Positions 1 through 64,000 of a stretch of 64,000 nt of DNA are shown piece by piece. The notes beneath the pieces were generated by a model. It did no database searches and was not told the origin of the DNA. It saw only the letters and a program-made list of their open reading frames with translations. The stretch comes from Cystobasidiomycetes sp. EMM_F5 (taxonomy: Eukaryota). Position 1 is the first letter of the stretch, and every line of letters starts with the position of its first letter. The position numbers and the translations under genes are program-made. The DNA is taken from contig JBPGPT010000004.1 of assembly GCA_051047955.1 (NCBI GenBank), positions 620,001 to 684,000 of the forward strand, given 5' to 3'.

Positions 1-197
1 ACTACGTGGTCAGCGTTCACAACAACTAACCAAACCAATAAAGCCGCCCCGTCTTCTGGACTGACCATCATGCAGGCATTGCTCTTGGAGAGGTATACCG
101 CTGCCGCAAAGAAGTTTGAGCGCTGCCGGAAAGCGCTGAATACGACGTAGCCTGCCAGGACGCACGACACACCGCCGTAGGCAGCGAGGCGGACCAT
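1..197 (-). CDS. HRD1: ERAD E3 ubiquitin ligase Hrd1/synoviolin, first exon (gene continues off the left edge)
   Basis: ATG at 197 reads MVRLAAYGGVSCVLAGYVVFSAFRQRSNFFAAAVYLSKSNACMM, matching the fungal Hrd1 N-terminus (AFxQRxNFxxAxVYLxxSN). GT donor at 65, branch GCTGAC and TAG acceptor at 2-4. Confidence 0.8.
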   Translation of the reverse strand, partial: MVRLAAYGGVSCVLAGYVVFSAFRQRSNFFAAAVYLSKSNACMMVSPEDGAALLVWLVVVNADHV

Positions 198-1516
198 TAT
201 GGGCAAGTACGACTGCGACTGGCTAGATGAGTCTGTAGTGATGCGCCGTGAGGCTAGGGTGCGTGTACCATGGCTCTGGTGTCGGACAGCAAGTTGATAC
301 ATCGTCAAGAGCGATACATGTTGGGTCATTGAAACAACGCTGGATAATTATTATGGACAACTACGCCGTACAAGTAATGCCATTGCTACCATGTATGGGC
401 TATCTTGCAACTTGTGCGAGTTCTCTGGGCTTGCGACATTCAAATGGTCCATCGATGTTGGTGGAAGCGACCGCGCATGTTGCCCAAGGTGCCGGCCTGC
501 GCTCTCATTGTGAGCCTCCTAGTCACCCACTTCTGCTGCATGTCCTGGAAGCGCTTTGCCTTTGTTAGGGTTTGTCTATCCTTCTTTTTAAAGCTAAGCG
601 CTGAATTGATTGCGAAGCAGCAAAGTCGGGATGCTCATGGATCTAACGCGCATAATTACAGGCATGGCTGCATGTTGTCGGAAGGCAAAGAGTCGTGCTG
701 CCAGGTTGTGGGCGGTCGAATTAGAGGAAAGAAGAGATGACGTCGGGTTGCTCGATCTGGTCACGAATGAATGGCCTGAAGCTTGGCGAAGTGTAACAGT
801 GAGAACGGCGTCTGGCTTCTTCTTCTTTTCTCGCCGCTACTACCTCACGCAACTTCTGCCGCAAGCTTATCGGGACGTGTCCGGCCTTTCCGTGAACAAC
901 AATCTTCTTGCGGCGACCTACCCGCAATAACGAACTCACATCATGCCGTTCCATATGCGACACACTAGGCGAAAGGTCAGTCGGGGATTATTACCAAAGC
1001 TCGCACTTTGCTGATGGTTTGCACATTCACCCAGATCCCCATCATCCCAAAGGTATGGGGGAGCAAGAAGGAATGGCTCAATATTTGACTTTGCGGCTGA
1101 ATATCATCCATTCACTAACGCCTGCAGGTCGTCTACCTGGTCGTGTGGGGCTTCAACCCAAAGACTTGGAGTCTCAGCTTCGGATCCCACGACAAGGTCA
1201 CATACACGCGCTGAATTCAGAAGCCTCAAAACACGCTTACTCGTCCGCATCAACTGGTCTTACCCCTCGCGACCATGACACTCTATTTCAGCCAATGTTG
1301 TCGTACTTTAACACAGCAGAGATAACACACGCTTCATTCTGAATCATACAGCCGTTCTTTTTCCCATAGACAGCTACGTTTCCAATACATTAATGGCTAC
1401 ATTCCTTGTCGTGACCCCACATTAACCTGGCCTTCGTTTTGAATTTGCTCCCTACTGCCAGCTGCGGCAAAGGCTTTTGCGGACGATTTCCCTACTACTC
1501 CAATGCACTAAATGCT

Positions 1517-2865
1517 TCATACCGTCTGAGGCCATTTGAACGTCGAAGGATGTGCCCACGGAAGGGGCTGATGTGACGGGCGATCCGAGTCGTCAGTGCG
1601 TGTTCCTAGCGCTTGACCGCTGCCATAGCGCGACCACGGGACTGTCGACGCCTGGTTCGTCTGCTGCAGCGGCGTACTGTATGTAGCATATGCAGCTGCA
1701 TTGTTGATGCCATATGTAGATGGTCCTCCAAGTTGACGACCGTCGCCGTAACCTTTCCATTGAGCTGCTGACAGTTGATTCTGTTGCTGAGGTGATAGTC
1801 TACCATTCAAGGCAGCTTGCTTGATGACGCTGTCACTGCGTGAGTTGGCTCCGTTCCCCTGGTTGAGTTGCGGGAGAGGGGCAGAGGTTTGCGCTGCTTG
1901 TGAGTGTCCAGTCGGAGAGCTTGCTGGCTTTCGCCTTGGGAAGAGATCTCGAGGCTCACCGGAACGAGCAAAAGCATCCCAGTTGAAAGCGTCCAAAATC
2001 GCAGAAGGCCAGACGCCGGTAAAAGCTGGAGTGAGTAGAGCTTTCCAAGCTTCACCGCTGATGGATATCTTATGCGACTGGAGATGCTTTGCAATGGCCC
2101 CGAGTCCCATTCGCTTTCGTTCCTTGACGGGTTCTCCCTTGTGAGCTGCACACGATGGATCGATACAGCCAAACGCATGCACCATCATGTAGTGGCGAGC
2201 CATTGCAAGATTTGGGTTTGCGTTATCTTTAGCCTTCACTTTGAAATGGCAATGATGTCGACGTGATGCGTGACATCTGAGCACGTCATTTTATCAGTCA
2301 CAGCAACGCGATCCTAAGCCTGAGTCACCTACTTTAGACCGCCATGGCCTTTGGTGCGATTGCGACAGTGCTCTTGAAGGCTGAATCTACTTATGTTAAT
2401 TTTATTTGCAAGCGCTTGAACATCACCCTTGCCGTGGCTGAGTTGTCTTATAAGGTTTGGTCGTCTCATCGCACTTCCAAGATCAGGCTCGCTAGGCCTC
2501 CTATTCAAGCTGACATTTCCTGCATTCGGCGTCTGCGGAGCCCTGGATCCCGACTGCAGACTGGACGAAAAGTCTTGTGTCACTGGACCGCCCTCGCTAC
2601 AAACATGATGTGCTTACATGGTCGGCATCTCTGCCGTCGAATAGGTTTGCGTTCCCGGCAGCGGCATCTTGTTAGGCATACCCGGAAATACGCTGACAAT
2701 AATAATGAGTCTTGCGTTTACATGCGCATACTTACGTCTGCCTTACACCTTTGGCCCGCCGTATTCTGGCGCGTTCAGTCGGGCACGAATATCCTGGAAG
2801 GTCTGACCCTGCTCGATCTGTGTCGCAGCCGGTGCATGTCGCCTTACAAGAGGTACTGTAGCCAT
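1517..2865 (-). CDS. Hypothetical protein with two atypical C2H2-like zinc-finger motifs and a Q/S/P-rich tail (multi-exon)
   Basis: Phase-consistent splicing from ATG 2865 (MATVPL|NTAGQRCKAD|RISG|EGGPVTQ...GHGGLK|CHASRRHHCHF...ARHYMMVHAFGCIDPSC...KHLQSH) into the 255-aa ORF ending at 1517. Confidence 0.55.
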
Positions 2866-3565
2866 AATGGAATAGGGGACAGAGTATCAACGCTGCGACG
2901 GATCAGACAGTCTAAGCTTTGAATAAGAATGTCAGACTTGTGCGCTCGAGGACGACGCTTGGACAGGAGGCAAGTGAGTCAATCCCAGCTTTAAAATGCC
3001 CGAAGTTAGTGAACTCCTGGTGCTCGTCATGTCAGTTACGTCGGTTCTGCATTAGGCATCGCATCAAGTCAACACGGCGGTGCATGAGTGATTGCCACAC
3101 AGAGACTCCTCTGCAGGCTGTGAAGACGCATATACGAGACTTCGCGCATCCACACGTAAAGAAGCGGGCGCACGGCGTATATTTGACCAAGTTGCTTCCA
3201 CGAAAAGCCCGTCTGCCACCGGGCCGTCCACAGCCGGCGAAATCAAATGTCCGCTAGCAAGCGTGACGCGGCTGTATGCTCACAACTCCATCCGAATCAA
3301 CGCATTGCAGCTGAACATTTATCCTGCATTATTGCCCAACTAGGCGAACAAGGGCACATTCACGCGTCTGGTAGGTCGACCACTCTACGCGTCTCCACTT
3401 TCGGACCGCCGGGCCGTCTCCCGCTCTCTAAATAGGTCGGAAACCTGGGGTGCGGCACTCCCCGTGCGGATGAAATATGGGTCTTCCGCATTTGTACTCT
3501 TCTTCGAAGCCTGAGCTGCCTCTTTATTCTCTTCTCGCACCGTCATTCCCAAACACTCCCACACG

Positions 3566-5669
3566 ATGCGCAACGTCTTTTTCGCCCTCGCTGCAACAGC
3601 CGGCCTGACCGCCGCTTCACCACTCATTGAAAAGCGTCAGAATGGAGGAAACACAACGTCCAATACTGTGATCAATCTGGGATCCGCCGGATCGTATCGC
3701 GGAATTCTCCAGAATAACGGAACGTGAGTCGCAGACAACAGAAGATTTCGACTTCCTTTGACATACCTTTTTACAGTGTTGTTTCCTTCAAGGGCATCCC
3801 ATACGCCGCTCCTCCAGTAGGCCAATTGCGCTTTGCGCCTCCTCAAGCTTTGTCTGCACAAAATAGTACGGTTATCGATGTGACGGATGATGCCCTCCGC
3901 TGCGTCCAATTCGCTGGCGCTCCATACGGCGTCATAAATGGCAACATTGTGGGAGTCAAGTCTGGCCCAGGACAGGAAGATTGCCTCAAGCTATGGATCT
4001 GGAAGCCGGCCAATGCTACGCAAGGCGCAAATCTGCCCGTCATGTACTACGTCCACGTATGTGGCACGATGTCTTCTTCAACTGCATTGAAACTGACCAA
4101 TTCCATTTCAAACAGGGAGGTGGTTTGCAATACAGTGCAGCACCAAACAATGATTTCTCTGACTGGGTCGGACAGGTGAGCCAGATTTGGATTGCCGAAT
4201 GGCTACAGCATCGCTGACCGAACTGGTCGCGAAGGACCAAAATTTCATCGCCGTAAACGTCGGTTATCGTGTCGGCGCTCTTGGCTTCATGGCGCACCCC
4301 GACCTTCCCTCAGCCAATGCAGGCTTGTTGGATCAGCGTTTCGGCTTAGAATGGATCAAGCAGAACATTGCTGCATTCGGAGGCAGCCCAAACAATATCA
4401 CCATCATGGGCCAGTCTGGAGGTACGCTCTTCGCTGGTGAAAAGGTTTGAGAAGGGAGCACAACTGATTTCATCTCTGAAGGTGGTTACGCTGTGGTCGG
4501 TCAGATGGCGCTATACAACGGCAACACCAACGGAACCTTCACCAAGGCTATTCCTCGCTCAATCCAAAGATCGCCAATGTTCCGTATCTCTGAACTTACC
4601 GATCGCAACGCTCAGTATGCCCGTCTGCTCAACTGCTCGGCATCACAAAGTCAGCTTGCATGCTTCCGCAACGCCTCTGTCCCAGATCTCGTCAATGCGT
4701 ACAACAGTCTCTCCAACTACCTGGGCACGAACGGGTCAGTCACAGATCTTGATTACTGCATGATCAATACTGATCTGCGAGTGTGATTTATCAGCTCCTT
4801 CACCAATCTGACATTTGGTCAATCAGCGGCCTTCGTACCAATGATTGATGGAGTCACACTTACAGACTCCATCACAAACCTCTTCCAACAAGGAAAGATT
4901 GCCAATGTCTCCGTCATTGCAGGATTCGTCAACGACGAAGGCGCAAACACCGCGCCACGCACAACCACTCCCAATGCGACCAATTCCGGCCTTTATAATT
5001 TGACCACGGATCAGATCAATTCAGCATTGGCTTATTACCCTGTCAACACTACCTTCGGCTACGACAGCCCAGACAACTTTTTCCTCACGCCCTTCAAGTC
5101 ATACATCATGAGTTTGAGTCCCTTTGGCGAGGCAGGCATTTCAGGGTCAGAGCGTCTAGTAGGCCGCAGTGTCAGCGATAAGTTGGGTGGAAACCGCGTG
5201 TGGACTTTCCGCTTCAATGCTCCCAGTACGTTCTCGTTCTGAAGACTGTGTTGACCCGTCTGACATTAATCGTCTTCCAACAGCTGTCGGAACTACTCCA
5301 GGCAATATGACCTACCCACTCAACTACGTTGCCCACAGTGCCGACAATTCCTACCTGCAAAACGCGACTAGCGTCATGACAGCATCTGAAGTCCCTGTAG
5401 CTCGCGAGTGGAGAGCTTACATTGGCTCCTTCATCCGAACTGGCAACCCGAACACGCAGAAGCTTGCGACAGCCCCCACATGGCCAAATTACAACGCGCT
5501 TGGCGATTACCTCAATTCGCCAGTCCGCCTTGTGCCTCAATTTGCATTTGTCAGCAATGCAAACAGCAGCTACCCAACGAGCACCCAAATCGAAGTATCG
5601 CAGAAGGCTCAACTCGAGCGTGAAGATTGGTGGCTCGCCCCGGCTCAAATTGCGTCTCTGAGATTCTGA
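3566..5669 (+). CDS. Secreted type-B carboxylesterase/lipase (alpha/beta hydrolase), multi-exon
   Basis: Signal peptide MRNVFFALAATAGLTAASPLIEKR (Kex2 KR), FKGIPYAAPPVGQLRFAPP, EDCLKLWIW, HGGG oxyanion, nucleophile GQSGG, GFVNDEG, VAHSAD. Confidence 0.93.
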
Positions 5670-6312
5670 AAAGTATAGTACTAGTCATAACAGCAACATC
5701 TGTTTAGCAAACGACAAGCCGGCATTAATCAGGGATAATCGTCAAAATGTCTGTTCATAGTGATAACAGCAAGGGATAGCATGATACCAGCCCATATGTT
5801 TACGGATCAGTTGCCAGTCAAATTGTGAAAACAACGAAAATTAAGCGTAGCCGCATGTTCTTACAACCGAGCGAATACAGCAGGAAAGATTGCGAGGGAG
5901 ATATGTAGGACCGGCATGAAACCACTGTACGGTAGGAAATGATATCCAAGCTGCGAGGCTCGCCGTTACTCTGGTGATTAAAGGTCTCTTCTGAATTTGC
6001 TCTAAGCGACGTATATTTGGTTGAAAGACCCGCTCGAGTTACGTGTTTGTATGCAAGCCAGTATCGTTGATTGTGATGCGGCTGCGTCGAGCTGGTGTGT
6101 TGATGTCGCCGTGGTAGTTGGAGAAGAGGAAAGCGGATCAGCTTCAATTCTTATCGAATCTGCTACAAACGGCGAGCTTGCATCGCGCCAACAAAACCAT
6201 GCTGCATTTCATCCTGACTACGCAGACCACGAATGACCCTCGCCTGCTTCGCTTTTCCATGGCAGCTTCTTGCTGAAACCCGGCACAGTAATTTGGCTGG
6301 TGACGGAGTGCA

Positions 6313-8890
6313 ATGCGGCTGGCAACACTTCCGACTGTATATAACACAATTAATCAATGCCCACACTGTTTCCGCTTCCGTCTTCCTCGCCCTGCTCATC
6401 CTGCCATACCGCAAAGAATGTTTGCATTGTACCCGCACCGACCTAATCAGCCGAAAACGCTGTGTGAGTTGCGGAGATACTAGTCGTTATGGGCATACCT
6501 GCTACAGTAGCGTCTTCTCTGCCCTTCTCATCGGTATGCTGACGTTGACATCGATTGCTTAAATCCTGCATTTATGTTAACCACCGTAGCGAACCAGAAC
6601 AAGCTGCCTCGACTACCCGTCCCGGATCTTCACCATACTCTTGCACAATACATACAGAGTGTGAAGCCTCTTCTCGTTGAAGAAGCTCGCCATTCCAATA
6701 TTCCGAACGCCTCGGCGTGGGTAACAGACGAGCTGCAGAAGAGGCAAGATTGGGCAGAAGATTTCGGCAAGAGAAATGCTCTGGGAGGCATACTGCACGA
6801 AAGACTGGTCGATACTGACCGTAAATCGCCAAACAACTGGCTGAATGATAACTATTGGACCGACGTTGTCTACCATTCTTGGAGAGTCCCGTTACCGATC
6901 AATAGCAATTGGTGGGTGTTATGTATACACGATCCGGATGTGCCCAAGACCGTAAACGAGAGCCGGCCACCCAAAGGCCAGTTCACAAGCTGGCAAGTCC
7001 GGCGAGCGGCTGCCCTAATATGGAGGCTACTAGACTTCAAAACTCGACTGGACAGGTATGGACTTATGTCGACTGCCATTAGGTCAAGTGATGACCTTCG
7101 AATAGGCAGGAAGTGTGTCCAGACGCCTCTCGAGCAGGCCCATTCGATATGCATCAATATACACGGTGAGACGGCCTGAGAGAAGCCGGATGGGTCCCCG
7201 CTGAGCATTTCCATTGATTTACGTAGGGTTTATGGGATGACTCGTGTTCCGCATATTCCGACGGATCAGCTTACTCGCCCCCAATACCCTCACCCCTCCA
7301 GTCACATTACAGTGTTGGTCCGGAACCAGATTTACACCCTAGATGTGTCACAAAACCATGCTGGTGAATGGAAAGACATAGAAGATCTCGAATCTGCACT
7401 TTGGGCGATCATCAATGAGACTCTCAGCGATACTATCGAACCCGAGCTTCCGATAGCCATACTGACAGGCACAGATCGCGATTCGTGGGCAGAAGCTCGT
7501 GAAAACCTCATAGCATTGTCACCTGGGAACCGTAACAATCTATCTGCCATCGAAGATTCGCTTTTCGCAGTTTCCTTAGATGATTGGACGCGCATTCACC
7601 CCGCACCTCATGCGACGTCAAGATCGAGTCACTTGATACCACTAGGAGACAGTGCGGCCCATACTGTGACGCTGGATACTTCGCTCGAGCTCGATAGTCA
7701 TATTCTTACAGCGCGTGCTGGAGCAGATGGTCACAATAGATGGTTTGATAAGTCGCTCTCGATATCGATTGAAAATAATGCTCGAGCTAGTGTGCAAGGT
7801 GAACACTCCCCTTGTGACGCGCTCATTCCATCAATTGTTATCGATTATATGCTGGCTGGGCGAATGGGTCAGCCAAGCCATACTGCCGAGAAACGTGGAG
7901 AGGTTGGCTCGGTCACCGCAGTCAACGCTGTCACTAGTCCGCCGCAGAAGAGGCTGCGATGGGTAACGGACAGCCGCATCAATGAGGCCATAGTAAAAGC
8001 TGAGCGGACCGTGCAAGCTGTCGTAAGCGATAGCGATGGTCTAATGCTATGGTTTGACGAGTATGGCGTCAGATGGATTAAAAAACAAGGTAGGCATTCG
8101 CTGCTGAAGACAACGTGAAGTTCAGCTCACCGATCATGTCTACATTCAGCCAAACTTTCCCCCGATGCATATATACAATTAGCTATGCAGCTCGCATACC
8201 GACGCATGCATGGCACGCATACAGCAACATATGAGACGGCTTCAACGCGTCTGTATCTGCATGGTCGTACAGATGTCATCAGGACATTTACCGAAGACAC
8301 TCACGCCTGGGTAGAAGCGGTCATATCGGGCAAAGCGGACGTAAGCAAGGCAAAAATCACTGCAAAGGTCAAGTCTGACACATTGACCGCTTCTTGTGAA
8401 GTCTAACGAGCTTTACACCAAGCTCGCTAAGGCCGTGGAGACTCATAATGCGAATACGCGCGCAGCCTCGACCGGCAAAGGCATTGACCGACATCTTCTA
8501 GGTCTCCGATTAAATTTGCGGAAGAATGAGTCGCACAAGCTGTTTGAAGATCCATTGTACACAAGGAGTCAGACGTGGAAGCTCAGCACCTCAGGTCTGA
8601 GTGCCGGAGACCGCTTCAGTGGCACAGGATTTGGCGCGAGCGAGCCAGACGGCTACGGTATCAATTGTGAGTCGGTCAACCTTGTTTGGGGAGGTGCGCA
8701 AACTAAGCAAGCAATGCGCATTGGGTTTTGCTCAGACTTGGCGGCAACTGATATTATCAAATTTGGTATCGAAAGCAAATTCAGCAGTCCAGTGACTGAT
8801 ACGCATCGTTTCCGTCTCGCCATCATTCAGGCGATGCGTGATATGCGGCAGGTATGCGAAGACGCGCTTGGTCCAGAAGCGAAGCTGTAG
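6313..8890 (+). CDS. CAT2: Carnitine O-acetyltransferase, predicted mitochondrial/peroxisomal
   Basis: NQNKLPRLPVPDL, NRWFDKS, GEHSPCDA catalytic His, TYETASTRLYLHGRTD, GKGIDRHLLGL, WKLSTS, C-terminal PTS1 -AKL. Intron 6464-6589 joins PKTL-SNQNKL. Confidence 0.9.
6338..6344 (+). promoter_or_regulatory. TATA-like element between the two in-frame ATGs of CAT2
   Basis: TATATAA located between ATG 6313 and in-frame ATG 6418. Confidence 0.35.
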
Positions 8891-9100
8891 ATCTTGTGGA
8901 TCATCTTAGGGCGCGCGGGAAAGTTGAGGGATGTAGCTTTTCAACCCGAGCAGTATTGTCGAGGTCGATGTGTACGGAAGACGTTACGTTACTGCCATGG
9001 TCTTGCCAACTTGTCGAGCTGTTTCGACTTCGCCCATGAATGCCCAACTTAGGACAGCAAGCGCGAGTGGTCTTCTTCAACTTGATCAGGCCACTCTGCG

Positions 9101-10061
9101 ATGGACGCGTCAACTCTGCACCAACCAATTGCCAGCACGAGCAACAGCTTGATACCAAGTTCAGCTGCCTTTCCGTCGCAAACGCCGGCAACCGTTGTCG
9201 GCAATGCGGGCAGTCCAGCTGAGCAGTATGATGCTGTAGCTGGACCATCTTCGTCGAGTACAGCTATCACATCAACGCCAAACGCTGCAAAGACAACGCA
9301 GAAGAAGTGCGCTCAAAGTTTGCATTTGGTGTTCAACTGAGCAGCTGATTGTCATCATCAATCACAGAGGTGTAGGCGGACCACCAAAGAGCAAGGCGTA
9401 TGCGAATCCATTGGCATCTAGAGCGGGTAAGCATGTCAAATACTGCAATTATGGCCAGTAAAGCTCTGTTTTGATGTCAATCTGACGTTGTGCCGTTGGT
9501 CCAGACGAGGTGAAATACCGCACAAAGTTCAGACAACTCAAAGGCAAGGTCAAGGAGGTTGAAGACGTGAATACTTGCTGCACGCGCTTGGAACGTGCGC
9601 TGATTGCTATCTGTACAGGAAAATGCTCAGATTCAGGCCAAGATCCTTCGTGCCAAACGTCAGATACAGCGATTGAGACTAGAACGAGCGTAAGTCTACA
9701 TAATACGGTAGTAGAACAATGCTGATACACGTTCTCATCTCAAAGCATTCTTTACGAACGCTACGAGCAAGCCAAGCAGTCTGGCATGCTGGATGGGCTG
9801 ATACCGGCTTCTTCGTTGCGGCCAATACCGCAGCACATACACGGGATCCCTTTAAATACATCGGACCTCTTGACGAACCTCGGCGGAAACAACATTGGTA
9901 TCTCGCCGTTAGTATTGCAGCAGCCGCAAATACCTCTAGAGTATGACAGCAATCCGTTGGACCCGTACGGCACCGGAGGTCTAATGATAGAGGATCCCAA
10001 CGAGTCCATGTTGGCTGCTCTTTCAGCACATGGACTCGATTCGTCCGCACTCGGATTGTGA
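9101..10061 (+). CDS. INO80 complex subunit F/Nhp10 N-terminal-like coiled-coil protein (no HMG box seen), multi-exon
   Basis: Spliced KYRTKFRQLKGKVKEVEDENAQIQAKILRAKRQIQRLRLER...LYERYEQ resembles the Nhp10/TFPT coiled-coil. Confidence 0.6.
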
Positions 10062-10246
10062 GCGTGGTCGTGGTCATGGCCGTGGAGTCATGTGAAGGTG
10101 GCATACATGTGCCGGAAGTCAAGCGTAATCGTCGGGTCGCCGTTCGCAGTAACATCAGTTCTACACCAACAACTTTCCACAGCGAGATTTGGCTCATTAT
10201 TACTGCACTGCCCTGTAACAGCCTGACAAGCCGGCAGATCTGTATA

Positions 10247-12697
10247 CTATCGAAAATTGTAACGAACCAGAAACAGCAGAACATCCATACACACATGAAT
10301 TGCGACCCACACGCCTGAGAATGTGCTATGACATCAGCGTTACGATATCCATACGTACTGAGAACATTCATTTACACGCTGGTAGCAGCTCCGGAAATTC
10401 GCGCAAGGTATCCAGTCCGCTGAAAACAGACGCAGATGGAATCTCAGACCTTCGTTCAGCTGCCATCTACGAACGACATACGTGTTTGTGACGTCCATCT
10501 TGAAGGCGAAATAGCAGATTGCTCTGGCCACGAAAGACGACAACAGTTCGAAAACCCAAATGACTGCAATGAGGAACTAGCTCAGCCGATCGCACAAATT
10601 TGGCCATAATGTCCGTGACATACTGAGTGAGGAAATTGCTGTGCGTTCATAATTGTACTGCTCATTGGAGGAAAAGTCGAAGAAAGGGTAGACTTCGCGA
10701 TTAGGGCCGAAATGCAGGATTGTCAGCCAGCCCAGGAATCTGCGAACATATAAAGCAGGACACATTAATACTCGATTTAATGAGGTGTCAAAATTCTGTT
10801 TACGCGACCATGGTGACATTTTCGGAGAGATTCCTGATGTACAAGCTTGTAGCAATATTTTCTGCGTAGTCGGAATATGGACGGTCATTTCCGACGCTCC
10901 AGCCAATAATCTTGTATGCAGTGCGAGACATGTATGCCGGGTAGAATGTGACGACCCAGACTGATGAGAGTGTTTGCAAATAGAGGAACTGCTCTGCTTT
11001 GCGCAGACGAGCAAACAACGTTCGCTACGCAGGCAGATGACTGTATGTCAGCGAATGCTGTCGATCCATACTGGCGCAACATACATAGAATACATGCTGT
11101 CGCAGTCGACAAAATCAGCCGCGATAAGCAGGCTCGCGTGAGAACATGCTTACATATGTTAATTGGAAATACAGACGAAATACAAAGTCGAGCGCTCGAC
11201 TGCCAACCTTCTTTTCCAAGATCCAAGTCGTTACGGTTCCGAGAAGACTGCACGATATTATCCTATGACGCGCCTCTTAGTGATGATGTACCAGGCGTCT
11301 AAAGCGTGCACATACCATGTCCAAACGTACACCACACTCTCTACACTTCCGTGAGGTAACGTCCCGAGGTAGACGGACATGTACGCTTGTCCCGCTAGTC
11401 CGGCAATGAGGGCTATTGCAATACATCCGATGAACCACAGGAATCGTATGTATGACTTTGGTATTCTTCGTCCGATCTGGCGTTCCAAAAACGTCTTTTG
11501 CATTTCCGTCAGAGAATGTCGGTATGTCATTCGTCTATCTCGTCGGAGTTTGCCAAAACAGCTGTGCGAGCATACATGAATGAGACAGCAATACGAGTAT
11601 TCGAGTAGGATGCAGACTCACACTAAGGCCGGCATTGCCATAGTACCGAAGGCAAGCGACACCCACATTGTCTTTCGTTCCCAGTCAATACTGTCGCCAG
11701 CATGTGTCTTTCCGCTTCGCCAGCGACGCTTGCCTTCCATACCAAACAGGTCGGTATAATGGACAAAGGCACCTACGCATAGTGCGCCAGACCAGAAGAA
11801 GGCGTATGATGCCGCTCCACCCAATTTCCGTGGCCACCAGTTTACTTATTTCTCATCTCAACCAATAGCCCATACATGAGATGGGGATACTTACATCGAT
11901 AAAGATTGAACAGGCAAGTGACCCAGACTAGCGCTACTGCCAAGTAGGCTCCATAATAGACAATCAAGAAAAAGAGGAAATTGACGTCTACGGGCAAATC
12001 GTCCGGCAGCTGAGGGGTCGGCTGGGGTGTAGCAGTCGGCGTAGCCTGTGCTTGAGATGTAGCTGTTGCCGACAGTGTGACGGGAGATTTGAGCATGCTC
12101 GAAGAGGGCATGCCTATGTCTGCTTGCGACGATGGGCGAGTCCAGTTCCAGCCAGGTTCCGGCCATGGGAGACTAGGATTGTAAGGATCTGAGACGGGAA
12201 ACGGAATAGCGCACCATGTCCAGACCTATTGAATCTCTCTCAGTCGCGCGAATATGCTGTCGACCCAATGTAACAGATCGTACAATGACGGCCGGAACGA
12301 TGACCAGCAACATCCACCGCTTCCACCATGCGTCCAACCACGATTCTACGCGTTCTCGAGTCGGCCTGAGCAGCCATGACCGTTCATTAACAGGCAGTTC
12401 CTCTCTGAACCGTTGGCTGGGCAGGCGCCTCCGTCTGGTCGGTGTCCGCGGTGACGCTGTGAGTTCATTCCCGCGACCAGAACTACTCGCGTGCGGAATA
12501 GTCTTTGTCGTCGGTGCTGCTGGACTTGCAGCTGATGTTCCATTGACAGTCTGAGGATGCGCTCGAAAACGTCCGGGAACGACGAGATGGTCTGCAGCAA
12601 GTCAGCGGAGATTGGCGCATCGCTATCCTTACACCGTCATTAGCCCACCGTCAGCAACTATGCGCGACTCTTTGCCCTGCGTGAGCGGCTGGAACAT
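10247..12697 (-). CDS. Multi-pass fungal membrane protein of unknown function, multi-exon
   Basis: ATG 12697 MFQPLTQGKESRIVAD. Exons with TM segments (WWKRWMLLVIVPAVI, NFLFFLIVYYGAYLAVAL, SYIRFLWFIGCIAIALIAG, HFGPNREVYPFFDF); ends DVLLFLVRYNFR-stop. Confidence 0.7.
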
Positions 12698-12825
12698 GTC
12701 TGCATGTTTCGTTTCGCCACCAGACAATTATCAGATTGTCGAAAGGCAAGATTGACGAAGCAGCTGGCATTGCTTTCAAATCAATATATCGAACTATCTT
12801 GCAGACTGAACACAGCGACGTTAAT

Positions 12826-13555
12826 ATGGCACAAATCGCACAGAGACTGAATGGTGAGTAGGCGGGCGCGGTGGTGACTTTCTGGAGTGAACTGACGATC
12901 AATATGAATGCTCCAAGTGCTCGGTGGCCCTCTACAGATCGTAAGAAAGAGCTGGGCCGTTGGATGTTTGGAATCCATCTGACATAAGCTACGAAACACT
13001 ACCTCGCCCGCTTGACGCACTCTCTCGTTCTTTCGATGATGCAATATACGTCTGAATCGCCACGGACACTCCGCAGTGCTCTACCTCTCCCGTCACAGGC
13101 TTCCTACGAAATGGATACTGCGACAGCGTAAAAGGAGACGGCGGAAAGCACTTTCTAGCTGCAGAAGTTACTCAGGAATTCCTAGACTACTCTGCATCGC
13201 AGGGCAATGACCTGCGCTCGGGCATGTCGCAGCCAGATGGTACGAAGACGGGGCTCAGCGGAGGTTGCAAGTGGTAAGTCACAGTGACTCTCTTGTCATA
13301 TGAGGAAGACATGGTCTGACAGGGATGCCGTGCAGGTGCCTGTGTGTGACTCGCTGGAAAGACGCCTTTCTTGCAAGAGACAAGCTGGGCGATCAGGTGG
13401 TTCCCAAAGTATTACTTGAGGCCACTCATGCAGATACTCTGGTGAGTTACTTAGAAGTAAGCCGAATAATGACAAGCTTACTGCAAATCATCATCCATTA
13501 GAAATCTGGGATTTCTTTAGCCGACCTCAAGATGTTTGCTAAAGAGACCAATTAA
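12826..13555 (+). CDS. DUF2237 family protein, multi-exon
   Basis: Spliced MAQIAQRLNVLGGPLQICSTSPVTGFLRNGYC...EFLDYSASQGNDLRS...GCKWCLCVTRWKDA...VPKVLLEATH. Missed by the ORF track because of introns. Confidence 0.88.
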
Positions 13556-13928
13556 GTATCGAGGAGTGGTGATGGAGCATCTGTCCGTTCAATGCCAAAG
13601 CCAAAGCCAATGAAGCCATGTCACAGGGAATTCTCCGCTTTTACGAGGCGAGGCCGTTCGTTTGCTGGCATTAGGCGTTAATGCGGACTAGCGCACCGAG
13701 TCTCAACGACGCCGTCTTTGTCATTTATCGTTGTTCTCGCAAATGCTTGCAATCCTGCTGTTGACGTATGCTGCTGAGTATGCCGTTGTCATCAGTGTGC
13801 ACGCGGTGCCTGACTGATCTCGGCGATAAAGCGGGCCAAGCTCAGACAGACAAACAGACAGCGCGCATCTAGCATCTCTTGCTTCTCTTCCATCAAGTAC
13901 AAGTTGAACACTTATCCTCCAACTAACC

Positions 13929-15156
13929 ATGTCCTCGCTCAAACTCGTCACCATCTTTGGCGCGACCGGTACGCTGCGACCGGCCGTCAGCCAACAAAAC
14001 TGAGTACCGTATATGAATATGCAGGCGGCCAAGGTGGATCCGTAGTCAAGTCGATACTCTCAGATCCGAAGTCTAAGGAGGTTTTCAAGCTGCGCGGCAT
14101 TACTCGAGGTCGATAGTATTATTGGCGTGATAAATGATGCTGCTAGATGCTGACGTTGTTTGCTCGGCAGACACGTCCAGACCAGCGGCAAAGAAGCTGG
14201 AAGAACAAGGTGTCGAGACTGTGGCTGCAGACATGGATGACGCCGATAGTCTGCGTAAGGCTCTTCAAGGGTCCTTTGCGGTTTTCGCAGTCACCAACTA
14301 GTACGTTCACAACTAGAGTATTGCGTTACCTCAACTAACCGCAATGAGTTTGCAGCTGGGAACACCTCGACCAAGACAAGGAGTTAAAGCAAGGCAAGAC
14401 CATCGTCGATATTTGCAAGGAAGTCGGCGTACAACACCTCATCTTTTCCGTTCTCAAGAATGTCACCGAGCTTACGAACGGAGAGTACAAGCACGTCTAT
14501 CACTTCGAGTAGGCTCCGTCACCATCGTCCTGTCTCGCAATGACTGATACACGTCATGATTTCAGCTCAAAAGCAAAGATTGCCGATTATATCAAGCAAT
14601 CAGGCGTTCCCTACACAAACTTTATGCCAGGCTTCTACATGTGAGTGACATCTACAGTTCATCGACACGAGTTCGCTGAATAGAGACTGATCACGACACC
14701 TCCAGGTCCAATCTGGTCCAGTCCATCAACCCAGGGCAGGACGGGAACTATGCATACTATGGCCCATACGCGGCAGATGGTCCCATCCCCCTCTTTGCTC
14801 ACGATTCAGACAGCGGCAAGTTTGTGAAAGCTATCCTCTTGAATCGCGAAAAAGTCTTGGGCAAGAATATTCTGGCTGCCACAGATTATTACACTCCAAA
14901 TCAGATCGCTCAGGACTTTGAAAAGGCCACTGGAAAGCCAGCAAAATTCATACAGATCCCTGAAGAGGCATTCAAGGGCGCACTCGCGAAGAATGGCATG
15001 CCAGAGTTTGTTCAAAACGAGCTCTACGAAAACATGATGTTTATGGCGCCGTACGGCTACTATGGCAAGGAGTCTCTAGACTTTTCTCACAGCATCCTCT
15101 CCGACAAGCTCACTACGTTTGTCGACTTTGCGAAAGCTCAGAAGGCGTGGCAGTAG
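13929..15156 (+). CDS. NmrA-like NAD(P)-binding protein, multi-exon
   Basis: MSSLKLVTIFGATGGQGGSVV...LRGITRD, VFAVTN, HVYHF.SKAKI, DSGKFVKAIL. Confidence 0.9.
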
Positions 15157-15477
15157 GGGTTTTCAAAGAGGGCAGGCTGCGATCGGCTAATCGTCTGCTA
15201 GACTATGCATGTGTATGAGCTAGTTTATCAGTGCTCTATGCAATCTCAGCCTTTCCATTGTCGTCTCCCCAAGTTTGCGTCATCCTGACTTTCCCCATGG
15301 GGTTGAGAGCGTACCTGAACCCCAACGACAGGGATGGGGGCGGAATCGGAAAATGTTTAAGTCGCAGCTCTTCTTGCTTCCACCAAGACCTCGACATCGA
15401 GCATACAACTGCGAATAAGCACGAACTCGTATCGCTTCGGCACCGTCGCTTTTCGAATAAACCCTGCTCACCGCCAA

Positions 15478-15489
15478 GGGACTCGAACC
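15478..15489 (-). promoter_or_regulatory. Pol III B-box consensus (GGTTCGAGTCCC) outside a tRNA
   Basis: Plus strand GGGACTCGAACC. The flanks do not form a tRNA T-stem or cloverleaf. Confidence 0.3.
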
Positions 15490-15784
15490 GGCCAGCCTCC
15501 TGGCTTGGACAGCCTTGGAGTCTCTCGCTCAAACAACACCAAAGCAGCTTTCCGACTGTTCAATCGCATCTCAGGACTCGTAGAGCTCCCTCGCACAAGC
15601 TCGCCTACCGCACACTCAGCGGGAGACTGGCAATCCAGCTATCCTGGGCAATTTCCAGACAGGGACACTCCGAGGCGTCAACAGCTCAGGTCTGGCGCAA
15701 ACACTGCACCACACACAGCGACACACCTACATAGCATAGTTCAATCAAGTACTGCCCTCTGCCCCTCCTTGCGACTCGCTCACA

Positions 15785-16465
15785 ATGGTTGCCAAGTCTA
15801 CCGAACGCGACTCCATCGCAGGAAACAGAACGAGCTTCGATTCCACGTTGAGCGATACAGCGAGTGATGTTTGCTCTTCAGACCTCGCCTACGCATCCTC
15901 TGCAGACTCACCTTCATCCCTCAACGAAGACTCCGATTCCGATATCATCGTCACGTGCTCGTCCTCGACCTCGTCAACAATGAGAGGCCATATGGGATCT
16001 GCGTCAGATCAATCATCCTTCATCGTCAACATCTGCCCTCCGTCACCTACACTATGCCCATCTATACTCATCCAAGACTCTTCACCACCACGTTGCGCCA
16101 TAAAAAGCTCACTGAGCAAAGTATCAAGCGGTCAATCCCCACCATCCAACACATCGCCTTCTCCTCCAAGACCAGGAAAGAAACGCGTGGCATTCGTCGC
16201 GGAGTTGGAGTCTAGTAAAGTAGACCATGGCACCAAGTCTAGCTCCAAGAGCAGCAAAATGTCAAACAGTACAGACGACGATGACGATCTATGGGCAAAG
16301 AGATTTGGAGCGAGCAGGTCGTTGGAGAGTTTGAGGAATCCTCAGTCGGGGCTCTTTACCCTCAATCTCAGTCAGGAAGAGCTCATGCGTTTACAACAAG
16401 GCGGCGAGACTTGCGATCTATCTGGCAGCCGAGGCGTGTCCACCATGTTCCGCCTGTGCGCATGA
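15785..16465 (+). CDS. Ser-rich low-complexity hypothetical protein (226 aa)
   Basis: Uninterrupted ATG ORF with KKRVAF (RVxF-like) motif; no recognised domain. Confidence 0.55.
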   Translation: MVAKSTERDSIAGNRTSFDSTLSDTASDVCSSDLAYASSADSPSSLNEDSDSDIIVTCSSSTSSTMRGHMGSASDQSSFIVNICPPSPTLCPSILIQDSSPPRCAIKSSLSKVSSGQSPPSNTSPSPPRPGKKRVAFVAELESSKVDHGTKSSSKSSKMSNSTDDDDDLWAKRFGASRSLESLRNPQSGLFTLNLSQEELMRLQQGGETCDLSGSRGVSTMFRLCA

Positions 16466-17193
16466 AAGATATCACAAGGTACTTACCACCGTCCTTCGAG
16501 GCATCTTACACGCAGTTGTGGCGATCTAAGGGCACCGACGGTACGAACAATAATGCTACTCGAACATTGGCAGTGCCTCACACAAGACAGCATAATACCG
16601 GAATCTATGGGTCGCATAGAACGAAATGTGTGTCATTCGAACCGTTGCAGCTGGACGCGACTTGAGGAGGTCGGATGACGATCAAGAAAACGCATTGGCA
16701 GATCAACTCGGAGAAGTCGATCCTCACAGTCTTTTATGGGTACAAACACGAGATATGTATTGCATGTTGTTTTCGCATGTAGAAAAGCATGTCGTTGTCG
16801 TAGATGCCAACAGATTGCTTTTCCATCTTCGAGCACTACAATACCAGTCTTCTGCACTTGCCCATCCGGCAGTCCTTGAGGATTAATCTACGTCCATCGC
16901 AGTGCATCAGTTCTTCGCAGCTCGTCAGTGCAAGTCAGCAGGACCCAACAGTCGTAATATCGCAGTCCTCGGTCGGGAACAGCTATATCGCTTCATCAGT
17001 CGACTGCAAACAGGTCAACCAGGCGTTGAGCCAGTCAATGCATGCAAGAACACTCCATTACGGGCAACACTCCGACATTACTTTAGAGATTAGGCTAGAA
17101 CAACGCCGAATCTGCAATCTACCATCTTGGCGGAGTCGTGACGCATCCAAAGACCGCTGATATACTGGCGGCATTCACGCATTCGCTGCTCTG

Positions 17194-18302
17194 ATGAAAG
17201 CGACGTATCGTATCGTCGTGCTTGGAGAGGGAGGTGTCGGGTACGTCTGGCCAATAATTTCGAGTCGCAGTGGCCGCTCGAGCTGTGTTTAAGCTGATTG
17301 AGACGCTATCTCCACACACAGCAAGACGGCCTTAACGATCCAAGTAAGTCCACCGTGTGTAAATTCTTGGACGGGCGCGGTCCTGGAATGGCAGTCCTTC
17401 TACAACGCGTCTTCCGCTAGCACGCGCAGACCTTGTACCTGCACACTGCGATAATGCAACGCATGTGCGAGGAACGCCCTGCGCAGGGAGACCAACTGAA
17501 CATTTCTATCGTCCATATTCCTGTGATGCGGAACACCTCGTAATCTCTTACGCTAATTCTGTCTCGTACTGCATAGCTATGCCTAAACCACTTTATCGAA
17601 AACTACGATCCAACAATTGAGGATTCATATCGCAAGCATGCACTCATTGACGATGAGCCATGTCTCATTGAGATACTTGATACCGCCGGTCAAGGTAAAT
17701 AGATGCGAATTTGTGGTCGGCAGCCGGCACTAGCCCTGACCTTTATCCCGTCGTCATTAGAGGAGTACACTGCGCTCCGTGATCAATGGATACGGTTAGT
17801 TGGCACACATGTTCAACGTTCGACGCACACGTGTCTAAAGAAGCTTTGATGTGCTGCACAGCGAAGGAGACGGATTCCTCATTGTCTACAGCATCACGCA
17901 ACGCGCTTCCTTTGAGCGTATCGACAAGTTCAAGACGCAAATCGTGCGAGTCAAGGATAGCGAGAGTATCCCCATCGTGCTCGTTGGCAACAAGATGGAC
18001 AAGGTCGCTGAGCGCGAGGTATCGCGGGAAGATGGGCAAGCCGTAGCAAGGCAGATGCAGTGTCATTTCACTGAAACGAGCGCGAAAACAAGACAAAATT
18101 TGGAAGAAGCCTACTTGTTAGTCAAGGTAACAGACTTTATTCGTGCGGGTCGTTAGTTGATGAACGTCTCTACAGCACCGTCATTCGACAAATACGAGCG
18201 GAAAGAGGCGATTTGCCAAGCGGAAATGGCGGACCTGGTCTGAACATTAGCGGACGGCGGCGAGGCACCCGTGATGGCCGCAGGCGATGCGTCATTCTGT
18301 GA
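17194..18302 (+). CDS. RAS2: Ras2-type small GTPase, multi-exon
   Basis: [43 protein letters not shown]...[19 protein letters not shown]...NKMD...ETSAK, C-terminal CAAX CVIL. LCLNHF is typical of fungal Ras2. Confidence 0.93.
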
Positions 18303-18909
18303 TTGGCAGTCAACATGCGCATCCATCTACATGCGAAACATTACGATTTTTCACGACTATTACGACTCCTTATGTTATTTATTTCTTTCGCTTGGCTGAG
18401 TGATCACGGCCATTAGGGGTACTGGCAGTATGAGGGCGGAATTCAAGTGACTTCAGGCTTTGGTCGAGGAATACAATCATGCTTGGAAATGCAGTCAAGT
18501 CATGCGTCTGGTAGAAGGGCAGTCTCGGAGTGGTTCAGTATCATGCAGTCACCGAATTGTCATTGTTGTTATATAGTTTTGGTAGAGCAAGTAAGCGAGG
18601 CGGTATGACGCCCTTGAGCGTAATGTCTGGCTGAGGATTTCGGTATCTTGCCACAGTCAAGAACAACGATGCGGTGAGCATGCAAGTCTCGCTATGATTC
18701 AATGTTACCGTTGCAATCCGCCAGGACCTGCCGGTCAATAGCCATCAAGGTGACCGCTTCGCTCAGACTGCCACATCCGCTGCATTGGAAGAGATGACCC
18801 GCTCAGTCGAGACTATCGGGCTGTTGCGTTTTGTGCGGCCTTACGCCTCTGTAGATTAAAGGCAAACTATCATCAACCAAGTGCATACGAGCTGCGTGAG
18901 ATGTTTCGA

Positions 18910-19925
18910 CTAACCTTCGAGCGGAGGCATATCGTCCTCCTTTGCTTTTCCCTTTCCTTTCCCACTTTCTTCGCTGTCGTCCAGAGCCGGCATGTCGTCG
19001 TCGCTGTCGTCATCACCGCCAGCTCCAGCGCCCATCTTGGAAAAGTCTGGCATACCGCCGGCACCTCCGCCCATCTGTTTCACTGTGAGACAGCTGTATC
19101 AGTATGTTGTCTGCCGGAGAGACTGTTCAAGCCGTACTCATAGCTTCGAAGTCCATGCCACCAGCACCACCCATGCCTCCCATGCCTCCCATACCTCCCA
19201 TACCGCCCATACCGCCCATGCCGCCCATACCGCCCATGTCGCCCATCTGCCGTTCAATCACAAAGTCAGAATCTGGGCGACTTTCATAGATCCGCTGATG
19301 AAACACTCACGTCCGGCATGCCAGTATCGACCTCAGGAGCACCATCCTGCTCATCTTCATCGACCCACTTGTCGAAGTCCGTCTTTACGAACTGCAGCTT
19401 TGTCTTGTTTTTGGTCAAACGGGGCCAGTACTCGGTCTTGAGCTCTTTTTTGGGTAAAGAGAGCAGCAGACTCTTGCCAGTCAGACTCTTGCGAATCTTG
19501 TCACCGAGCACTGCATCGAACAGCTCCAGATCGAGTTCGTAGTTTTTCGTCTTTTCAGTGTGTCCGGCCGATTCGTAGGATCTCGTCTTGCCTTTGAAGA
19601 CGAGACGCTTGCCTTCATCTGGGAATTCGAGCGTGTAGCCGTTATCGAGCTCGGCTGATGGATGCAATGATATTTTGGGTCAGGCACCGTCGTCAGTCAA
19701 TGTCCATGAAAATGCATCGTTTCGCCAGGGTGATGTCGCCTGGTCTGCACAATGCTGCAATGTCTGCTTGTTCACTTACGGACTTCGAGGGTGATGAGCA
19801 AAACGTTCTTGCTCTCGTCGCTGTCACTGTCGTATCCGCATCAGCTCTTCATTCCAACGCATTTCCGTCAGTCCGACTCCAACTTACGATGACCGCTGGG
19901 CCCAAAGGACTGGAGGATTCGACAT
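18910..19925 (-). CDS. wos2: Hsp90 co-chaperone p23 (Wos2/Sba1), multi-exon
   Basis: MSNPPVLWAQRSS, YWPRLTK, VKTDFDKWVDEDE, GGM-repeat acidic tail ending DDMPPLEG. Confidence 0.92.
19165..19248 (-). repeat. Coding GGM tandem repeat (9-nt units) in the p23 tail
   Basis: Repeated (c/g)cccat(a/g)cc-type units on the plus strand translate to GGMGGMGGM. Confidence 0.85.
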
Positions 19926-20268
19926 GGTGAGGCTGACTTTTCAGTGCTTGTATTGAGCAGAAGTTGCAAATATGGCAAGGAGTTTGAGGTTGGCAAAAGT
20001 AAAGCAAAGCAAAGATCTTGGAATCTCCTGGAACGTCACGGCGACGGAATCAGAGATGGCTTTGCGAACTGGATGCGTTACTACAAGACCGAGTACATTT
20101 ACAACGGAGATACTGAAGTCAATGAACCCAGCGCCCCAGTCCCAGGTTGACATGCGCTGCCCATTTGATGACCGCATAACACTGGCAGACTCACCGACGC
20201 TGATGTCGCTAATAAGTACATTATGCTAATGCTATTGACGAGGATATATTACAGCACTGACGCAGGTG

Positions 20269-22113
20269 CTACACGACTTCTGATTTACCACCTTTCAGCG
20301 CGACAATGTTCGAACGATCCCTAGATGACCAATCGAGACGCTTCTTGAGATACAGCGAGACCCACGTCAAAGCCAGCAGGACTGGTACTTCAACTAGACT
20401 AGAAAGTACGGAGCAATCAGCCATGGATACCCGCGAGCAAGGAAAATGTGCGCACGGGCCTACTGTAGCTGCTAGAGCTTGTCGTGACTGCACACCATAC
20501 AGCGCAATGGCAACGGCAATAGCGAGTTCTGGACGTTCACACACTGTCAGCCTTGCTCTCATGTGCTTTGTGTTCACACTCATCATACACCGCATGTACA
20601 GACTGCTTACCAAAATTATTGCTCCCGGCCGTAAAGCTTTGCACTACTGCGACTTCGTAGTCGAACAGCTGATTGTTTCGACGCGCGAGCACGTAAATGA
20701 AGAAGAAGGCACTCGTCCACATGAGTGCAAAATAGATGACCATCGGGACGATGGTACGGAAAAAGGGGCCAAGATTATGCACAATGTTGTTGCCTTGGTA
20801 GGCGAACAGCACGAATATGGTGTATAGCAGGCCAACCAGAGCCAACGGACCGAACGCTGGCAGGAAACGTGCTTCCAAGAATCGCTTGCCAGCGATAGCC
20901 CATACGGTGTATCGTGTAACAACACCCGCGACAAGAGGAATGCCGAGGTACTGAAACGAAACCACGTTAGTTGTGGACAATCAGTCACAGCGTTTACCCA
21001 CTATCAAAACATCAACAGCGACGGTACTGTATTCAAGGCTGAATGCGGTTTCGCGTGAAATGACGTTGACGAAGAAGACCGCCATCGGAGCGTACAGCAC
21101 GATTTGCAGTATGCTATTTATTATGACGATAATGGCGCAGTAGTTGTGTTCGCCTCCAGCCAATTGATTCCATATCATCACCTGCAACCGAAGGTGAGCT
21201 GGTCGTAAGCAGTGCACGACCAAGCTAATTTTTATGGGGAATTTGACATACCATCTGGGAATGCACGCATATAGTCCACGTGAGCTCGGTTGCAACTCAA
21301 TACCGTAGAGATTTGCAATACTTACAGCGATACATCTCGCAACTCCAACCAGTATCACGCCGATACGGTACTCGGGTTGGTCTGGCAAAGTCGCCCAGGC
21401 TAGCCCCAACATCACGAAGGGACCTGGTGCACCAGATAAGAACTAGATTCATGAGCGGAGATTGAGGCACTTACCAATGACCCAGTTCAGTACTAGGGAT
21501 ATACCGATATGTATCCAGATCTTGCGGGCGGAGAGGATTTCGGGCAGCCTCTCATACTGGACTTTGGTCAACACGGGCCACATCATGACTAGGAGGCCGA
21601 TAACAATAGCTGTATTACATGAAGCACGTGTTAGACAGTCGGATCTCACTACTAAGGTGTACTCACGAAAAGAAACTCCTTTCAACTGCACTTGGTTGAA
21701 TGCATTGGGTATTGCGTCCCCCGTCGTGGCGCCCACCGCACAGGCGACGATCCTATCAGCAATGAGTACGCATCGTTAGCAGTGGTCTGGGCAGCAGAGT
21801 AGACTTCGTGGGCATTACTCCGAACTGACATGTCAACGAGGATCAATGGAGCTAGGAGTCGGTCAAGTAGGCTCAGACTTGCGAACAGACCTTGGTGGAA
21901 TATGTAGCATTAGCAACCCCTTCATAGTTATGCTGGACGTAGGTACTCACGTTTCGATGTCACGCCTGGCTGGATGTCTGGCTTCTTCGAACGTGACGGC
22001 AGCCCATTGCTGCTATCTCCAGGACTATGGAGATCATCCTTACTGAAGTCAACTGCTTTGACCGCAAGTTCAGCAGCACCAGGATTGATATCGGAAGGAA
22101 GGATCGTTGCCAT
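20269..22113 (-). CDS. ACR3: ACR3 family arsenite efflux transporter, multi-exon
   Basis: LSLLDRLLAP, GLLVMMWPVLTKVQYE, NWVIGPFVM, GVARCIAMVMIWNQLAGG, AGSNNFELAIAVA, VGPLVEVPVL. Confidence 0.93.
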
Positions 22114-22208
22114 GTTGGTGCGGAACCAAGCAGAGCAAGGTGAAGATTGGAATTGCAGCTTCCCATTCCGCCACCAAAATGTCTCAGATTTGTACAAATG
22201 ACAAATAG

Positions 22209-24363
22209 CTAGCAGAAATTTTCAAGGATTGCAAAATCAGTCGCACAACGGTTGCAGATATAGCTATCTTTCTCTAAACATACAGCGTGCAGCTTGCAAA
22301 GCAGCATCGTCAAGCGGTGGCTCCGCGACTGCACTGTGATCCGCTTCCGCGCGAAGAATAGCGCACACGCCGTCAATGAATCGACTGTAGTCTTGGGCAA
22401 TGCCACAATCCACGAGTAAGAGGTCAACAGAGTCAGAGAAGGGCTGACCCTTTCTGAAGACTGTCTCTGGGGATGTCGACAGAAGTTTGCGGTGTGTGCA
22501 TTCAGAATACCGAAACTCGGAATCTGGCGTCCATCGCGCAGACTTTCGCTCGTGCGGACTGTTTCCGCTTCGCAGCCGAGTCATCCATATTGGCTTCTTC
22601 TCCTGTGATTGGGATGCGTCTACCTCAGGCCACACCCAGGCCTGTACGTCCTTCGGACATTTTCGCAAGAAACGAATTGGAAGCATACTATCTTCGGGCT
22701 GCATGCGGAGAAGTAAGCGTCAGACAGGGCACAGCGACCATGTGAGACTTACAAATCTCAGTAGGAACCAGTTGCGACTGTCGCGCTCGATCCATACGCT
22801 TTTCAGTCCTCGCTTCTGAGGCTTGACATGCTCGATTGTACCAATCTTGCCTTTCTTGAAGCCTCCGCACAATAAGGCTCCACAGCTACGCAACCTCTGC
22901 TCCAGCGGAGACTCGTCTGATTCAGCCCAGCCAGAGTATCTGCTACCCGAAACTGCTAGGCGTCGCGTTCTGCTCCAGGCGTGGAGCGATGGAGTGACTG
23001 ACAAGGCACAGCCGTTGCAGCTTATCTGTTTTTTGCGTTGGAGCATCAGCAAATAGTCTGGAAGGGGTTGAGAACTTTCATCGAGTATGACTCACAAAGC
23101 GATAGAACAAATCCCATCCTTCGTTAGAAAGGTCGCTGAACATGGACTCTTTCCACACAGTGCCGCCAAGAAGAGATATACTGCTACCGTTTCGCTCTTG
23201 TGTGACCGTCGTGGCTTCGCATATAGCGGAGTAGATCATCTTGACAGTGATCTTGCCTTCGTTATGCACATTGGAGTACGTCATAGCCCGCCATAGGCGA
23301 GCACAATCTTCGTCAGGCAGGACGTCGACTAAGCTGTTGACATCACTGGCACCACAGGCTCTAACTCGGACAAGAAGTCGTGGAGTACGGGATATGACTG
23401 TTCGGAAGATGTTCTCTATCGCGCACTTTGCTAATGCTGATTCTTCGATCCGATCGAAAAGGTTGCTGAAGTCGAGGTATTTTCGGAGACGCTGTCGGTC
23501 ACTGACAATTTCTGGCGCGCTTTGACAGCACATCGACGTGCATGATACTGATGAAGCAGTATCCTCATCTTCTAGGCTTTCTGAAAATGCACCTTCGCCG
23601 TCCGAACTCGTAACGGACGATGTTGACGATAGTCGACGAGGTGATGTATCCGGCTTTATCTCAGCCTGAATGGAAGACTTGTTGACAACAACCCCTGTCG
23701 GACTGCGAGCAGGGATTTCCAGGTCTGCCTCTTGAGTGCAGATTGGATCCTTGGCAACTGGTACGTTAAGCCAAGAAGCCTTCTCGTCTCGTACCAATAG
23801 CTGCAAGCGACTCCTTCAGTGCACCGCCAAAGTACTGCAAGACCACCCGACTGAGTACTTACGGCATATGCGCGATCGTCTATCGCTAGTAATGACTCCT
23901 CAAGCCATTTCTGCTGTGTAGCCAGATTCGAAATGAACGCTTGATGCGAGATATCGCCCCCTGAGTAGAACAGCGCGTGATGCTTTCTTCTGCTGTCGAT
24001 GGTTCTGAAGAGGGGATTAAGCACGGCTGACTGTTGGCCCCGCTACAATTCCACATCTACCTCGTCGTGAGAATCCATTTCCTCCGAAACTGACTTGCCC
24101 AACTTGCAAGGACGGACGCCGCATCGCATAGCATTATTTCAGCTTTATTCACCTTCGGAATGGGACAGGCTTCCAGCTCAAATGACACCCTCTGTGAGCG
24201 AGAGGAGGGAAGTCAGCCTATACCCCACCAGTAATCGCACGGAACATACCTTGTATGACTTCATAGACTTGGCTTGAGCTTCCTCATGCATCCGACACCA
24301 TTTGCTATCGCCTATCGTTGTGAGTCTGCAGCGGCAGTTCCGCTCAACAGCCAGACACTGCAT
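22209..24363 (-). CDS. Hypothetical protein with N-terminal C-x6-C..WC-x2-H motif, multi-exon
   Basis: Chain of same-strand ORFs (24363, 24024, 23806, 23052, 22704) separated by GT-AG introns; N-terminus MQCLAVERNCRCRLTTIGDSKWCRMH. Exact exon structure not resolved. Confidence 0.55.
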
Positions 24364-24676
24364 GATGAGGTATCGCTGTTGATGGTAGGTCAGACACTAC
24401 AGTGGATCTTTAGGTCACAAAAGCAATATGTGCGTTGTTGAAAGTTGACGCTTCTTCGCCTGCGAGTCCGTTAACTTTCAAACACCCGCAAGGTGTCATC
24501 ACCCTCAAGGTCACGCCACCCCCTTATCCCGCATTTTATGATACAGGCGTCAGGATAGGCATTTTACGATAGCATAATAGCGTCAGGGATCAGCTCTTTG
24601 TGTGAGAATTGATGGCAGAAATTCAGTTTGTGATTCCCGGCCTTTTCGGGATATGCCATCATGATCGCATTCAAGC

Positions 24677-26585
24677 CTAATCTTTGTACGACATCCATCC
24701 CACTTCTTCAAGCTTGTCTATCTTATCCATTACTTCTTGCTTGGCGTCGTTCTGGTATTTGAGTACGGCCGCTTGCAGGCTTGGGTTTGAAGCTGCCAAT
24801 ATACGCACTGCCAGTAGAGCAGCATTGGTCGAATTGTTGATAGCCACAGTAGCGACCGGTATGCCTCGCTGCATAATGATGCGTTAGCCGGTGCCCAGTG
24901 TTATCGGATGTGAGCGACTAGACCCACCGGCATCTGCACGATACTATGCAGCGAATCCACCCCATCTAACGTACTGCCTTTGACTGGCACGCCCACAACC
25001 GGAAGAGCGGTCAAAGCAGCCACCATGCCTGGAAGATGAGCTGCACCGCCGGCCCCAGCGATGATGACCCGTATACCACGCTCCGCCGCATCTTTTGCGT
25101 GTTCAAACATACGATCAGGTGTACGATGCGCAGAGACGATTGTCAATTCGTGAGGGATAGCAAATACAGGAAGTGATAAGATCTTGGACGCCGCGAGCAT
25201 GACTGGCAAGTCTGATGTAGAGCCCATTATAATGGACGCGAGAGGCTGGGGATGCGAAAAGCCACCTTGTCGCTGGGTGAGCGGCGGTAGAGGCGATGGA
25301 TAGTAGCTTTTAAACTGTGGAAGTGCCTCTATTAAGGGCCGCAAGTTGGTTTCGAGCTGAGCGTCCGTGTCGGCAACAAGTGTGATGTGGCCCATTTTGC
25401 GACCGGACCGACAGCCCTCCTTGCCATAGAGATGCACAGTAGCGCCAGGTATACTGAGGGATGTATCTACGACACGGTCCATCTCTGCTGTGCTGTCAGA
25501 TCCTCCGAGCAGATTCAGCATGGCTGTTGATTGCACTTTTAGCCCAGTTGAGCCCAGTGGCAGTCCTAGAACAGCGCGCAGGTGATTTTCGAATTGGGAC
25601 GTATGGCACGCTTCGATTGTGTGATGGCCGGAGTTGTGTGGTCTAGGTGCGATTTCGTTGATGAGTAGCAATCCTGGTGTACAGGATGACGATGTCAGTA
25701 TACTTTGTGAGCAGTATCGCGCAATCACTGACCATCCGACATCATGAACATTTCCACTCCAAATATACCTACTGCTCCTTCCCCAAATGTGTCGATGGCG
25801 GACTCTGCAAATTGCCGTGCTCTTTGAGCTGTTCCCCGCTTGCCTTTCCGCAAGGGAGCTCTGACGAGGTGACATATATTGTCGCGATGGACTGTCTCTA
25901 CGGGGTCATAACTTCGCGTCTCGCCGTTGGCTGAGCGCACGACCATGACTGCGATCTCTGCTTCAAACGGTGCGAATCGTTCTGCATATAATTTGCGAGA
26001 ACCTGCCCCCAGCGCTTCAATGGCTGTATCGATATCATTCTCGCTGCGTAAAAGATAGTTTCCGCGCCCGTCGTAGGCCTGAGTTCGCGATTTGAGCATG
26101 AGAGGGAGTCCGTAGGATTGTATCGCTTGCCGGGTGGATGCACCCGTATCTTCTCCAATGGCAACAAAATCAGCCACCGGTAGACCATGTTTTGCCAGGT
26201 GAAGCTTCTGATTATATTTATCCTGGATGCAGATGATTACCTCTGGCGACGGCCTCACTGCGATACCTCTTCCGCTGCGACCGCCTGTCGACGTGTTGTC
26301 AACTCGGATTGACTGCAGAGCTTTTGCGTCGACGTGCTCAATCTCGACCGTCAGCACATCCGACAACTCGGCGAGCTGCTGAATCTTGACGGGATCCGAG
26401 AAGCTGCCATCGAGGTGCGAGGCTGACGATATCTGCTTGGCTGGCGAGTTTGCTGCGGGATCCAGCGCCAGCACGGTGATGTTTAAACGAGAGGCAGCTT
26501 CGACGAGCATACGTCCAAGCTGCCCACCGCCGAGGCAGCCAACGACAGAGTCGCGCGAGTACGACGTGGAAGCAGCTGAGCTCAT
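24677..26585 (-). CDS. ADE2: Phosphoribosylaminoimidazole carboxylase (PurK-PurE fusion)
   Basis: [93 protein letters not shown]. Confidence 0.97.
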
Positions 26586-27362
26586 GGTTGGTCGGCTGGG
26601 CAGGTGGAGCGCCAGCTTCAACTTGGAGCGAGATGCACCGACTGATCTTGCGATAAGGTGGTTCAAAGTCACTACAGACCATAATACTGACTACAGTCAC
26701 TTTAAAGTAATCCATTGCATGACTCGGATCGACTGCCTCGTCCTGGGATGATCTGACGGATTCGTATTCTGACTCAGATTGACGACGTCTCCACAACGCT
26801 GCTTTCGCGACACTCCAATTGGATTGTCCCTGTTCGTCAATGAATCGCCTATTACTGCCGTTCCCACGTACTGACATACATACACACCCACCCCCCTGCC
26901 GGAGTGATTCCGCTCGTGCGAAGTCTGTGCAACACCCTCATACGCACATAGCGTTTCCCACATCTTTCGCAGCCCTTCTAGCTGTCAGTAGGATTCAAGT
27001 TGCAACTTCACATCTCCTTTCTCCGTATCGCCTTTACTCAATCACTCTCCCTACTTGCACTGGCCATTGATAGAAAAGTGCCAATCACAATCTGGGTGTC
27101 TGCGCTCACCTTTGCGTCAACCACCTCATCATCACTCTCTTCTATCGCAAACTCCAAATCAAAATCCGCTTCTACATCCTTCCCGCGTACCACGGTTCCG
27201 AACACCCATCCTACCATAGCCTGCGCACGCGGTTACAGAATCCGAAGGCACATTCCGCTGCCGCGGCGTATAACCCCCTGTGTGCGCCGACGCTTGCATC
27301 ACAAGCGTCAACCCACTCTCTCCTCGCAAGCCTCATTTAGACAAACCTGACTGCCAGTACTG

Positions 27363-28034
27363 ATGTCATCTTGCCTGGCTCCGAATTGCCAGAATGCCGC
27401 GACAAAGCACCATTCAGGTTGCCATTATCATACGTGTATCACCATAGGTTGCTCCGTTTTCCTCGAGACCACTGGCTACTGCGAGAAACATAAATGCTAT
27501 TGTGGAAGAGGCATGACCAACACCCGCAGTAGCAGATGGTGTGGCAGCGACTCTTGTCTGTGCCGAGGTATGCGAGGAGGAACAAAATGCCGCAACCTCA
27601 AATCGTATTCCTCTGGCGCCGATCAGTACTGCGGTACCGCCGTCTGTTCGGTCGATATCTGTAGAGAGCACCTCCTTCGAGACTCCGACATACTAAACTC
27701 CGACAGATATTGTCACAATCACACTTGCAGCACTCGGAACTGTCAACAGCCTACAGAGACACATGTCAATCATTGCAACACTCATCGATGTACTTATATG
27801 TGGAGGCCAGATTTCCACAAGCCGTGGGTCCGATGTGGCTATGAAAAACGCGCCGGCAGCAACTACTGCAGGTCGCATGTCACAAGGCCCAATGCCGTCA
27901 CCTCTGGCCAACACAAAAAGAAAAAGAAGTCTCCTACTCCACCCCCGGGCTCAGGATCCAATGGTGGCTCAAGTTCGACGATTTGGGAGCGACGAGATGA
28001 TACTTCAAGTCATCATCGACGTCACAAATACTAA
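27363..28034 (+). CDS. Cys/His-repeat (CCCH-type) putative zinc-binding protein, paralog 1 (223 aa)
   Basis: Intronless ORF with repeated C-x2-H-x-C junctions (GCHYHTC, YCEKHKC, YCHNHTC, HCNTHRC, YCRSH), KKKKK basic tail, no signal peptide. Confidence 0.8.
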   Translation: MSSCLAPNCQNAATKHHSGCHYHTCITIGCSVFLETTGYCEKHKCYCGRGMTNTRSSRWCGSDSCLCRGMRGGTKCRNLKSYSSGADQYCGTAVCSVDICREHLLRDSDILNSDRYCHNHTCSTRNCQQPTETHVNHCNTHRCTYMWRPDFHKPWVRCGYEKRAGSNYCRSHVTRPNAVTSGQHKKKKKSPTPPPGSGSNGGSSSTIWERRDDTSSHHRRHKY

Positions 28035-28824
28035 TAGACGTCACAAATATTAACAGGACGGTAGAGGGGTCTCTCTAAGCTTGGTATACGGCCTTCGAAT
28101 GAGCCCTATCTAACCAAACCCAACCCGAATACTCTTGTCGTAGCGAAGATCTCAACTTGCGCATCGAAAACTGCGATGCACTTCAACAATTCACATTCCT
28201 CCCCGCAAAATCGAAAATGAATCACTACTCTGTCTGACCTCCAGCACCACCTTTTATGCCGACGAGCAGAGACATGATCAACAATAAAGCAAGTGTCAGC
28301 AAATAGCTAACAAAAATTGAAACAAGAAAATACTGAAGAATGTAAAGTAAATGATACCAGGTTTTATCTTGCCGACTGCAATCAGCTAGAATCGAGACCA
28401 CAAAACTGACCGCCTCCTATGGCCGTTCCATCGCGACATTGCTGTCCATTGTCTGCAATCATGTTTGTATGCTTTGAGCTAAAGGACCGCATTCACACAA
28501 ACGAGCACACGGCTACTATTGATGTTCGACGCGTCGCTGGACATATCCTCAGATTATGATTTACTCTAACGATGGCTTCGAACAACTGCATTTACCCAGT
28601 CAAGCGCTAAAATTGGTGTCCAGATAAGGCCACTGACAACAGGATGTGTCACTTCATCTCATGCTGTGTATTCTGACCTACCCGTTCATCTCGTGCCCTT
28701 GTGTCGCCACATTTACACACTTGCACATTCGAATGGGTGACGCGTATGCTGTCGAACATTGCCGCAACTATCACTGCCTAGCCTTGCAGTGCAGTGCACT
28801 TCGGTCTTCAGCGGTCAGCGCGAC

Positions 28825-28831
28825 TATAAAA
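28825..28831 (+). promoter_or_regulatory. TATA box of Cys/His-repeat paralog 2
   Basis: TATAAAA followed by a CT-rich tract; the same context is conserved at 31448. Confidence 0.65.
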
Positions 28832-29000
28832 AAGCAATCCTCTCGTTCTGTCTCCTCTTTCTCCGTCACTAGCTGTCGATACCTCACTTTTCTGCTCTTC
28901 ACAAGGCATCTTCCTCCAATCCCTTAGATTCGCGTCAATCCTTGCTCTCGTCGGCCTCTACGAAACCGCGTCACTCCCCTACGAAGTCTTCCACGTCCAT

Positions 29001-30092
29001 ATGTCGAGACGGCACGGCCAGCAACGGAATTCACAGAAGAAATCGGGCGGCAGACAGTCACCACCGGGGTCTTCGAGTTATGTTGAAGCTGGGCAGTCGA
29101 GTAAGACACCTTGTCGATACCAAACGTATGGTGAGCCGTGTGGTAAAAGTGCACGATCGGATGAAATCTTCTGCGATCGCCATATCTGCGTTCATTGGCC
29201 AGCATGTCGACAATGGATTAAAACTCCTAGCCACAAAGCATGTGAAGCGCATCTTTGCATTTGCGGCAAACCCACTCAATCAGTTTATTTTGCGCATTGC
29301 GGCGACCGAAAATGCTTGTGCAAAGCCACACTGGATCAGCAGGGTGGGCCGCGGTGTGGACACGTCAAGAGTGCTCGCGAGTCAGCTTACTGCCGCCGGA
29401 GTGTTTGCCAAGCGAGTGGCTGCAACACTCATCCAAATCAGTACGAGACGGGCCCGCGATCGGCATTGACATCGAATCCATACTGCCACAAGCACACATG
29501 TCAGTGGGCAGGTTGTCTTGAGGGAAAGACTCAAAGTATGATCAACGGAAAAGTCAAAACCAACTACGTCTGCGAATCACACGAATGTCCAGTATCCTCA
29601 TGCGTCAAGGCAAAAGTTCAAGATCGCTCCTACTGCGCCGAACACTACTGTCCGGTGGAAGGTTGCGTTGAAAGGAAGACTGAAAGAATAGTCAAAGGAC
29701 AACGACAAAAGACCTTCTTTTGCAGCTCACACGAATGCCCGGTACGCGTGTGCGTCAATCAGAAAATCGGAAAGCAGTGCAACAACCACACTTGCGCTGC
29801 GACCGAAGATATAAGGCGCTGCCATGAAATAAAAAGCGTGGGGTCGTCGTTTTGTAACGTTCTCGGTCATCGCTGCGCTCACCGCGACAAAGTCAACGCG
29901 CAATGCCCCGAGGGTATTTACCGGGCTAGGAATGTGAATACAGCGCTGTGTGAGTTACATTACGCCAAACAACAAGCACTCTTCGCCGCCAGGATGAATC
30001 CACCACGAGCCCCGCGCAAGGACGACTCATTCGATCCGAGCTTTTCTTATGATCCGAAGATTCAGCCAGGTTATAAGAAAAAAAGGCAGTAA
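29001..30092 (+). CDS. Cys/His-repeat (CCCH-type) putative zinc-binding protein, paralog 2 (363 aa)
   Basis: Intronless ORF: FCDRHIC, ACEAHLC, YCHKHTC, VCESHEC, YCAEHYC, FCSSHEC, QCNNHTC, LCELH; basic termini (YKKKRQ). Confidence 0.85.
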   Translation: MSRRHGQQRNSQKKSGGRQSPPGSSSYVEAGQSSKTPCRYQTYGEPCGKSARSDEIFCDRHICVHWPACRQWIKTPSHKACEAHLCICGKPTQSVYFAHCGDRKCLCKATLDQQGGPRCGHVKSARESAYCRRSVCQASGCNTHPNQYETGPRSALTSNPYCHKHTCQWAGCLEGKTQSMINGKVKTNYVCESHECPVSSCVKAKVQDRSYCAEHYCPVEGCVERKTERIVKGQRQKTFFCSSHECPVRVCVNQKIGKQCNNHTCAATEDIRRCHEIKSVGSSFCNVLGHRCAHRDKVNAQCPEGIYRARNVNTALCELHYAKQQALFAARMNPPRAPRKDDSFDPSFSYDPKIQPGYKKKRQ

Positions 30093-30514
30093 TAATCTGT
30101 CTACTTCACCGCTTCTTCGAGGCGTTTGCAGGATGCTCCTTAAACCGGCCGGGGTCACGACAGTTTCTCGCACAAGCACAAAACATTGCGCATCTCATCA
30201 CTTTTTCGGGCAGCACTACGCAATTATACCTACTCTTCATGAATTCCTTAGACGCATACTCAATCTTCTTGTTGTAACACTATGCATACATGTATTTCTG
30301 TCTTGGTAAACTTGTATACACACTGAGAGGGATAGGCTATGCTTGTTCTTCAATGCACTACGGATGCCGAATCTTGCTCACACCACTTTAGACTGCACTG
30401 AACTGCTGTGGCGCTAATGGTGGCTTGCATGCCTTGCGAATGCTTGATTTTGTGTGGATCAATGCAGATTTCACATGTACCAGGGATTTACTGACGTTGC
30501 GCTGGGACTGATCG

Positions 30515-30975
30515 TTACAATACTCCGTCTCCGTACTTTTTCTGAACACGCTTCTCAAAGGCGCCCATAATCTTCCGCGAGACGTCTTGAAAAGTCTGAC
30601 CAGCCGCTATCCGGTACAAGGGATTTGCAAACTCGTAGGCGAGGTCGATGCTGACCATTGTGGGATTTTGCTGGTCTGACGGGACAGATTGGGCGTCGGC
30701 CAGAAGAGTAGAGGTGGAGAAGGGTCTCCCGGGAACTGCGAGAGGGTTCCCATCGCGAGGGGGAGTTGCTTTCGACATGTGAGGAGCATCTCGGGGCGTG
30801 GGCGTCAGCGTCCACGTCGACCTGAGGACCTTGAACAGACTTGACGGGTCTGCGTAGGCCTGGAGGGCGGGCGTGGGCACAGCACGAGTCAGTGTATGAT
30901 ATTTGTAGCAATGAAAGCCAAAGCCATTGCGCTCACCGATATCTCGCGATACTCATCACAAGTTACGTACGACTT
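30515..30975 (-). pseudogene. COQ10: 5'-truncated duplicate of COQ10 (last exon 30515-30859, intron, short stump of preceding exon)
   Basis: Last exon is near-identical to 32999-33343. The stump reads KSYVTCDEYREIS versus KSHVTCEKYREVS in the full gene. No upstream COQ10 exons found. Confidence 0.8.
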
Positions 30976-31447
30976 GCTTGCTGGAGGTTGTTTCCCAGTC
31001 AGTACAGGCAAATGCTGACTGCATGCCAACCCCAGCAGAACTGCAGCACATCTTGTTTTAAATGACCAGCGCTAGTATGCGTTGACTGAGATCCTTCATG
31101 AGGCTGTAGCTGCCTGAAACTCCACTCCGCATTCGGTCACCATGCTGCCCGACGTCCATGAACTTCTTCCGCAGAGGTGTTACATAGCCATACAGCTGCC
31201 ATCTATCCCGCAAGCTCACCGCCTGCAGTAAACACACAGATGCTCTCAGACAAATACAAAGTCACTCGACATGTCACCTTCCCTCGTGCTGTGCATTTTG
31301 AACAACAATGCCTTTCGCACCCTTGTGTCGCCACGAAGAAACACCCTTGTGCAATCAGGACTGACTGACGCTTATGCTGCCGGACAATGCCGCAACTATC
31401 ACTGCATAGCCTTGCAGTACATTTTGTTCTTGAGCGGTCAGCGCGAC

Positions 31448-31454
31448 TATAAAA
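31448..31454 (+). promoter_or_regulatory. TATA box of Cys/His-repeat paralog 3
   Basis: TATAAAA in the same GCGGTCAGCGCGAC-TATAAAA context as at 28825. Confidence 0.65.
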
Positions 31455-31625
31455 TAAAGCAATACTCTCGTTCTGTCTCCTCTTTCTCCGTCACTATCTG
31501 TCGATACCTCACCCCTCTGCTCTTCACAAGGCATCTTCTTCCAATCCCTTAGATTTGCGTCAATCCTTGCTCTCGTCGGCCTCCACGGAACCGCGTCACT
31601 CACCTCCGAATATTTTTACGTCCAT

Positions 31626-32570
31626 ATGTCGAACCGGCGAAGCCACTCACAAAGTCCACAGAGGACACCTGGCGGTCAGACACAATCTGGGTCTTCGAAA
31701 CATGTTGGAGCCAAACAACCGACTACGCTACGGTGCGAATACATGATACCCGGGGGACAATGTCCACAACAGTCTTTGGAGGAGGGAAGGTTCTGCAAAC
31801 TCCATTATTGCCTGCATTGGCCGGATTGCAAAAACGAGGTTTCAATTGCTGGTTTCTCAGCATGCCGCTGGCATACATGCATATGCCTTCGGTCTGCACT
31901 ACATGCGTCATCTAGGTATTGCGGTCGCGGAAAATGCAGGTGCCGAGCTCTACTCGATCAGGAAGGCCAGCCGCGATGTACAAGCGTCACCAAGACTTCC
32001 GCTTCAAACTTCTGCTATCGCAATGTCTGCAGCGCGACAGGCTGTGGTATCCATCCAGGGCAATACCGGACGAGCCAGCGATCGGAATTGCAATCAGATC
32101 CTTGCTGCAACCGGCACACATGTGAAGCGATAAATTGCCAGAGGGTCAAGACTGGGGAAATCATCAATGGAACACTGGATCCCAACACTTTCTGCGTGTT
32201 ACACGAATGCACATTTGCCTCCTGTGTCAAGCCAAAACTCTCACGTCAAAGCCTGTGCAATGAACACACTTGCACCGCGAACGACGAGAATACGGCCAGG
32301 CGCTGTCACAGAATCAATATCAGAGGCTCGTCGTATTGCAGTCGTCACCGCTGCACAGACGAAGACGACGAAGGAGTGCAATGCGTCCGTGAGAGGCACT
32401 TGGAGCAGGGTGTGCGGACACCGCTGTGTGTGTTCCATCTCGCTGAAAAACGAGCACTCGCAGCTGCCAGTCCACCGCGTCGAGACAAACAACCACAACT
32501 AACAATGCGACCCAAGCGTCCCGAATACGATCCCAGCCGTCATTCGGGACATGTCAAAAAATGGAAATAA
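31626..32570 (+). CDS. Cys/His-repeat (CCCH-type) putative zinc-binding protein, paralog 3 (314 aa)
   Basis: Intronless ORF: FCKLHYC, ACRWHTC, CCNRHTC, FCVLHEC, LCNEHTC, YCSRHRC, LCVFH; colinear with paralog 2. Confidence 0.85.
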   Translation: MSNRRSHSQSPQRTPGGQTQSGSSKHVGAKQPTTLRCEYMIPGGQCPQQSLEEGRFCKLHYCLHWPDCKNEVSIAGFSACRWHTCICLRSALHASSRYCGRGKCRCRALLDQEGQPRCTSVTKTSASNFCYRNVCSATGCGIHPGQYRTSQRSELQSDPCCNRHTCEAINCQRVKTGEIINGTLDPNTFCVLHECTFASCVKPKLSRQSLCNEHTCTANDENTARRCHRINIRGSSYCSRHRCTDEDDEGVQCVRERHLEQGVRTPLCVFHLAEKRALAAASPPRRDKQPQLTMRPKRPEYDPSRHSGHVKKWK

Positions 32571-32998
32571 CACATCTGTCTGCTCCACCGGTTCTTCAAG
32601 GCGTTGACAGGAGGCTCTTGAGTTTGGCTGGGACAACGACAAAATCTCACACAAGCACAAAACATTGCGCATCTGATCATACTTTCGAGCAGCACTACGC
32701 AATTATACCTACTTTCATGACAACCTTAGACGCAGACTCAATCTTCTTGTTGTAACACTATGCATACATGTACTGCTGCTTTGACAACCCTACACTTATG
32801 GGAAAATGATAGACTATGCTACTATCGCAATGCAATACGTATACGATCGCTGAATCTTGCTCACGGCACTTTAGACTGCACTGAACTGCTGTGGCGCTGA
32901 TGGTGGCTTGCGAGCCTTGCGAATGCTTGATTTTGTGTGGATCAATGCAGATTTCACATCTATCAGGGATTTTGCTGACGTTGTGCTAGGAGTGATTG

Positions 32999-33875
32999 TT
33001 ATAGTACTCCGTCTCCGTACTTTATCTGAACACGCTTCTCAAAGGCGCCCATAATCTTTCGCGAGACGTCTTGAAAAGTCTGACCAGCCGCTATCCGGTA
33101 CAAGGGATTTGCAAACTCGTAGGCGAGGTCGATGCTGACCATTGTGGGATTTTGCTGGTCTGACGGGACAGATTGGGCGTCGGCCAGTAGGGTAGAGGTG
33201 GAGAAGGGTCTCCCGGGAACTGCGAGAGGGTTCCCATCGCGAGGGGGAGATGCTTTCGACATGTGAGGAGCATCTCTGGGCGTGGGTGTCAGCGTCCACG
33301 TCGACCTAAGGACCTTGAACAGACTTGACGGGTCGGCGTAGGCCTGGAGGGCGGGCGCAGGCACAGCGCGAGTCAGTGTATGATACTGTCAGAAGTAAGC
33401 CAATGACATAGACCCACCGACACCTCGCGATACTTCTCACACGTGACGTGCGACTTCCACGATTCTTCGAAACCGAGTGCACCAATCTTGAGGACTGCAT
33501 CGAATGTATGGACGTCTCCCGGTGAACCCTCATCATCGAGCCATGGCTTGTCGGCTACGCTGCCTCGCCCGCTGTGCTTCCCAACCGTGCTCGACAGGAT
33601 GAAGGGCAGAAAGTTTGAGTAGTTTTCGACATCGGCGACCATGGCGTACAGCTGTCGTTGGGTGTAGCTGCGGGACGATGTCAGCGATATACTCGTGAAG
33701 CAACAATATCAACCACTCACGGCAATATCTTTCGCTCGTGGAACGTATGCAGCGATCCATCGACCTTGAAGCTCCCAGCGGACAGTCTGGACGATGGAGT
33801 GAAACACCGCGACAGTCTGGGTGTGCGCAGACAGCGACACGGGAGCATCGACGTGGACTGGACAGCCTGCAACAT
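32999..33875 (-). CDS. COQ10: Coenzyme Q-binding protein Coq10 (START/polyketide cyclase fold), 3 exons
   Basis: Arg/Ser-rich presequence MLQAVQSTSMLPCRCLRTPRLSRCF, ERKILP|YTQRQLYAMVADVENYSNFLPF, SLFKVLRSTW, YEFANPLY, IMGAFEKR. Confidence 0.9.
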
Positions 33876-34818
33876 CGTGGCAGCGGGAATCCTGACAAAG
33901 TGCGGCTGGATCAAGAGCAACGAGCAGGAAGATTATGCTGGTATTCCACTGAATGCTGATACACGGACAGCATGTACAAGTATAACGCTGTCCCCGCTGT
34001 CGCATTCTCTTTGACGCAAGTGACGGGGCTTCTTGTACGAAGGGCTGGCCTCGTCCTCATTTCTTCGAATCAAGTCCTGCGTCACGGTATATCGCTCCCA
34101 TTACTACCCCCTCTTCTGTACTTGCACAACCTGATTGCATGGATACTCCAATACTTCTCCACAACGCATTCTTTCACAACAAGGATCGCCACTGATCTCC
34201 GCTTGCTGACTTCCTAATTCCCTCCATCGCCTTTGTCTTCACGCTGTGTGTCCCTGAGCAGACGCAAATGGTTCATCAGCCTTAGTCAAGCAGACATGCC
34301 ATATCTTGGAGGTGCCCAACGCGGACAGCAGGGCAGTATCGAGAATTGCTGTCATTGTCCCAAACACACCTCTCGAACACTGGATGCCTTCAATGCCGGC
34401 GCCCACTGAGGTATCGTGTCGGGTACAAGTGTTCTGCACAGGAGACATAGGAGGAGCCCATCAAATGGGACATCCCATCCCGCATGGCGCGTTATTACTT
34501 GGAAACCCCGATGTCACAATTTTCCCGGGTCCGGATCAGTATACTGTCCCCGAAGGTATCGCTGTTCGTTCAACCTAAGCTCCGGAGCCGCTCGATGTAC
34601 TGCGTCGAGTCTGTGAGCAGTAGGTCCCCACTATTTTCCCACCAACCTTTATCTGGAAGTGTTTTCGCATGACTTGGAACAATTGAACCCTCCCACATCG
34701 GCAAGTGTCAACCTATACTTCTCGAGCAAAGCGTGCATTATAGGACAATGATTAGCTGTCGCTTATTCGCGAGTAATACATCGAAACCGCTTGTTGTCTG
34801 CAACCAATTCATGGACCA

Positions 34819-37794
34819 ATGGATGATTTGCTGGATCTGAGCTGGAACGGCAGCAGCAGCAGTAGTAATGGGAGCAGTAGCAGAGCAGCTCCATCAAAGG
34901 CCAACAACGGCTACAGCGCCTTTGACAGCCTGGCTGCAGCTGGATCGCGTACACCGAGTTCAGCAAACTACAGCAGCCATGCATTCAGAGCAGCCTCGCC
35001 AGCGACATCAGCAGTAACCTCACCAATAGCCGTCAGCTCTGGCATACGTCCGCGGTCGCCGTTGCCCAGCCAGCCGACTTCAGCAGCGTCGACGAGTGAC
35101 GCTTTCAGTTCATTGTTTGCAACTGCAGCAGGCGGTAGCGGCAGCAATGCCTCGATGAGCTCGAATAGCATGACCATGTCGCAGAGATTGGACATGAGGC
35201 GCGGTGGAAACGTCGCCAGGTGAGTGGAAGGTTTGCTTGTTTGATGCAAGCTGAGATTCATTGCATGCTGTGATAGCGCGTCAAGTACGCAGCCAAAGAA
35301 GAGTGACGAACTCTGGGACTTTGATATGCTCTCCCCGTCCAGCTCCTCGTCTACCGTTCCTCGCGCTCGGACACCGTCATTCGTCGTTTCACCAGCCGAG
35401 CCCAACAAGGCGCATACCGCCGGCAAAGGACTAAAAACAGCCAATCTGACAGACATCTTCGACCCTTTCGAAAATTTGAATTTGAATTCCGATTCGCAGC
35501 ATTCGCTTTCGGACAAGAAACAAAGAAACGGCGACGTAACGTCGATTTCGATGAAAGCTCACCAAAAGCACACGGGACATGGATCTACGCAGTCAACGCA
35601 GGACGACTCAGACGACCTTCTGGGTCTCCTTGGACAGCCAGTTCAGGCTTCTACGAGCGGTCGCAAGGACCGTACGAATGGACCAGCCTCAACCTCCAGC
35701 ATCGTGTCACCCAAGCCTCGAAGCCCTCTTGCTGCCGGATTTAACGACTCTTCAGAACCTCCGTTACGTGCCGTCGCTGCCAGAACGCCTTCACCACCTC
35801 CACACATTTTGGGAGAAGTAGTGATGATGGGCTTCTCAGTTCAACAAGCTCGTTTGGCTCTCGCAGCCACGCTAGGGGCAGAGAAACCGGGGCAGTGGAG
35901 TGTAGCAGCTGCAGTTGAAGTCCTGGCGAGCGATGGTGCAGCCAATGCCCAGAGGCAGAGGTCTCCCGACACTTTACAACAACGTAAACAACCATCGAGC
36001 CGTAGTCGCGATCAGCAAAGTCGACAGACATCATCACGGACTCAAGAAGATGAGAGTGCAAGTGCAAACGGGAACGCGGATCTGCTCGCGCAAGCATCGA
36101 CAGTAGGCCTGAGCGTACTAAAGTCTGCGAATGCATACTGGAAGACTGGCAAGGCGCAGATTCAGAAAGCTGTAGAGGACAACAAGTTTATTCAGCAGCA
36201 GTTGCAAGTCCGTGGCGGCCTGGGTTCCGGTAGTCGATCGCCCGCTGGCGGAAGTAGTGGTGCAAATACACCTACTTCAGGCCGGCCGAAATGGATGACG
36301 CAGCCGCTTTCAGACGATGAAGACGTGAAACAGTTGTCGCCTCGCAGAGGTGCTGCTAGCTCGAGCATTCAACCATCAGAATATCAAGACAGCGATAGCG
36401 ATGGCAACGATGGCAAACCTCCTCCATTGCGAAAACGACCGAGTCCGCAATCCTCTCCTAAATCGTCGAGACCAGCAGACCCACGCAAGGGTGTATCTAC
36501 AAGGCGTGAAACGGTCGCACCAAAGGCTATGGAGGCGCCCCCACCGTCAACTCAATCCGGGTCAATGCTGGATGTCTTCCGTACATCGCTTAAGAGCCCC
36601 CAGCCAATCCCTTCAGGTTACATTTCTCCCAACCGCCGCAAGCCACAAGTAAATGGCAGTCATATTGGGGCGGAGGCGCCGTCATCATCGTCAATTTCCC
36701 TTCCACGAGACGCTGCTCGCCCGGCACGGCCTGCCCGAGAAGCCGTCCTGTGTTCCCGGTCAGCGCTTGCAGCTAGCAATCAATCGAAGCTACAAGGAAA
36801 CGACCACTTCAAGCTGGGAAGGTACGGCGAGGCTATCAGCGCGTATGACAATGCGCTGCAAGCCTTGCCAGAGAAGTATCTCGGCAGAATACCTGTCCTA
36901 AACAATCGAGCCAATGCTCGTCTCAAGAACGGCGAGGAACGCCGGGCGGCTGAGGACGGGACGGCAGTGATTGTGCTTTTGATGGGTGACGCAACTTTGG
37001 CTGAATCGGCGACAAAGGGCGACTTTTCGAGCATGCTCTCCGAGCTCGGTGCAGCATCGGCATCAGGCGATGACGCTCTGGATGCTCATGATGCGCTAGG
37101 CAAAGCTCTGTCGAGACGAGCTCGCGGTTTCGAGGCTAATGAGAAGTGGAGATTGGCCATGCGCGACTGGCAGGTACTGGTTGAATTGGGCGACCATCGC
37201 GTATTGCGAAGTGCAGGTGGTATCAAGGTCGTATCTGAAGGGTTGGCCCGATGCAGGCGAGTAGTGGACGGGCCGTCAACCGCCAAATCCGGCGCCCCGA
37301 CCCAAGCTGATCGCGCAAAGCCAAAGCCAACACCCAAACCCAAGCCTGCTGCATTGTCTTCAGTCAGAACTACAGCGCCATCTGCGGCAGTCACTGCACT
37401 CCGACAAGGCGAGCAAAAAGCTGAAAAGGACGAGAACGAACGCATTCGCCTCAAAGACGAGGTTGACGCTAGAGTCCAGAGCTGGAAGGGAGGCAAGGAG
37501 AATAATCTGAGAGCCCTCATTGCGAGTCTGGACAATGTCCTGTGGGAAGAGCTGCAGTGGAAGAAGGTCGGAATGCACGAATTGATTACAGAGTCTCAGC
37601 TCAAGATCCGTTACGTTAAAGCTATCGGTAAAGTCCACCCGGACAAGGTCGGTCGTCCGAGAGTATTGTTGGTATACGGAGATGTGGCACTGACTTTGCG
37701 TCTACAGATCGGCAACACGGCAACGGTAGAGCAACGCATGATCGCTGGAGCTGTTTTTGCTGCACTCAGTGACGCTTGGAACGCTTCGAGGTAG
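34819..37794 (+). CDS. SWA2: Auxilin-like clathrin uncoating factor (UBA-like, TPR, C-terminal J domain)
   Basis: MDDLLDLSW start, MGFSVQQARLALA (UBA-like), GNDHFKLGRYGEA TPR, WKGGKENNLRALIASL, KVHPDK, VEQRMIAGAVFAALSDAW. Confidence 0.9.
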
Positions 37795-38540
37795 ACACGG
37801 CGGCTGTAATGGGCAGGGAAACGCCTCACAATACCCTCGAATTATCACACAAGCTGGTGAGTTGTACAGCTCGAAGAGTAGAGCGCAGTCGTGCTGGCTT
37901 GCGTCCGGCAAGATGAAGCCTCTGCAGGACAGTCGCTGTCATGTTCCCTGGACAGTCAGGGTTCGCATGCTAAGCGACCAGAGATAGGCTAAGCCAGGGA
38001 GGACAAGGAGGACAAGGCGACATACACGTATTTTTGGGAATGATGACACGGCGAACGACAACGACGCCGACTCCGTCATGTCAACTTCGCAGATCAAACG
38101 AGCTCGACGGGCTTGACTGTCGAGCACTGGAAGAGGATTCCTGCCCAAGAATGCGGACATCCGCTGGATGTCCTTGCGGTATCGACTATCATTACGGCAA
38201 TCACTCATGCCATTCCTGGCCGAGCAACAACCATCACACCTGCACCATGTTCATTACGATGGGCTACTTGCATCCCACTTTACGCGCTCTCCAATGCACA
38301 GACTCCGGCTATGTTCGACACTGGAGGTTCGTTATGCAAATCAGATGGCGCGTAAGAAGGCTGAACAGTGCGGGGTTTCCGTTAAGGTTGGCTGGTCTGT
38401 TGCTTGCTCGTCGATCACTTTCATGCTAGTCTTACATTTACAACAGACCCTTTGTATTCCTAGCCGACAAATGCAAATGAACAAGCCATATTGACGAGCT
38501 CGTACGCTGTAGCTGGCCGCAGCAGCAGTATTGCTGACCC

Positions 38541-41500
38541 ATGGCTCCGTCGTCTGCTGGGAATCATGACGCCAAATCGCCAGACGTTTCAGACGCAAAC
38601 ACAGCCAGCAGCAGCGCGACTTCGACGTATGCAACGTCGACCACGTCCAAGTCTGCGCTGCACCCTCTATCTCCCGAGCTGACGACCGCAGCCAGCCATC
38701 GCACAAGCTATTTCGCAGTGCCGCCAGACTCGCTGTTGACTGGTGCTGGCAATTCCATCTTTCAGGACGCTCCGGCGACATTGGAGAGTGATTTGGGTCA
38801 TATTGAACGTCTGCATGATGCGCCCAAACCAGACGTGGATGGCTCTAGTCACTGCCAAGCGGAATCTTCGCACGAAACCGTCACGATTCGACTGGCAAAG
38901 CCCCCGCATGCTCTGCACTCGGCGGAGCTACATACACAGCTGTTGGATGCTTATGGGCTGGACGCAGCTGTCGAGCTCGTATGGCAGCTGTCAAAGCGAG
39001 TTGACGCCTTGCAAGACCAAATACGCGAGCAACAATCCCAAGCAAACAAGAGAGAGGAAGCCTTGGTACGATTGCTGAAGGAGAGTAATGGCACACAAGT
39101 TACGGACGGCATGATTAGTAGAACGCTGTTGCGAGCGAGCGCCGACGCTGCAGAAGGCAATGTACGCTCAAAGCCCGTCGGTAATTGGAGTATGGAGTTA
39201 CGACTACCGAGGAATCAGTCGAGGACTAGCCCTCAATACGAAGTCAGTGTCACTGCTCCTCTCTATGTATGCTGAATGAACTGATGCTCCAACCGTCTGG
39301 TCTTACAGCCATTACAACTCGACCTGGAAGACGCAATGTCAGACACTGTTTCGCTTTCGCCTTCCGTCTTAGACTCGACCGCAAGCCCCACCACAACACA
39401 CGCACCCAATATTATGCGCAAGCCGGCGCGACAGACTTCACATTCGCTGACGGCCAGGCTGTTTGGTGCTTCGGCTTCAGCCGCCCAGTCATCGCTCGAT
39501 AGGGATGCGCCAGTTGCATCTACGTCGACTGCACCGGTATCGGCCGTTATCCTGCCTACATCACAACAAAAGTTGTATACCAAGCCGAGAGCCAACTCAA
39601 TCCGTTCGGTAGCAAGCAATTCATCTTCAGTAAAATCCGGGCACGGGGGGCTAGGTGGATGGGCCAACAGCCTCTTGGGATGGAATAATGCACAGAGAAA
39701 GTCGCACATTCATAGTACGAAGGATAATGGCGAAGATCCGGAAGATGGAGAAGGTCCGACCAAGACGGTGCATCGGACTAGACGGACCCCTTCCCCGCGA
39801 TCTGCTCGAGATCGAATGGTATCTGTTTCTGAAACCTCAAGCGAGAACCCAAATGTATCACCATCCGAAGCCGAATCCTTGTGCATAAAGTCTGCCTCTA
39901 TGACATCTCGGGATACATCCTCTTCGCTTTCAAGTCCTACGGCTCAAAAGAAGCACAATCTCGGCGTTAGCGATGGCGCTTCTAGTACAGCAGGCGCGAG
40001 GCGCCCCAGTACTATTTTACTCGGCAGACGACCATCGACCATGCATTTTAATCCTGCGGACTTGACCGGCAGTATTGTTTCGACTCCTGCATCTGCAAAT
40101 TTCGTGCGGCAGCCTTCAGGTGAACACGAGGGCCGTACTGCTTCTGCTGCTCTTCTCAGATCTATTAGTTCGTCTTGCGAGCGACGACCTGAATTGCCCG
40201 GAGAAGAGCAACCAGCTCACTTTCGTGCAATCAGCGAATCTGCCTCTACAGTTGGAAAGAGTCAAGGTCGTGTAATGACGCCAGACACCTTTACAAGGCC
40301 AAGAGCTGTCCATAGTAGCATTACGCTGTGGACGGAACAGCTGCTACTCTCCCTCAACGCTGATGCAGATCGGCCCGCTCTACCGAGGCTTTCGACTGAC
40401 AGCCAAGAGTATCTTCGAGTAGAAGAAGCGGCGATTGCATCGGGAACTGTCTCGCCCATCAGTCAGTCCATGTCCCCGCGCAAAGCTCAATCAGCCAGTA
40501 AAGCAGCACTCGTGCCTGCATCTGTGAATGACGACAGCTCAGCTACCATTGTTCGCCTTACCGCCTCATCGCCTATCCGGCAGTCCAACAGCACAAGTAG
40601 TACCGATGAGGCGGTTCCGCTTGCTGATACTCTGGCGACTAAACAATCTACAGGGTACCTAGCTTCTGCAAAAGGGAGTATTAGCCGTGCATTCGGCCTG
40701 GCTGGTGCTGACACTTCGCGATCGTTAAGTCCTCAAACGGGCAAGAAAGGTCATCACCGTAAGAACAGTTTGAAGCCAGGCATTGAGCCTACCTTGACGC
40801 TACCGGGGGCATATTCACCCTTTGTCACGACGTCAACGGCAATGTCACCCGTAGCATCATCTCATCTGTACTCCGTTCCATCCAGTGCTACGGCTGTATC
40901 GCTGCCCAATGCTGTCGAGCTCGGTACAATACTAGCGCGAGACGTCAAACCGCCTACTCTTTGCACTGACGTCGGAGAACAAGACAAGGACGGTCCTCTG
41001 GTTGATCGCTACGGGTTCGTTTACGATCTTAAGACATCGATGAAATTGCTGCGGAGTAAACGGAAAAAGCGTGACTTGGCGGATTCAGACATCATCTCGC
41101 TCGATGCGTCACCGTCCAATTTGGTCAGTGTCGATGTTGACGATCTCCGCGAAGCCCTCGGCCCCTCACCTGGCGCTACCCCTGGCATAGAGACGGCATC
41201 TCTCGCTTCGCTCGATGAGCTTGACGATGAACAACAGGCTGCCCGCAACGGCAAGCAGAATCAGCATGCAGCTGCTGTCACGATGGAGGAGACACCATCC
41301 AATCAGAGTATCCGTCGACTGCTGAGTCAGCTTGGTGCGATGAATGAAACTGTGGAAAAGTCTCAAAGGGAACAGTGGGAAGCCTTCATCAAGCACAGAA
41401 GGCTCAAAGTTGCCCGCATGTCTCACTCCCTCGATGAGGCATCTGTCGCCGCTAAGGTCAAACGGAGACAAACCTTGGTCGAGCCGACTCTGAGTCAATC

Positions 41501-42715
41501 ATCTAGTTTGGCTGACAATATTGAAGCGGAGGAACTGTCGCAAAACCTGATAGGAGTCGCTAGCATGGGTCATGGAAAGGAGGACGATAAGACGTTCCGA
41601 AGACTAGTAAGCTCGTGAGATATTGCCAGCGCATCACTGGCTAATCTCATTTCGGAAGGTCCGTGCGGGTATACCCATCGCACACAGACCAGCTGTGGGT
41701 GCAATCACTAGTCACTAGTAAATACGACTAATACCTCTGACATCTTTCACATCAGATCTGGGCTGAAGTCTCAGGCGTCGCCGAATTACGAGAGCCTGGA
41801 GTCTACCAAGACTTGCTCAGCAAGCATGCGAACGATAGTAGTCCCTGCCTCGAGCAGATAGACATGGACACTCATCGGACCTTTCCGACCAATGTCTTCT
41901 TTGCGGGCAATGGGCCAGGCGTGGCGAAATTGCGTCGAGTGCTTGTTGCATACTCTTGGCGAGATCCACACATAGGATATTGCCAGGGCATGAACCTCCT
42001 GGCAGCTTTGTTATTGCTGATCTTTCCAAATGAAGAGGATGCTTTCTGGATGCTTGTCAGTATACTGGAGCGTGTGCTACCAAGCGACTACTATTCGCCT
42101 CAATTGCTAGTGTCGCAAGCCGACCAGCGCGTACTGCGTGATTTGATACAGATCACGCTTCCGGATGTATGTGCTCCTCTTGCGTACCAGAGAGTCAGCT
42201 GATTGTTGCTCCACAGGTCTACGATCACCTCGAAGACATTGGAGTCGACCTGCCTGCCATCACTTTCGGCTGGTATCTTTCCCTCTTTTGCGATGCTCTG
42301 CCTATCCAGACGCTATTGCGGGTTTGGGACGTACTATTGGTTTACGGACCCATCGTTCTCTTCAAGTGCGTCCGCGCCTCAGCAGCTGGCAATTACGTAA
42401 TGCTAATGCACGCATCCACAGGGTTACCATTTCCATCTTCAAAATCAACGCGACTGAAATCAAGGCTACGGATTCAGCCAGCGCTTTCTATGTTCTACTT
42501 ACTGGACTTAATTCGCACTTATATGCTGCCGATAAGCTACTCAAGGTGCGGCCTCAGCCTCCAGGTGTATCGCTATCGTGCTGAATGCGTGAATACTCGC
42601 ATAGACTGCTTTTGACGATTTACGAGACATTAAACGACAAGATATAGAGAAGCGAAGGCTTCTGCATGTAGCCGATATCGGGAGGGAGCTGCAATTGCCG
42701 AGCATGGCAAGCTGA
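38541..42715 (+). CDS. TBC-domain Rab GTPase-activating protein with long low-complexity N-terminus
   Basis: LVDRYGFVY, RRLVRAGIPIAHRP, QIDMDTHRTFP (Arg finger), GYCQGMN (Gln finger), WYLSLF, LLRVWD. Confidence 0.88.
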
Positions 42716-43070
42716 CTAACAACGGATTCATGAGACAGTTCGCTGGTGCAGTAATCATTCGATAGTCAGCAGTCACTTACTGTCTCAGAAGTAGATAGTA
42801 ATGGCGTGTTCTTTCAGTTACAATGTTGTTGCCATGGCTAGTACTAGAAGATACAGCTTCACACATGCGATGATACGGAAATGTCGCAATTCTTTGAAAA
42901 TGATGATAATAGCTACAGGCACGTTAGGGAAGTTGCGATCCCGACCTACAGCACACGCAGTACGAAAGAGTATTTTGTCCTCGGCGTCGCAGGTTGTTGT
43001 TCGAGGACGTGTTGGACTCATGGACGAGTGTAGGCTTTTAAGAAGCTGAGGACGTTGAACGTTGATATGA

Positions 43071-45727
43071 TTAAAACGTAGGAGTAGGAGTACTGGGTCG
43101 GAAGCGAGTAACAAGCTGAGCTCTATAGTCAGCATCGCGCTTGACCTGGTCGCGAGCCATCTCTTTCAGGCGGTGCTGCTCATAATATGTGTCATCCTGA
43201 TGCGTGACGCGGTCTCTTGCATTTGAAGGCGGAACACTGGTATGCGACATCTCGTTAATGTCTGTAACGTGCTCACTACGAGGCTTGTCTGTATGTTTCC
43301 CTCCTTGTTTTGGTGGTGTTGTGAGGAGAATTTGGTTTGCGGTTGCTACGTGTAGTGCGTCAAGAGATGCAGATCTATGCACAGACCGAGTCCACGGCTG
43401 CCCAGAGCCGTTGATCTCGCCAGATGCGGGCACTTTTGGCGGAAGTCGCACACTGACGCTTCGTTTTGAGAAATACCGAGGGATGGGTGATTCATGAACG
43501 GGAGGGTATACCGATCTTTGCGAAAAAGACGGATTGCGCTGGATCGGCGTTGTTGGGGCAGTAGACAATCGAAAACCAGGAGGAAACCGAGGATCCTGAG
43601 CGAATCTTACCACCGACTCTGACCGTGCCGTATTAGGTATGCTACTGAGCGGAGTACTAGGAACGGAGGAGCAGGCAGACTGGGAAAGAGGGAAGGGCGA
43701 AGCGGGTTCATACCGGAAGTTACTGCCAGGGGTCATAGGATGAGGTGCAGGTGAGCGATTGAGAGAGCCGCTTAATGCCCTGTTCATTGGCCTGGGCGAA
43801 CTGGGCTTCGAAGGCAGGGCTTTGAACGTTGCTTCAGGCGTTGTCGATCGATATTGATCATGATGCAACTGCACCGGGTCGAAAATGCTCAGACTCGGGG
43901 AGTGTCTTCGTGTCGCCTGCGCCTTGGACACAGCACTATCATTAGTCTTGCTACTCCACAAAGCAGGTATACTGCTGAGAGAAAGCTGTCTGCCTCTGAT
44001 ACGAAACCCTGACGATGGCGGGGATTTGCCAGAACGCACTGCAGCAATAGCCATTGGCTTTGCGGAAATGGTTGTGCCAGAGTAGCCGGAATCTCCACTC
44101 TTAGCATGTGCAGAATGTTGTGGTTTGGTGATGTGCGTGTCCAGCCGTAATGCTGGCTGATTTCTGAGGGCGCCGTGTGAAGTCGACGCGATAACACGAC
44201 TACGAGGGATGGCGCCTTGATCAGCCACTTCATTTTCCCCAGACGTCGGGATGATGTCCGGCGTAATGTACGTGGCTGCAGTGGGCGCTGGATCTGTATT
44301 CGTGAGCGATGCGTCCTCTTTTGCGAGTGAAGAAAGAAGGTCATTAGAGCTAGAACGCCGAAGCTTGAGTGATGTTGCATGCTTCTTGACAAGATCGCTG
44401 ATGGATCCGACGCTGAGCGTTCGGCGTCGTTGAGGTCTGAGGGGAGCAGGTTGTGGATCTTCAGGTTCTTTCGGTTCCGACCAAGGCGCTACCACTTTTG
44501 CGTCGGGCGCAATACGCGGCTTGATCGCTGGGGCCGAAGTCGACTGGTGAACTGTAGCAGGTGGCCCAATGCCCGTGCCTTCGAAGCTGCGGCCGAAATC
44601 TCCTGCGATAATCTCGGTCAACAAATCATGCCGAAAGATGACGGATGATCTCTGTTGAGGTTGGTGATGGTGCGTAGTTGCCAGCCCTGGCATCGACACC
44701 GATCTGGTATGTTTTTCAGAGGATTTAGAGGCATACCCGAGCCTAAGCTTTCCAAAGCCGCTCGGGGCAGGCTGCGCTGATTGTGCGGAAGCTGTTCGCA
44801 TGTGGTGCTGGGCGAGGAACGGAACGGAAGCATTTGAAGGCGCATGGTAGGGCAAGGAGGATCTGATAGATGACCTTCTCTGCGCAGTCTCCACCTGAAC
44901 CAGTATACCTGACGTTGGTCGAGCGGCTTCGGGTGTTTGCACTGGCGAACCTAGAGTCGACCCAACATCTGCAACGATTGTGGCAGGAGAATGTGGTAGT
45001 ATACGCGGTTCGTGTGTTCTCGGCGCCTCTTCGTACTGCTTTTTCAGCAGTTCGCTAACCTTCAGCCCAGCTTTGGCGCTATGTGTAGCACTTTTTGCTG
45101 ACTTGGCCTCTGCATCATCATGCTGATAAGGATCTATCGCCTCTACCGCTTCATCCGGCGTGGCATTGTAGACCGAAGTAGCTTGGGTCTGCACGCTATC
45201 GCTGCGGGAGTGCGACTGCGGATGCCGAGGGGTACCAGCCAGCCCTGCGATTCTGGTCTCCCCATACTCGAAATCGACCTCTCTTCCGTCGTATGACGAT
45301 GATTGAAATGTCTGCAAGGTTGAAAGGGTATCATTTGTTTTGTTTGTAGCACTCGATATGTTTCGACGGTGATGCTGATTGCTGGGGCTCTCAGAGTGGG
45401 AGTGCAAGCTGAAAGAGCTTGGTGCGGCATCGTTTATTGCGCGCTTGTCGCGATATTCCCTGAGAGGCGGAGTCGATATCCTAAAACCGGTGGCACTTTG
45501 TCTTTGCGGGTCTTGAGTGACACATGGACGGACCCATAAGATTTAGGTTACAGCAATAAATCAGGTATTGAGACGTGAACCGCAGCTTGCGTTCCAACCA
45601 ACTCACGGGATGTAATAGCAGAGGAATACGAGTCTATGGATGCAGAATCCGACGGGGAATTGCCAGCAAGAAGGGACGCCGCAAGAAGATTCAGATTGAG
45701 CAGGTCGTCCAAGGTGTCGTCGGGCAT
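43071..45727 (-). CDS. Large Ser/Pro/Thr-rich, probably disordered hypothetical protein
   Basis: 778-codon open exon. A phase-consistent upstream exon MPDDTLDDLLNLNLL... from ATG 45727 uses a GTGAGT donor at 45606. Confidence 0.65.
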
Positions 45728-46083
45728 GTCGGCGGCGACGGAGTATACTGTTCAGGACAGGTATGCAAGTACGATGCCCGATTCCAAGTACCGAAAAGCA
45801 ATTCGCTAGAGCTCTTTCATGGCCGTTGAAGGTGTCGAATCTATTTCGGCGGAAGACTCGTTTTGCGAGGGACGGAAGAGCTGGAAACTCGAATTGATCC
45901 AGTCAGAAGCAGCTGAGCGATCTCATCGCGCTGATCCAGATAGAAGCTGCTGTCATGCACCGGAACCTGTCACTCTGCGGAAAGAATAATTGCTGCCGAT
46001 GTCTTGATCGGTCACAATCTGATGATGAGCCAGGGTTCCCTTCAAGACGACCGTCATTAGAACTAGGCTCAATATCGTCCACC

Positions 46084-46405
46084 ATGTCCAGCGATAGTGC
46101 AGCCCCCGACAGGACTGCCCGCCAAAAGTGCTGGGACGCGAGAGACGACTTCTTCAGGTGCCTCGACAAGACGGCAAACGACGACCAGGCGCAGTGCATC
46201 AAAGAGAGAATGGCGTTTGACGGCGAATGTGCAGCGAGCTGGGTGAGTCGTAGCGGTCACTTGTAGCTCTTTGCCAGCTGATGGATTGCATGCCCAGGTC
46301 GACTACTTCATCAAACGCCGCGTACTCCAGAAACGACAAGACGCAATGATGGCTGCATCCCAAGTCAATTCTCCTAGCGGTGACTCCAACAAGAAGAAGG
46401 TGTAG
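46084..46405 (+). CDS. COA6: Cytochrome c oxidase assembly factor 6 (COX6B-like twin-Cys protein), 2 exons
   Basis: PDRTARQKCWDARDDFFRCLD...CIKERMAFDGECAASW|VDYFIKRR. Confidence 0.85.
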
Positions 46406-46794
46406 CAAAGATACTATTCGCCAGTTGCCGTTCAGAGTCGGCCAGGATTTAACAAGGTCATCGAGCTGGCCATTGTCGGTGCCCATCAAGGACCCTTTGC
46501 GCACCTAAGCCACCCCGCAACAGCGAGACTGAAGGTCTCAAGATGATTGCACACCACATCGGACTCGAAAAGTCTTCGATGCCTCTATGGCAAGACGAAA
46601 TCAAGGCCAAGACCATCCATTCGCATCGTATCGAGAGAAGGTCATCCGAACAAACTGGCGGATCAGCCAAAGACTCACCACTCTGAGGCTGAATGAACAT
46701 AATACAGTGTAGCAAGACATTTACGTAGCCTCGATATCATTACACCTTGTCGATTAGCCATGCGCTTTCTTGCACCTACCAATCGCTGCATACC

Positions 46795-48451
46795 ATGACC
46801 ACGTCGCTGCTCGACAGGTCGCTCGACGATATTGCGCAGGATTCCAGCAGCAACGATGGTGCTCGTCGCGGTGGTCGAGGGCGAGGTCGCGGTCGTGCAC
46901 GGGGTGCTGGCATCAGAACCACGAGCTTTGGGAGCCCAGGCGGTAGCAGCACTGGGAACGGGAGAGCAGCGCCGTACACTGTGCGTTGGGATGCGATGAC
47001 TGCGCAGACGTGCTAGAACGAATGGCTCAGCTTCGACTTATGCGCCGTTCGCCGTTTCGAATATGCATACAGAAACCTCGGGCTCATGCAGACGTCGACG
47101 CAGCCTGGCAGCACGACCTCTACAGCACCAACAAGCTCAACTATGGCGGCGAAGACGACGAACAAGATGGTGCAGCCGGGCGCCCGTCAGCGTCTGCAGC
47201 TCGAAAACGGGGCGCAGTTCTGAAGGAAGACCAGGAAGCGAGAAGTACGAGGCTCAAGATTACAAACCTCCACTACGAGGTGTCTGAACGCGAGTTGGAG
47301 GTATGACACCTCTCGTCCTGGCTTTGTCCCTTTGTTGACGGACGGAAATCCGCTCTTTCATAGACCCTCTTTGTTCAGATTGGCCCCTTAGCAGCCGCAA
47401 CAGCAAGGGAATCCAATCCAGCAATCAAAGTACGCTAGCTCTATTTTTCGTCGTTCGAATTGTGAATTGGTTGGTCGGCGCGCGTCGACTGCTAAATGGT
47501 TCGAAGAGCGATCCGCCAATCCGACCTGCAGAAAGTATGCGAGAGAAAGGCCTGACCAACCATACTTTACTATTCACCTTTCTTTCGATAACCAAATCGA
47601 TCAGTTTGACGCTTCAGGTCGTTCTATGGGAGAAGCGACCGTCACTTACGTGAGTTGGCGCTTCGGGTGCTACATTTTACAACGGGAACTGAATTCGGTA
47701 CGATATATAGGAAAGCGAAGCCGATGCTGTCAGAGCTAGAGAAGCTTTTCATAATGCTCTCGCTAAAGGTATGAGCCCGCGCGTTAAACTGCGGACTATA
47801 ATCTTACTTCTGTGTCTTGCTATTCAATCGTACCCTCTGCACACGCATCCACAGGCGAACGCATTCATATCGAATACGACTTCACACCGCAGAGAGGTCC
47901 GGCAAAACCACGCAATAACGCTTTTTCTGCAGATACAGATTATCGAGGGGGCGCTTCCGCCAGCTCGCTGTTGGCAAGGCTCGATCGAGGGTCAGTAATG
48001 AAGCCTTTTGATACAGACGCGTTACTGAACTCATATCGCGCAACTGTTATGATGGGGAATTCTGTAGTGCTGGCCCGACAAACAGAGGACAATCGAATAA
48101 GGAAGGGTATACCTCATCGATTGGAAGGGCAGCCGACACTCCCTCGCGCAGAGGCCGCAACGACAACGGACCAGGGGATCGTCAGTACAGCAATCGCGGT
48201 GGAGGAGACGGGCCTACAGCGAGAGGGGGACGAGGTGGCAATGCCGCAGGCCAGCAGCGCGGAGGTGGCCGAGGAGGAAGACGAGAAGGCAATGCACGGC
48301 CTACAAAGACTGTTGAAGACCTCGATAAGGAGCTCGAGGACTTTATGAATGGTGGCAGCACCACCCAGACGGTCAGTAGTCGGGAGCTTGACGTACTCCA
48401 CATTTTGACTGACGTTTGGACTTGCTTCGACAGGACGCTGATATGGCTTAG
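46795..48451 (+). CDS. ALYREF/Yra1-like mRNA export adaptor (N-box, RGG, RRM, C-box), multi-exon
   Basis: LDRSLDDI N-box, RGG tract, WQHDLY, ITNLHYEVSERELE RRM, FDASGRSMG, C-terminal KTVEDLDKELEDFM. Confidence 0.82.
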
Positions 48452-48646
48452 ATGTAGCAGTCATGCTTATGCCACTATAAAAGGCCACTACCCAATGCAA
48501 ACTATTGATACATGTCCGGATTTTGTAGAGAAGACAGTGGCTACATGATTTGACGGTCGGTATTACCCAAGGTATCGACCAAACCTAATTCCAGCCCTGT
48601 ACATGACATTCCACGACGTCCTTTACAGCTGAAGGACCCGACAGAC

Positions 48647-51549
48647 TCAGTTTGCAGTAGCCATGCTGGAGTCCGCAGGCTCGAGAGTCGACGCTCTGTC
48701 AAATTGAGCAGCGTCAACTAATCGCGAAATCTCCAACTGCAATTCCTCAGCATCCTGCATTTCGTCGGTCTTAGCTGTAGATGGCTCTGCAATGTCCACT
48801 TTGGGTTCGACTGGCGATTCGTCCTTCTCTTGCTTCGCCTCTGTTACTTGTTCTTCGGCGGGTACAGATTCACTCCCGTTGATAGCCACATGATTGTCAA
48901 CTTTCGCTAATGCCGATGATGATGCGTCTATCGGTTCTGTTGCATCCGCCATAGATTCCGCGTCCGCTTCCTCACTCTTCTGAACTTTTGGCACGGGATC
49001 TCCCGGGGCGAAGTAGGCTCTCTCTATCATCGTGATGACCCTTCGAGTTTCTACTACCCATGATCCCTCTTCCGTTCCAGAATTTAGCTTCTGCACATAC
49101 TTGTCTGAGGTTGTGGTCCGAATTTCAGCCATTCTTTCGTCACCGTGCACAGGATGTTCGCGCATTTCGATACGATCGAACGAGACTGGCGCCATCTGCC
49201 CTCGTTGTACACGCGAAGTGCCGTCACCTGCCTCGAGAACAGACTCCGCCTTGGCCGTATGAATATCATGCCCGTGATCCGGCAGATCCTCAGAATGCTT
49301 GGTTTTGACGGACTTTGCGGCCGGGCTTTCGGTATGATACTGCGCCGGAGCTTTCCGCTTGGAGTGCGTACCATTCGCATAAGGTATCGGTGTCGGTCCA
49401 CTCAGTGCGCCGCTCCGACCGTTGACTAGACCCATCGCTTTGCTGTTTGCCCTTTTGAGTGGTTGAACCAGAGCCTTGATCGAGGCTTCATCAATGAAAT
49501 CATCCGCATTGAACTGAGGCACGTTATCTAGTGGTGCAGCTGGCGGCGTCTCGCCAAGCGCGGTGTAAACAGCAGTCTGTAGATCGTTTGCCAATTTGTC
49601 GGGCTCTTCGATCAGTTCCCAATTGATACTCTCCATCGCGAGTCTACGTCGCTGTTGTAACAGTAGCGGAGTCAGTTGTCAAGACGATCAGACGCCGCTG
49701 TGTTTACTTGAGACAGACCTCTGATGACACATCGGCTCCTTCGCTGATACGCCATGCTTGCTGTATCAAGAATGCTGACAATGCCTTCAGCCCTTCTAGG
49801 ACTCGCCTTGGTAAGGCGTGATCCTCCTTCTCCAGTTGCTTGAAGTAGTACAGTCCTACATACCACAACATAGCGACAAAGTACGGAAACCTGAACTTCT
49901 TCGGCACTTTGGTGTTCAGCTCGATCTGGTACACCCGTAATTGCAGAGCAATATTGTAGGAGTGAAGGAAATTGCCGCCGATGACGAGCGAATCTGAAGG
50001 CGTATAGACGCAGTGTATCCATCCGGACGGTATAATGGCCGTATTACCAGGCTTTAGCTCCATCTTGTACACTTTGTCACATTCATCACCAAGCCAGCAT
50101 TGATCGTGACTGCCACCAGACCACTTTTCGTATTGACGCAAGTTTTCGGGAGTCGGACTGATAAAGTAGAATATTTTACTACCTCGCAAGACGTGATAAA
50201 ATACCTGTTACCAAAACGTTCAGCCACGGTCACCGCGTCTCGTGAAACTCTTTTCATACGCTGGAAGCGGAAAAGTCAATGTGCCAATCCGTCCAAGATT
50301 CGCCGGGTGACATGAGACAATAGCGCATCACTTGCGGGTATATGTCCTGCTCCTTCAGGTATTCCGGCCAGATCTGCTCAACCCAATCGATATCGCGGAT
50401 GACCTTTGGCGCAGCAACCTTGTCCCGTAGCGGAGAACTCGACAGCTCCAAAGAAATAACATTTCGTACTTTGTCACGACTTGGGCTCTCGTAATATTTA
50501 GCCCATTTTCCCAAAGTCCAGTGGTTCAGGCCAGATTGCGATGCCACGTCTGGTAAAAGCAAGAAACATCGGCTGTTGTATGAACAAATCTGGCATACAA
50601 CTCACCAATCACATCGAGGGGTCTGTCCGGCCCGACGATCTCTGCAATCTCCGAAACACGCATGTCCTTGGGTAGGACGCTCATGTCGAGACCTTCTGGC
50701 TCATCGATAATAAACGGTTGCATGAATGCTCTGGGATCTGTGTCAATCCATTCCACAGTAACGTCTTCTGCTCGCATATGCTGAAATGCATCCACGATTG
50801 GCTTCTTGTGCTCGGCGACATGATACCACGGGTTGCCGGTAGCTTTTTGTACGGGCGTTGCGGTGACGGTCACGGGCTCTCCGTCTGCTCCAGATTTGTT
50901 TCTGTGTCACAACAAGCGCGTCAGTTGTGCATTGGAGTTGCCAGCGCCATCCGGCGGCTTGCTCACGCCTCGCTCTTTTTCCGGGCAGACTTTCTGGGTG
51001 TCTCTTTCAGCTTGACTGCGAGCGGGTTTCGATTCTCATCCACGATAGACCTCTTGATGCAGTCCGTGCAAAACCAGTCTTCCATATCGCTCGGAACAAT
51101 CTTTCCATGTTTGCCAGGAATATCGGCCCGGATGCACGGCCAGTGAAACCACTTCTGGCATCTGAGGCGCCAATCGCGTCAGCCTATCCTACACTGCGGT
51201 ATCCAATGTATGCGTGACTGTAGCTCAACTCGTCACAAGCTATCCACGGGACATGTTTTGCCTTGTTTTTACGCTGCTCGTACGGGATATTTACGCAAGC
51301 CGGGCACACATCCTCGTCCTCGTCGTCGTCGTCGTTGTCGCCATTCATATCTGCATTGGACGTCCCAGCCTGCTCACTCCCGTTGCTGTCCTTTTGAACT
51401 GGCCGCGACTTCTTTGGCTTGCTGGACGATGAAGCTGCCGCTGCCGCTCTCGCTGGGGCTGCCCTTCTCGGTCTCTTTGCCGTCACATCTACGCTGCTGC
51501 TCGCAGCCTCGTTGTCGTTGCCCTCGCTGTGCTGGCTCTGCTGGTCCAT
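48647..51549 (-). CDS. JHD1: PHD + JmjC histone H3K36 demethylase
   Basis: PHD (CPAC...WIACD..CQKWFHWPC...WFCTDC), DVASQS, RNVISLE, YCLMS, WTDWHIDF, IPSGWIHCVYTP, GGNFLH, VPKKFRFPYF. Confidence 0.92.
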
Positions 51550-51651
51550 ACTGTTCGGAGCAGTTGGCGCAAATGAGAACGGGAAACGGTCAATTATCTC
51601 GAAAACGGTCTGTTGGATGACTCCCAACTGGCTGTGCAGCCATCTCCAACC

Positions 51652-53558
51652 ATGCGGGACACTGACTATACCAGCTACTATGTCACCGGGCGGGAGATGC
51701 TGCCCGCTGGGTTTACTTTCCTGGAACATCTAGACGAGGCTTGCAGCGGTGAATGGCTGAACAAGTTCCGAGTCTCAGCAACTAACAACTAACGACTGAT
51801 ACATTGACAATACCGCACAGGCGGCGTATCCATCGTCCAACTCCGCGAAAAGACTGCTTCCACTCGCGAATTTCTAGAAATAGCCCGTGGAGCAAAGAAG
51901 ATTTGCGATAAAGTACGGCTAGGCTGTAGTGTGCCTGTGTGTTGACATGAAGCTGATGTGCAGTACAGCACAGCATTCCCCTCCTCATCAATGACCGAGT
52001 CGATATCGCGCTCGCCGTAGGCTGTGGCCTCCATGTCGGGCAAGTCAGTCGCAGTGCGCATAAGTGACAAGACGGCATTTTTACTGACTCAGCGTATCTC
52101 TCTAGAAAGATATGCCGGTGCGGATAGCTCGCTCGCTGTTGGGACCAAACGCTATCATCGGCGTGAGCGTCAGCACCGCTACCGAACTAGAAGAAGTCCG
52201 CTCCCTCGACGCTGGCCTAGTAGACTACATTGGAATAGGTCCAGTTCATGCTACTCAATCCAAAAAGGACCATAATCCAATCCTTGGCGTGCGCGGTACT
52301 CGAGACCTTTTGGCGGTGTTGAGTGACTCCCCAATCAAAGTAGTGGCCATAGGCGGGCTGAACGAATTTACGATTACAAATCTATGGAGGCAGACCCGGT
52401 CACTACATCCCGCCGGTCGTGGTCTGGATGGTGTAGCATACGTGTCCGCCGTAGCCGCCTCAAGTCAACCGAGAGAAGCTGCCAATCGCCTCACATCTCT
52501 GATTCGTCAGCCGTCGATACCAAGATTGCGCATCCTGAACAAGTCGCACAACTTTGTACAATCCGCATGCGAATTATTAGCGCAGTTGAGGTCGACACCT
52601 CCGCTGGTCGTTCAGCACGTTACAAATCAAGTGGTCATGAACGACTGTGCAAACCTGACGCTGGCATTGACGAGATCGCCCATTATGTCTGGGAATCCGG
52701 AAGAAGCAGATGATCTAGGCCGGATAATCGGGGCTCTCGTACTCAATATGGGTACTCTGAATGACCGGCAAATAGAGGGAGCTCATTTATGCGGCAAGGC
52801 TGCAAACAGGAATAACAAACCAGTTCTTCTCGATCCTGTCGGCGTTGGAGCCACGCAATACCGCAAGCAAACGATAGCAGATCTGATGGACGGTACTCAC
52901 ATGTCAATCGTCAAGGTGCGATGCATGTAGCGCAATAGAATGTGGCTACGCTAATCGGTTTGCTATGCGCATAATACAGGGAAATGCTGGCGAGATAGGA
53001 GCTTTGAGTGGATTAACGGAAGTAAAGTCTCGCGGTGTCGACAGTGAAGGGCCCGGCTTCAGAGATCCGGCCAGTGTCGTAAAATCACTGGCGCGGCGTG
53101 AAAGTGCGTCGTCCTCGGCTCAATTCCTCGCAGCTGCAGCTAATGCACCCTGGCATCACTAAAGAAATGGTGGTCGCGATGACGGGAGAAATCGACTACG
53201 TGTCGGACGGAACTCTGACAATTGCTATCGAGAATGGGCATGCCTTACAAGGCGACATCACAGGCAGCGGATGTATGGCAGGAACTGCTATCGCTTGTTT
53301 TGCGTCGGTAGCAGGGACTGAAAGAGCATTTGAAGCTGCTGTTGCTGGGTATGTCAAATCTCTTGGCTAATCACGAGGTTGCCGTCATTCGCTGACACTC
53401 TTACTGGCAGATTGTTGGCATACAACGTCGCAGCGGAACTTGCAGCGGCGAAATCAAGCGTGCAAGGGCCGAACACTTTCCGCTCTGCGCTGATAGACGC
53501 GTGTTATCATCTGAAGCCGGAGCAGATTCTCGAAAGAGCTCGATTACGCGCTGTCTAG
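51652..53558 (+). CDS. THI6: Bifunctional thiamine-phosphate synthase / hydroxyethylthiazole kinase (ThiE-ThiM)
   Basis: MRDTDYTSYYVTGR, GGVSIVQLREK, LINDRVD, LHVGQ, DYIGIGPV, VAIGGL; ThiM part: VQHVTNQVV, SPIMS, LDPVGVGAT, KGNAGEI, ITGSGCMAG. Confidence 0.93.
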
Positions 53559-53684
53559 TCAAGTCCAGTCCAGTCTAGTCCAGCATAGTCGGTGCTTGCT
53601 ATATTACATGCTGCTATGCTTGAATATGCACTATATGCTGAAGTATCACAATTTGCCAATCGGTTCCAAGTTCCAAGTGAAATA

Positions 53685-55568
53685 TCATTCTTGACCAGCA
53701 GCCAGTGCTGTATCCCAGAATGCAATTTCCAGCTCTGTCGTCTGGGTAAATATTTCTATTACACAGTGCGTCAGAAAGTCGGTATTCGAGAATGATCCGT
53801 TACGAAACTCACTGGATAAAGCATCAAGCCTTTTCTGAGACAGAGGTTCATCCGCCACACTTATCTCCAGCAACTCCCTCCCAGTTTTGACTGCCGCTTG
53901 GAATTCGGGTTTGCCATAATTGATGGCCCACTCATAGTATGGATTGCTCTTGCTTCTGTCTACCTCGGTATCGGGCCTGTTTGCAAGCCGCAAGCCTACT
54001 TCGCCATAGCCGAGCAGACATGGTGCTGTCGCAATCCGCAAGTCTAGCATAGAGCCGGCACTGCTGACGTCCAAGACATAGCGATTGTATGCTATGTTTG
54101 TCACGCTTTCTTTGGTTTTCTCTAATTCTTCTTTGCTGATGCCTTGCGATTTGCAATACTATTAGACACTTCAGCAGGCCGCATGTGATATCGCTAGACG
54201 GGAGGTAAATGGAAAAATCACGCACCATGATATGCATCTCGACCTCATGTAGTACTGTAGAGATGATAAATGTACTAGCCTGCAGTTCTTCGTATGTCTT
54301 TGCCTTGTATGCAGCCAAGGCCATTGTTCGAGCGTAATGTAGCAGGAACGAATAGTCTTGGCGAATGAAGAACAGAAATGCCTTCATCGGCAAAGTTCCC
54401 TTACCCAATTGCAGCGTAAAGGGGTGATTTACGTATTTCTCCCATAGGTCACCAGTTTGAGCGATGAGGTAGTCGGTGAAAGGGTGAGGAGAGAGTTGAG
54501 TCGGTCTAACACGCAAGAGTTAGCGTGTGTAGCGGGGAAGGAACGCGCAGTGGAGTGCTGGCCGATTTACCTTGGTACAATCAGCCGCGTCAAATTGTGC
54601 AGATGATCTACTGGTCCAGCTGATTCGCCTTTTGGGTAAGATGCCGCGATAGCTCTGCGTATGTATTCGCTGGATTTCCGTACGGCCGTCGGAACGTCAA
54701 GGCCTGTAGCTAGAGCTGCACACAAAGCTGCAGATTGCGTGCAACCTGTCCCATGAGTGTTGCGGCTCTGGATCTGGGGTTTGTCGATGAGCGTAAAATC
54801 ATCGCTCTTCGCGTCATAGAGAACATCAACGATACGGCTCTTTGCGGAATCGTTGGAAATGAGCGGTAAATGTCCGCCCTTCAGTAAGACGTATTTCGGA
54901 CCCAATTTCCCCAGTGCTCGAGCACAACTCTTCATTGCGTCCAACGAGCCTATGCTATCTTTGCCTAAGCCGGCCAGTACAGCACCTTCTGGGATGTTTG
55001 GCGTGATTACGGTAGCCAGCGGTATCAACCGACTTCGCAGCGTTTCGACAGCATCTTCTGATAGAAGCGTATGTCCTGACGTGGAAATCATCACTGGATC
55101 AACAACGACTGAGATGATGGTATTGATATGTCAGAATTATGGTGCGTCAAAACGGGAGATTGGTATTGCGTACCGGGCGGTAGACTATGAGCATTTCGCA
55201 ATCCCTCCAAGGTATCTGCTACGACATTGATAATGTCTCTAGAGTAAAGCATTCCAGTCTTGATGGCAAGCGGAGGGATATCATCAAAGAGGGCTTCCAG
55301 CTGGCTTTTCAGGATATCCGGGTCGACGCCCTGGATAGCACGAACACCATTGGAATTCTGCGCGGTGATGGCGGTGAGCGCTGATGTGCCATAGCAGCCC
55401 AACGCAGCAAAAGTCTTGAGATCAGCCTGGATGCCAGCTCCTCCGCCAGAATCTGAGCCGGCTATCGTTCTGCGCGTCACGGCAAATTACGTTGAGCTGG
55501 ATCATTGTCGCCTGACGACTTCACATCTTGGTAGCTCACAGACATGTCGGCGGAATTACTTGCATCAT
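53685..55568 (-). CDS. THI20: HMP/HMP-P kinase (ThiD) fused to TenA thiaminase II
   Basis: [54 protein letters not shown]; Ten[28 protein letters not shown] (catalytic Cys), LEIAFW. Confidence 0.93.
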
Positions 55569-55922
55569 GCTGAGCAGACTATGTACAAGGCAGGGTTTAT
55601 TGGAAGCGAAGAAGCTAAACGTGCGATATTTTGACGGATAATAACCCTCACAATACTCCGCAATCCAATCTTCTGCCTGAGCACTAACATCACGAAAGAC
55701 ACCGAGCATGAACCAAAGTTTCGTGAGACTCTACTGACAATGCATATGGAGATGCACTGATTCGACGACAAGGATGATCCTGTAGTCCGCCTGCAAAGCA
55801 GTCAACAGGAAATTCAATGCCAACACCGTTACTTGCTGATACATTAGCTGAGCATTACGTGACTAATTAAAAGCTGCGATGATGGAGTCACCGATATGCT
55901 CATCGTATTCGTCGGCCAGTCT

Positions 55923-56425
55923 TCATTCAATGTTTGCCTGATCAAACATGAGTCGAGTCACGTAGCCAACCTTTTCAAGCTCTTGCATGTCCTTCGTCTC
56001 CTGTTCAATACGCTTTCCGAGCTTCTCGTCGAATGGCTGAGTCCTGATGACCTTGCATGCGATGCCGAGCTTGTCGATGCCTTGTTCTAGCTCGTCCTGT
56101 TCCTCCTTTGGATAGATGGGTCCTATGAAGACTGCGCGTGGCGTAGTCTCTGCGTTGGCTAGCTTCTCCAAGAACTCGGACACAGTCGACCCGACGAGGA
56201 TGGTCTTGTACTTTGGCGACAGAGCCTCGAATGCTGGGGAATGGATGTAGATCAATTCAAGCACTTCAAGTTCTCGACAGAATGCGTCTGCCTACCAGCT
56301 TTACCATACTCTTGGTTCTTCCCGATTATTGCTATTGGAATGTCCTCATACTCCGCCTCGAGGCCTTTGTGATGGGAACCCTGTCCGCTTCCATTGACGT
56401 GGGTGTTGTCGCCGACGACGGTCAT
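55923..56425 (-). CDS. Small hypothetical protein, 2 exons
   Basis: MTVVGDNTH...IPIAIIGKNQEYGKA|AFEALSPKYKTI...PRAVFIGPIY; phase-consistent GT-AG intron. Confidence 0.6.
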
Positions 56426-57059
56426 TGCGAGCGAGTAAGTTTACGGATGAATGGGAGAAAGAGAGAAAGCTGTCAAAGAGAGTCCGTCATGTAGTAATCA
56501 GCACTCGATGCCGATATCGCTCGTCATGTCCGCCTTTCGATTCATGATCAGCCACAGCGGTCATCGTTCATGGCGATCCTGAAGGAGCTTGACGTTATGC
56601 CAGCACTGAGCTGCGAGATGAAAAACACCCTGCGCTGTACTCAACATTCAATGATAATACGCTGCTGCTGCTTGCGCAGAGTCCAATATGCTGAGGGCGA
56701 GGGCAAATCTAGCCAAGTTAACGGGGCGAGAACGGCGATTCATTTCACTTCAGCGGACACGTTGACCCATTGTAACCAACGCCGTACTATCCGTCATCTC
56801 AGCAGCAGAGTGGACTGGTAATTATAACGCGGTGCTGCTCGCTGCTGATTCTTCCACTAACACCGAAATCGCCGGATTGCCGATACGCCGTATACCGTAA
56901 ACAATCACGAACGGTGATGCTGACTACTGCAGACGTCCTCGCACGCAACTATAAAGGGCATCCTTGCTGTCTCTCCTCTTCTCTCCTTCCGTCTACATCC
57001 ATTCCACTCTTACCCAGACAGCGCAATACACATCCATCCCATCACCTCAGACCATCAAC

Positions 57060-58045
57060 ATGCACGTCTTTGTAACAGGAGCAACTGGACTCGTCGGCAA
57101 GGCTACCGTCAAGCAGCTCATCAGTCAGAAGCACACAGTGTCCGCCCTCGCTCGCTCAGACAAGAGCGAACAGCTACTCAAGGAACTTGGAGTAGCTAGT
57201 GTCATTCGCGGCAGTACCACTTCTATCGACATACTTAAACAAGCAGCAAGTCAGGCAGATGCCGTCATTCACGCTGCATTCGACCACGACTCGTTTGGAG
57301 TGCCTGGAGGTCTCCTCGCAGCGTGCGAGCAGGACCGTACTGCCATTCAAGCGTTAGGGGACGGTCTGCTCGCAACATCAGATCCCAAGCAACCAAAGAC
57401 GTTGATCTACACTTCAGGTGTGTTCCGATGATACTGCACTTACCGAATCTCGGCCCTAATAAAAACGTTGCGATTGCAGGACTGCTTGGTAATGACGGTC
57501 CAGACGAGAACTCAGGCAAGATACCCAACGAACACCTGCCCCGGCATTTGTCAGACGACCTCGTCCACTCATACTCGGCTAAAGGTCTACGGACCATCAT
57601 CGTACGCTTGGCTCCAATCGTCCACGGTCCAGGCTATGAGCATCCATTCATCGCTGGCCAAGCTGGCCCAGCTCGCAAGCACGGCTACGCAGCCTACGTC
57701 GGAGACGGGCAGCAAAAGTGGGGCTCGGTACACGTTGACGATGCAGCCAATCTCATTTGCCTGGGTCTGACCAAAGCACCTTCTGGGTCAAACTTCCACT
57801 GTCTGGCTGAAGAAGTCACGGTCAAGGAAGTTGTTGAGCGTGTTGGCCGCAAGCTCAACCTCCCGACCAAGAGCATCGAAGCCAAAGACGCATTTGCACA
57901 CTTTGAAAGCTCAATTGCTCTCTTCCTTCAGGCGGATATTCATGCAACTTCGGAGCTTACGGTCAAGTGGACCGGTTGGCAGCCAACGGGCTATAATCTG
58001 TTCAAAGAGATGGAGGGATACGAGTATCCAGTACACCAAGCTTGA
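57060..58045 (+). CDS. Atypical SDR / NAD-dependent epimerase-dehydratase, copy 1 (intron 57418-57479)
   Basis: MHVFVTGATGLVG, LARS, HAAFDH, IVRLAPIVHG, VHVDDAA, WTGWQP; resembles the yeast YLL056C-type family. Confidence 0.92.
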
Positions 58046-58477
58046 TTGGCCACAAGAGTGGATCTGCGTTGGTCTGGCAGAATGAGTATCCACGTTCAGT
58101 CTAATCCTCATTACAAAGTGCGGATCAGTACTAGTCCTCTGTGTTGTTCATACGTGCAAGTTTGGATTTCTATCATTTGACGGCACTCAACTCGCACCTT
58201 GCGCCAGTTGCAACTCGATTGCCATTGATTGCAGCTATGACTCTGCACTTTGCAAGCACATCTGACCACGGAATTACAGCTGATTACTCCACATGAACGC
58301 GCGTCTTGACGGCATGGACGGTCTGTGCGATGCCGTGTTCGGCCTTTAACGGCGATATGCTGAACAATGGAGTCACCAGTTCAGATTTAAGCAGGGAACG
58401 TTGTTACGTTCTGACTGACTGAGTCTCTTTGCTCTCTCTCTCACTAACTCACTGCCTATCCCGTCCCCACCTCCAAC

Positions 58478-59395
58478 ATGCGCGTCTTTGTCACTGGAGC
58501 AACCGGCCTCGTCGGAACGGCGACAGTCAGGCAGCTGCTCCTCGAGGGACACGATGTGACTGGCCTCGCCCGCTCTGACAAGTCTGCCGACTTGCTCAAA
58601 CAGCTAGGCGTAACGAGCATCCTCCGCGGTGACGTGACGACCCTCGACGTCCTGCAGGAAGGGGCACGAAACGCCGACGCAGTAGTACACGCTGCCTTCA
58701 ACCACGATGCATTCAAGTCTGGCGCATTCGTGCTAGCCTGTGAACAAGACCGTGCAGCTATCCAAGCAATGTGCGAGGTACTGCGCGACACCTCGCCTCC
58801 CGGTCAACCCAAAACCTTCATTTACACATCTGGACTCCTCGGAAATGCAGGCCCAGACGAGACATCTGGCAAGATACCAAACGAACATCATCCGCGTCAT
58901 CTGTCGGAGGAACTGACCCTCTCGTACGCCGCTCGAGGCGTAAGATCAATCGTAGTCCGGCTATCGCCTATCGTACACGGCCCAGGATACGAACATCCCT
59001 TCGTCGCTCTTCAGGCTCCTGTAGCCCGCAAACATGGCTTTGTTGCCTACGTCGGTGACGGCCAGCAGCAGTGGGCATCTGTTCACGTCGACGACGCAGC
59101 TACCCTCATATGCCTCGCATTGACAAAGTCGCCAAGTGGCTCAAATCTGCACTGTCTCGCAGAGGAGCTCTACGTCAAGGATATCGTTGAGCGTATCGCC
59201 AAATACATCGACCTGCCGACAAAGAGTATTGAAGCAAAAGACGCAGCTGCTCACTACCAGAGCTTCATCGGCATGATTATGCAATCCAGCATGCATTCGA
59301 CATCTGAATTGACAAGAGAGTGGACCGGTTGGCAGCCCAAGGGATACAACCTGTTCAAGGAGATGGAGAACTACAAGTTCTCGGACGAAGCCTAA
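58478..59395 (+). CDS. Atypical SDR / NAD-dependent epimerase-dehydratase, copy 2 (intronless)
   Basis: 305-aa ORF with the same motifs. Confidence 0.93.
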   Translation: MRVFVTGATGLVGTATVRQLLLEGHDVTGLARSDKSADLLKQLGVTSILRGDVTTLDVLQEGARNADAVVHAAFNHDAFKSGAFVLACEQDRAAIQAMCEVLRDTSPPGQPKTFIYTSGLLGNAGPDETSGKIPNEHHPRHLSEELTLSYAARGVRSIVVRLSPIVHGPGYEHPFVALQAPVARKHGFVAYVGDGQQQWASVHVDDAATLICLALTKSPSGSNLHCLAEELYVKDIVERIAKYIDLPTKSIEAKDAAAHYQSFIGMIMQSSMHSTSELTREWTGWQPKGYNLFKEMENYKFSDEA

Positions 59396-59774
59396 GCTCG
59401 AGATGCCATACACAGGCAGGGGATAACAGAACGGTTGCCGGGTTGTCGTTGTCAGTGATTCCGCCACCGCGACATCCTGATCAAACACACGCAACACGCT
59501 CATACATGCAATGCTTTCGCACTAACGTAGAATTCTGTTCACGATGCACTACTGACCAGTGACTGACGGCTTGCCGGTGTCCGATCCCCGGTTCCCGATT
59601 CCCGATAGGTAGCTAGTGGCGGATGACCGAGGATTTCACCTGCATGATGATATAAGCACATTCTCCCCAACTATTTAATCAGCATCTTTCTCTGTTCAGC
59701 TTCTCTCCTCATTTCCTTACACATCGCCTGATACCAGCACACATCTTTCCCATACTTCTTTACCGTAATCGACC

Positions 59775-60753
59775 ATGCGAGTATTCGTTACCGGAGGAAC
59801 TGGCCTTGTCGGATCAGCTACAATCAAGCAACTCATCAGTCAAGGCCACACGGTAGTCGCATTAGCCCGCTCCGAAAAGTCTGCAAGCGCTCTCAAACAG
59901 CTTGGAGTTGCAAACGTGCTACTTGGCAGCACCACTTCATTGGACGTACTCAAGGAGGGAGCATCGAGTTCAGATGCTGCGATACATACTGCATTCGACC
60001 ACACCGCTTTTGGCGATCCGAAAGCCCTGCTTGAAGCGTGTGAGGATGACCGTTTAGCCTGTCAGGCCATGTGCGAAGCTCTGCGGGAGAGTTCACCTGC
60101 CGACAAGCCTAAGACATTCATCTACTGCTCAGGTATTGCTGAATTCCCAAGCTGGGATGTCAACCATGCTGAACAAATCTTCAACAGGATTGCTGGGTCT
60201 GACCGGTCCTTCCGAAGAAAGCGAAAAGATCCCAAATGATGCCATGCCGCGTCATCTGTCCGACGAACTCGTACACACATACGCCTCGAAAGGCCTGCGA
60301 ACTGTTATCGTCCGACTAGCACCTCTCGTTCACGGACCAGGTTTCGAGCATCCTTTCATCACAGGCCAGGTCGCTCCGGCGAAGAAACACGGTTTCGTGG
60401 CATACATTGGCGATGGACAGCAGCAGTGGTATTCCGTCCATGTTGACGATGCGGCAGCCATCCTGTGCCTTGCGCTCACCAAAGGACCATCTGGATCGAA
60501 CTTTCATTGCCATGCGGAGGGCATCAAGGTCAAGGATGTGGTTGAGCGCGTTGCGAAAAAGCTCAATCTGCCATCAAAAAGCATTGAGGCTAAAGACGCC
60601 TTTCCCCATTTTCAGAGCGCCGTGGCAATCTTCTTGCAGGCCGATATACAAGTGACACAGAAACTTACGCTGGAATGGACTGGTTGGGAACCGAAAGGTT
60701 ATGGCCTATTCGAAGAGATGGAAAACTACACCTTGTCAGACTCACACACCTAA
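59775..60753 (+). CDS. Atypical SDR / NAD-dependent epimerase-dehydratase, copy 3 (intron 60133-60187)
   Basis: MRVFVTGGTGLVG; spliced YCSG|LLG. Confidence 0.92.
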
Positions 60754-61315
60754 GCTCTGTTATATCGCATTTTCTTCATCTTACGCAATCAGCATAATCT
60801 CATCGCATTGTAGAATACACTAAAATCATCAAAGCATCTATTCAATTTGAAGCATTCTTTAAACGGTTTATTTGGAAGTAGTTGGCATGGGATTCCCCCA
60901 CTCCACCCTACGGGTCCGTATCATGTATTCCTTGATGTCCAACGCCGACCGGACGTTTGCATTTCGCCGACTGATGGTCATACTTGCAGAAGAATACCAT
61001 CCCTCACCACTAACTGGTCTCCAGACACGAGCTTACCAACTTATACATGGCATGTGCTTCTCGGCGATAACGCCGTTGAAGGCCGTATCGCTCGGCAGGC
61101 AGTCACATGCATGCAGACACCGTCGAGTCCGAGCGAAAGCCCGGCGCCGATTACGCTAGCACCGCTATCCACTAGTATTTATACCTGTCGCTGGCTCTGT
61201 GACTGTTTCTTTCCTCTTCTCCCATCGCCTCTCTTCCTGCATCTCCGCCTCACCCTGGCAGGGCTACTACACGCGCCGAAGAAAACAAGTCAACAATATA
61301 CAAACTTCATTTACA

Positions 61316-62224
61316 ATGCGAGTATTCGTGACTGGCGGAACGGGAATGGTCGGAGCGGCAACCATCAAAGAATTGATTGCGCAAGGGCATGTCGTATCTG
61401 CCCTCGCGCGTTCCGATAAATCCGCTGCAAAACTCAAGCAACTTGGAGTCTCGAGCGTGCTGACAGGAAGCACTCAGTCATTGGATGTCCTCAAGCAAGG
61501 TGCCGAGAATGCTGATGCAGTCATACACACGGCCTTTGATCACGAATCGTTTGGCGACCCGCAGGCTCTTCTCAAAGCTTGCGAGGACGACCGACTGGCT
61601 TGCCAAGCCATGTGCAATGCGCTTCTAGAGAGCTCTTCACCCGACAAGCCAAAGGTCATGATATACACATCGGGTCTAATGGGCGATGCTGGCCCAGACG
61701 AAACAAGTGGGAAGATCCCAAATGATGCCATGCCACGACACCTCTCGGATGAGCTTATCCACTCGTACTCTGCCAAAGGCTTGCGGACGATTATCGTACG
61801 ACTAGCCCCTGTCGTCCACGGGCCAGGATATGAGCATCCCTTCATCATGGGTCAAGTTGAACCTGCAAAGAAGCACGGCTTTGCTGCATACATCGGCGAC
61901 GGACAGCAGCAGTGGTACGGTGTACATGTCGATGATGCAGCTACACTGCTCTGCCTCGCTCTCACGAAAGGACCATCAGGATCAAACTTCCACTGTTTCG
62001 ATGACGCCATGAAGGTCAAGGATGTTGTCGAGCGAGTAGCGGCAAGACTCGGTGTCCCAAGCAAGAGTATTGCAGCTCAAGATGCATACGCCCACTTCCA
62101 GAGCGCTGTTACTTTTGTTCTCATGTCTGATCTCACCGCTACGAAGAAGCTTACGGAGGAATGGACTGGTTGGCAACCAAAGGGCTACTCGGTGTTCAAG
62201 GAGATGGAAGGATACAAGATCTAG
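61316..62224 (+). CDS. Atypical SDR / NAD-dependent epimerase-dehydratase, copy 4 (intronless)
   Basis: MRVFVTGGTGMVG...WTGWQPKGY. Confidence 0.93.
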   Translation: MRVFVTGGTGMVGAATIKELIAQGHVVSALARSDKSAAKLKQLGVSSVLTGSTQSLDVLKQGAENADAVIHTAFDHESFGDPQALLKACEDDRLACQAMCNALLESSSPDKPKVMIYTSGLMGDAGPDETSGKIPNDAMPRHLSDELIHSYSAKGLRTIIVRLAPVVHGPGYEHPFIMGQVEPAKKHGFAAYIGDGQQQWYGVHVDDAATLLCLALTKGPSGSNFHCFDDAMKVKDVVERVAARLGVPSKSIAAQDAYAHFQSAVTFVLMSDLTATKKLTEEWTGWQPKGYSVFKEMEGYKI

Positions 62225-62959
62225 GGTATCATGATCCGCGTACCCGAGTGTACCAGTATCTGCGAAGTAATCCCTGTTTGAAGCATACACGATACCCAAT
62301 TACAGTATGATATGAACGTATTCACAAGATTGTGTCCGTATGGCTGCTTTGGTTTACATCTTCTCGTGAAGTTGACGTCTCCTATCGCGCTTATGACAAG
62401 AGCCTGTGCGATGTCGAACTATACGTGATTGGATCTCCACCTCTCTCCAGCGTCCCCACCTTTGTGCACGGATTTTGGGATACTGCCGATACCTGCCATT
62501 TGCTGCACCGCTGCAACCAATACCGTTCAATACGTGTCTTGGTGTCAACACGGTGTCCGCGTCTCCGTTCTGCTGCCTGTATTCCCCACAACGTGATACT
62601 CAGCATTCTTCGACTAGTACTCCAGCGTTGAAGAATGCGGAACTTCCCAACAACGCCATTGCAACAGACGCGCCATGACGCGCTTCTACGAGCAGTCCGT
62701 ACGCTACGATGACGACGTCAGCCTCTCTCAATGCACGCGCTCATCCTGCCGACAAACAAAGGTATCGCCGATGGCTTTCGCCGACACGGATGGAGCGCAG
62801 ATAGCTAGCGGCGGTCTTACGCTGACTGCAGCTGACTTTTTGGCTATTTAAGCCAACAAACAGCTCGAATTGCTCGCTTTCCATCCCTCCATCCACGGCA
62901 TACAATCATTTCTGTCAAACCCCAAAATATCAATTCTCCACATCGCCGGTACACACACA

Positions 62960-63883
62960 ATGCGCGTCTTTGTCACAGGTGCTAGCGGATTTGTGGGAAA
63001 AGCGACCGTCAAGGTCCTCCAGGCTCAAGGACACGAAGTGACCGGCCTGGCCCGCTCCGATGCCTCGGAAAACGTTCTCAAGGAAATGGGGGTCAAGAAC
63101 ATTCTCAGGGGCACCACAACGACCTTGGATGTCTTGAGACAAGGCGCAGCAGAGGCAGATGCCGTCATACATGCTGCTTTTGACCATGACGCCTTCGCGA
63201 CTGGCAAGATCGTTCAAGCGTGCGCCGAAGATCGTGATGCCATACAAGCCATGTGCGAAGCTCTACTTGCATCTACGCCGTCTGGCGACAAGCCCAAGGC
63301 ATTCATTTACACCTCGGGGTTGCTCGGAAACGTCACACCAGACGAGACCTCCGAGAAGGTTCCCAACGAGCACATACCACGACATCTATCCGAGCTGCTA
63401 GTCCATTCGTACTCCGCGAAAGGTGTGCGGTCCATTGTCGTGCGGTTGTCGCCTGTCGTGCACGGACCAAACCACGAGCACCTGTTCATCACACTACAAG
63501 CAGCAGCAGCCAGAAAGCATGGCTTTGTCGCATACGTCGATGATGGTCAGCAGTACTGGCCTTCGGTGCACGTCAATGATACAGCCCAACTCCTGACCTT
63601 GGCACTCACAAAGGCTCCATCCGGCTCGTACTTGCACAATGTGGCAGAGAACGTTACTGTCAAGACCATCGCTGACCGCATCGGAGAGATACTCAACCTC
63701 CCCACAAAGAGCATCGACGCAAAGGACGCTTTCTCACACTATCAGGGCTTCATGGGCGGCATCATGCAGGCCAGCATGGAAGCAACGTCAGAGCTGACAA
63801 GAAAGTGGACCGGTTGGGAGCCCAAGGGATACAATCTTGCAAAGGAGATGGAAGGCTACACTCTCAAGGAGGCCCAGGCTTAG
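62960..63883 (+). CDS. Atypical SDR / NAD-dependent epimerase-dehydratase, copy 5 (intronless)
   Basis: MRVFVTGASGFVG...WTGWEPKGY. Confidence 0.93.
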   Translation: MRVFVTGASGFVGKATVKVLQAQGHEVTGLARSDASENVLKEMGVKNILRGTTTTLDVLRQGAAEADAVIHAAFDHDAFATGKIVQACAEDRDAIQAMCEALLASTPSGDKPKAFIYTSGLLGNVTPDETSEKVPNEHIPRHLSELLVHSYSAKGVRSIVVRLSPVVHGPNHEHLFITLQAAAARKHGFVAYVDDGQQYWPSVHVNDTAQLLTLALTKAPSGSYLHNVAENVTVKTIADRIGEILNLPTKSIDAKDAFSHYQGFMGGIMQASMEATSELTRKWTGWEPKGYNLAKEMEGYTLKEAQA

Positions 63884-64000
63884 ATGAAGGTACTGCTCAG
63901 TATGGCATGGAGCATGACAGTGCGGTGCAGTGGAAGTCCATCAGAGTTGATTTACGCAGGAGAGATTTGCCGTTGTAGTGCTGTCATTTTGAGTAATAAA

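Follow-up and report, generated by a model that had tools for sequence, protein, structure and literature searches.

Three uninterrupted open reading frames on the same strand, ORF1, ORF2 and ORF3, specify proteins that look like an unrecorded type, an orphan family of chained zinc-binding knuckles, and ORF2 and ORF3 lie inside a tandem segmental duplication of 2.3 kb, in which the 3′ end of the neighbouring COQ10 gene was copied as well. The flanks of the duplicated unit are conserved whereas the coding parts have diverged, and this is the strongest evolutionary signal at the locus. The arrangement of ORF2 and ORF3 as the halves of a duplication accompanied by a COQ10 fragment was missing from the sequence-only reading that preceded this analysis. 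We give about an even chance to the explanation that the trio are real genes for basic, soluble, intracellular zinc arrays with a fixed scaffold, that these would bind nucleic acid, and that the coding parts predate their flanks. Coding divergence far above that of the surrounding DNA hints, as far as sequence comparison can tell, at a fast-changing recognition role.

The features of the locus are as follows; positions are counted in the window, that is, the whole 64-kb stretch that was analysed, from what appears to be a fungal genome.

24901..26690, minus strand: upstream neighbour ADE2, a PurK-PurE fusion divided between two frames, assigned by Pfam domains
27363..28034, plus strand: ORF1, 223 aa; 5 clean CCCH units and a central Cys block; 22 Cys, 17 His
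28647..30975, plus strand: duplication copy A, with promoter, ORF2, 3′ region and COQ10 3′ fragment
28822..29000, plus strand: TATA box (GACTATAAAA) and pyrimidine-rich leader of ORF2, no upstream ATG
29001..30092, plus strand: ORF2, 363 aa; 9 clean CCCH units and a central Cys block; 34 Cys, 18 His
29481..29758, plus strand: internal tandem duplication of a two-unit block in ORF2
30487..30975, minus strand: truncated COQ10 copy, with the last exon, the intron and some 85 nt of exon 1
31272..33456, plus strand: duplication copy B, with promoter, ORF3, 3′ region and the 3′ part of the real COQ10
31445..31625, plus strand: TATA box and leader of ORF3, no upstream ATG
31626..32570, plus strand: ORF3, 314 aa; 7 clean CCCH units and a central Cys block; 29 Cys, 16 His
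32999..33642, minus strand: COQ10-like gene, two exons, convergent with ORF3

The ORF listing (standard code, ATG starts) recovered, at their exact coordinates, the three same-strand ORFs that the sequence-only reading had placed between ADE2 and COQ10. The first neighbour was confirmed by its Pfam matches (AIRC, 1.2e-42; PurK_C, 4.3e-19; ATP-grasp, 1.5e-41; RS_preATP-grasp, 1.5e-24), and the second is supported by a Polyketide_cyc match in exon 1 (1.1e-6), the name COQ10 being taken from the earlier reading and the domain evidence here being a START-like domain alone. Both neighbours are split across frames. With the three proteins as tblastn queries, no further copies were found in the window. 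Each ORF starts at the first ATG downstream of a TATA element, the TATA-like element of ORF1 lying at 27268, and the GC content (0.51–0.53) and GC3 (0.52) of the trio equal those of the host genes.

Architecture and properties of the three proteins

In the alignment of the 21 clean units (A3), four columns do not vary (C, C, C, H), and all of the units have the four invariant ligands and regular spacing of a generic single-zinc CCCH module. The C1–C2 spacing is 4 in 12 of the 21 units (range 4–14), the C2–C3 spacing is 10 in nine (range 8–20), and C3-x2-H occurs in 20. In each protein, 7 to about 11 such small modules follow one another without a break, one residue apart, and the count of the C..H.C link is 4, 7 and 6 for the three proteins, compared with a mean of 0.13–0.16 and a maximum of 3 in 5000 composition-preserving shuffles of each protein. 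The chained unit proposed earlier, C-x(4-9)-C-x(n)-[YF]C-x2-H with H-x-C links, thus stands far above the shuffles; [YF]C is a tendency rather than a rule because Y or F precedes C3 in only 11 of the 21 units. A His-free block with nine Cys lies mid-chain in each protein, and the distinctive common core that had been described, H-x-C-x-C ... C-G-x3-C-x-C-[RK] ... C ... [YF]C-x3-VC, which is His-free, is present in all three.

In all three proteins a C...C pair comes first and C-x2-H last, which agrees better with a site inside every unit than with sites spanning the junctions. Each module would hold one zinc via its own C, C, C and H, with a shape that the sequence suggests to be a zinc-ribbon-like arrangement of two knuckles, and the variable C2–C3 loop together with the two residues within C-x2-H would form the exposed surface. 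The two predicted structures were poor (mean pLDDT 31.3 and 55.1). Within ORF2, a two-unit block is tandemly duplicated (29481-29608 versus 29631-29758, 69% identical by blastn; 17/43 amino acids identical, dN 0.47, dS 0.62), and this accounts for most of its extra length relative to ORF3.

The proteins have a pI of 9.2 and GRAVY values of −0.84 to −0.99; the highest 19-residue Kyte-Doolittle mean stays below 0.9, the N-termini are basic and hydrophilic, and Lys/Arg clusters occur in the tails. By hydropathy, no signal peptide or membrane segment was found in any of the three. The proposal that the proteins are basic and intracellular is supported by these sequence properties. The pI and the tail clusters make nucleic-acid binding in the nucleus the most likely activity, with a specificity that would differ between the paralogues. 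The loops on the fixed scaffold are free to vary or are diversifying.

The view that the trio belongs to no named family and has a lineage-specific distribution agrees with the searches. Pfam gave nothing over its cut-offs for the three whole proteins or the 21 single units, NCBIfam gave no match for the trio, and PDB sequence searches returned nothing significant. ORF2 had no match among 5.8 billion clusters, and ORF3 had one weak match among 1.84 billion representatives, P0001, the only outside relative found in these two collections and one of very different, Asn/Lys/Tyr/Ile-rich composition. The ORF1 search recovered only ORF1 itself (P0002), the only member of the trio found in the protein collection. 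Neither protein library yielded ORF2 or ORF3 themselves: apparently the two had not been called as genes there, or the libraries do not include them. Incomplete annotation of related genomes may therefore account in part for the seeming lack of relatives.

Tandem duplication and divergence of the paralogues

The duplication was delimited by blastn matches of 28647-29615 with 31272-32237 and of 29676-30975 with 32148-33456, and repeat families D1–D7 were found at it. Its flanks are 76–97% identical, and a TATA box and leader are common to both copies; from TATA to ATG, the leaders of ORF2 and ORF3 are 91% identical (16 differences in 179 aligned positions). The truncated COQ10 copy holds an intact 87-aa ORF (30515-30778), and its last exon is 97% identical to the original (8 differences in 286). 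A perfect run of 128 nt (30576-30703 = 33060-33187), expected by chance with a probability of about 4e-6 at the mean flank identity, points to conversion or to double constraint. The outer ends of the duplicated unit differ by 22–24%, so the duplication need not be recent.

ORF1 is the most divergent paralogue (BLASTP against ORF2, 51/182 identical, E 1e-10; against ORF3, 46/184, E 2e-7), and ORF2 and ORF3 share 121 of 363 columns (E 2e-59). The coding parts of this pair are 60% identical in nucleotides and 40% in amino acids, and all 28 of the aligned Cys of ORF2 are kept in ORF3. Long open frames, first ATGs behind TATA elements, the conserved leader and complete Cys retention at this nucleotide identity indicate real genes. 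The metal ligands are identical at 26 of 26 positions, compared with 30/93 in the C2–C3 loops (32%; dN 0.74, dS 0.55) and 0/12 for the residues inside C-x2-H, which fits the variable specificity suggested previously. At non-ligand codons dN and dS are both 0.71; a dN/dS of about 1, obtained from two sequences, fits a lack of constraint as well as diversifying selection.

The coding sequences are separated by a Jukes-Cantor (JC) distance of 0.57, as opposed to 0.03–0.28 in eight flank segments, where divergence is very uneven and is highest in the distal 5′ flank and the COQ10 exon 1 fragment (0.26–0.28). Close to the ATG, over some 100 nt, identity drops from 91% to 50–59%. Among conserved fourfold codons, 16 of 37 third positions differ, versus 109 of 688 flank positions (p 1.2e-4); relative to the most diverged flank ends (58/251), the silent coding excess is only about 2.5-fold (p 0.014). 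Transitions and transversions between ORF2 and ORF3 are roughly equal (176 : 198), which excludes RIP as the source of the divergence. No flank is as diverged as the silent coding sites, so the coding parts are either older than the flanks or mutating faster.

Explanations for the contrast between coding parts and flanks

In the preferred explanation, the coding sequences of ORF2 and ORF3 would be older than their flanks through one of two routes: either gene conversion homogenises the flanks and selection maintains the difference between the two proteins, or two old, very different alleles were captured and joined by the duplication. A rival explanation is that ORF2 and ORF3 represent two ancient allele classes, kept in balance at an allorecognition (heterokaryon-incompatibility-like) or killer/antidote locus and united on one haplotype by a tandem duplication in a heterozygote, with ORF1 as an older paralogue. 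Fungal incompatibility loci are known for very divergent alleles with recombined flanks, and a coding dS of 0.65–0.78 far above the flanks, the abrupt change at the start codon and a COQ10 fragment that has no obvious function and is still 97% identical would all suit a recent duplication of already different coding sequences. However, no HET, NACHT, HeLo or related incompatibility-linked domain was found in the trio or in the 32 long neighbouring ORFs scanned, and the divergence of the outer ends removes the need for a recent event; we consider a self/non-self or selfish pair unlikely.

It is decidedly unlikely, in our estimation, that only the Cys/His ligands and the charge matter, the proteins being zinc buffers, stores, chaperones or simple scaffolds whose loops drift neutrally. 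The invariant ligands and the non-ligand dN/dS of 1.0 are what such drift would leave, and the contrast with the flanks would be attributed to constraint on promoter and leader plus gene conversion seeded by the functional COQ10, in line with the leader and the COQ10 exon copy being the most conserved flank pieces and with the perfect tract that points to conversion. Drift, however, cannot push silent-site divergence above that of unconstrained flanks, and even the distal 5′ flank and the exon 1 fragment are less diverged than the silent coding sites. Moreover, Cys makes up 9–10% of residues, a content that metallothionein-like stores far exceed, and the unit order and long loops are preserved between paralogues.

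The intronless state of the genes, the unusual composition of P0001 and a weak match of one unit to EsV_1_7_cys (E 0.55) could be taken as signs of foreign gene remains, loosely EsV-1-7-type, from a giant virus or another eukaryote, intronless because acquired and now drifting or partly domesticated. This is quite improbable, as the base composition matches that of the host genes, neither P0001 nor profile A1 led to a confirmed relative when viral_contigs was scanned, the EsV_1_7_cys match reaches 10.6 bits against a cut-off of 25, and strict Cys conservation argues against decay.

Very improbable is a recent duplication followed by a process in the transcribed or translated region that raised silent and replacement changes several-fold. 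The high and about equal dN and dS, the fall in identity close to the ATG and the strong divergence of the internal ORF2 duplicate (dS also high, see above) agree with it, but we know of no such coding-confined mechanism in fungi, the 179-nt leader would be transcribed too and is nevertheless conserved, the substitution spectrum has no bias towards a specific mutator, and ancient divergence with flank homogenisation accounts for the same data by known processes. Secreted, disulfide-bonded, effector-like proteins, or no genes at all, are hardly credible: high Cys content, orphan status and the failure of ORF2 and ORF3 to appear in protein libraries are set against N-termini lacking a hydrophobic stretch, a His that is invariant as fourth ligand in 21/21 units and that disulfides would not require, and long open frames with all Cys kept at an identity at which non-coding DNA would not be expected to retain them.

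Comparison with known systems

Knuckles of the WRC, zf-TRM13_CCCH and zf-C3Hc3H types share with the trio the ligand order of a C...C pair followed by [YF]C-x2-H. WRC (PF08879) matched 2 of the 21 units (best 14.4 bits, E 0.03; gathering score 28.6) and none of the whole proteins; zf-TRM13_CCCH (PF11722) matched the last ORF1 unit alone (17.2 bits, E 0.0039; gathering score 20.9) and whole ORF1 at 12.6 bits. The similarity of the units to WRC and TRM13 is real but lies below threshold, a resemblance only. Of the two likenesses proposed by the sequence-only reading, that to WRC holds in this sub-threshold form, whereas zf-C3Hc3H (PF13891; KANSL2/INO80D) had no entry for any of the three proteins or 21 units in listings that reach E 10, HMMER's filters dropping most matches above about E 0.1. 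Members of these families are larger proteins with one or two knuckles, whereas in the trio 7–11 knuckles with one-residue links make up almost the whole protein.

Only the one unit mentioned above showed a match to the EsV-1-7 repeat (PF19114). The 2017 description reportedly gives its motif as C-x4-C-x16-C-x2-H with a spacer of some 12 residues behind it, a motif that would share its C-x4-C with 12 of the 21 units and its C-x2-H with 20; the C2–C3 spacing of the trio is 8–20 (modal 10) and its spacer is one residue. Published accounts describe EsV-1-7 proteins, among them the brown-alga IMMEDIATE UPRIGHT and the phaeovirus EsV-1-7, as built from repeats of a short CCCH-type motif that is regarded as a novel zinc-finger class, with a patchy distribution, genes often in tandem arrays and a biochemical function that is not known (10.1101/2024.02.19.579948, PMC7457493). 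The trio has no link to stramenopiles or their viruses.

NFX1-type arrays resemble the trio in their chained Cys/His knuckles and C-x(n)-H-x-C junction. In a language-model atlas, ORF2 and ORF3 had the same nearest neighbours, two Ascomycota clusters of which one carries the automatic name 'NFX1-type zinc finger-containing protein', with scores of 0.85 and 0.79, values below 0.9 being leads only according to the tool. HMMER recovered no proteins of this kind, and with E values up to 10 admitted there was no match to Pfam zf-NF-X1 (PF01422). A unit of an NFX1 finger has about eight ligands, as against four in the trio.

Pairs under accelerated evolution, such as snake-venom PLA2 isozymes and conotoxins, offer a parallel to the substitution pattern. 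Together with fungal incompatibility alleles, they combine conserved non-coding with hypervariable coding sequence, dN about equal to or above dS, and a retained Cys scaffold; between ORF2 and ORF3, too, non-coding identity greatly exceeds coding identity and the Cys scaffold is kept. The former are secreted toxins and the incompatibility proteins have known death or recognition domains, whereas the trio consists of predicted intracellular zinc modules.

C2H2 arrays differ in structure from the trio, which has CCCH ligands with C-x2-H rather than C2H2 with a helix, a one-residue link instead of a TGEKP-type linker and no effector domain; the C-x4-C knuckle matched the first knuckles of GLI, Sp1 and ZIC at E 0.35–3.4, which is not significant. 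The likeness to fast-evolving arrays of the KRAB-ZNF type is one of working and not of membership: there, tandem-duplicated genes keep fixed ligands while contact residues and unit number change, and in the trio unit number varies, through the internal duplication of ORF2, and so do the surfaces.

Locus and repeat unit

ORF listing and domain searches bore out the three uninterrupted, same-strand open reading frames that the sequence-only reading had placed between ADE2 and COQ10, and extended the observation. All three (the trio) follow the standard code and start with ATG:

27363-28034 (+): ORF1, 223 aa, uninterrupted
29001-30092 (+): ORF2, 363 aa, uninterrupted
31626-32570 (+): ORF3, 314 aa, uninterrupted

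The ADE2 neighbour is a split gene with AIRC, PurK_C and ATP-grasp domains, and the other neighbour is a two-exon gene whose exon 1 matches Polyketide_cyc, in line with COQ10. No fourth copy was found in the window by tblastn. A TATA box (GACTATAAAA) is located 179 nt upstream of the ORF2 start and 181 nt upstream of the ORF3 start, and in both cases a pyrimidine-rich leader follows. ORF1 has a TATA-like element 95 nt upstream of its start, and the first ATG past the element is the ORF start in 3/3 cases. The frames of ORF2 and ORF3 remain open, free of ATG, for 56–57 codons 5' of the start (28830-29000 and 31458-31625), with closely similar translations; this stretch was read as a conserved leader and may alternatively contain an upstream non-ATG start or exon. 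A short near-tandem repeat (CGTCACAAATA.TAA, x2) at 28020-28058 spans the ORF1 stop codon, and a slip of one repeat could alter the ORF1 C-terminus. Codon usage was uninformative as a coding-potential test, the host genes themselves being near-unbiased. Treatment of the trio as a mobile element was abandoned, as its region contained no Rfam family, tandem repeats or inverted repeats.

The housekeeping genes of the wider window include a carnitine acyltransferase. Two thiamine-pathway fusion genes, of a type that points to a fungal host, are close neighbours within 52106-55130, and an epimerase-family array (58448-63883, +) represents a further local gene-family expansion:

52106-52930 (+): TMP synthase and hydroxyethylthiazole kinase fusion
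53932-55130 (-): phosphomethylpyrimidine kinase and TENA fusion
58448-59395, 60058-60753, 61160-62224, 62852-63883 (+): three to four NAD-dependent epimerase/dehydratase-family ORFs in tandem

Pairwise comparison identified the three proteins as paralogues, with 121/363 identical columns for ORF2/ORF3 (E 2e-59), 51/182 for ORF1/ORF2 (E 1e-10) and 46/184 for ORF1/ORF3 (E 2e-7). Cutting them at the H-x-C links, with the His-free middle blocks excluded, provided 21 clean units (nine from ORF2, seven from ORF3 and five from ORF1), each comprising a C1...C2 pair, a loop and C3-x2-H. Just four columns of the unit alignment are invariant: C, C, C and H. The C1–C2 spacing is 4 in 12/21 units (range 4–14), the C2–C3 spacing is 10 in 9/21 (range 8–20), and C3-x2-H is present in 20/21. 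The aromatic residue previously proposed before C3 ([YF]C) holds for 11/21 units and fails in the remainder. The C..H.C link occurs four, seven and six times in ORF1, ORF2 and ORF3, respectively, against a mean of 0.13–0.16 and a maximum of 3 in 5000 shuffles per protein. Since a C...C pair opens and C-x2-H closes each of the three proteins, one metal site per unit is favoured, and zinc sites centred on the junctions (C-x2-H-x-C-x4-C) are thought less likely.

The C-x-C motifs noted earlier fall within a middle block conserved in all three proteins, which contains nine Cys in both ORF2 and ORF3. Several other early observations also stood: the tails carry Lys/Arg clusters, and hydropathy, pI and GRAVY (pI 9.2; GRAVY -0.84 to -0.99, i.e., basic and hydrophilic proteins) revealed no hydrophobic stretch that could act as a signal peptide or transmembrane segment. 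Structure prediction was too poor to use for whole ORF3 (mean pLDDT 31.3, 4-row alignment) and for a two-unit fragment (mean pLDDT 55.1, 9-row alignment), the poor model of the latter tentatively placing a beta-hairpin in the long loop.

Searches for relatives

The absence of a named family was upheld by the Pfam, NCBIfam and PDB searches. No Pfam family matched the whole proteins or the 21 single units above cut-off. Below it, the whole proteins gave only zf-TRM13_CCCH for ORF1 (E 0.11), and the single units gave WRC in 2/21 (E 0.03), zf-TRM13_CCCH in 1/21 (E 0.0039, 17.2 bits vs the 20.9 cut-off), EsV_1_7_cys in 1/21 (E 0.55) and two further, evidently chance matches; zf-C3Hc3H and zf-NF-X1 were absent among the matches of both proteins and units. 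The suggested likeness to WRC and zf-C3Hc3H held for the ligand order, and the trio passed the family test of neither. NCBIfam gave no match to the trio and PDB sequence searches nothing significant; PDB profile searches returned insignificant knuckle matches to GLI1 (E 0.35), Sp1 (0.74), angiogenin and ZIC3 (3.3).

Among 5.8 billion clusters searched with ORF2, 720 candidates were obtained, none at E 0.001 or better, and the ORF1 protein search recovered only its own match, on a 69,369-nt contig. A phmmer search of 1.84 billion representatives with ORF3 gave a single protein, P0001 (E 1.1e-4, 36% identity over 88 residues), which was again the sole match of a profile built from the trio and P0001. 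This 291-aa protein, encoded on a 9,660-nt contig from run assemblies, has the same chain of units, two consecutive ones with the spacings of ORF2 and ORF3 units, and for these reasons P0001 was taken as a true, though distant, relative. Its composition is rich in Asn, Lys, Tyr and Ile, unlike that of the proteins of the window. Neither protein library returned ORF2 or ORF3 themselves, so missing annotation may conceal relatives.

Pattern matches in metagenome_contigs (99 with the family search profile A1, 10 with P0001) and in viral_contigs (80 and 1, respectively) included none that could be confirmed. In a language-model atlas, ORF2 and ORF3 were nearest to the same two Ascomycota clusters (scores 0.79–0.85, a lead only), one of which is automatically named NFX1-type. 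The literature matches listed for zf-C3Hc3H contained nothing on fungi, and no account of such a protein family was found in a search too narrow to prove absence.

Divergence of ORF2 and ORF3 within a segmental duplication

Comparison of identity along the locus added a feature missing from the sequence-only reading: ORF2 and ORF3 are carried by a tandem segmental duplication, whose unit contains promoter, leader, ORF, 3' region and, from COQ10, the last exon, the intron and some 85 nt of exon 1. Because the unit includes the 3' part of COQ10, a truncated COQ10 copy is present between the two genes:

28647-30975 and 31272-33456: tandem copies of the duplicated unit
30487-30975 (-): truncated COQ10 copy, in which an 87-aa ORF is intact at 30515-30778

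Identity between the two copies of the duplicated unit, by part
Distal 5' flank: 76%, JC 0.28
TATA to ATG: 91%, JC 0.095
Coding part: 60%, JC 0.57
First 108 nt 3' of stop: 79%, JC 0.25
Following 140 nt: 80%, JC 0.24
COQ10 3' untranslated side: 88%, JC 0.13
COQ10 last-exon copy: 97%, JC 0.029
COQ10 intron copy: 93%, JC 0.07
COQ10 exon 1 piece: 78%, JC 0.26

Identity falls from about 90% to 50–59% over about 100 nt around the start codon. The divergence of the flanks (the parts outside the coding region) is not uniform, as demonstrated by a perfect 128-nt run (30576-30703 = 33060-33187), which would arise with a probability of about 4e-6 given the mean flank identity. To account for this unevenness, either gene conversion in the recent past or constraint acting on both copies has to be invoked. 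The COQ10 copy, which contains the perfect run, departs from the real last exon at 8/286 positions, and either it was recently converted from real COQ10 or the fragment itself is constrained. Within ORF2, a block of two units is itself duplicated in tandem (29481-29608 and 29631-29758), the duplicates having 17/43 identical residues and dS 0.62.

Between ORF2 and ORF3, the same residue occurs in 125/310 aligned codons, with overall dN 0.56–0.61 and dS 0.65–0.78. Each of the 28 aligned ORF2 Cys has a Cys counterpart in ORF3, 10 of the 16 His in each are common to both, and 26/26 ligand positions are identical. With the conserved ligands removed, dN and dS are 0.71 and 0.71 (NG86) or 0.80 and 0.60 (YN00). 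The C2–C3 loops have 30/93 identical residues (dN 0.74, dS 0.55), the two residues within C-x2-H 0/12, and the central block 21/50 (dN 0.56, dS 0.91). These dN/dS values near 1 are no proof of diversifying selection, and freely drifting loops fit them equally well.

Silent divergence is also raised: the third position differs in 16/37 conserved fourfold codons, against 109/688 flank positions (p 1.2e-4) and 58/251 at the two most diverged flank ends (p 0.014). Protein-level selection cannot increase silent divergence, which leaves two options: a greater age of the coding sequences than of the flanks, or faster mutation of the coding part. The former is favoured from these comparisons, since known processes suffice for it: the flanks may have been homogenised by gene conversion, or the duplication may have united two old alleles. 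Faster mutation of the coding part would equally raise its silent divergence, but it is less favoured, and the sparing of the transcribed leader speaks against a transcription-wide mutator. Repeat-induced point mutation was ruled out as the cause by near-equal transitions (176) and transversions (198).

Proposed function and comparison with known systems

Judged on sequence, the trio is rated as a set of putative zinc-module arrays that belong to no recorded family and in which both the unit and the linkage are new. Each unit would hold one zinc, the variable loops would form the binding surface, and the proteins may bind nucleic acid in the nucleus. A bolder proposal, which we consider improbable, is that the trio constitutes a new kind of fungal intracellular recognition system: chains of hypervariable one-zinc knuckles, a module without a recorded family, with loops kept different by selection in the face of the gene conversion that evens out the surrounding sequence, and with a sole relative, P0001, from a compositionally very different organism.

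Provided that the genes are expressed and the predicted zinc binding holds, the proteins would represent an unrecorded zinc-module architecture, in which CCCH units joined through single residues surround a nine-Cys core. On the same condition, ORF2 and ORF3, with a common promoter, leader and 3' region and about 60–70% of non-ligand residues different, would provide a compact natural experiment, making the role of the loops in nucleic-acid or partner specificity directly testable. The trio would also permit a test of whether a fungus maintains neighbouring genes for intracellular recognition proteins that have diverged, and it bears on open questions of genome defence and self-recognition in fungi. 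Should the loops be functionless, the locus would show the limit to which a metal-scaffold protein can drift and the ability of gene conversion to conceal how old a duplication is.

The units share their ligand order with the WRC, TRM13 and KANSL2-type knuckles, and in overall idea they are reminiscent of the EsV-1-7 repeat proteins found in brown algae and in the viruses of these algae; family tests placed the trio in none of these four. EsV-1-7 repeat proteins are described as a possible new zinc-finger class of unknown biochemistry, with genes often in tandem arrays (PMC7457493, 10.1101/2024.02.19.579948, PMC12993054).

The evolutionary pattern is one known from venom gene families and fungal incompatibility alleles. 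In both, untranslated parts are conserved, the coding part is hypervariable and the Cys scaffold is fixed, and to our knowledge, intracellular zinc modules occur in neither. As a recognition system, the trio would parallel the rapidly evolving zinc-finger arrays that keep track of viruses or selfish DNA, or alternatively self/non-self loci.

Follow-up and report, generated by a model that had tools for sequence, protein, structure and literature searches.

Two neighbouring copies of a Cys/His-repeat gene, P2 and P3, raise the question why the duplicated DNA around them has stayed so much more alike than the coding sequences it encloses. The original prediction for this fungal locus offered two answers, diversifying selection on the repeats in the manner of an arms race, or gene conversion that homogenised the flanks only. 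We compared the two copies with each other and with the remainder of the window, which is the whole stretch of 64,000 nucleotides analysed.

Results

Layout of the duplication and the island of divergence

The duplication consists of units A and B, lying next to each other (Table 1). In blastn, 28647-29089 pairs with 31272-31711 (79.5% over 449 columns, E 8e-109) and 30078-30975 with 32556-33456 (86.7% over 911 columns, E 0). The coding block between these pairs gives just one weak match of 65%, 29296-29615 against 31918-32237, and overall flank identity is 81-87%. The tandem duplication with conserved flanks and strongly diverged Cys/His-repeat coding sequences is thus confirmed, both by these pairs and identities and by a breakpoint fit. 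The 296-nt spacer between the units has no relative within the window that blastn detects, and its local alignment scores against the upstream part of the COQ10-like gene and the DNA left of unit A are at the level of shuffled sequence. Immediately outside their left ends the two units are flanked by unrelated DNA, with 36 of 47 positions different.

Table 1. Positions of the features discussed in the text, counted from the first letter of the window.
Feature	Positions	Strand	Basis or counterpart
P1, 223 aa; the third paralog, more distant, immediately upstream and lacking the shared flanks	27363..28034	+	tblastn
Unit A of the duplication, with 5' flank, coding sequence of P2, 3' flank and truncated COQ10-like copy	28647..30975	+	aligned to unit B with blastn and MAFFT
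P2 5' flank: upstream region, TATA-like run at ~28825, pyrimidine-rich leader	28647..29000	+	pairs with 31272-31625; 292/360 columns identical
Island of divergence (unit A coordinates)	28985..30166	+	best two-breakpoint fit; boundary alignment
P2, 363 aa: about eleven Cys3His modules between a basic, hydrophilic N-terminal tail and a basic C-terminal tail	29001..30092	+	ORF, Cys spacing
P2 3' flank	30093..30975	+	pairs with 32571-33456; 774/895 columns identical (86.5%)
Truncated COQ10-like copy: last exon 30515-30859, intron ~30860-30936, 39 nt of preceding exon	30515..30975	-	translations, PF03364 profile
Spacer between units A and B, 296 nt	30976..31271	.	blastn: matches only itself
Unit B of the duplication, with 5' flank, coding sequence of P3 and 3' flank; continues into the intact COQ10-like gene	31272..33456	+	blastn and MAFFT alignment against unit A
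P3, 314 aa: collinear P2 paralog without one 49-residue two-module unit	31626..32570	+	ORF, alignment, collinearity
Intact COQ10-like START-domain gene, three exons, last exon 32999-33343	32999..33875	-	translations, PF03364 profile

With two breakpoints fitted, 39% of positions differ inside the island of divergence and 11.8% outside it, a contrast far beyond chance. The position of the island matches the coding sequence, its edges lying 16 nt before the P2 start codon and 74 nt past the stop codon. Within the coding block, 562 of 1101 alignment columns are identical and 165 are gap columns. Both edges are graded. Identity falls from 82% to 66% and then to 50-60% on entering the island at its 5' side, and rises from 57% through 75% to 85% on leaving it at the 3' side. 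Repeat-induced point mutation (RIP) would make nearly all differences C-to-T and G-to-A transitions over the whole repeat; this signature is absent, as transitions and transversions number 136 and 159 in the core and the flanks are not affected.

The flanks themselves have diverged unevenly. Taken by segment toward the ATG, the 5' flank differs by 30%, 13%, 5.5% and 18%, and the 3' flank segments by 25%, 15%, 3.8% and 17%; on both sides the middle is lowest, and the outer edges and the parts adjacent to the coding sequence are higher. The expectation of near-identical flanks therefore holds in that they are far more alike than the coding sequences, but not uniformly, as segments range from 3.8% to 30% difference. 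The run from 28810 to 29000 against 31433-31625, singled out beforehand, is indeed identical in 175 of 193 alignment columns (90.7%), and 28824-28950, the best-kept stretch on the 5' side, has 7 differences in 127 positions. Compared with the 3' baseline, the far-upstream segment gives P 0.001 and the segment from the TATA-like run to minus 50 gives P 0.003. In the far-upstream segment 31 of 102 positions differ, and its divergence does not fall significantly below that of the coding four-fold sites (P 0.29). Since the roughly 175 nt between the TATA-like run and the start codon, presumably a transcribed leader, are well kept, mutation linked to transcription is not the explanation. The uneven divergence of the flanks is more readily explained by several conversion tracts than by one event. 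A search of metagenome contigs for the two flank motifs gave no exact match.

The co-duplicated COQ10-like exon as internal clock

Against the COQ10/START profile PF03364 (Polyketide_cyc; cut-off 23.4), the intact gene of unit B scores 30.8 bits with its middle exon, over profile positions 3-56, and 22.6 bits with its last exon, over positions 71-126, which places the gene in this family and suggests the name COQ10. The truncated copy in unit A keeps its intron splice signals and covers profile positions 71-126 only. The two last exons are 97% identical: the eleven differences that had been counted by hand were recovered, in 342 coding nucleotides, and over 30501-30845 and its unit B counterpart 13 of 345 nucleotides differ. 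The codon changes comprise 8 synonymous and 2 non-synonymous ones.

Three neutral markers date the flanks, namely the silent sites of this exon, the COQ10 intron with its exon edge, and the 3' flank. The exon pair gives a dS of 0.10-0.11, intron and edge a K2P distance of 0.20, and the 3' flank one of 0.17 (15% difference in 318 nt). For P2 and P3, four methods return a dS of 0.58-0.78. Restricting the comparison to four-fold sites, taken for P2/P3 from codons for identical residues, 22 of 56 sites differ (JC 0.56) versus 6 of 64 in the COQ10 exon (Fisher P 1.7e-4). The same P2/P3 sites also exceed the 3' flank at 30181-30500 taken with the intron and exon edge, where 69 of 445 positions differ (Fisher P 6.7e-5). 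This makes the coding block several times as old as its flanks, and the neutral divergence of the flanks lies below the silent-site divergence of the block they enclose, as in a gene-conversion mosaic. An age gap of this kind cannot come from selection acting on the protein alone. With flanks younger than the coding block, it is recombination history, and not selection alone, that creates the contrast.

Selection on P2 and P3

P2 and P3 share 125 of 310 aligned residues (40%), among them 38 conserved Cys/His positions (28 Cys and 10 His by direct count). The scaffold is kept and both frames are open, as had been proposed, and the peptides cited for that proposal are present. The two genes differ in length by a net 147 nt, or 49 codons, in frame. 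In neutral simulations the P3 frame remained open in 44, 1 and 1 of 2000 runs at K 0.1, 0.2 and 0.3, respectively. Because frame retention is this rare and the length difference is a whole number of codons, we conclude that P2 and P3 are functional and that selection keeps both frames open. P2 was also compared with P3 in windows of 75 nt. Once the inserted unit and the gapped C-terminal tail are set aside, 27 windows have a collinear counterpart in P3, and for each of them the best in-frame P3 match lies at most 2 codons from this counterpart; change has proceeded by collinear point substitution, not by module shuffling.

Pairwise omega is 0.72-1.04 depending on the method. The maximum-likelihood estimate is 0.85 over 310 codons (2dlnL 0.89 against omega 1, P 0.35) and 1.18 once the 38 conserved Cys/His codons are removed (2dlnL 0.86, P 0.35), in a test on one sequence pair that has low power. 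Of the two answers offered originally, flank-only conversion fits the silent-site distances; an omega not significantly different from 1 speaks neither for nor against the arms race. The refuting outcome named in the original prediction, an old duplicate with high dS and dN/dS well below 1, is borne out for dS and not for dN/dS.

A family of chained Cys3His modules

P1 is 25-30% identical to P2 and P3 by tblastn, and its flanks match nothing elsewhere in the window. The ligand spacing C-x4-C-x(8-20)-C-x2-H-x-C recurs in P1-P3, with modules chained such that the Cys after each His opens the next module. The Cys3His spacing occurs 5-24 times in each of 25 out of 25 remote hits, and the stronger relatives carry seven to twenty-four motifs per protein. 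A structural model of five modules has a mean pLDDT of 83 and no match in the PDB.

P2 and P3 match no Pfam family at E<=10, and P1 is only weakly similar to zf-TRM13_CCCH (PF11722; E 0.11, 12.6 bits, cut-off 20.9). The gathering scores of PF11722, WRC (PF08879), zf-C3Hc3H (PF13891) and the NF-X1-type fingers of Pfam-A are missed by all three proteins, and an Atlas lead to an NFX1-type cluster (score 0.79) stays under the counting level. One remote relative, P0006, reaches 29.2 bits for PF13891 (cut-off 27) and E 6e-5 for WRC. Among 1.84 billion representative proteins there is no relative closer than E 5e-11. The distant relatives include bacterial-looking proteins and AAA-ATPase fusions. P2 and P3, each from an intronless gene, are arrays of C-x4-C-xn-C-x2-H modules, in our reading intracellular; they probably bind zinc and may bind nucleic acid.

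Discussion

We favour, at slightly better than even confidence, the reading that P2 and P3 are old tandem duplicates whose flanks were homogenised by gene conversion around a coding island of divergence. The original duplication would have copied the unit in full, together with the tail end of the adjacent COQ10-like gene, and later non-allelic gene conversion would repeatedly have homogenised both flanks, with the coding sequence escaping. The island could persist because converted coding sequences were selected against, the two proteins differing in function, or because the coding block diverged early and fast and became too dissimilar to recombine. Within it, selection would keep the reading frame and the Cys/His ligands, and the rest would change at about the neutral rate. 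This reading draws on a single pair of sequences. It is also demanding, in that two short flanks (~350 nt and ~880 nt) must be hit repeatedly and the 1.1 kb between them always missed. Constraint on promoter, leader and 3' UTR could explain part of the flank conservation. Conversion also does not predict the silent excess in the truncated COQ10 copy.

The young age on which all three neutral markers of the 3' side agree would also follow from a recent duplication of the whole unit, at a neutral distance of about 0.1-0.2, after which one coding sequence was replaced, through recombination in the shared flanks, by a divergent family member from elsewhere in the genome. The match of the island to the coding sequence suits such a replacement, and the COQ10 fragment behind P2 requires duplication of a whole unit anyway. 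A swap is nonetheless hard to reconcile with graded island edges and heterogeneous divergence inside the flanks, and the sole other paralog in the window, P1, does not share the flanks; we regard it as unlikely. Taking the arms race at face value, a recent duplication followed by very fast change of the coding sequence alone, driven by strong diversifying selection or by a mutational process acting locally, would likewise place the island on the coding sequence, and it gains from the remoteness of the family's nearest relative and from an omega near or above 1 outside the scaffold. Selection on residues, however, cannot raise the four-fold sites of conserved codons so far above those of the neighbouring exon, omega is not significantly greater than 1, and module shuffling is not seen. 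A mutational process would have to act with no sign of RIP in the transition-to-transversion ratio and spare the presumably transcribed leader. We consider this improbable.

Still less credible is a single old duplication without conversion, in which functional constraint makes the flanks look young and a nearly unconstrained coding sequence drifts. An omega near 1, promoter and leader as plausible targets of constraint, and the 30% divergence of the outermost upstream segment all accord with it. It founders on the 3' side, where silent sites of the COQ10 exon, the intron and 318 nt of flank would all need constraint in both copies, one of them a truncated fragment. Finally, against two haplotypes or alleles placed in tandem by the assembly stands the difference between the units, which are 4-40% apart and differ by 147 nt in coding length. 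The unique spacer separates them, and their left outer DNA is unrelated, whereas alleles would share outer flanks; an artefact, for which we found no positive sign, is therefore highly improbable.

Flank-only copy-correction is a known kind of event, which would here have acted in an unnamed family. Primate opsin introns are one case of an island of divergence under gene conversion, and Teshima and Innan reportedly modelled such islands. As may be the case for P2/P3, conversion there keeps paralogous DNA alike except near selected differences, with a local divergence peak that includes silent sites. The usual islands span a few sites or one exon; that of P2/P3 takes in a whole coding sequence, with edges at most 16 and 74 nt from the start and stop codons. 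Other examples are RHCE/RHD (Innan 2003) and yeast heat-shock paralogs (Takuno and Innan 2009), both as cited in the excerpt of PMC3924818, and the Tigriopus GOT1 paralogs, as far as the excerpt of PMC3728101 describes them. According to the excerpt of PMC3112145, MAGE-A3 and MAGE-A6 in a palindrome of the human X chromosome have diverged coding parts in surroundings homogenised by gene conversion, at a dN/dS of about 0.9, which its authors ascribe to negative selection against homogenisation and not to an elevated substitution rate. P2/P3 resemble this pair, as that excerpt presents it, in diverged coding parts, probably homogenised surroundings and a dN/dS near 0.9. The MAGE pair lies in an inverted palindrome of a mammal, and its much smaller divergence is centred on the epitope-coding part (excerpt of PMC3112145); P2/P3 form a direct repeat in a fungus, diverged over the whole coding sequence.

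With the CCCH-type modules of TRM13 (PF11722), WRC (PF08879) and zf-C3Hc3H (PF13891), the P2/P3 modules share the ligand pattern Cys, Cys, [YF]-Cys-x2-His; unlike those, they are chained and without a Pfam match. KRAB-ZNF proteins and PRDM9 are fast-evolving tandem zinc-finger arrays built of C2H2 modules. By analogy, P2/P3 combine small putative metal-binding modules, invariant ligands, fast-changing residues between them and changes in module number; they differ in that the modules are not C2H2, omega is not significantly above 1 and module shuffling is not seen. We think it rather unlikely, though worth stating, that P2 and P3 are co-regulated nucleic-acid-binding zinc-module arrays engaged in a conflict inside the cell, with transposons or mycoviruses for instance. 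Selection would then drive and protect differences in the recognition surfaces, conversion would keep the shared promoter and 3' end, and the truncated COQ10 exon behind P2 may in addition be retained because it codes for part of a new chimeric gene. If true, this would be a fungal counterpart of KRAB-ZNF and PRDM9 array evolution with a module type unnamed in databases.

Beyond this locus, the comparison illustrates how an apparent arms-race pattern can be resolved, with the silent sites of a co-duplicated neighbouring exon serving as a single internal control. Given related genomes, a gene pair of the P2/P3 type would be suited to tests of selection against gene conversion. The locus also flags an unannotated, very fast-evolving fungal family of chained Cys3His modules.

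Organization of the duplicated locus

The locus lies in a window that resembles a fungal chromosome, with spliced genes, TATA-like runs and ~52% G+C. P2 and P3, two of three Cys/His-repeat paralogs, are each contained in one unit of a tandem duplication (see the table of features). In the intact COQ10-like gene, the middle exon covers positions 3-56 of PF03364 with 30.8 bits and the last exon positions 71-126. The 296-nt spacer between units A and B resembles nothing elsewhere in the window. Against the upstream part of COQ10 and the DNA left of unit A it scores 21.5 and 24.0, with shuffle means of 23.3 and 22.6, and no residual homology is detected to either. P1 is located directly upstream, shares 25-30% identity with P2/P3 and lacks their common flanks. 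A scan of 26500-34500 against Rfam gave 0 matches. The window also contains an ADE2-type phosphoribosylaminoimidazole carboxylase gene, whose closest non-self relatives show 76% identity and named fungi only ~53%. As this gene has no near named relatives, the organism is poorly sampled.

Features of the locus, in window positions
Feature	Position	Strand	Remarks
ADE2-type gene	24901-26585	-	
P1	27363-28034	+	223 aa, intronless ORF
Unit A	28647-30975		holds P2; blastn vs unit B
TATA-like run to 50 nt before ATG	28824-28950; 31447-31575		unit A; unit B
Diverged block	28985-30166		two-breakpoint fit
P2	29001-30092	+	363 aa, intronless ORF
P2 internal repeat	29481-29630; 29631-29777		two-module unit
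Truncated COQ10-like copy	30515-30975	-	end of unit A; last exon, intron and 39 nt of preceding exon
Unit B	31272-33456		holds P3; blastn vs unit A
P3	31626-32570	+	314 aa, intronless ORF
COQ10-like START-domain gene, intact	~33875-32999	-	downstream of P1-P3; translations, PF03364

Divergence of flanks and coding sequence

The original prediction of conserved flanks around a strongly diverged coding sequence is borne out by the alignment of the two units. The 5' range (28810-29000 vs 31433-31625) agrees in 175 of 193 columns and the 3' flank in 774 of 895, and the COQ10 last exon differs at 11 of 342 coding bases. In contrast, only 562 of 1101 columns are identical in the coding block, where 165 of the 1101 columns are gaps. 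P2 and P3 keep the Cys/His scaffold and have 125 of 310 aligned residues in common, including 38 conserved Cys/His codons. This contrast is real and statistically solid.

The fitted block extends from 16 nt 5' of the ATG to 74 nt 3' of the stop codon, with 39% difference within and 11.8% outside. Its edges are graded in the alignment, not sharp. Divergence of the flanks is heterogeneous and greater at the outer edges and beside the coding block. Compared with the neutral baseline of the 3' side, the far upstream segment deviates with P 0.001. The segment between the TATA-like run and position -50 relative to the ATG falls below this baseline (7 of 127 positions differ, P 0.003), reflecting either shared-leader constraint or the most recent conversion tract. 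An exact-match scan of metagenome contigs with one conserved motif per flank found 0 loci for each.

Difference along the duplicated unit (unit A vs B; coding sequence, P2 vs P3)
Segment	Difference
Far upstream	30%
Upstream to TATA	13%
TATA to minus 50	5.5%
Leader, last 50 nt	18%
Coding sequence	34-43%
First 88 nt past stop	25%
Following 320 nt of 3' flank	15%
COQ10 exon region	3.8%
Intron and exon edge	17%

Several other causes of the contrast were rejected. RIP does not fit the core, with its 136 transitions vs 159 transversions, and transcription-linked mutation does not fit the presumed transcribed leader (~175 nt between TATA-like run and ATG), which is the best-kept non-coding part. Module shuffling is dismissed by the position of the best in-frame P3 match, which lies at most 2 codons from the collinear partner in 27 of 27 P2 windows of 75 nt, counting the windows with such a partner outside both the inserted unit and the gapped tail at the C-terminus. 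The additional modules of P2 match the unit that precedes them, and divergence in the N- and C-terminal tails, which contain no repeats, equals that of the core (1.94 substitutions per codon in each). The two genes do not behave as decaying pseudogenes: with K set to 0.1, 0.2 and 0.3 per lineage, only 44, 1 and 1 of 2000 neutral simulations, respectively, preserve the open frame of P3. The coding lengths of P2 and P3 differ by exactly 49 codons.

Silent sites and dN/dS

Estimates of dN/dS between P2 and P3 were obtained over 310 codons.

Substitution rates between P2 and P3 by method
Method	dN	dS	omega
NG86	0.56	0.78	0.72
LWL85	0.56	0.65	0.86
YN00	0.61	0.66	0.93
ML (Biopython)	0.61	0.58	1.04

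A separate pairwise codon-model fit gives an omega of 0.85, and of 1.18 without the 38 conserved Cys/His codons; neither value differs from 1 (2dlnL 0.89 and 0.86, P 0.35). The cleanest silent-site measure is provided by four-fold sites in codons whose residue is unchanged, and 22 of 56 such sites differ between P2 and P3 (JC 0.56). The COQ10 exon pair carried in the same duplication represents an internal clock, with dS of 0.10-0.11 and 6 of 64 four-fold sites differing (Fisher P 1.7e-4 against P2/P3). The 3' flank and intron differ at 69 of 445 positions (P 6.7e-5 against the P2/P3 four-fold sites). By these measures, the age of the coding block is several times that of its flanks. Given that the silent sites of conserved codons have diverged, selection on residues cannot account for this age gap. 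Two readings had been offered beforehand, diversifying selection on the repeats in an arms race and gene conversion that homogenises the flanks only. The silent-site contrast supports the latter, while diversifying selection on P2/P3 is unproven, with omega not different from 1.

Origin of the divergence island

The COQ10 fragment behind P2 requires a duplication of the whole unit. Since this duplication, the flanks have a more recent coalescence than the coding sequences. We consider it somewhat probable that repeated non-allelic gene conversion acted on the flanks and left an island of divergence at the coding block. This reading is favored by the heterogeneity of the flanks, the graded edges of the island and the fit of the island to the coding sequence. 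Such a fit would be expected if selection removes converted coding sequences; alternatively, the coding block may have diverged early, past the reach of recombination. That the coding cassette was instead swapped in from another family member after a recent duplication seems rather unlikely to us. A recent duplication with extreme change restricted to the coding sequence is contradicted by the silent sites and has a low probability. Even less credit is given to an old duplication with merely constrained flanks, as mere constraint is contradicted by the silent sites of COQ10, by the intron and by the 3' flank. Mis-assembly is extremely improbable in view of the unique spacer between the units and the unrelated outer flanks.

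Flank conversion does not predict the synonymous bias in the truncated COQ10 copy. The intron of this copy has intact donor, branch and acceptor signals, and the copy contains no in-frame start codon. It differs from the live exon by 8 synonymous and 2 non-synonymous codon changes (dN 0.008, dS 0.11, dN/dS ~0.07). Under free drift ~56-62% of changes are expected to be non-synonymous, and the probability of at most 2 in 10 is 0.008-0.024, varying with kappa and with the constraint assumed on the live copy. The copy is expected to be dead, yet its changes are biased to synonymous ones, a hint that comes from only ten changes. The copy possibly belongs to a chimeric gene, or the bias may be chance.

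Teshima and Innan have reportedly given theoretical treatments of divergence islands under conversion. Homogenised flanks around such an island are a known phenomenon. In PMC3112145, MAGE-A3/A6 are described with diverged coding parts, homogenised surroundings and a dN/dS of 0.9, and are interpreted by the same logic as applied here to P2/P3. The idea of divergence islands under gene conversion is also present in PMC3728101.

The Cys/His-module proteins

P1, P2 and P3 contain 9-10% cysteine in chained modules of the form C-x4-C-x(8-20)-C-x2-H-x-C, in which the final Cys starts the next module. The Cys3His pattern points to predicted zinc sites, not disulfides. As the N-termini read from the translations are basic and hydrophilic without a hydrophobic signal-like stretch, the proteins are probably intracellular. 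In Pfam, P2 and P3 have no family match at E<=10, and P1 matches zf-TRM13_CCCH weakly (E 0.11). Within P2, a two-module unit of 49-50 residues has undergone an old tandem duplication (identity at 20 of 49 residues, dS 0.73); P3 has a single copy of this unit.

The full-length P2 model is useless (pLDDT 30). A five-module piece is modeled with a mean pLDDT of 83 as small, hairpin-bearing units. For this model, Foldseek returned nothing at E<=0.001 (best 0.77) and VIA-align nothing with Z>=2 among 48,161 chains; a PDB sequence search gave 0 matches at E<=1, and Atlas only sub-threshold leads (0.80 and 0.79). The chained C-x2-H-x-C motif, searched by its pattern notation, had no literature match, and none of the zf-C3Hc3H articles among the matches listed concerns fungi by its title.

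A word-based homologue search with P2 scored 720 candidates, none at E<=0.001. The profile of all three proteins yielded 26 matches at E<=0.001 among 1.84 billion representatives, with P1 itself as best match and a runner-up at E 5e-11. The public protein collection includes P1 but no exact copy of P2 or P3. Each of the 25 non-P1 matches contains 5-24 C-x2-H-x-C motifs. Among 14 matches scanned with Pfam, two have the module array fused to an AAA ATPase with Vps4 C-terminal domain, one has a prokaryotic N-methylation motif and one reaches zf-C3Hc3H and WRC. Outside this set of 14, one further match belongs to the ascomycete Echria macrotheca and is a hypothetical protein. Distant relatives P0004, P0007, P0006 and P0014 include the AAA ATPase/Vps4 fusions and proteins with bacterial-type features, namely the N-terminal methylation motif and, by eye, a start resembling that of a lipoprotein. 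From these features and fusions it follows that the module is spread well beyond fungi. P1-P3 form an unnamed and very fast-evolving family.
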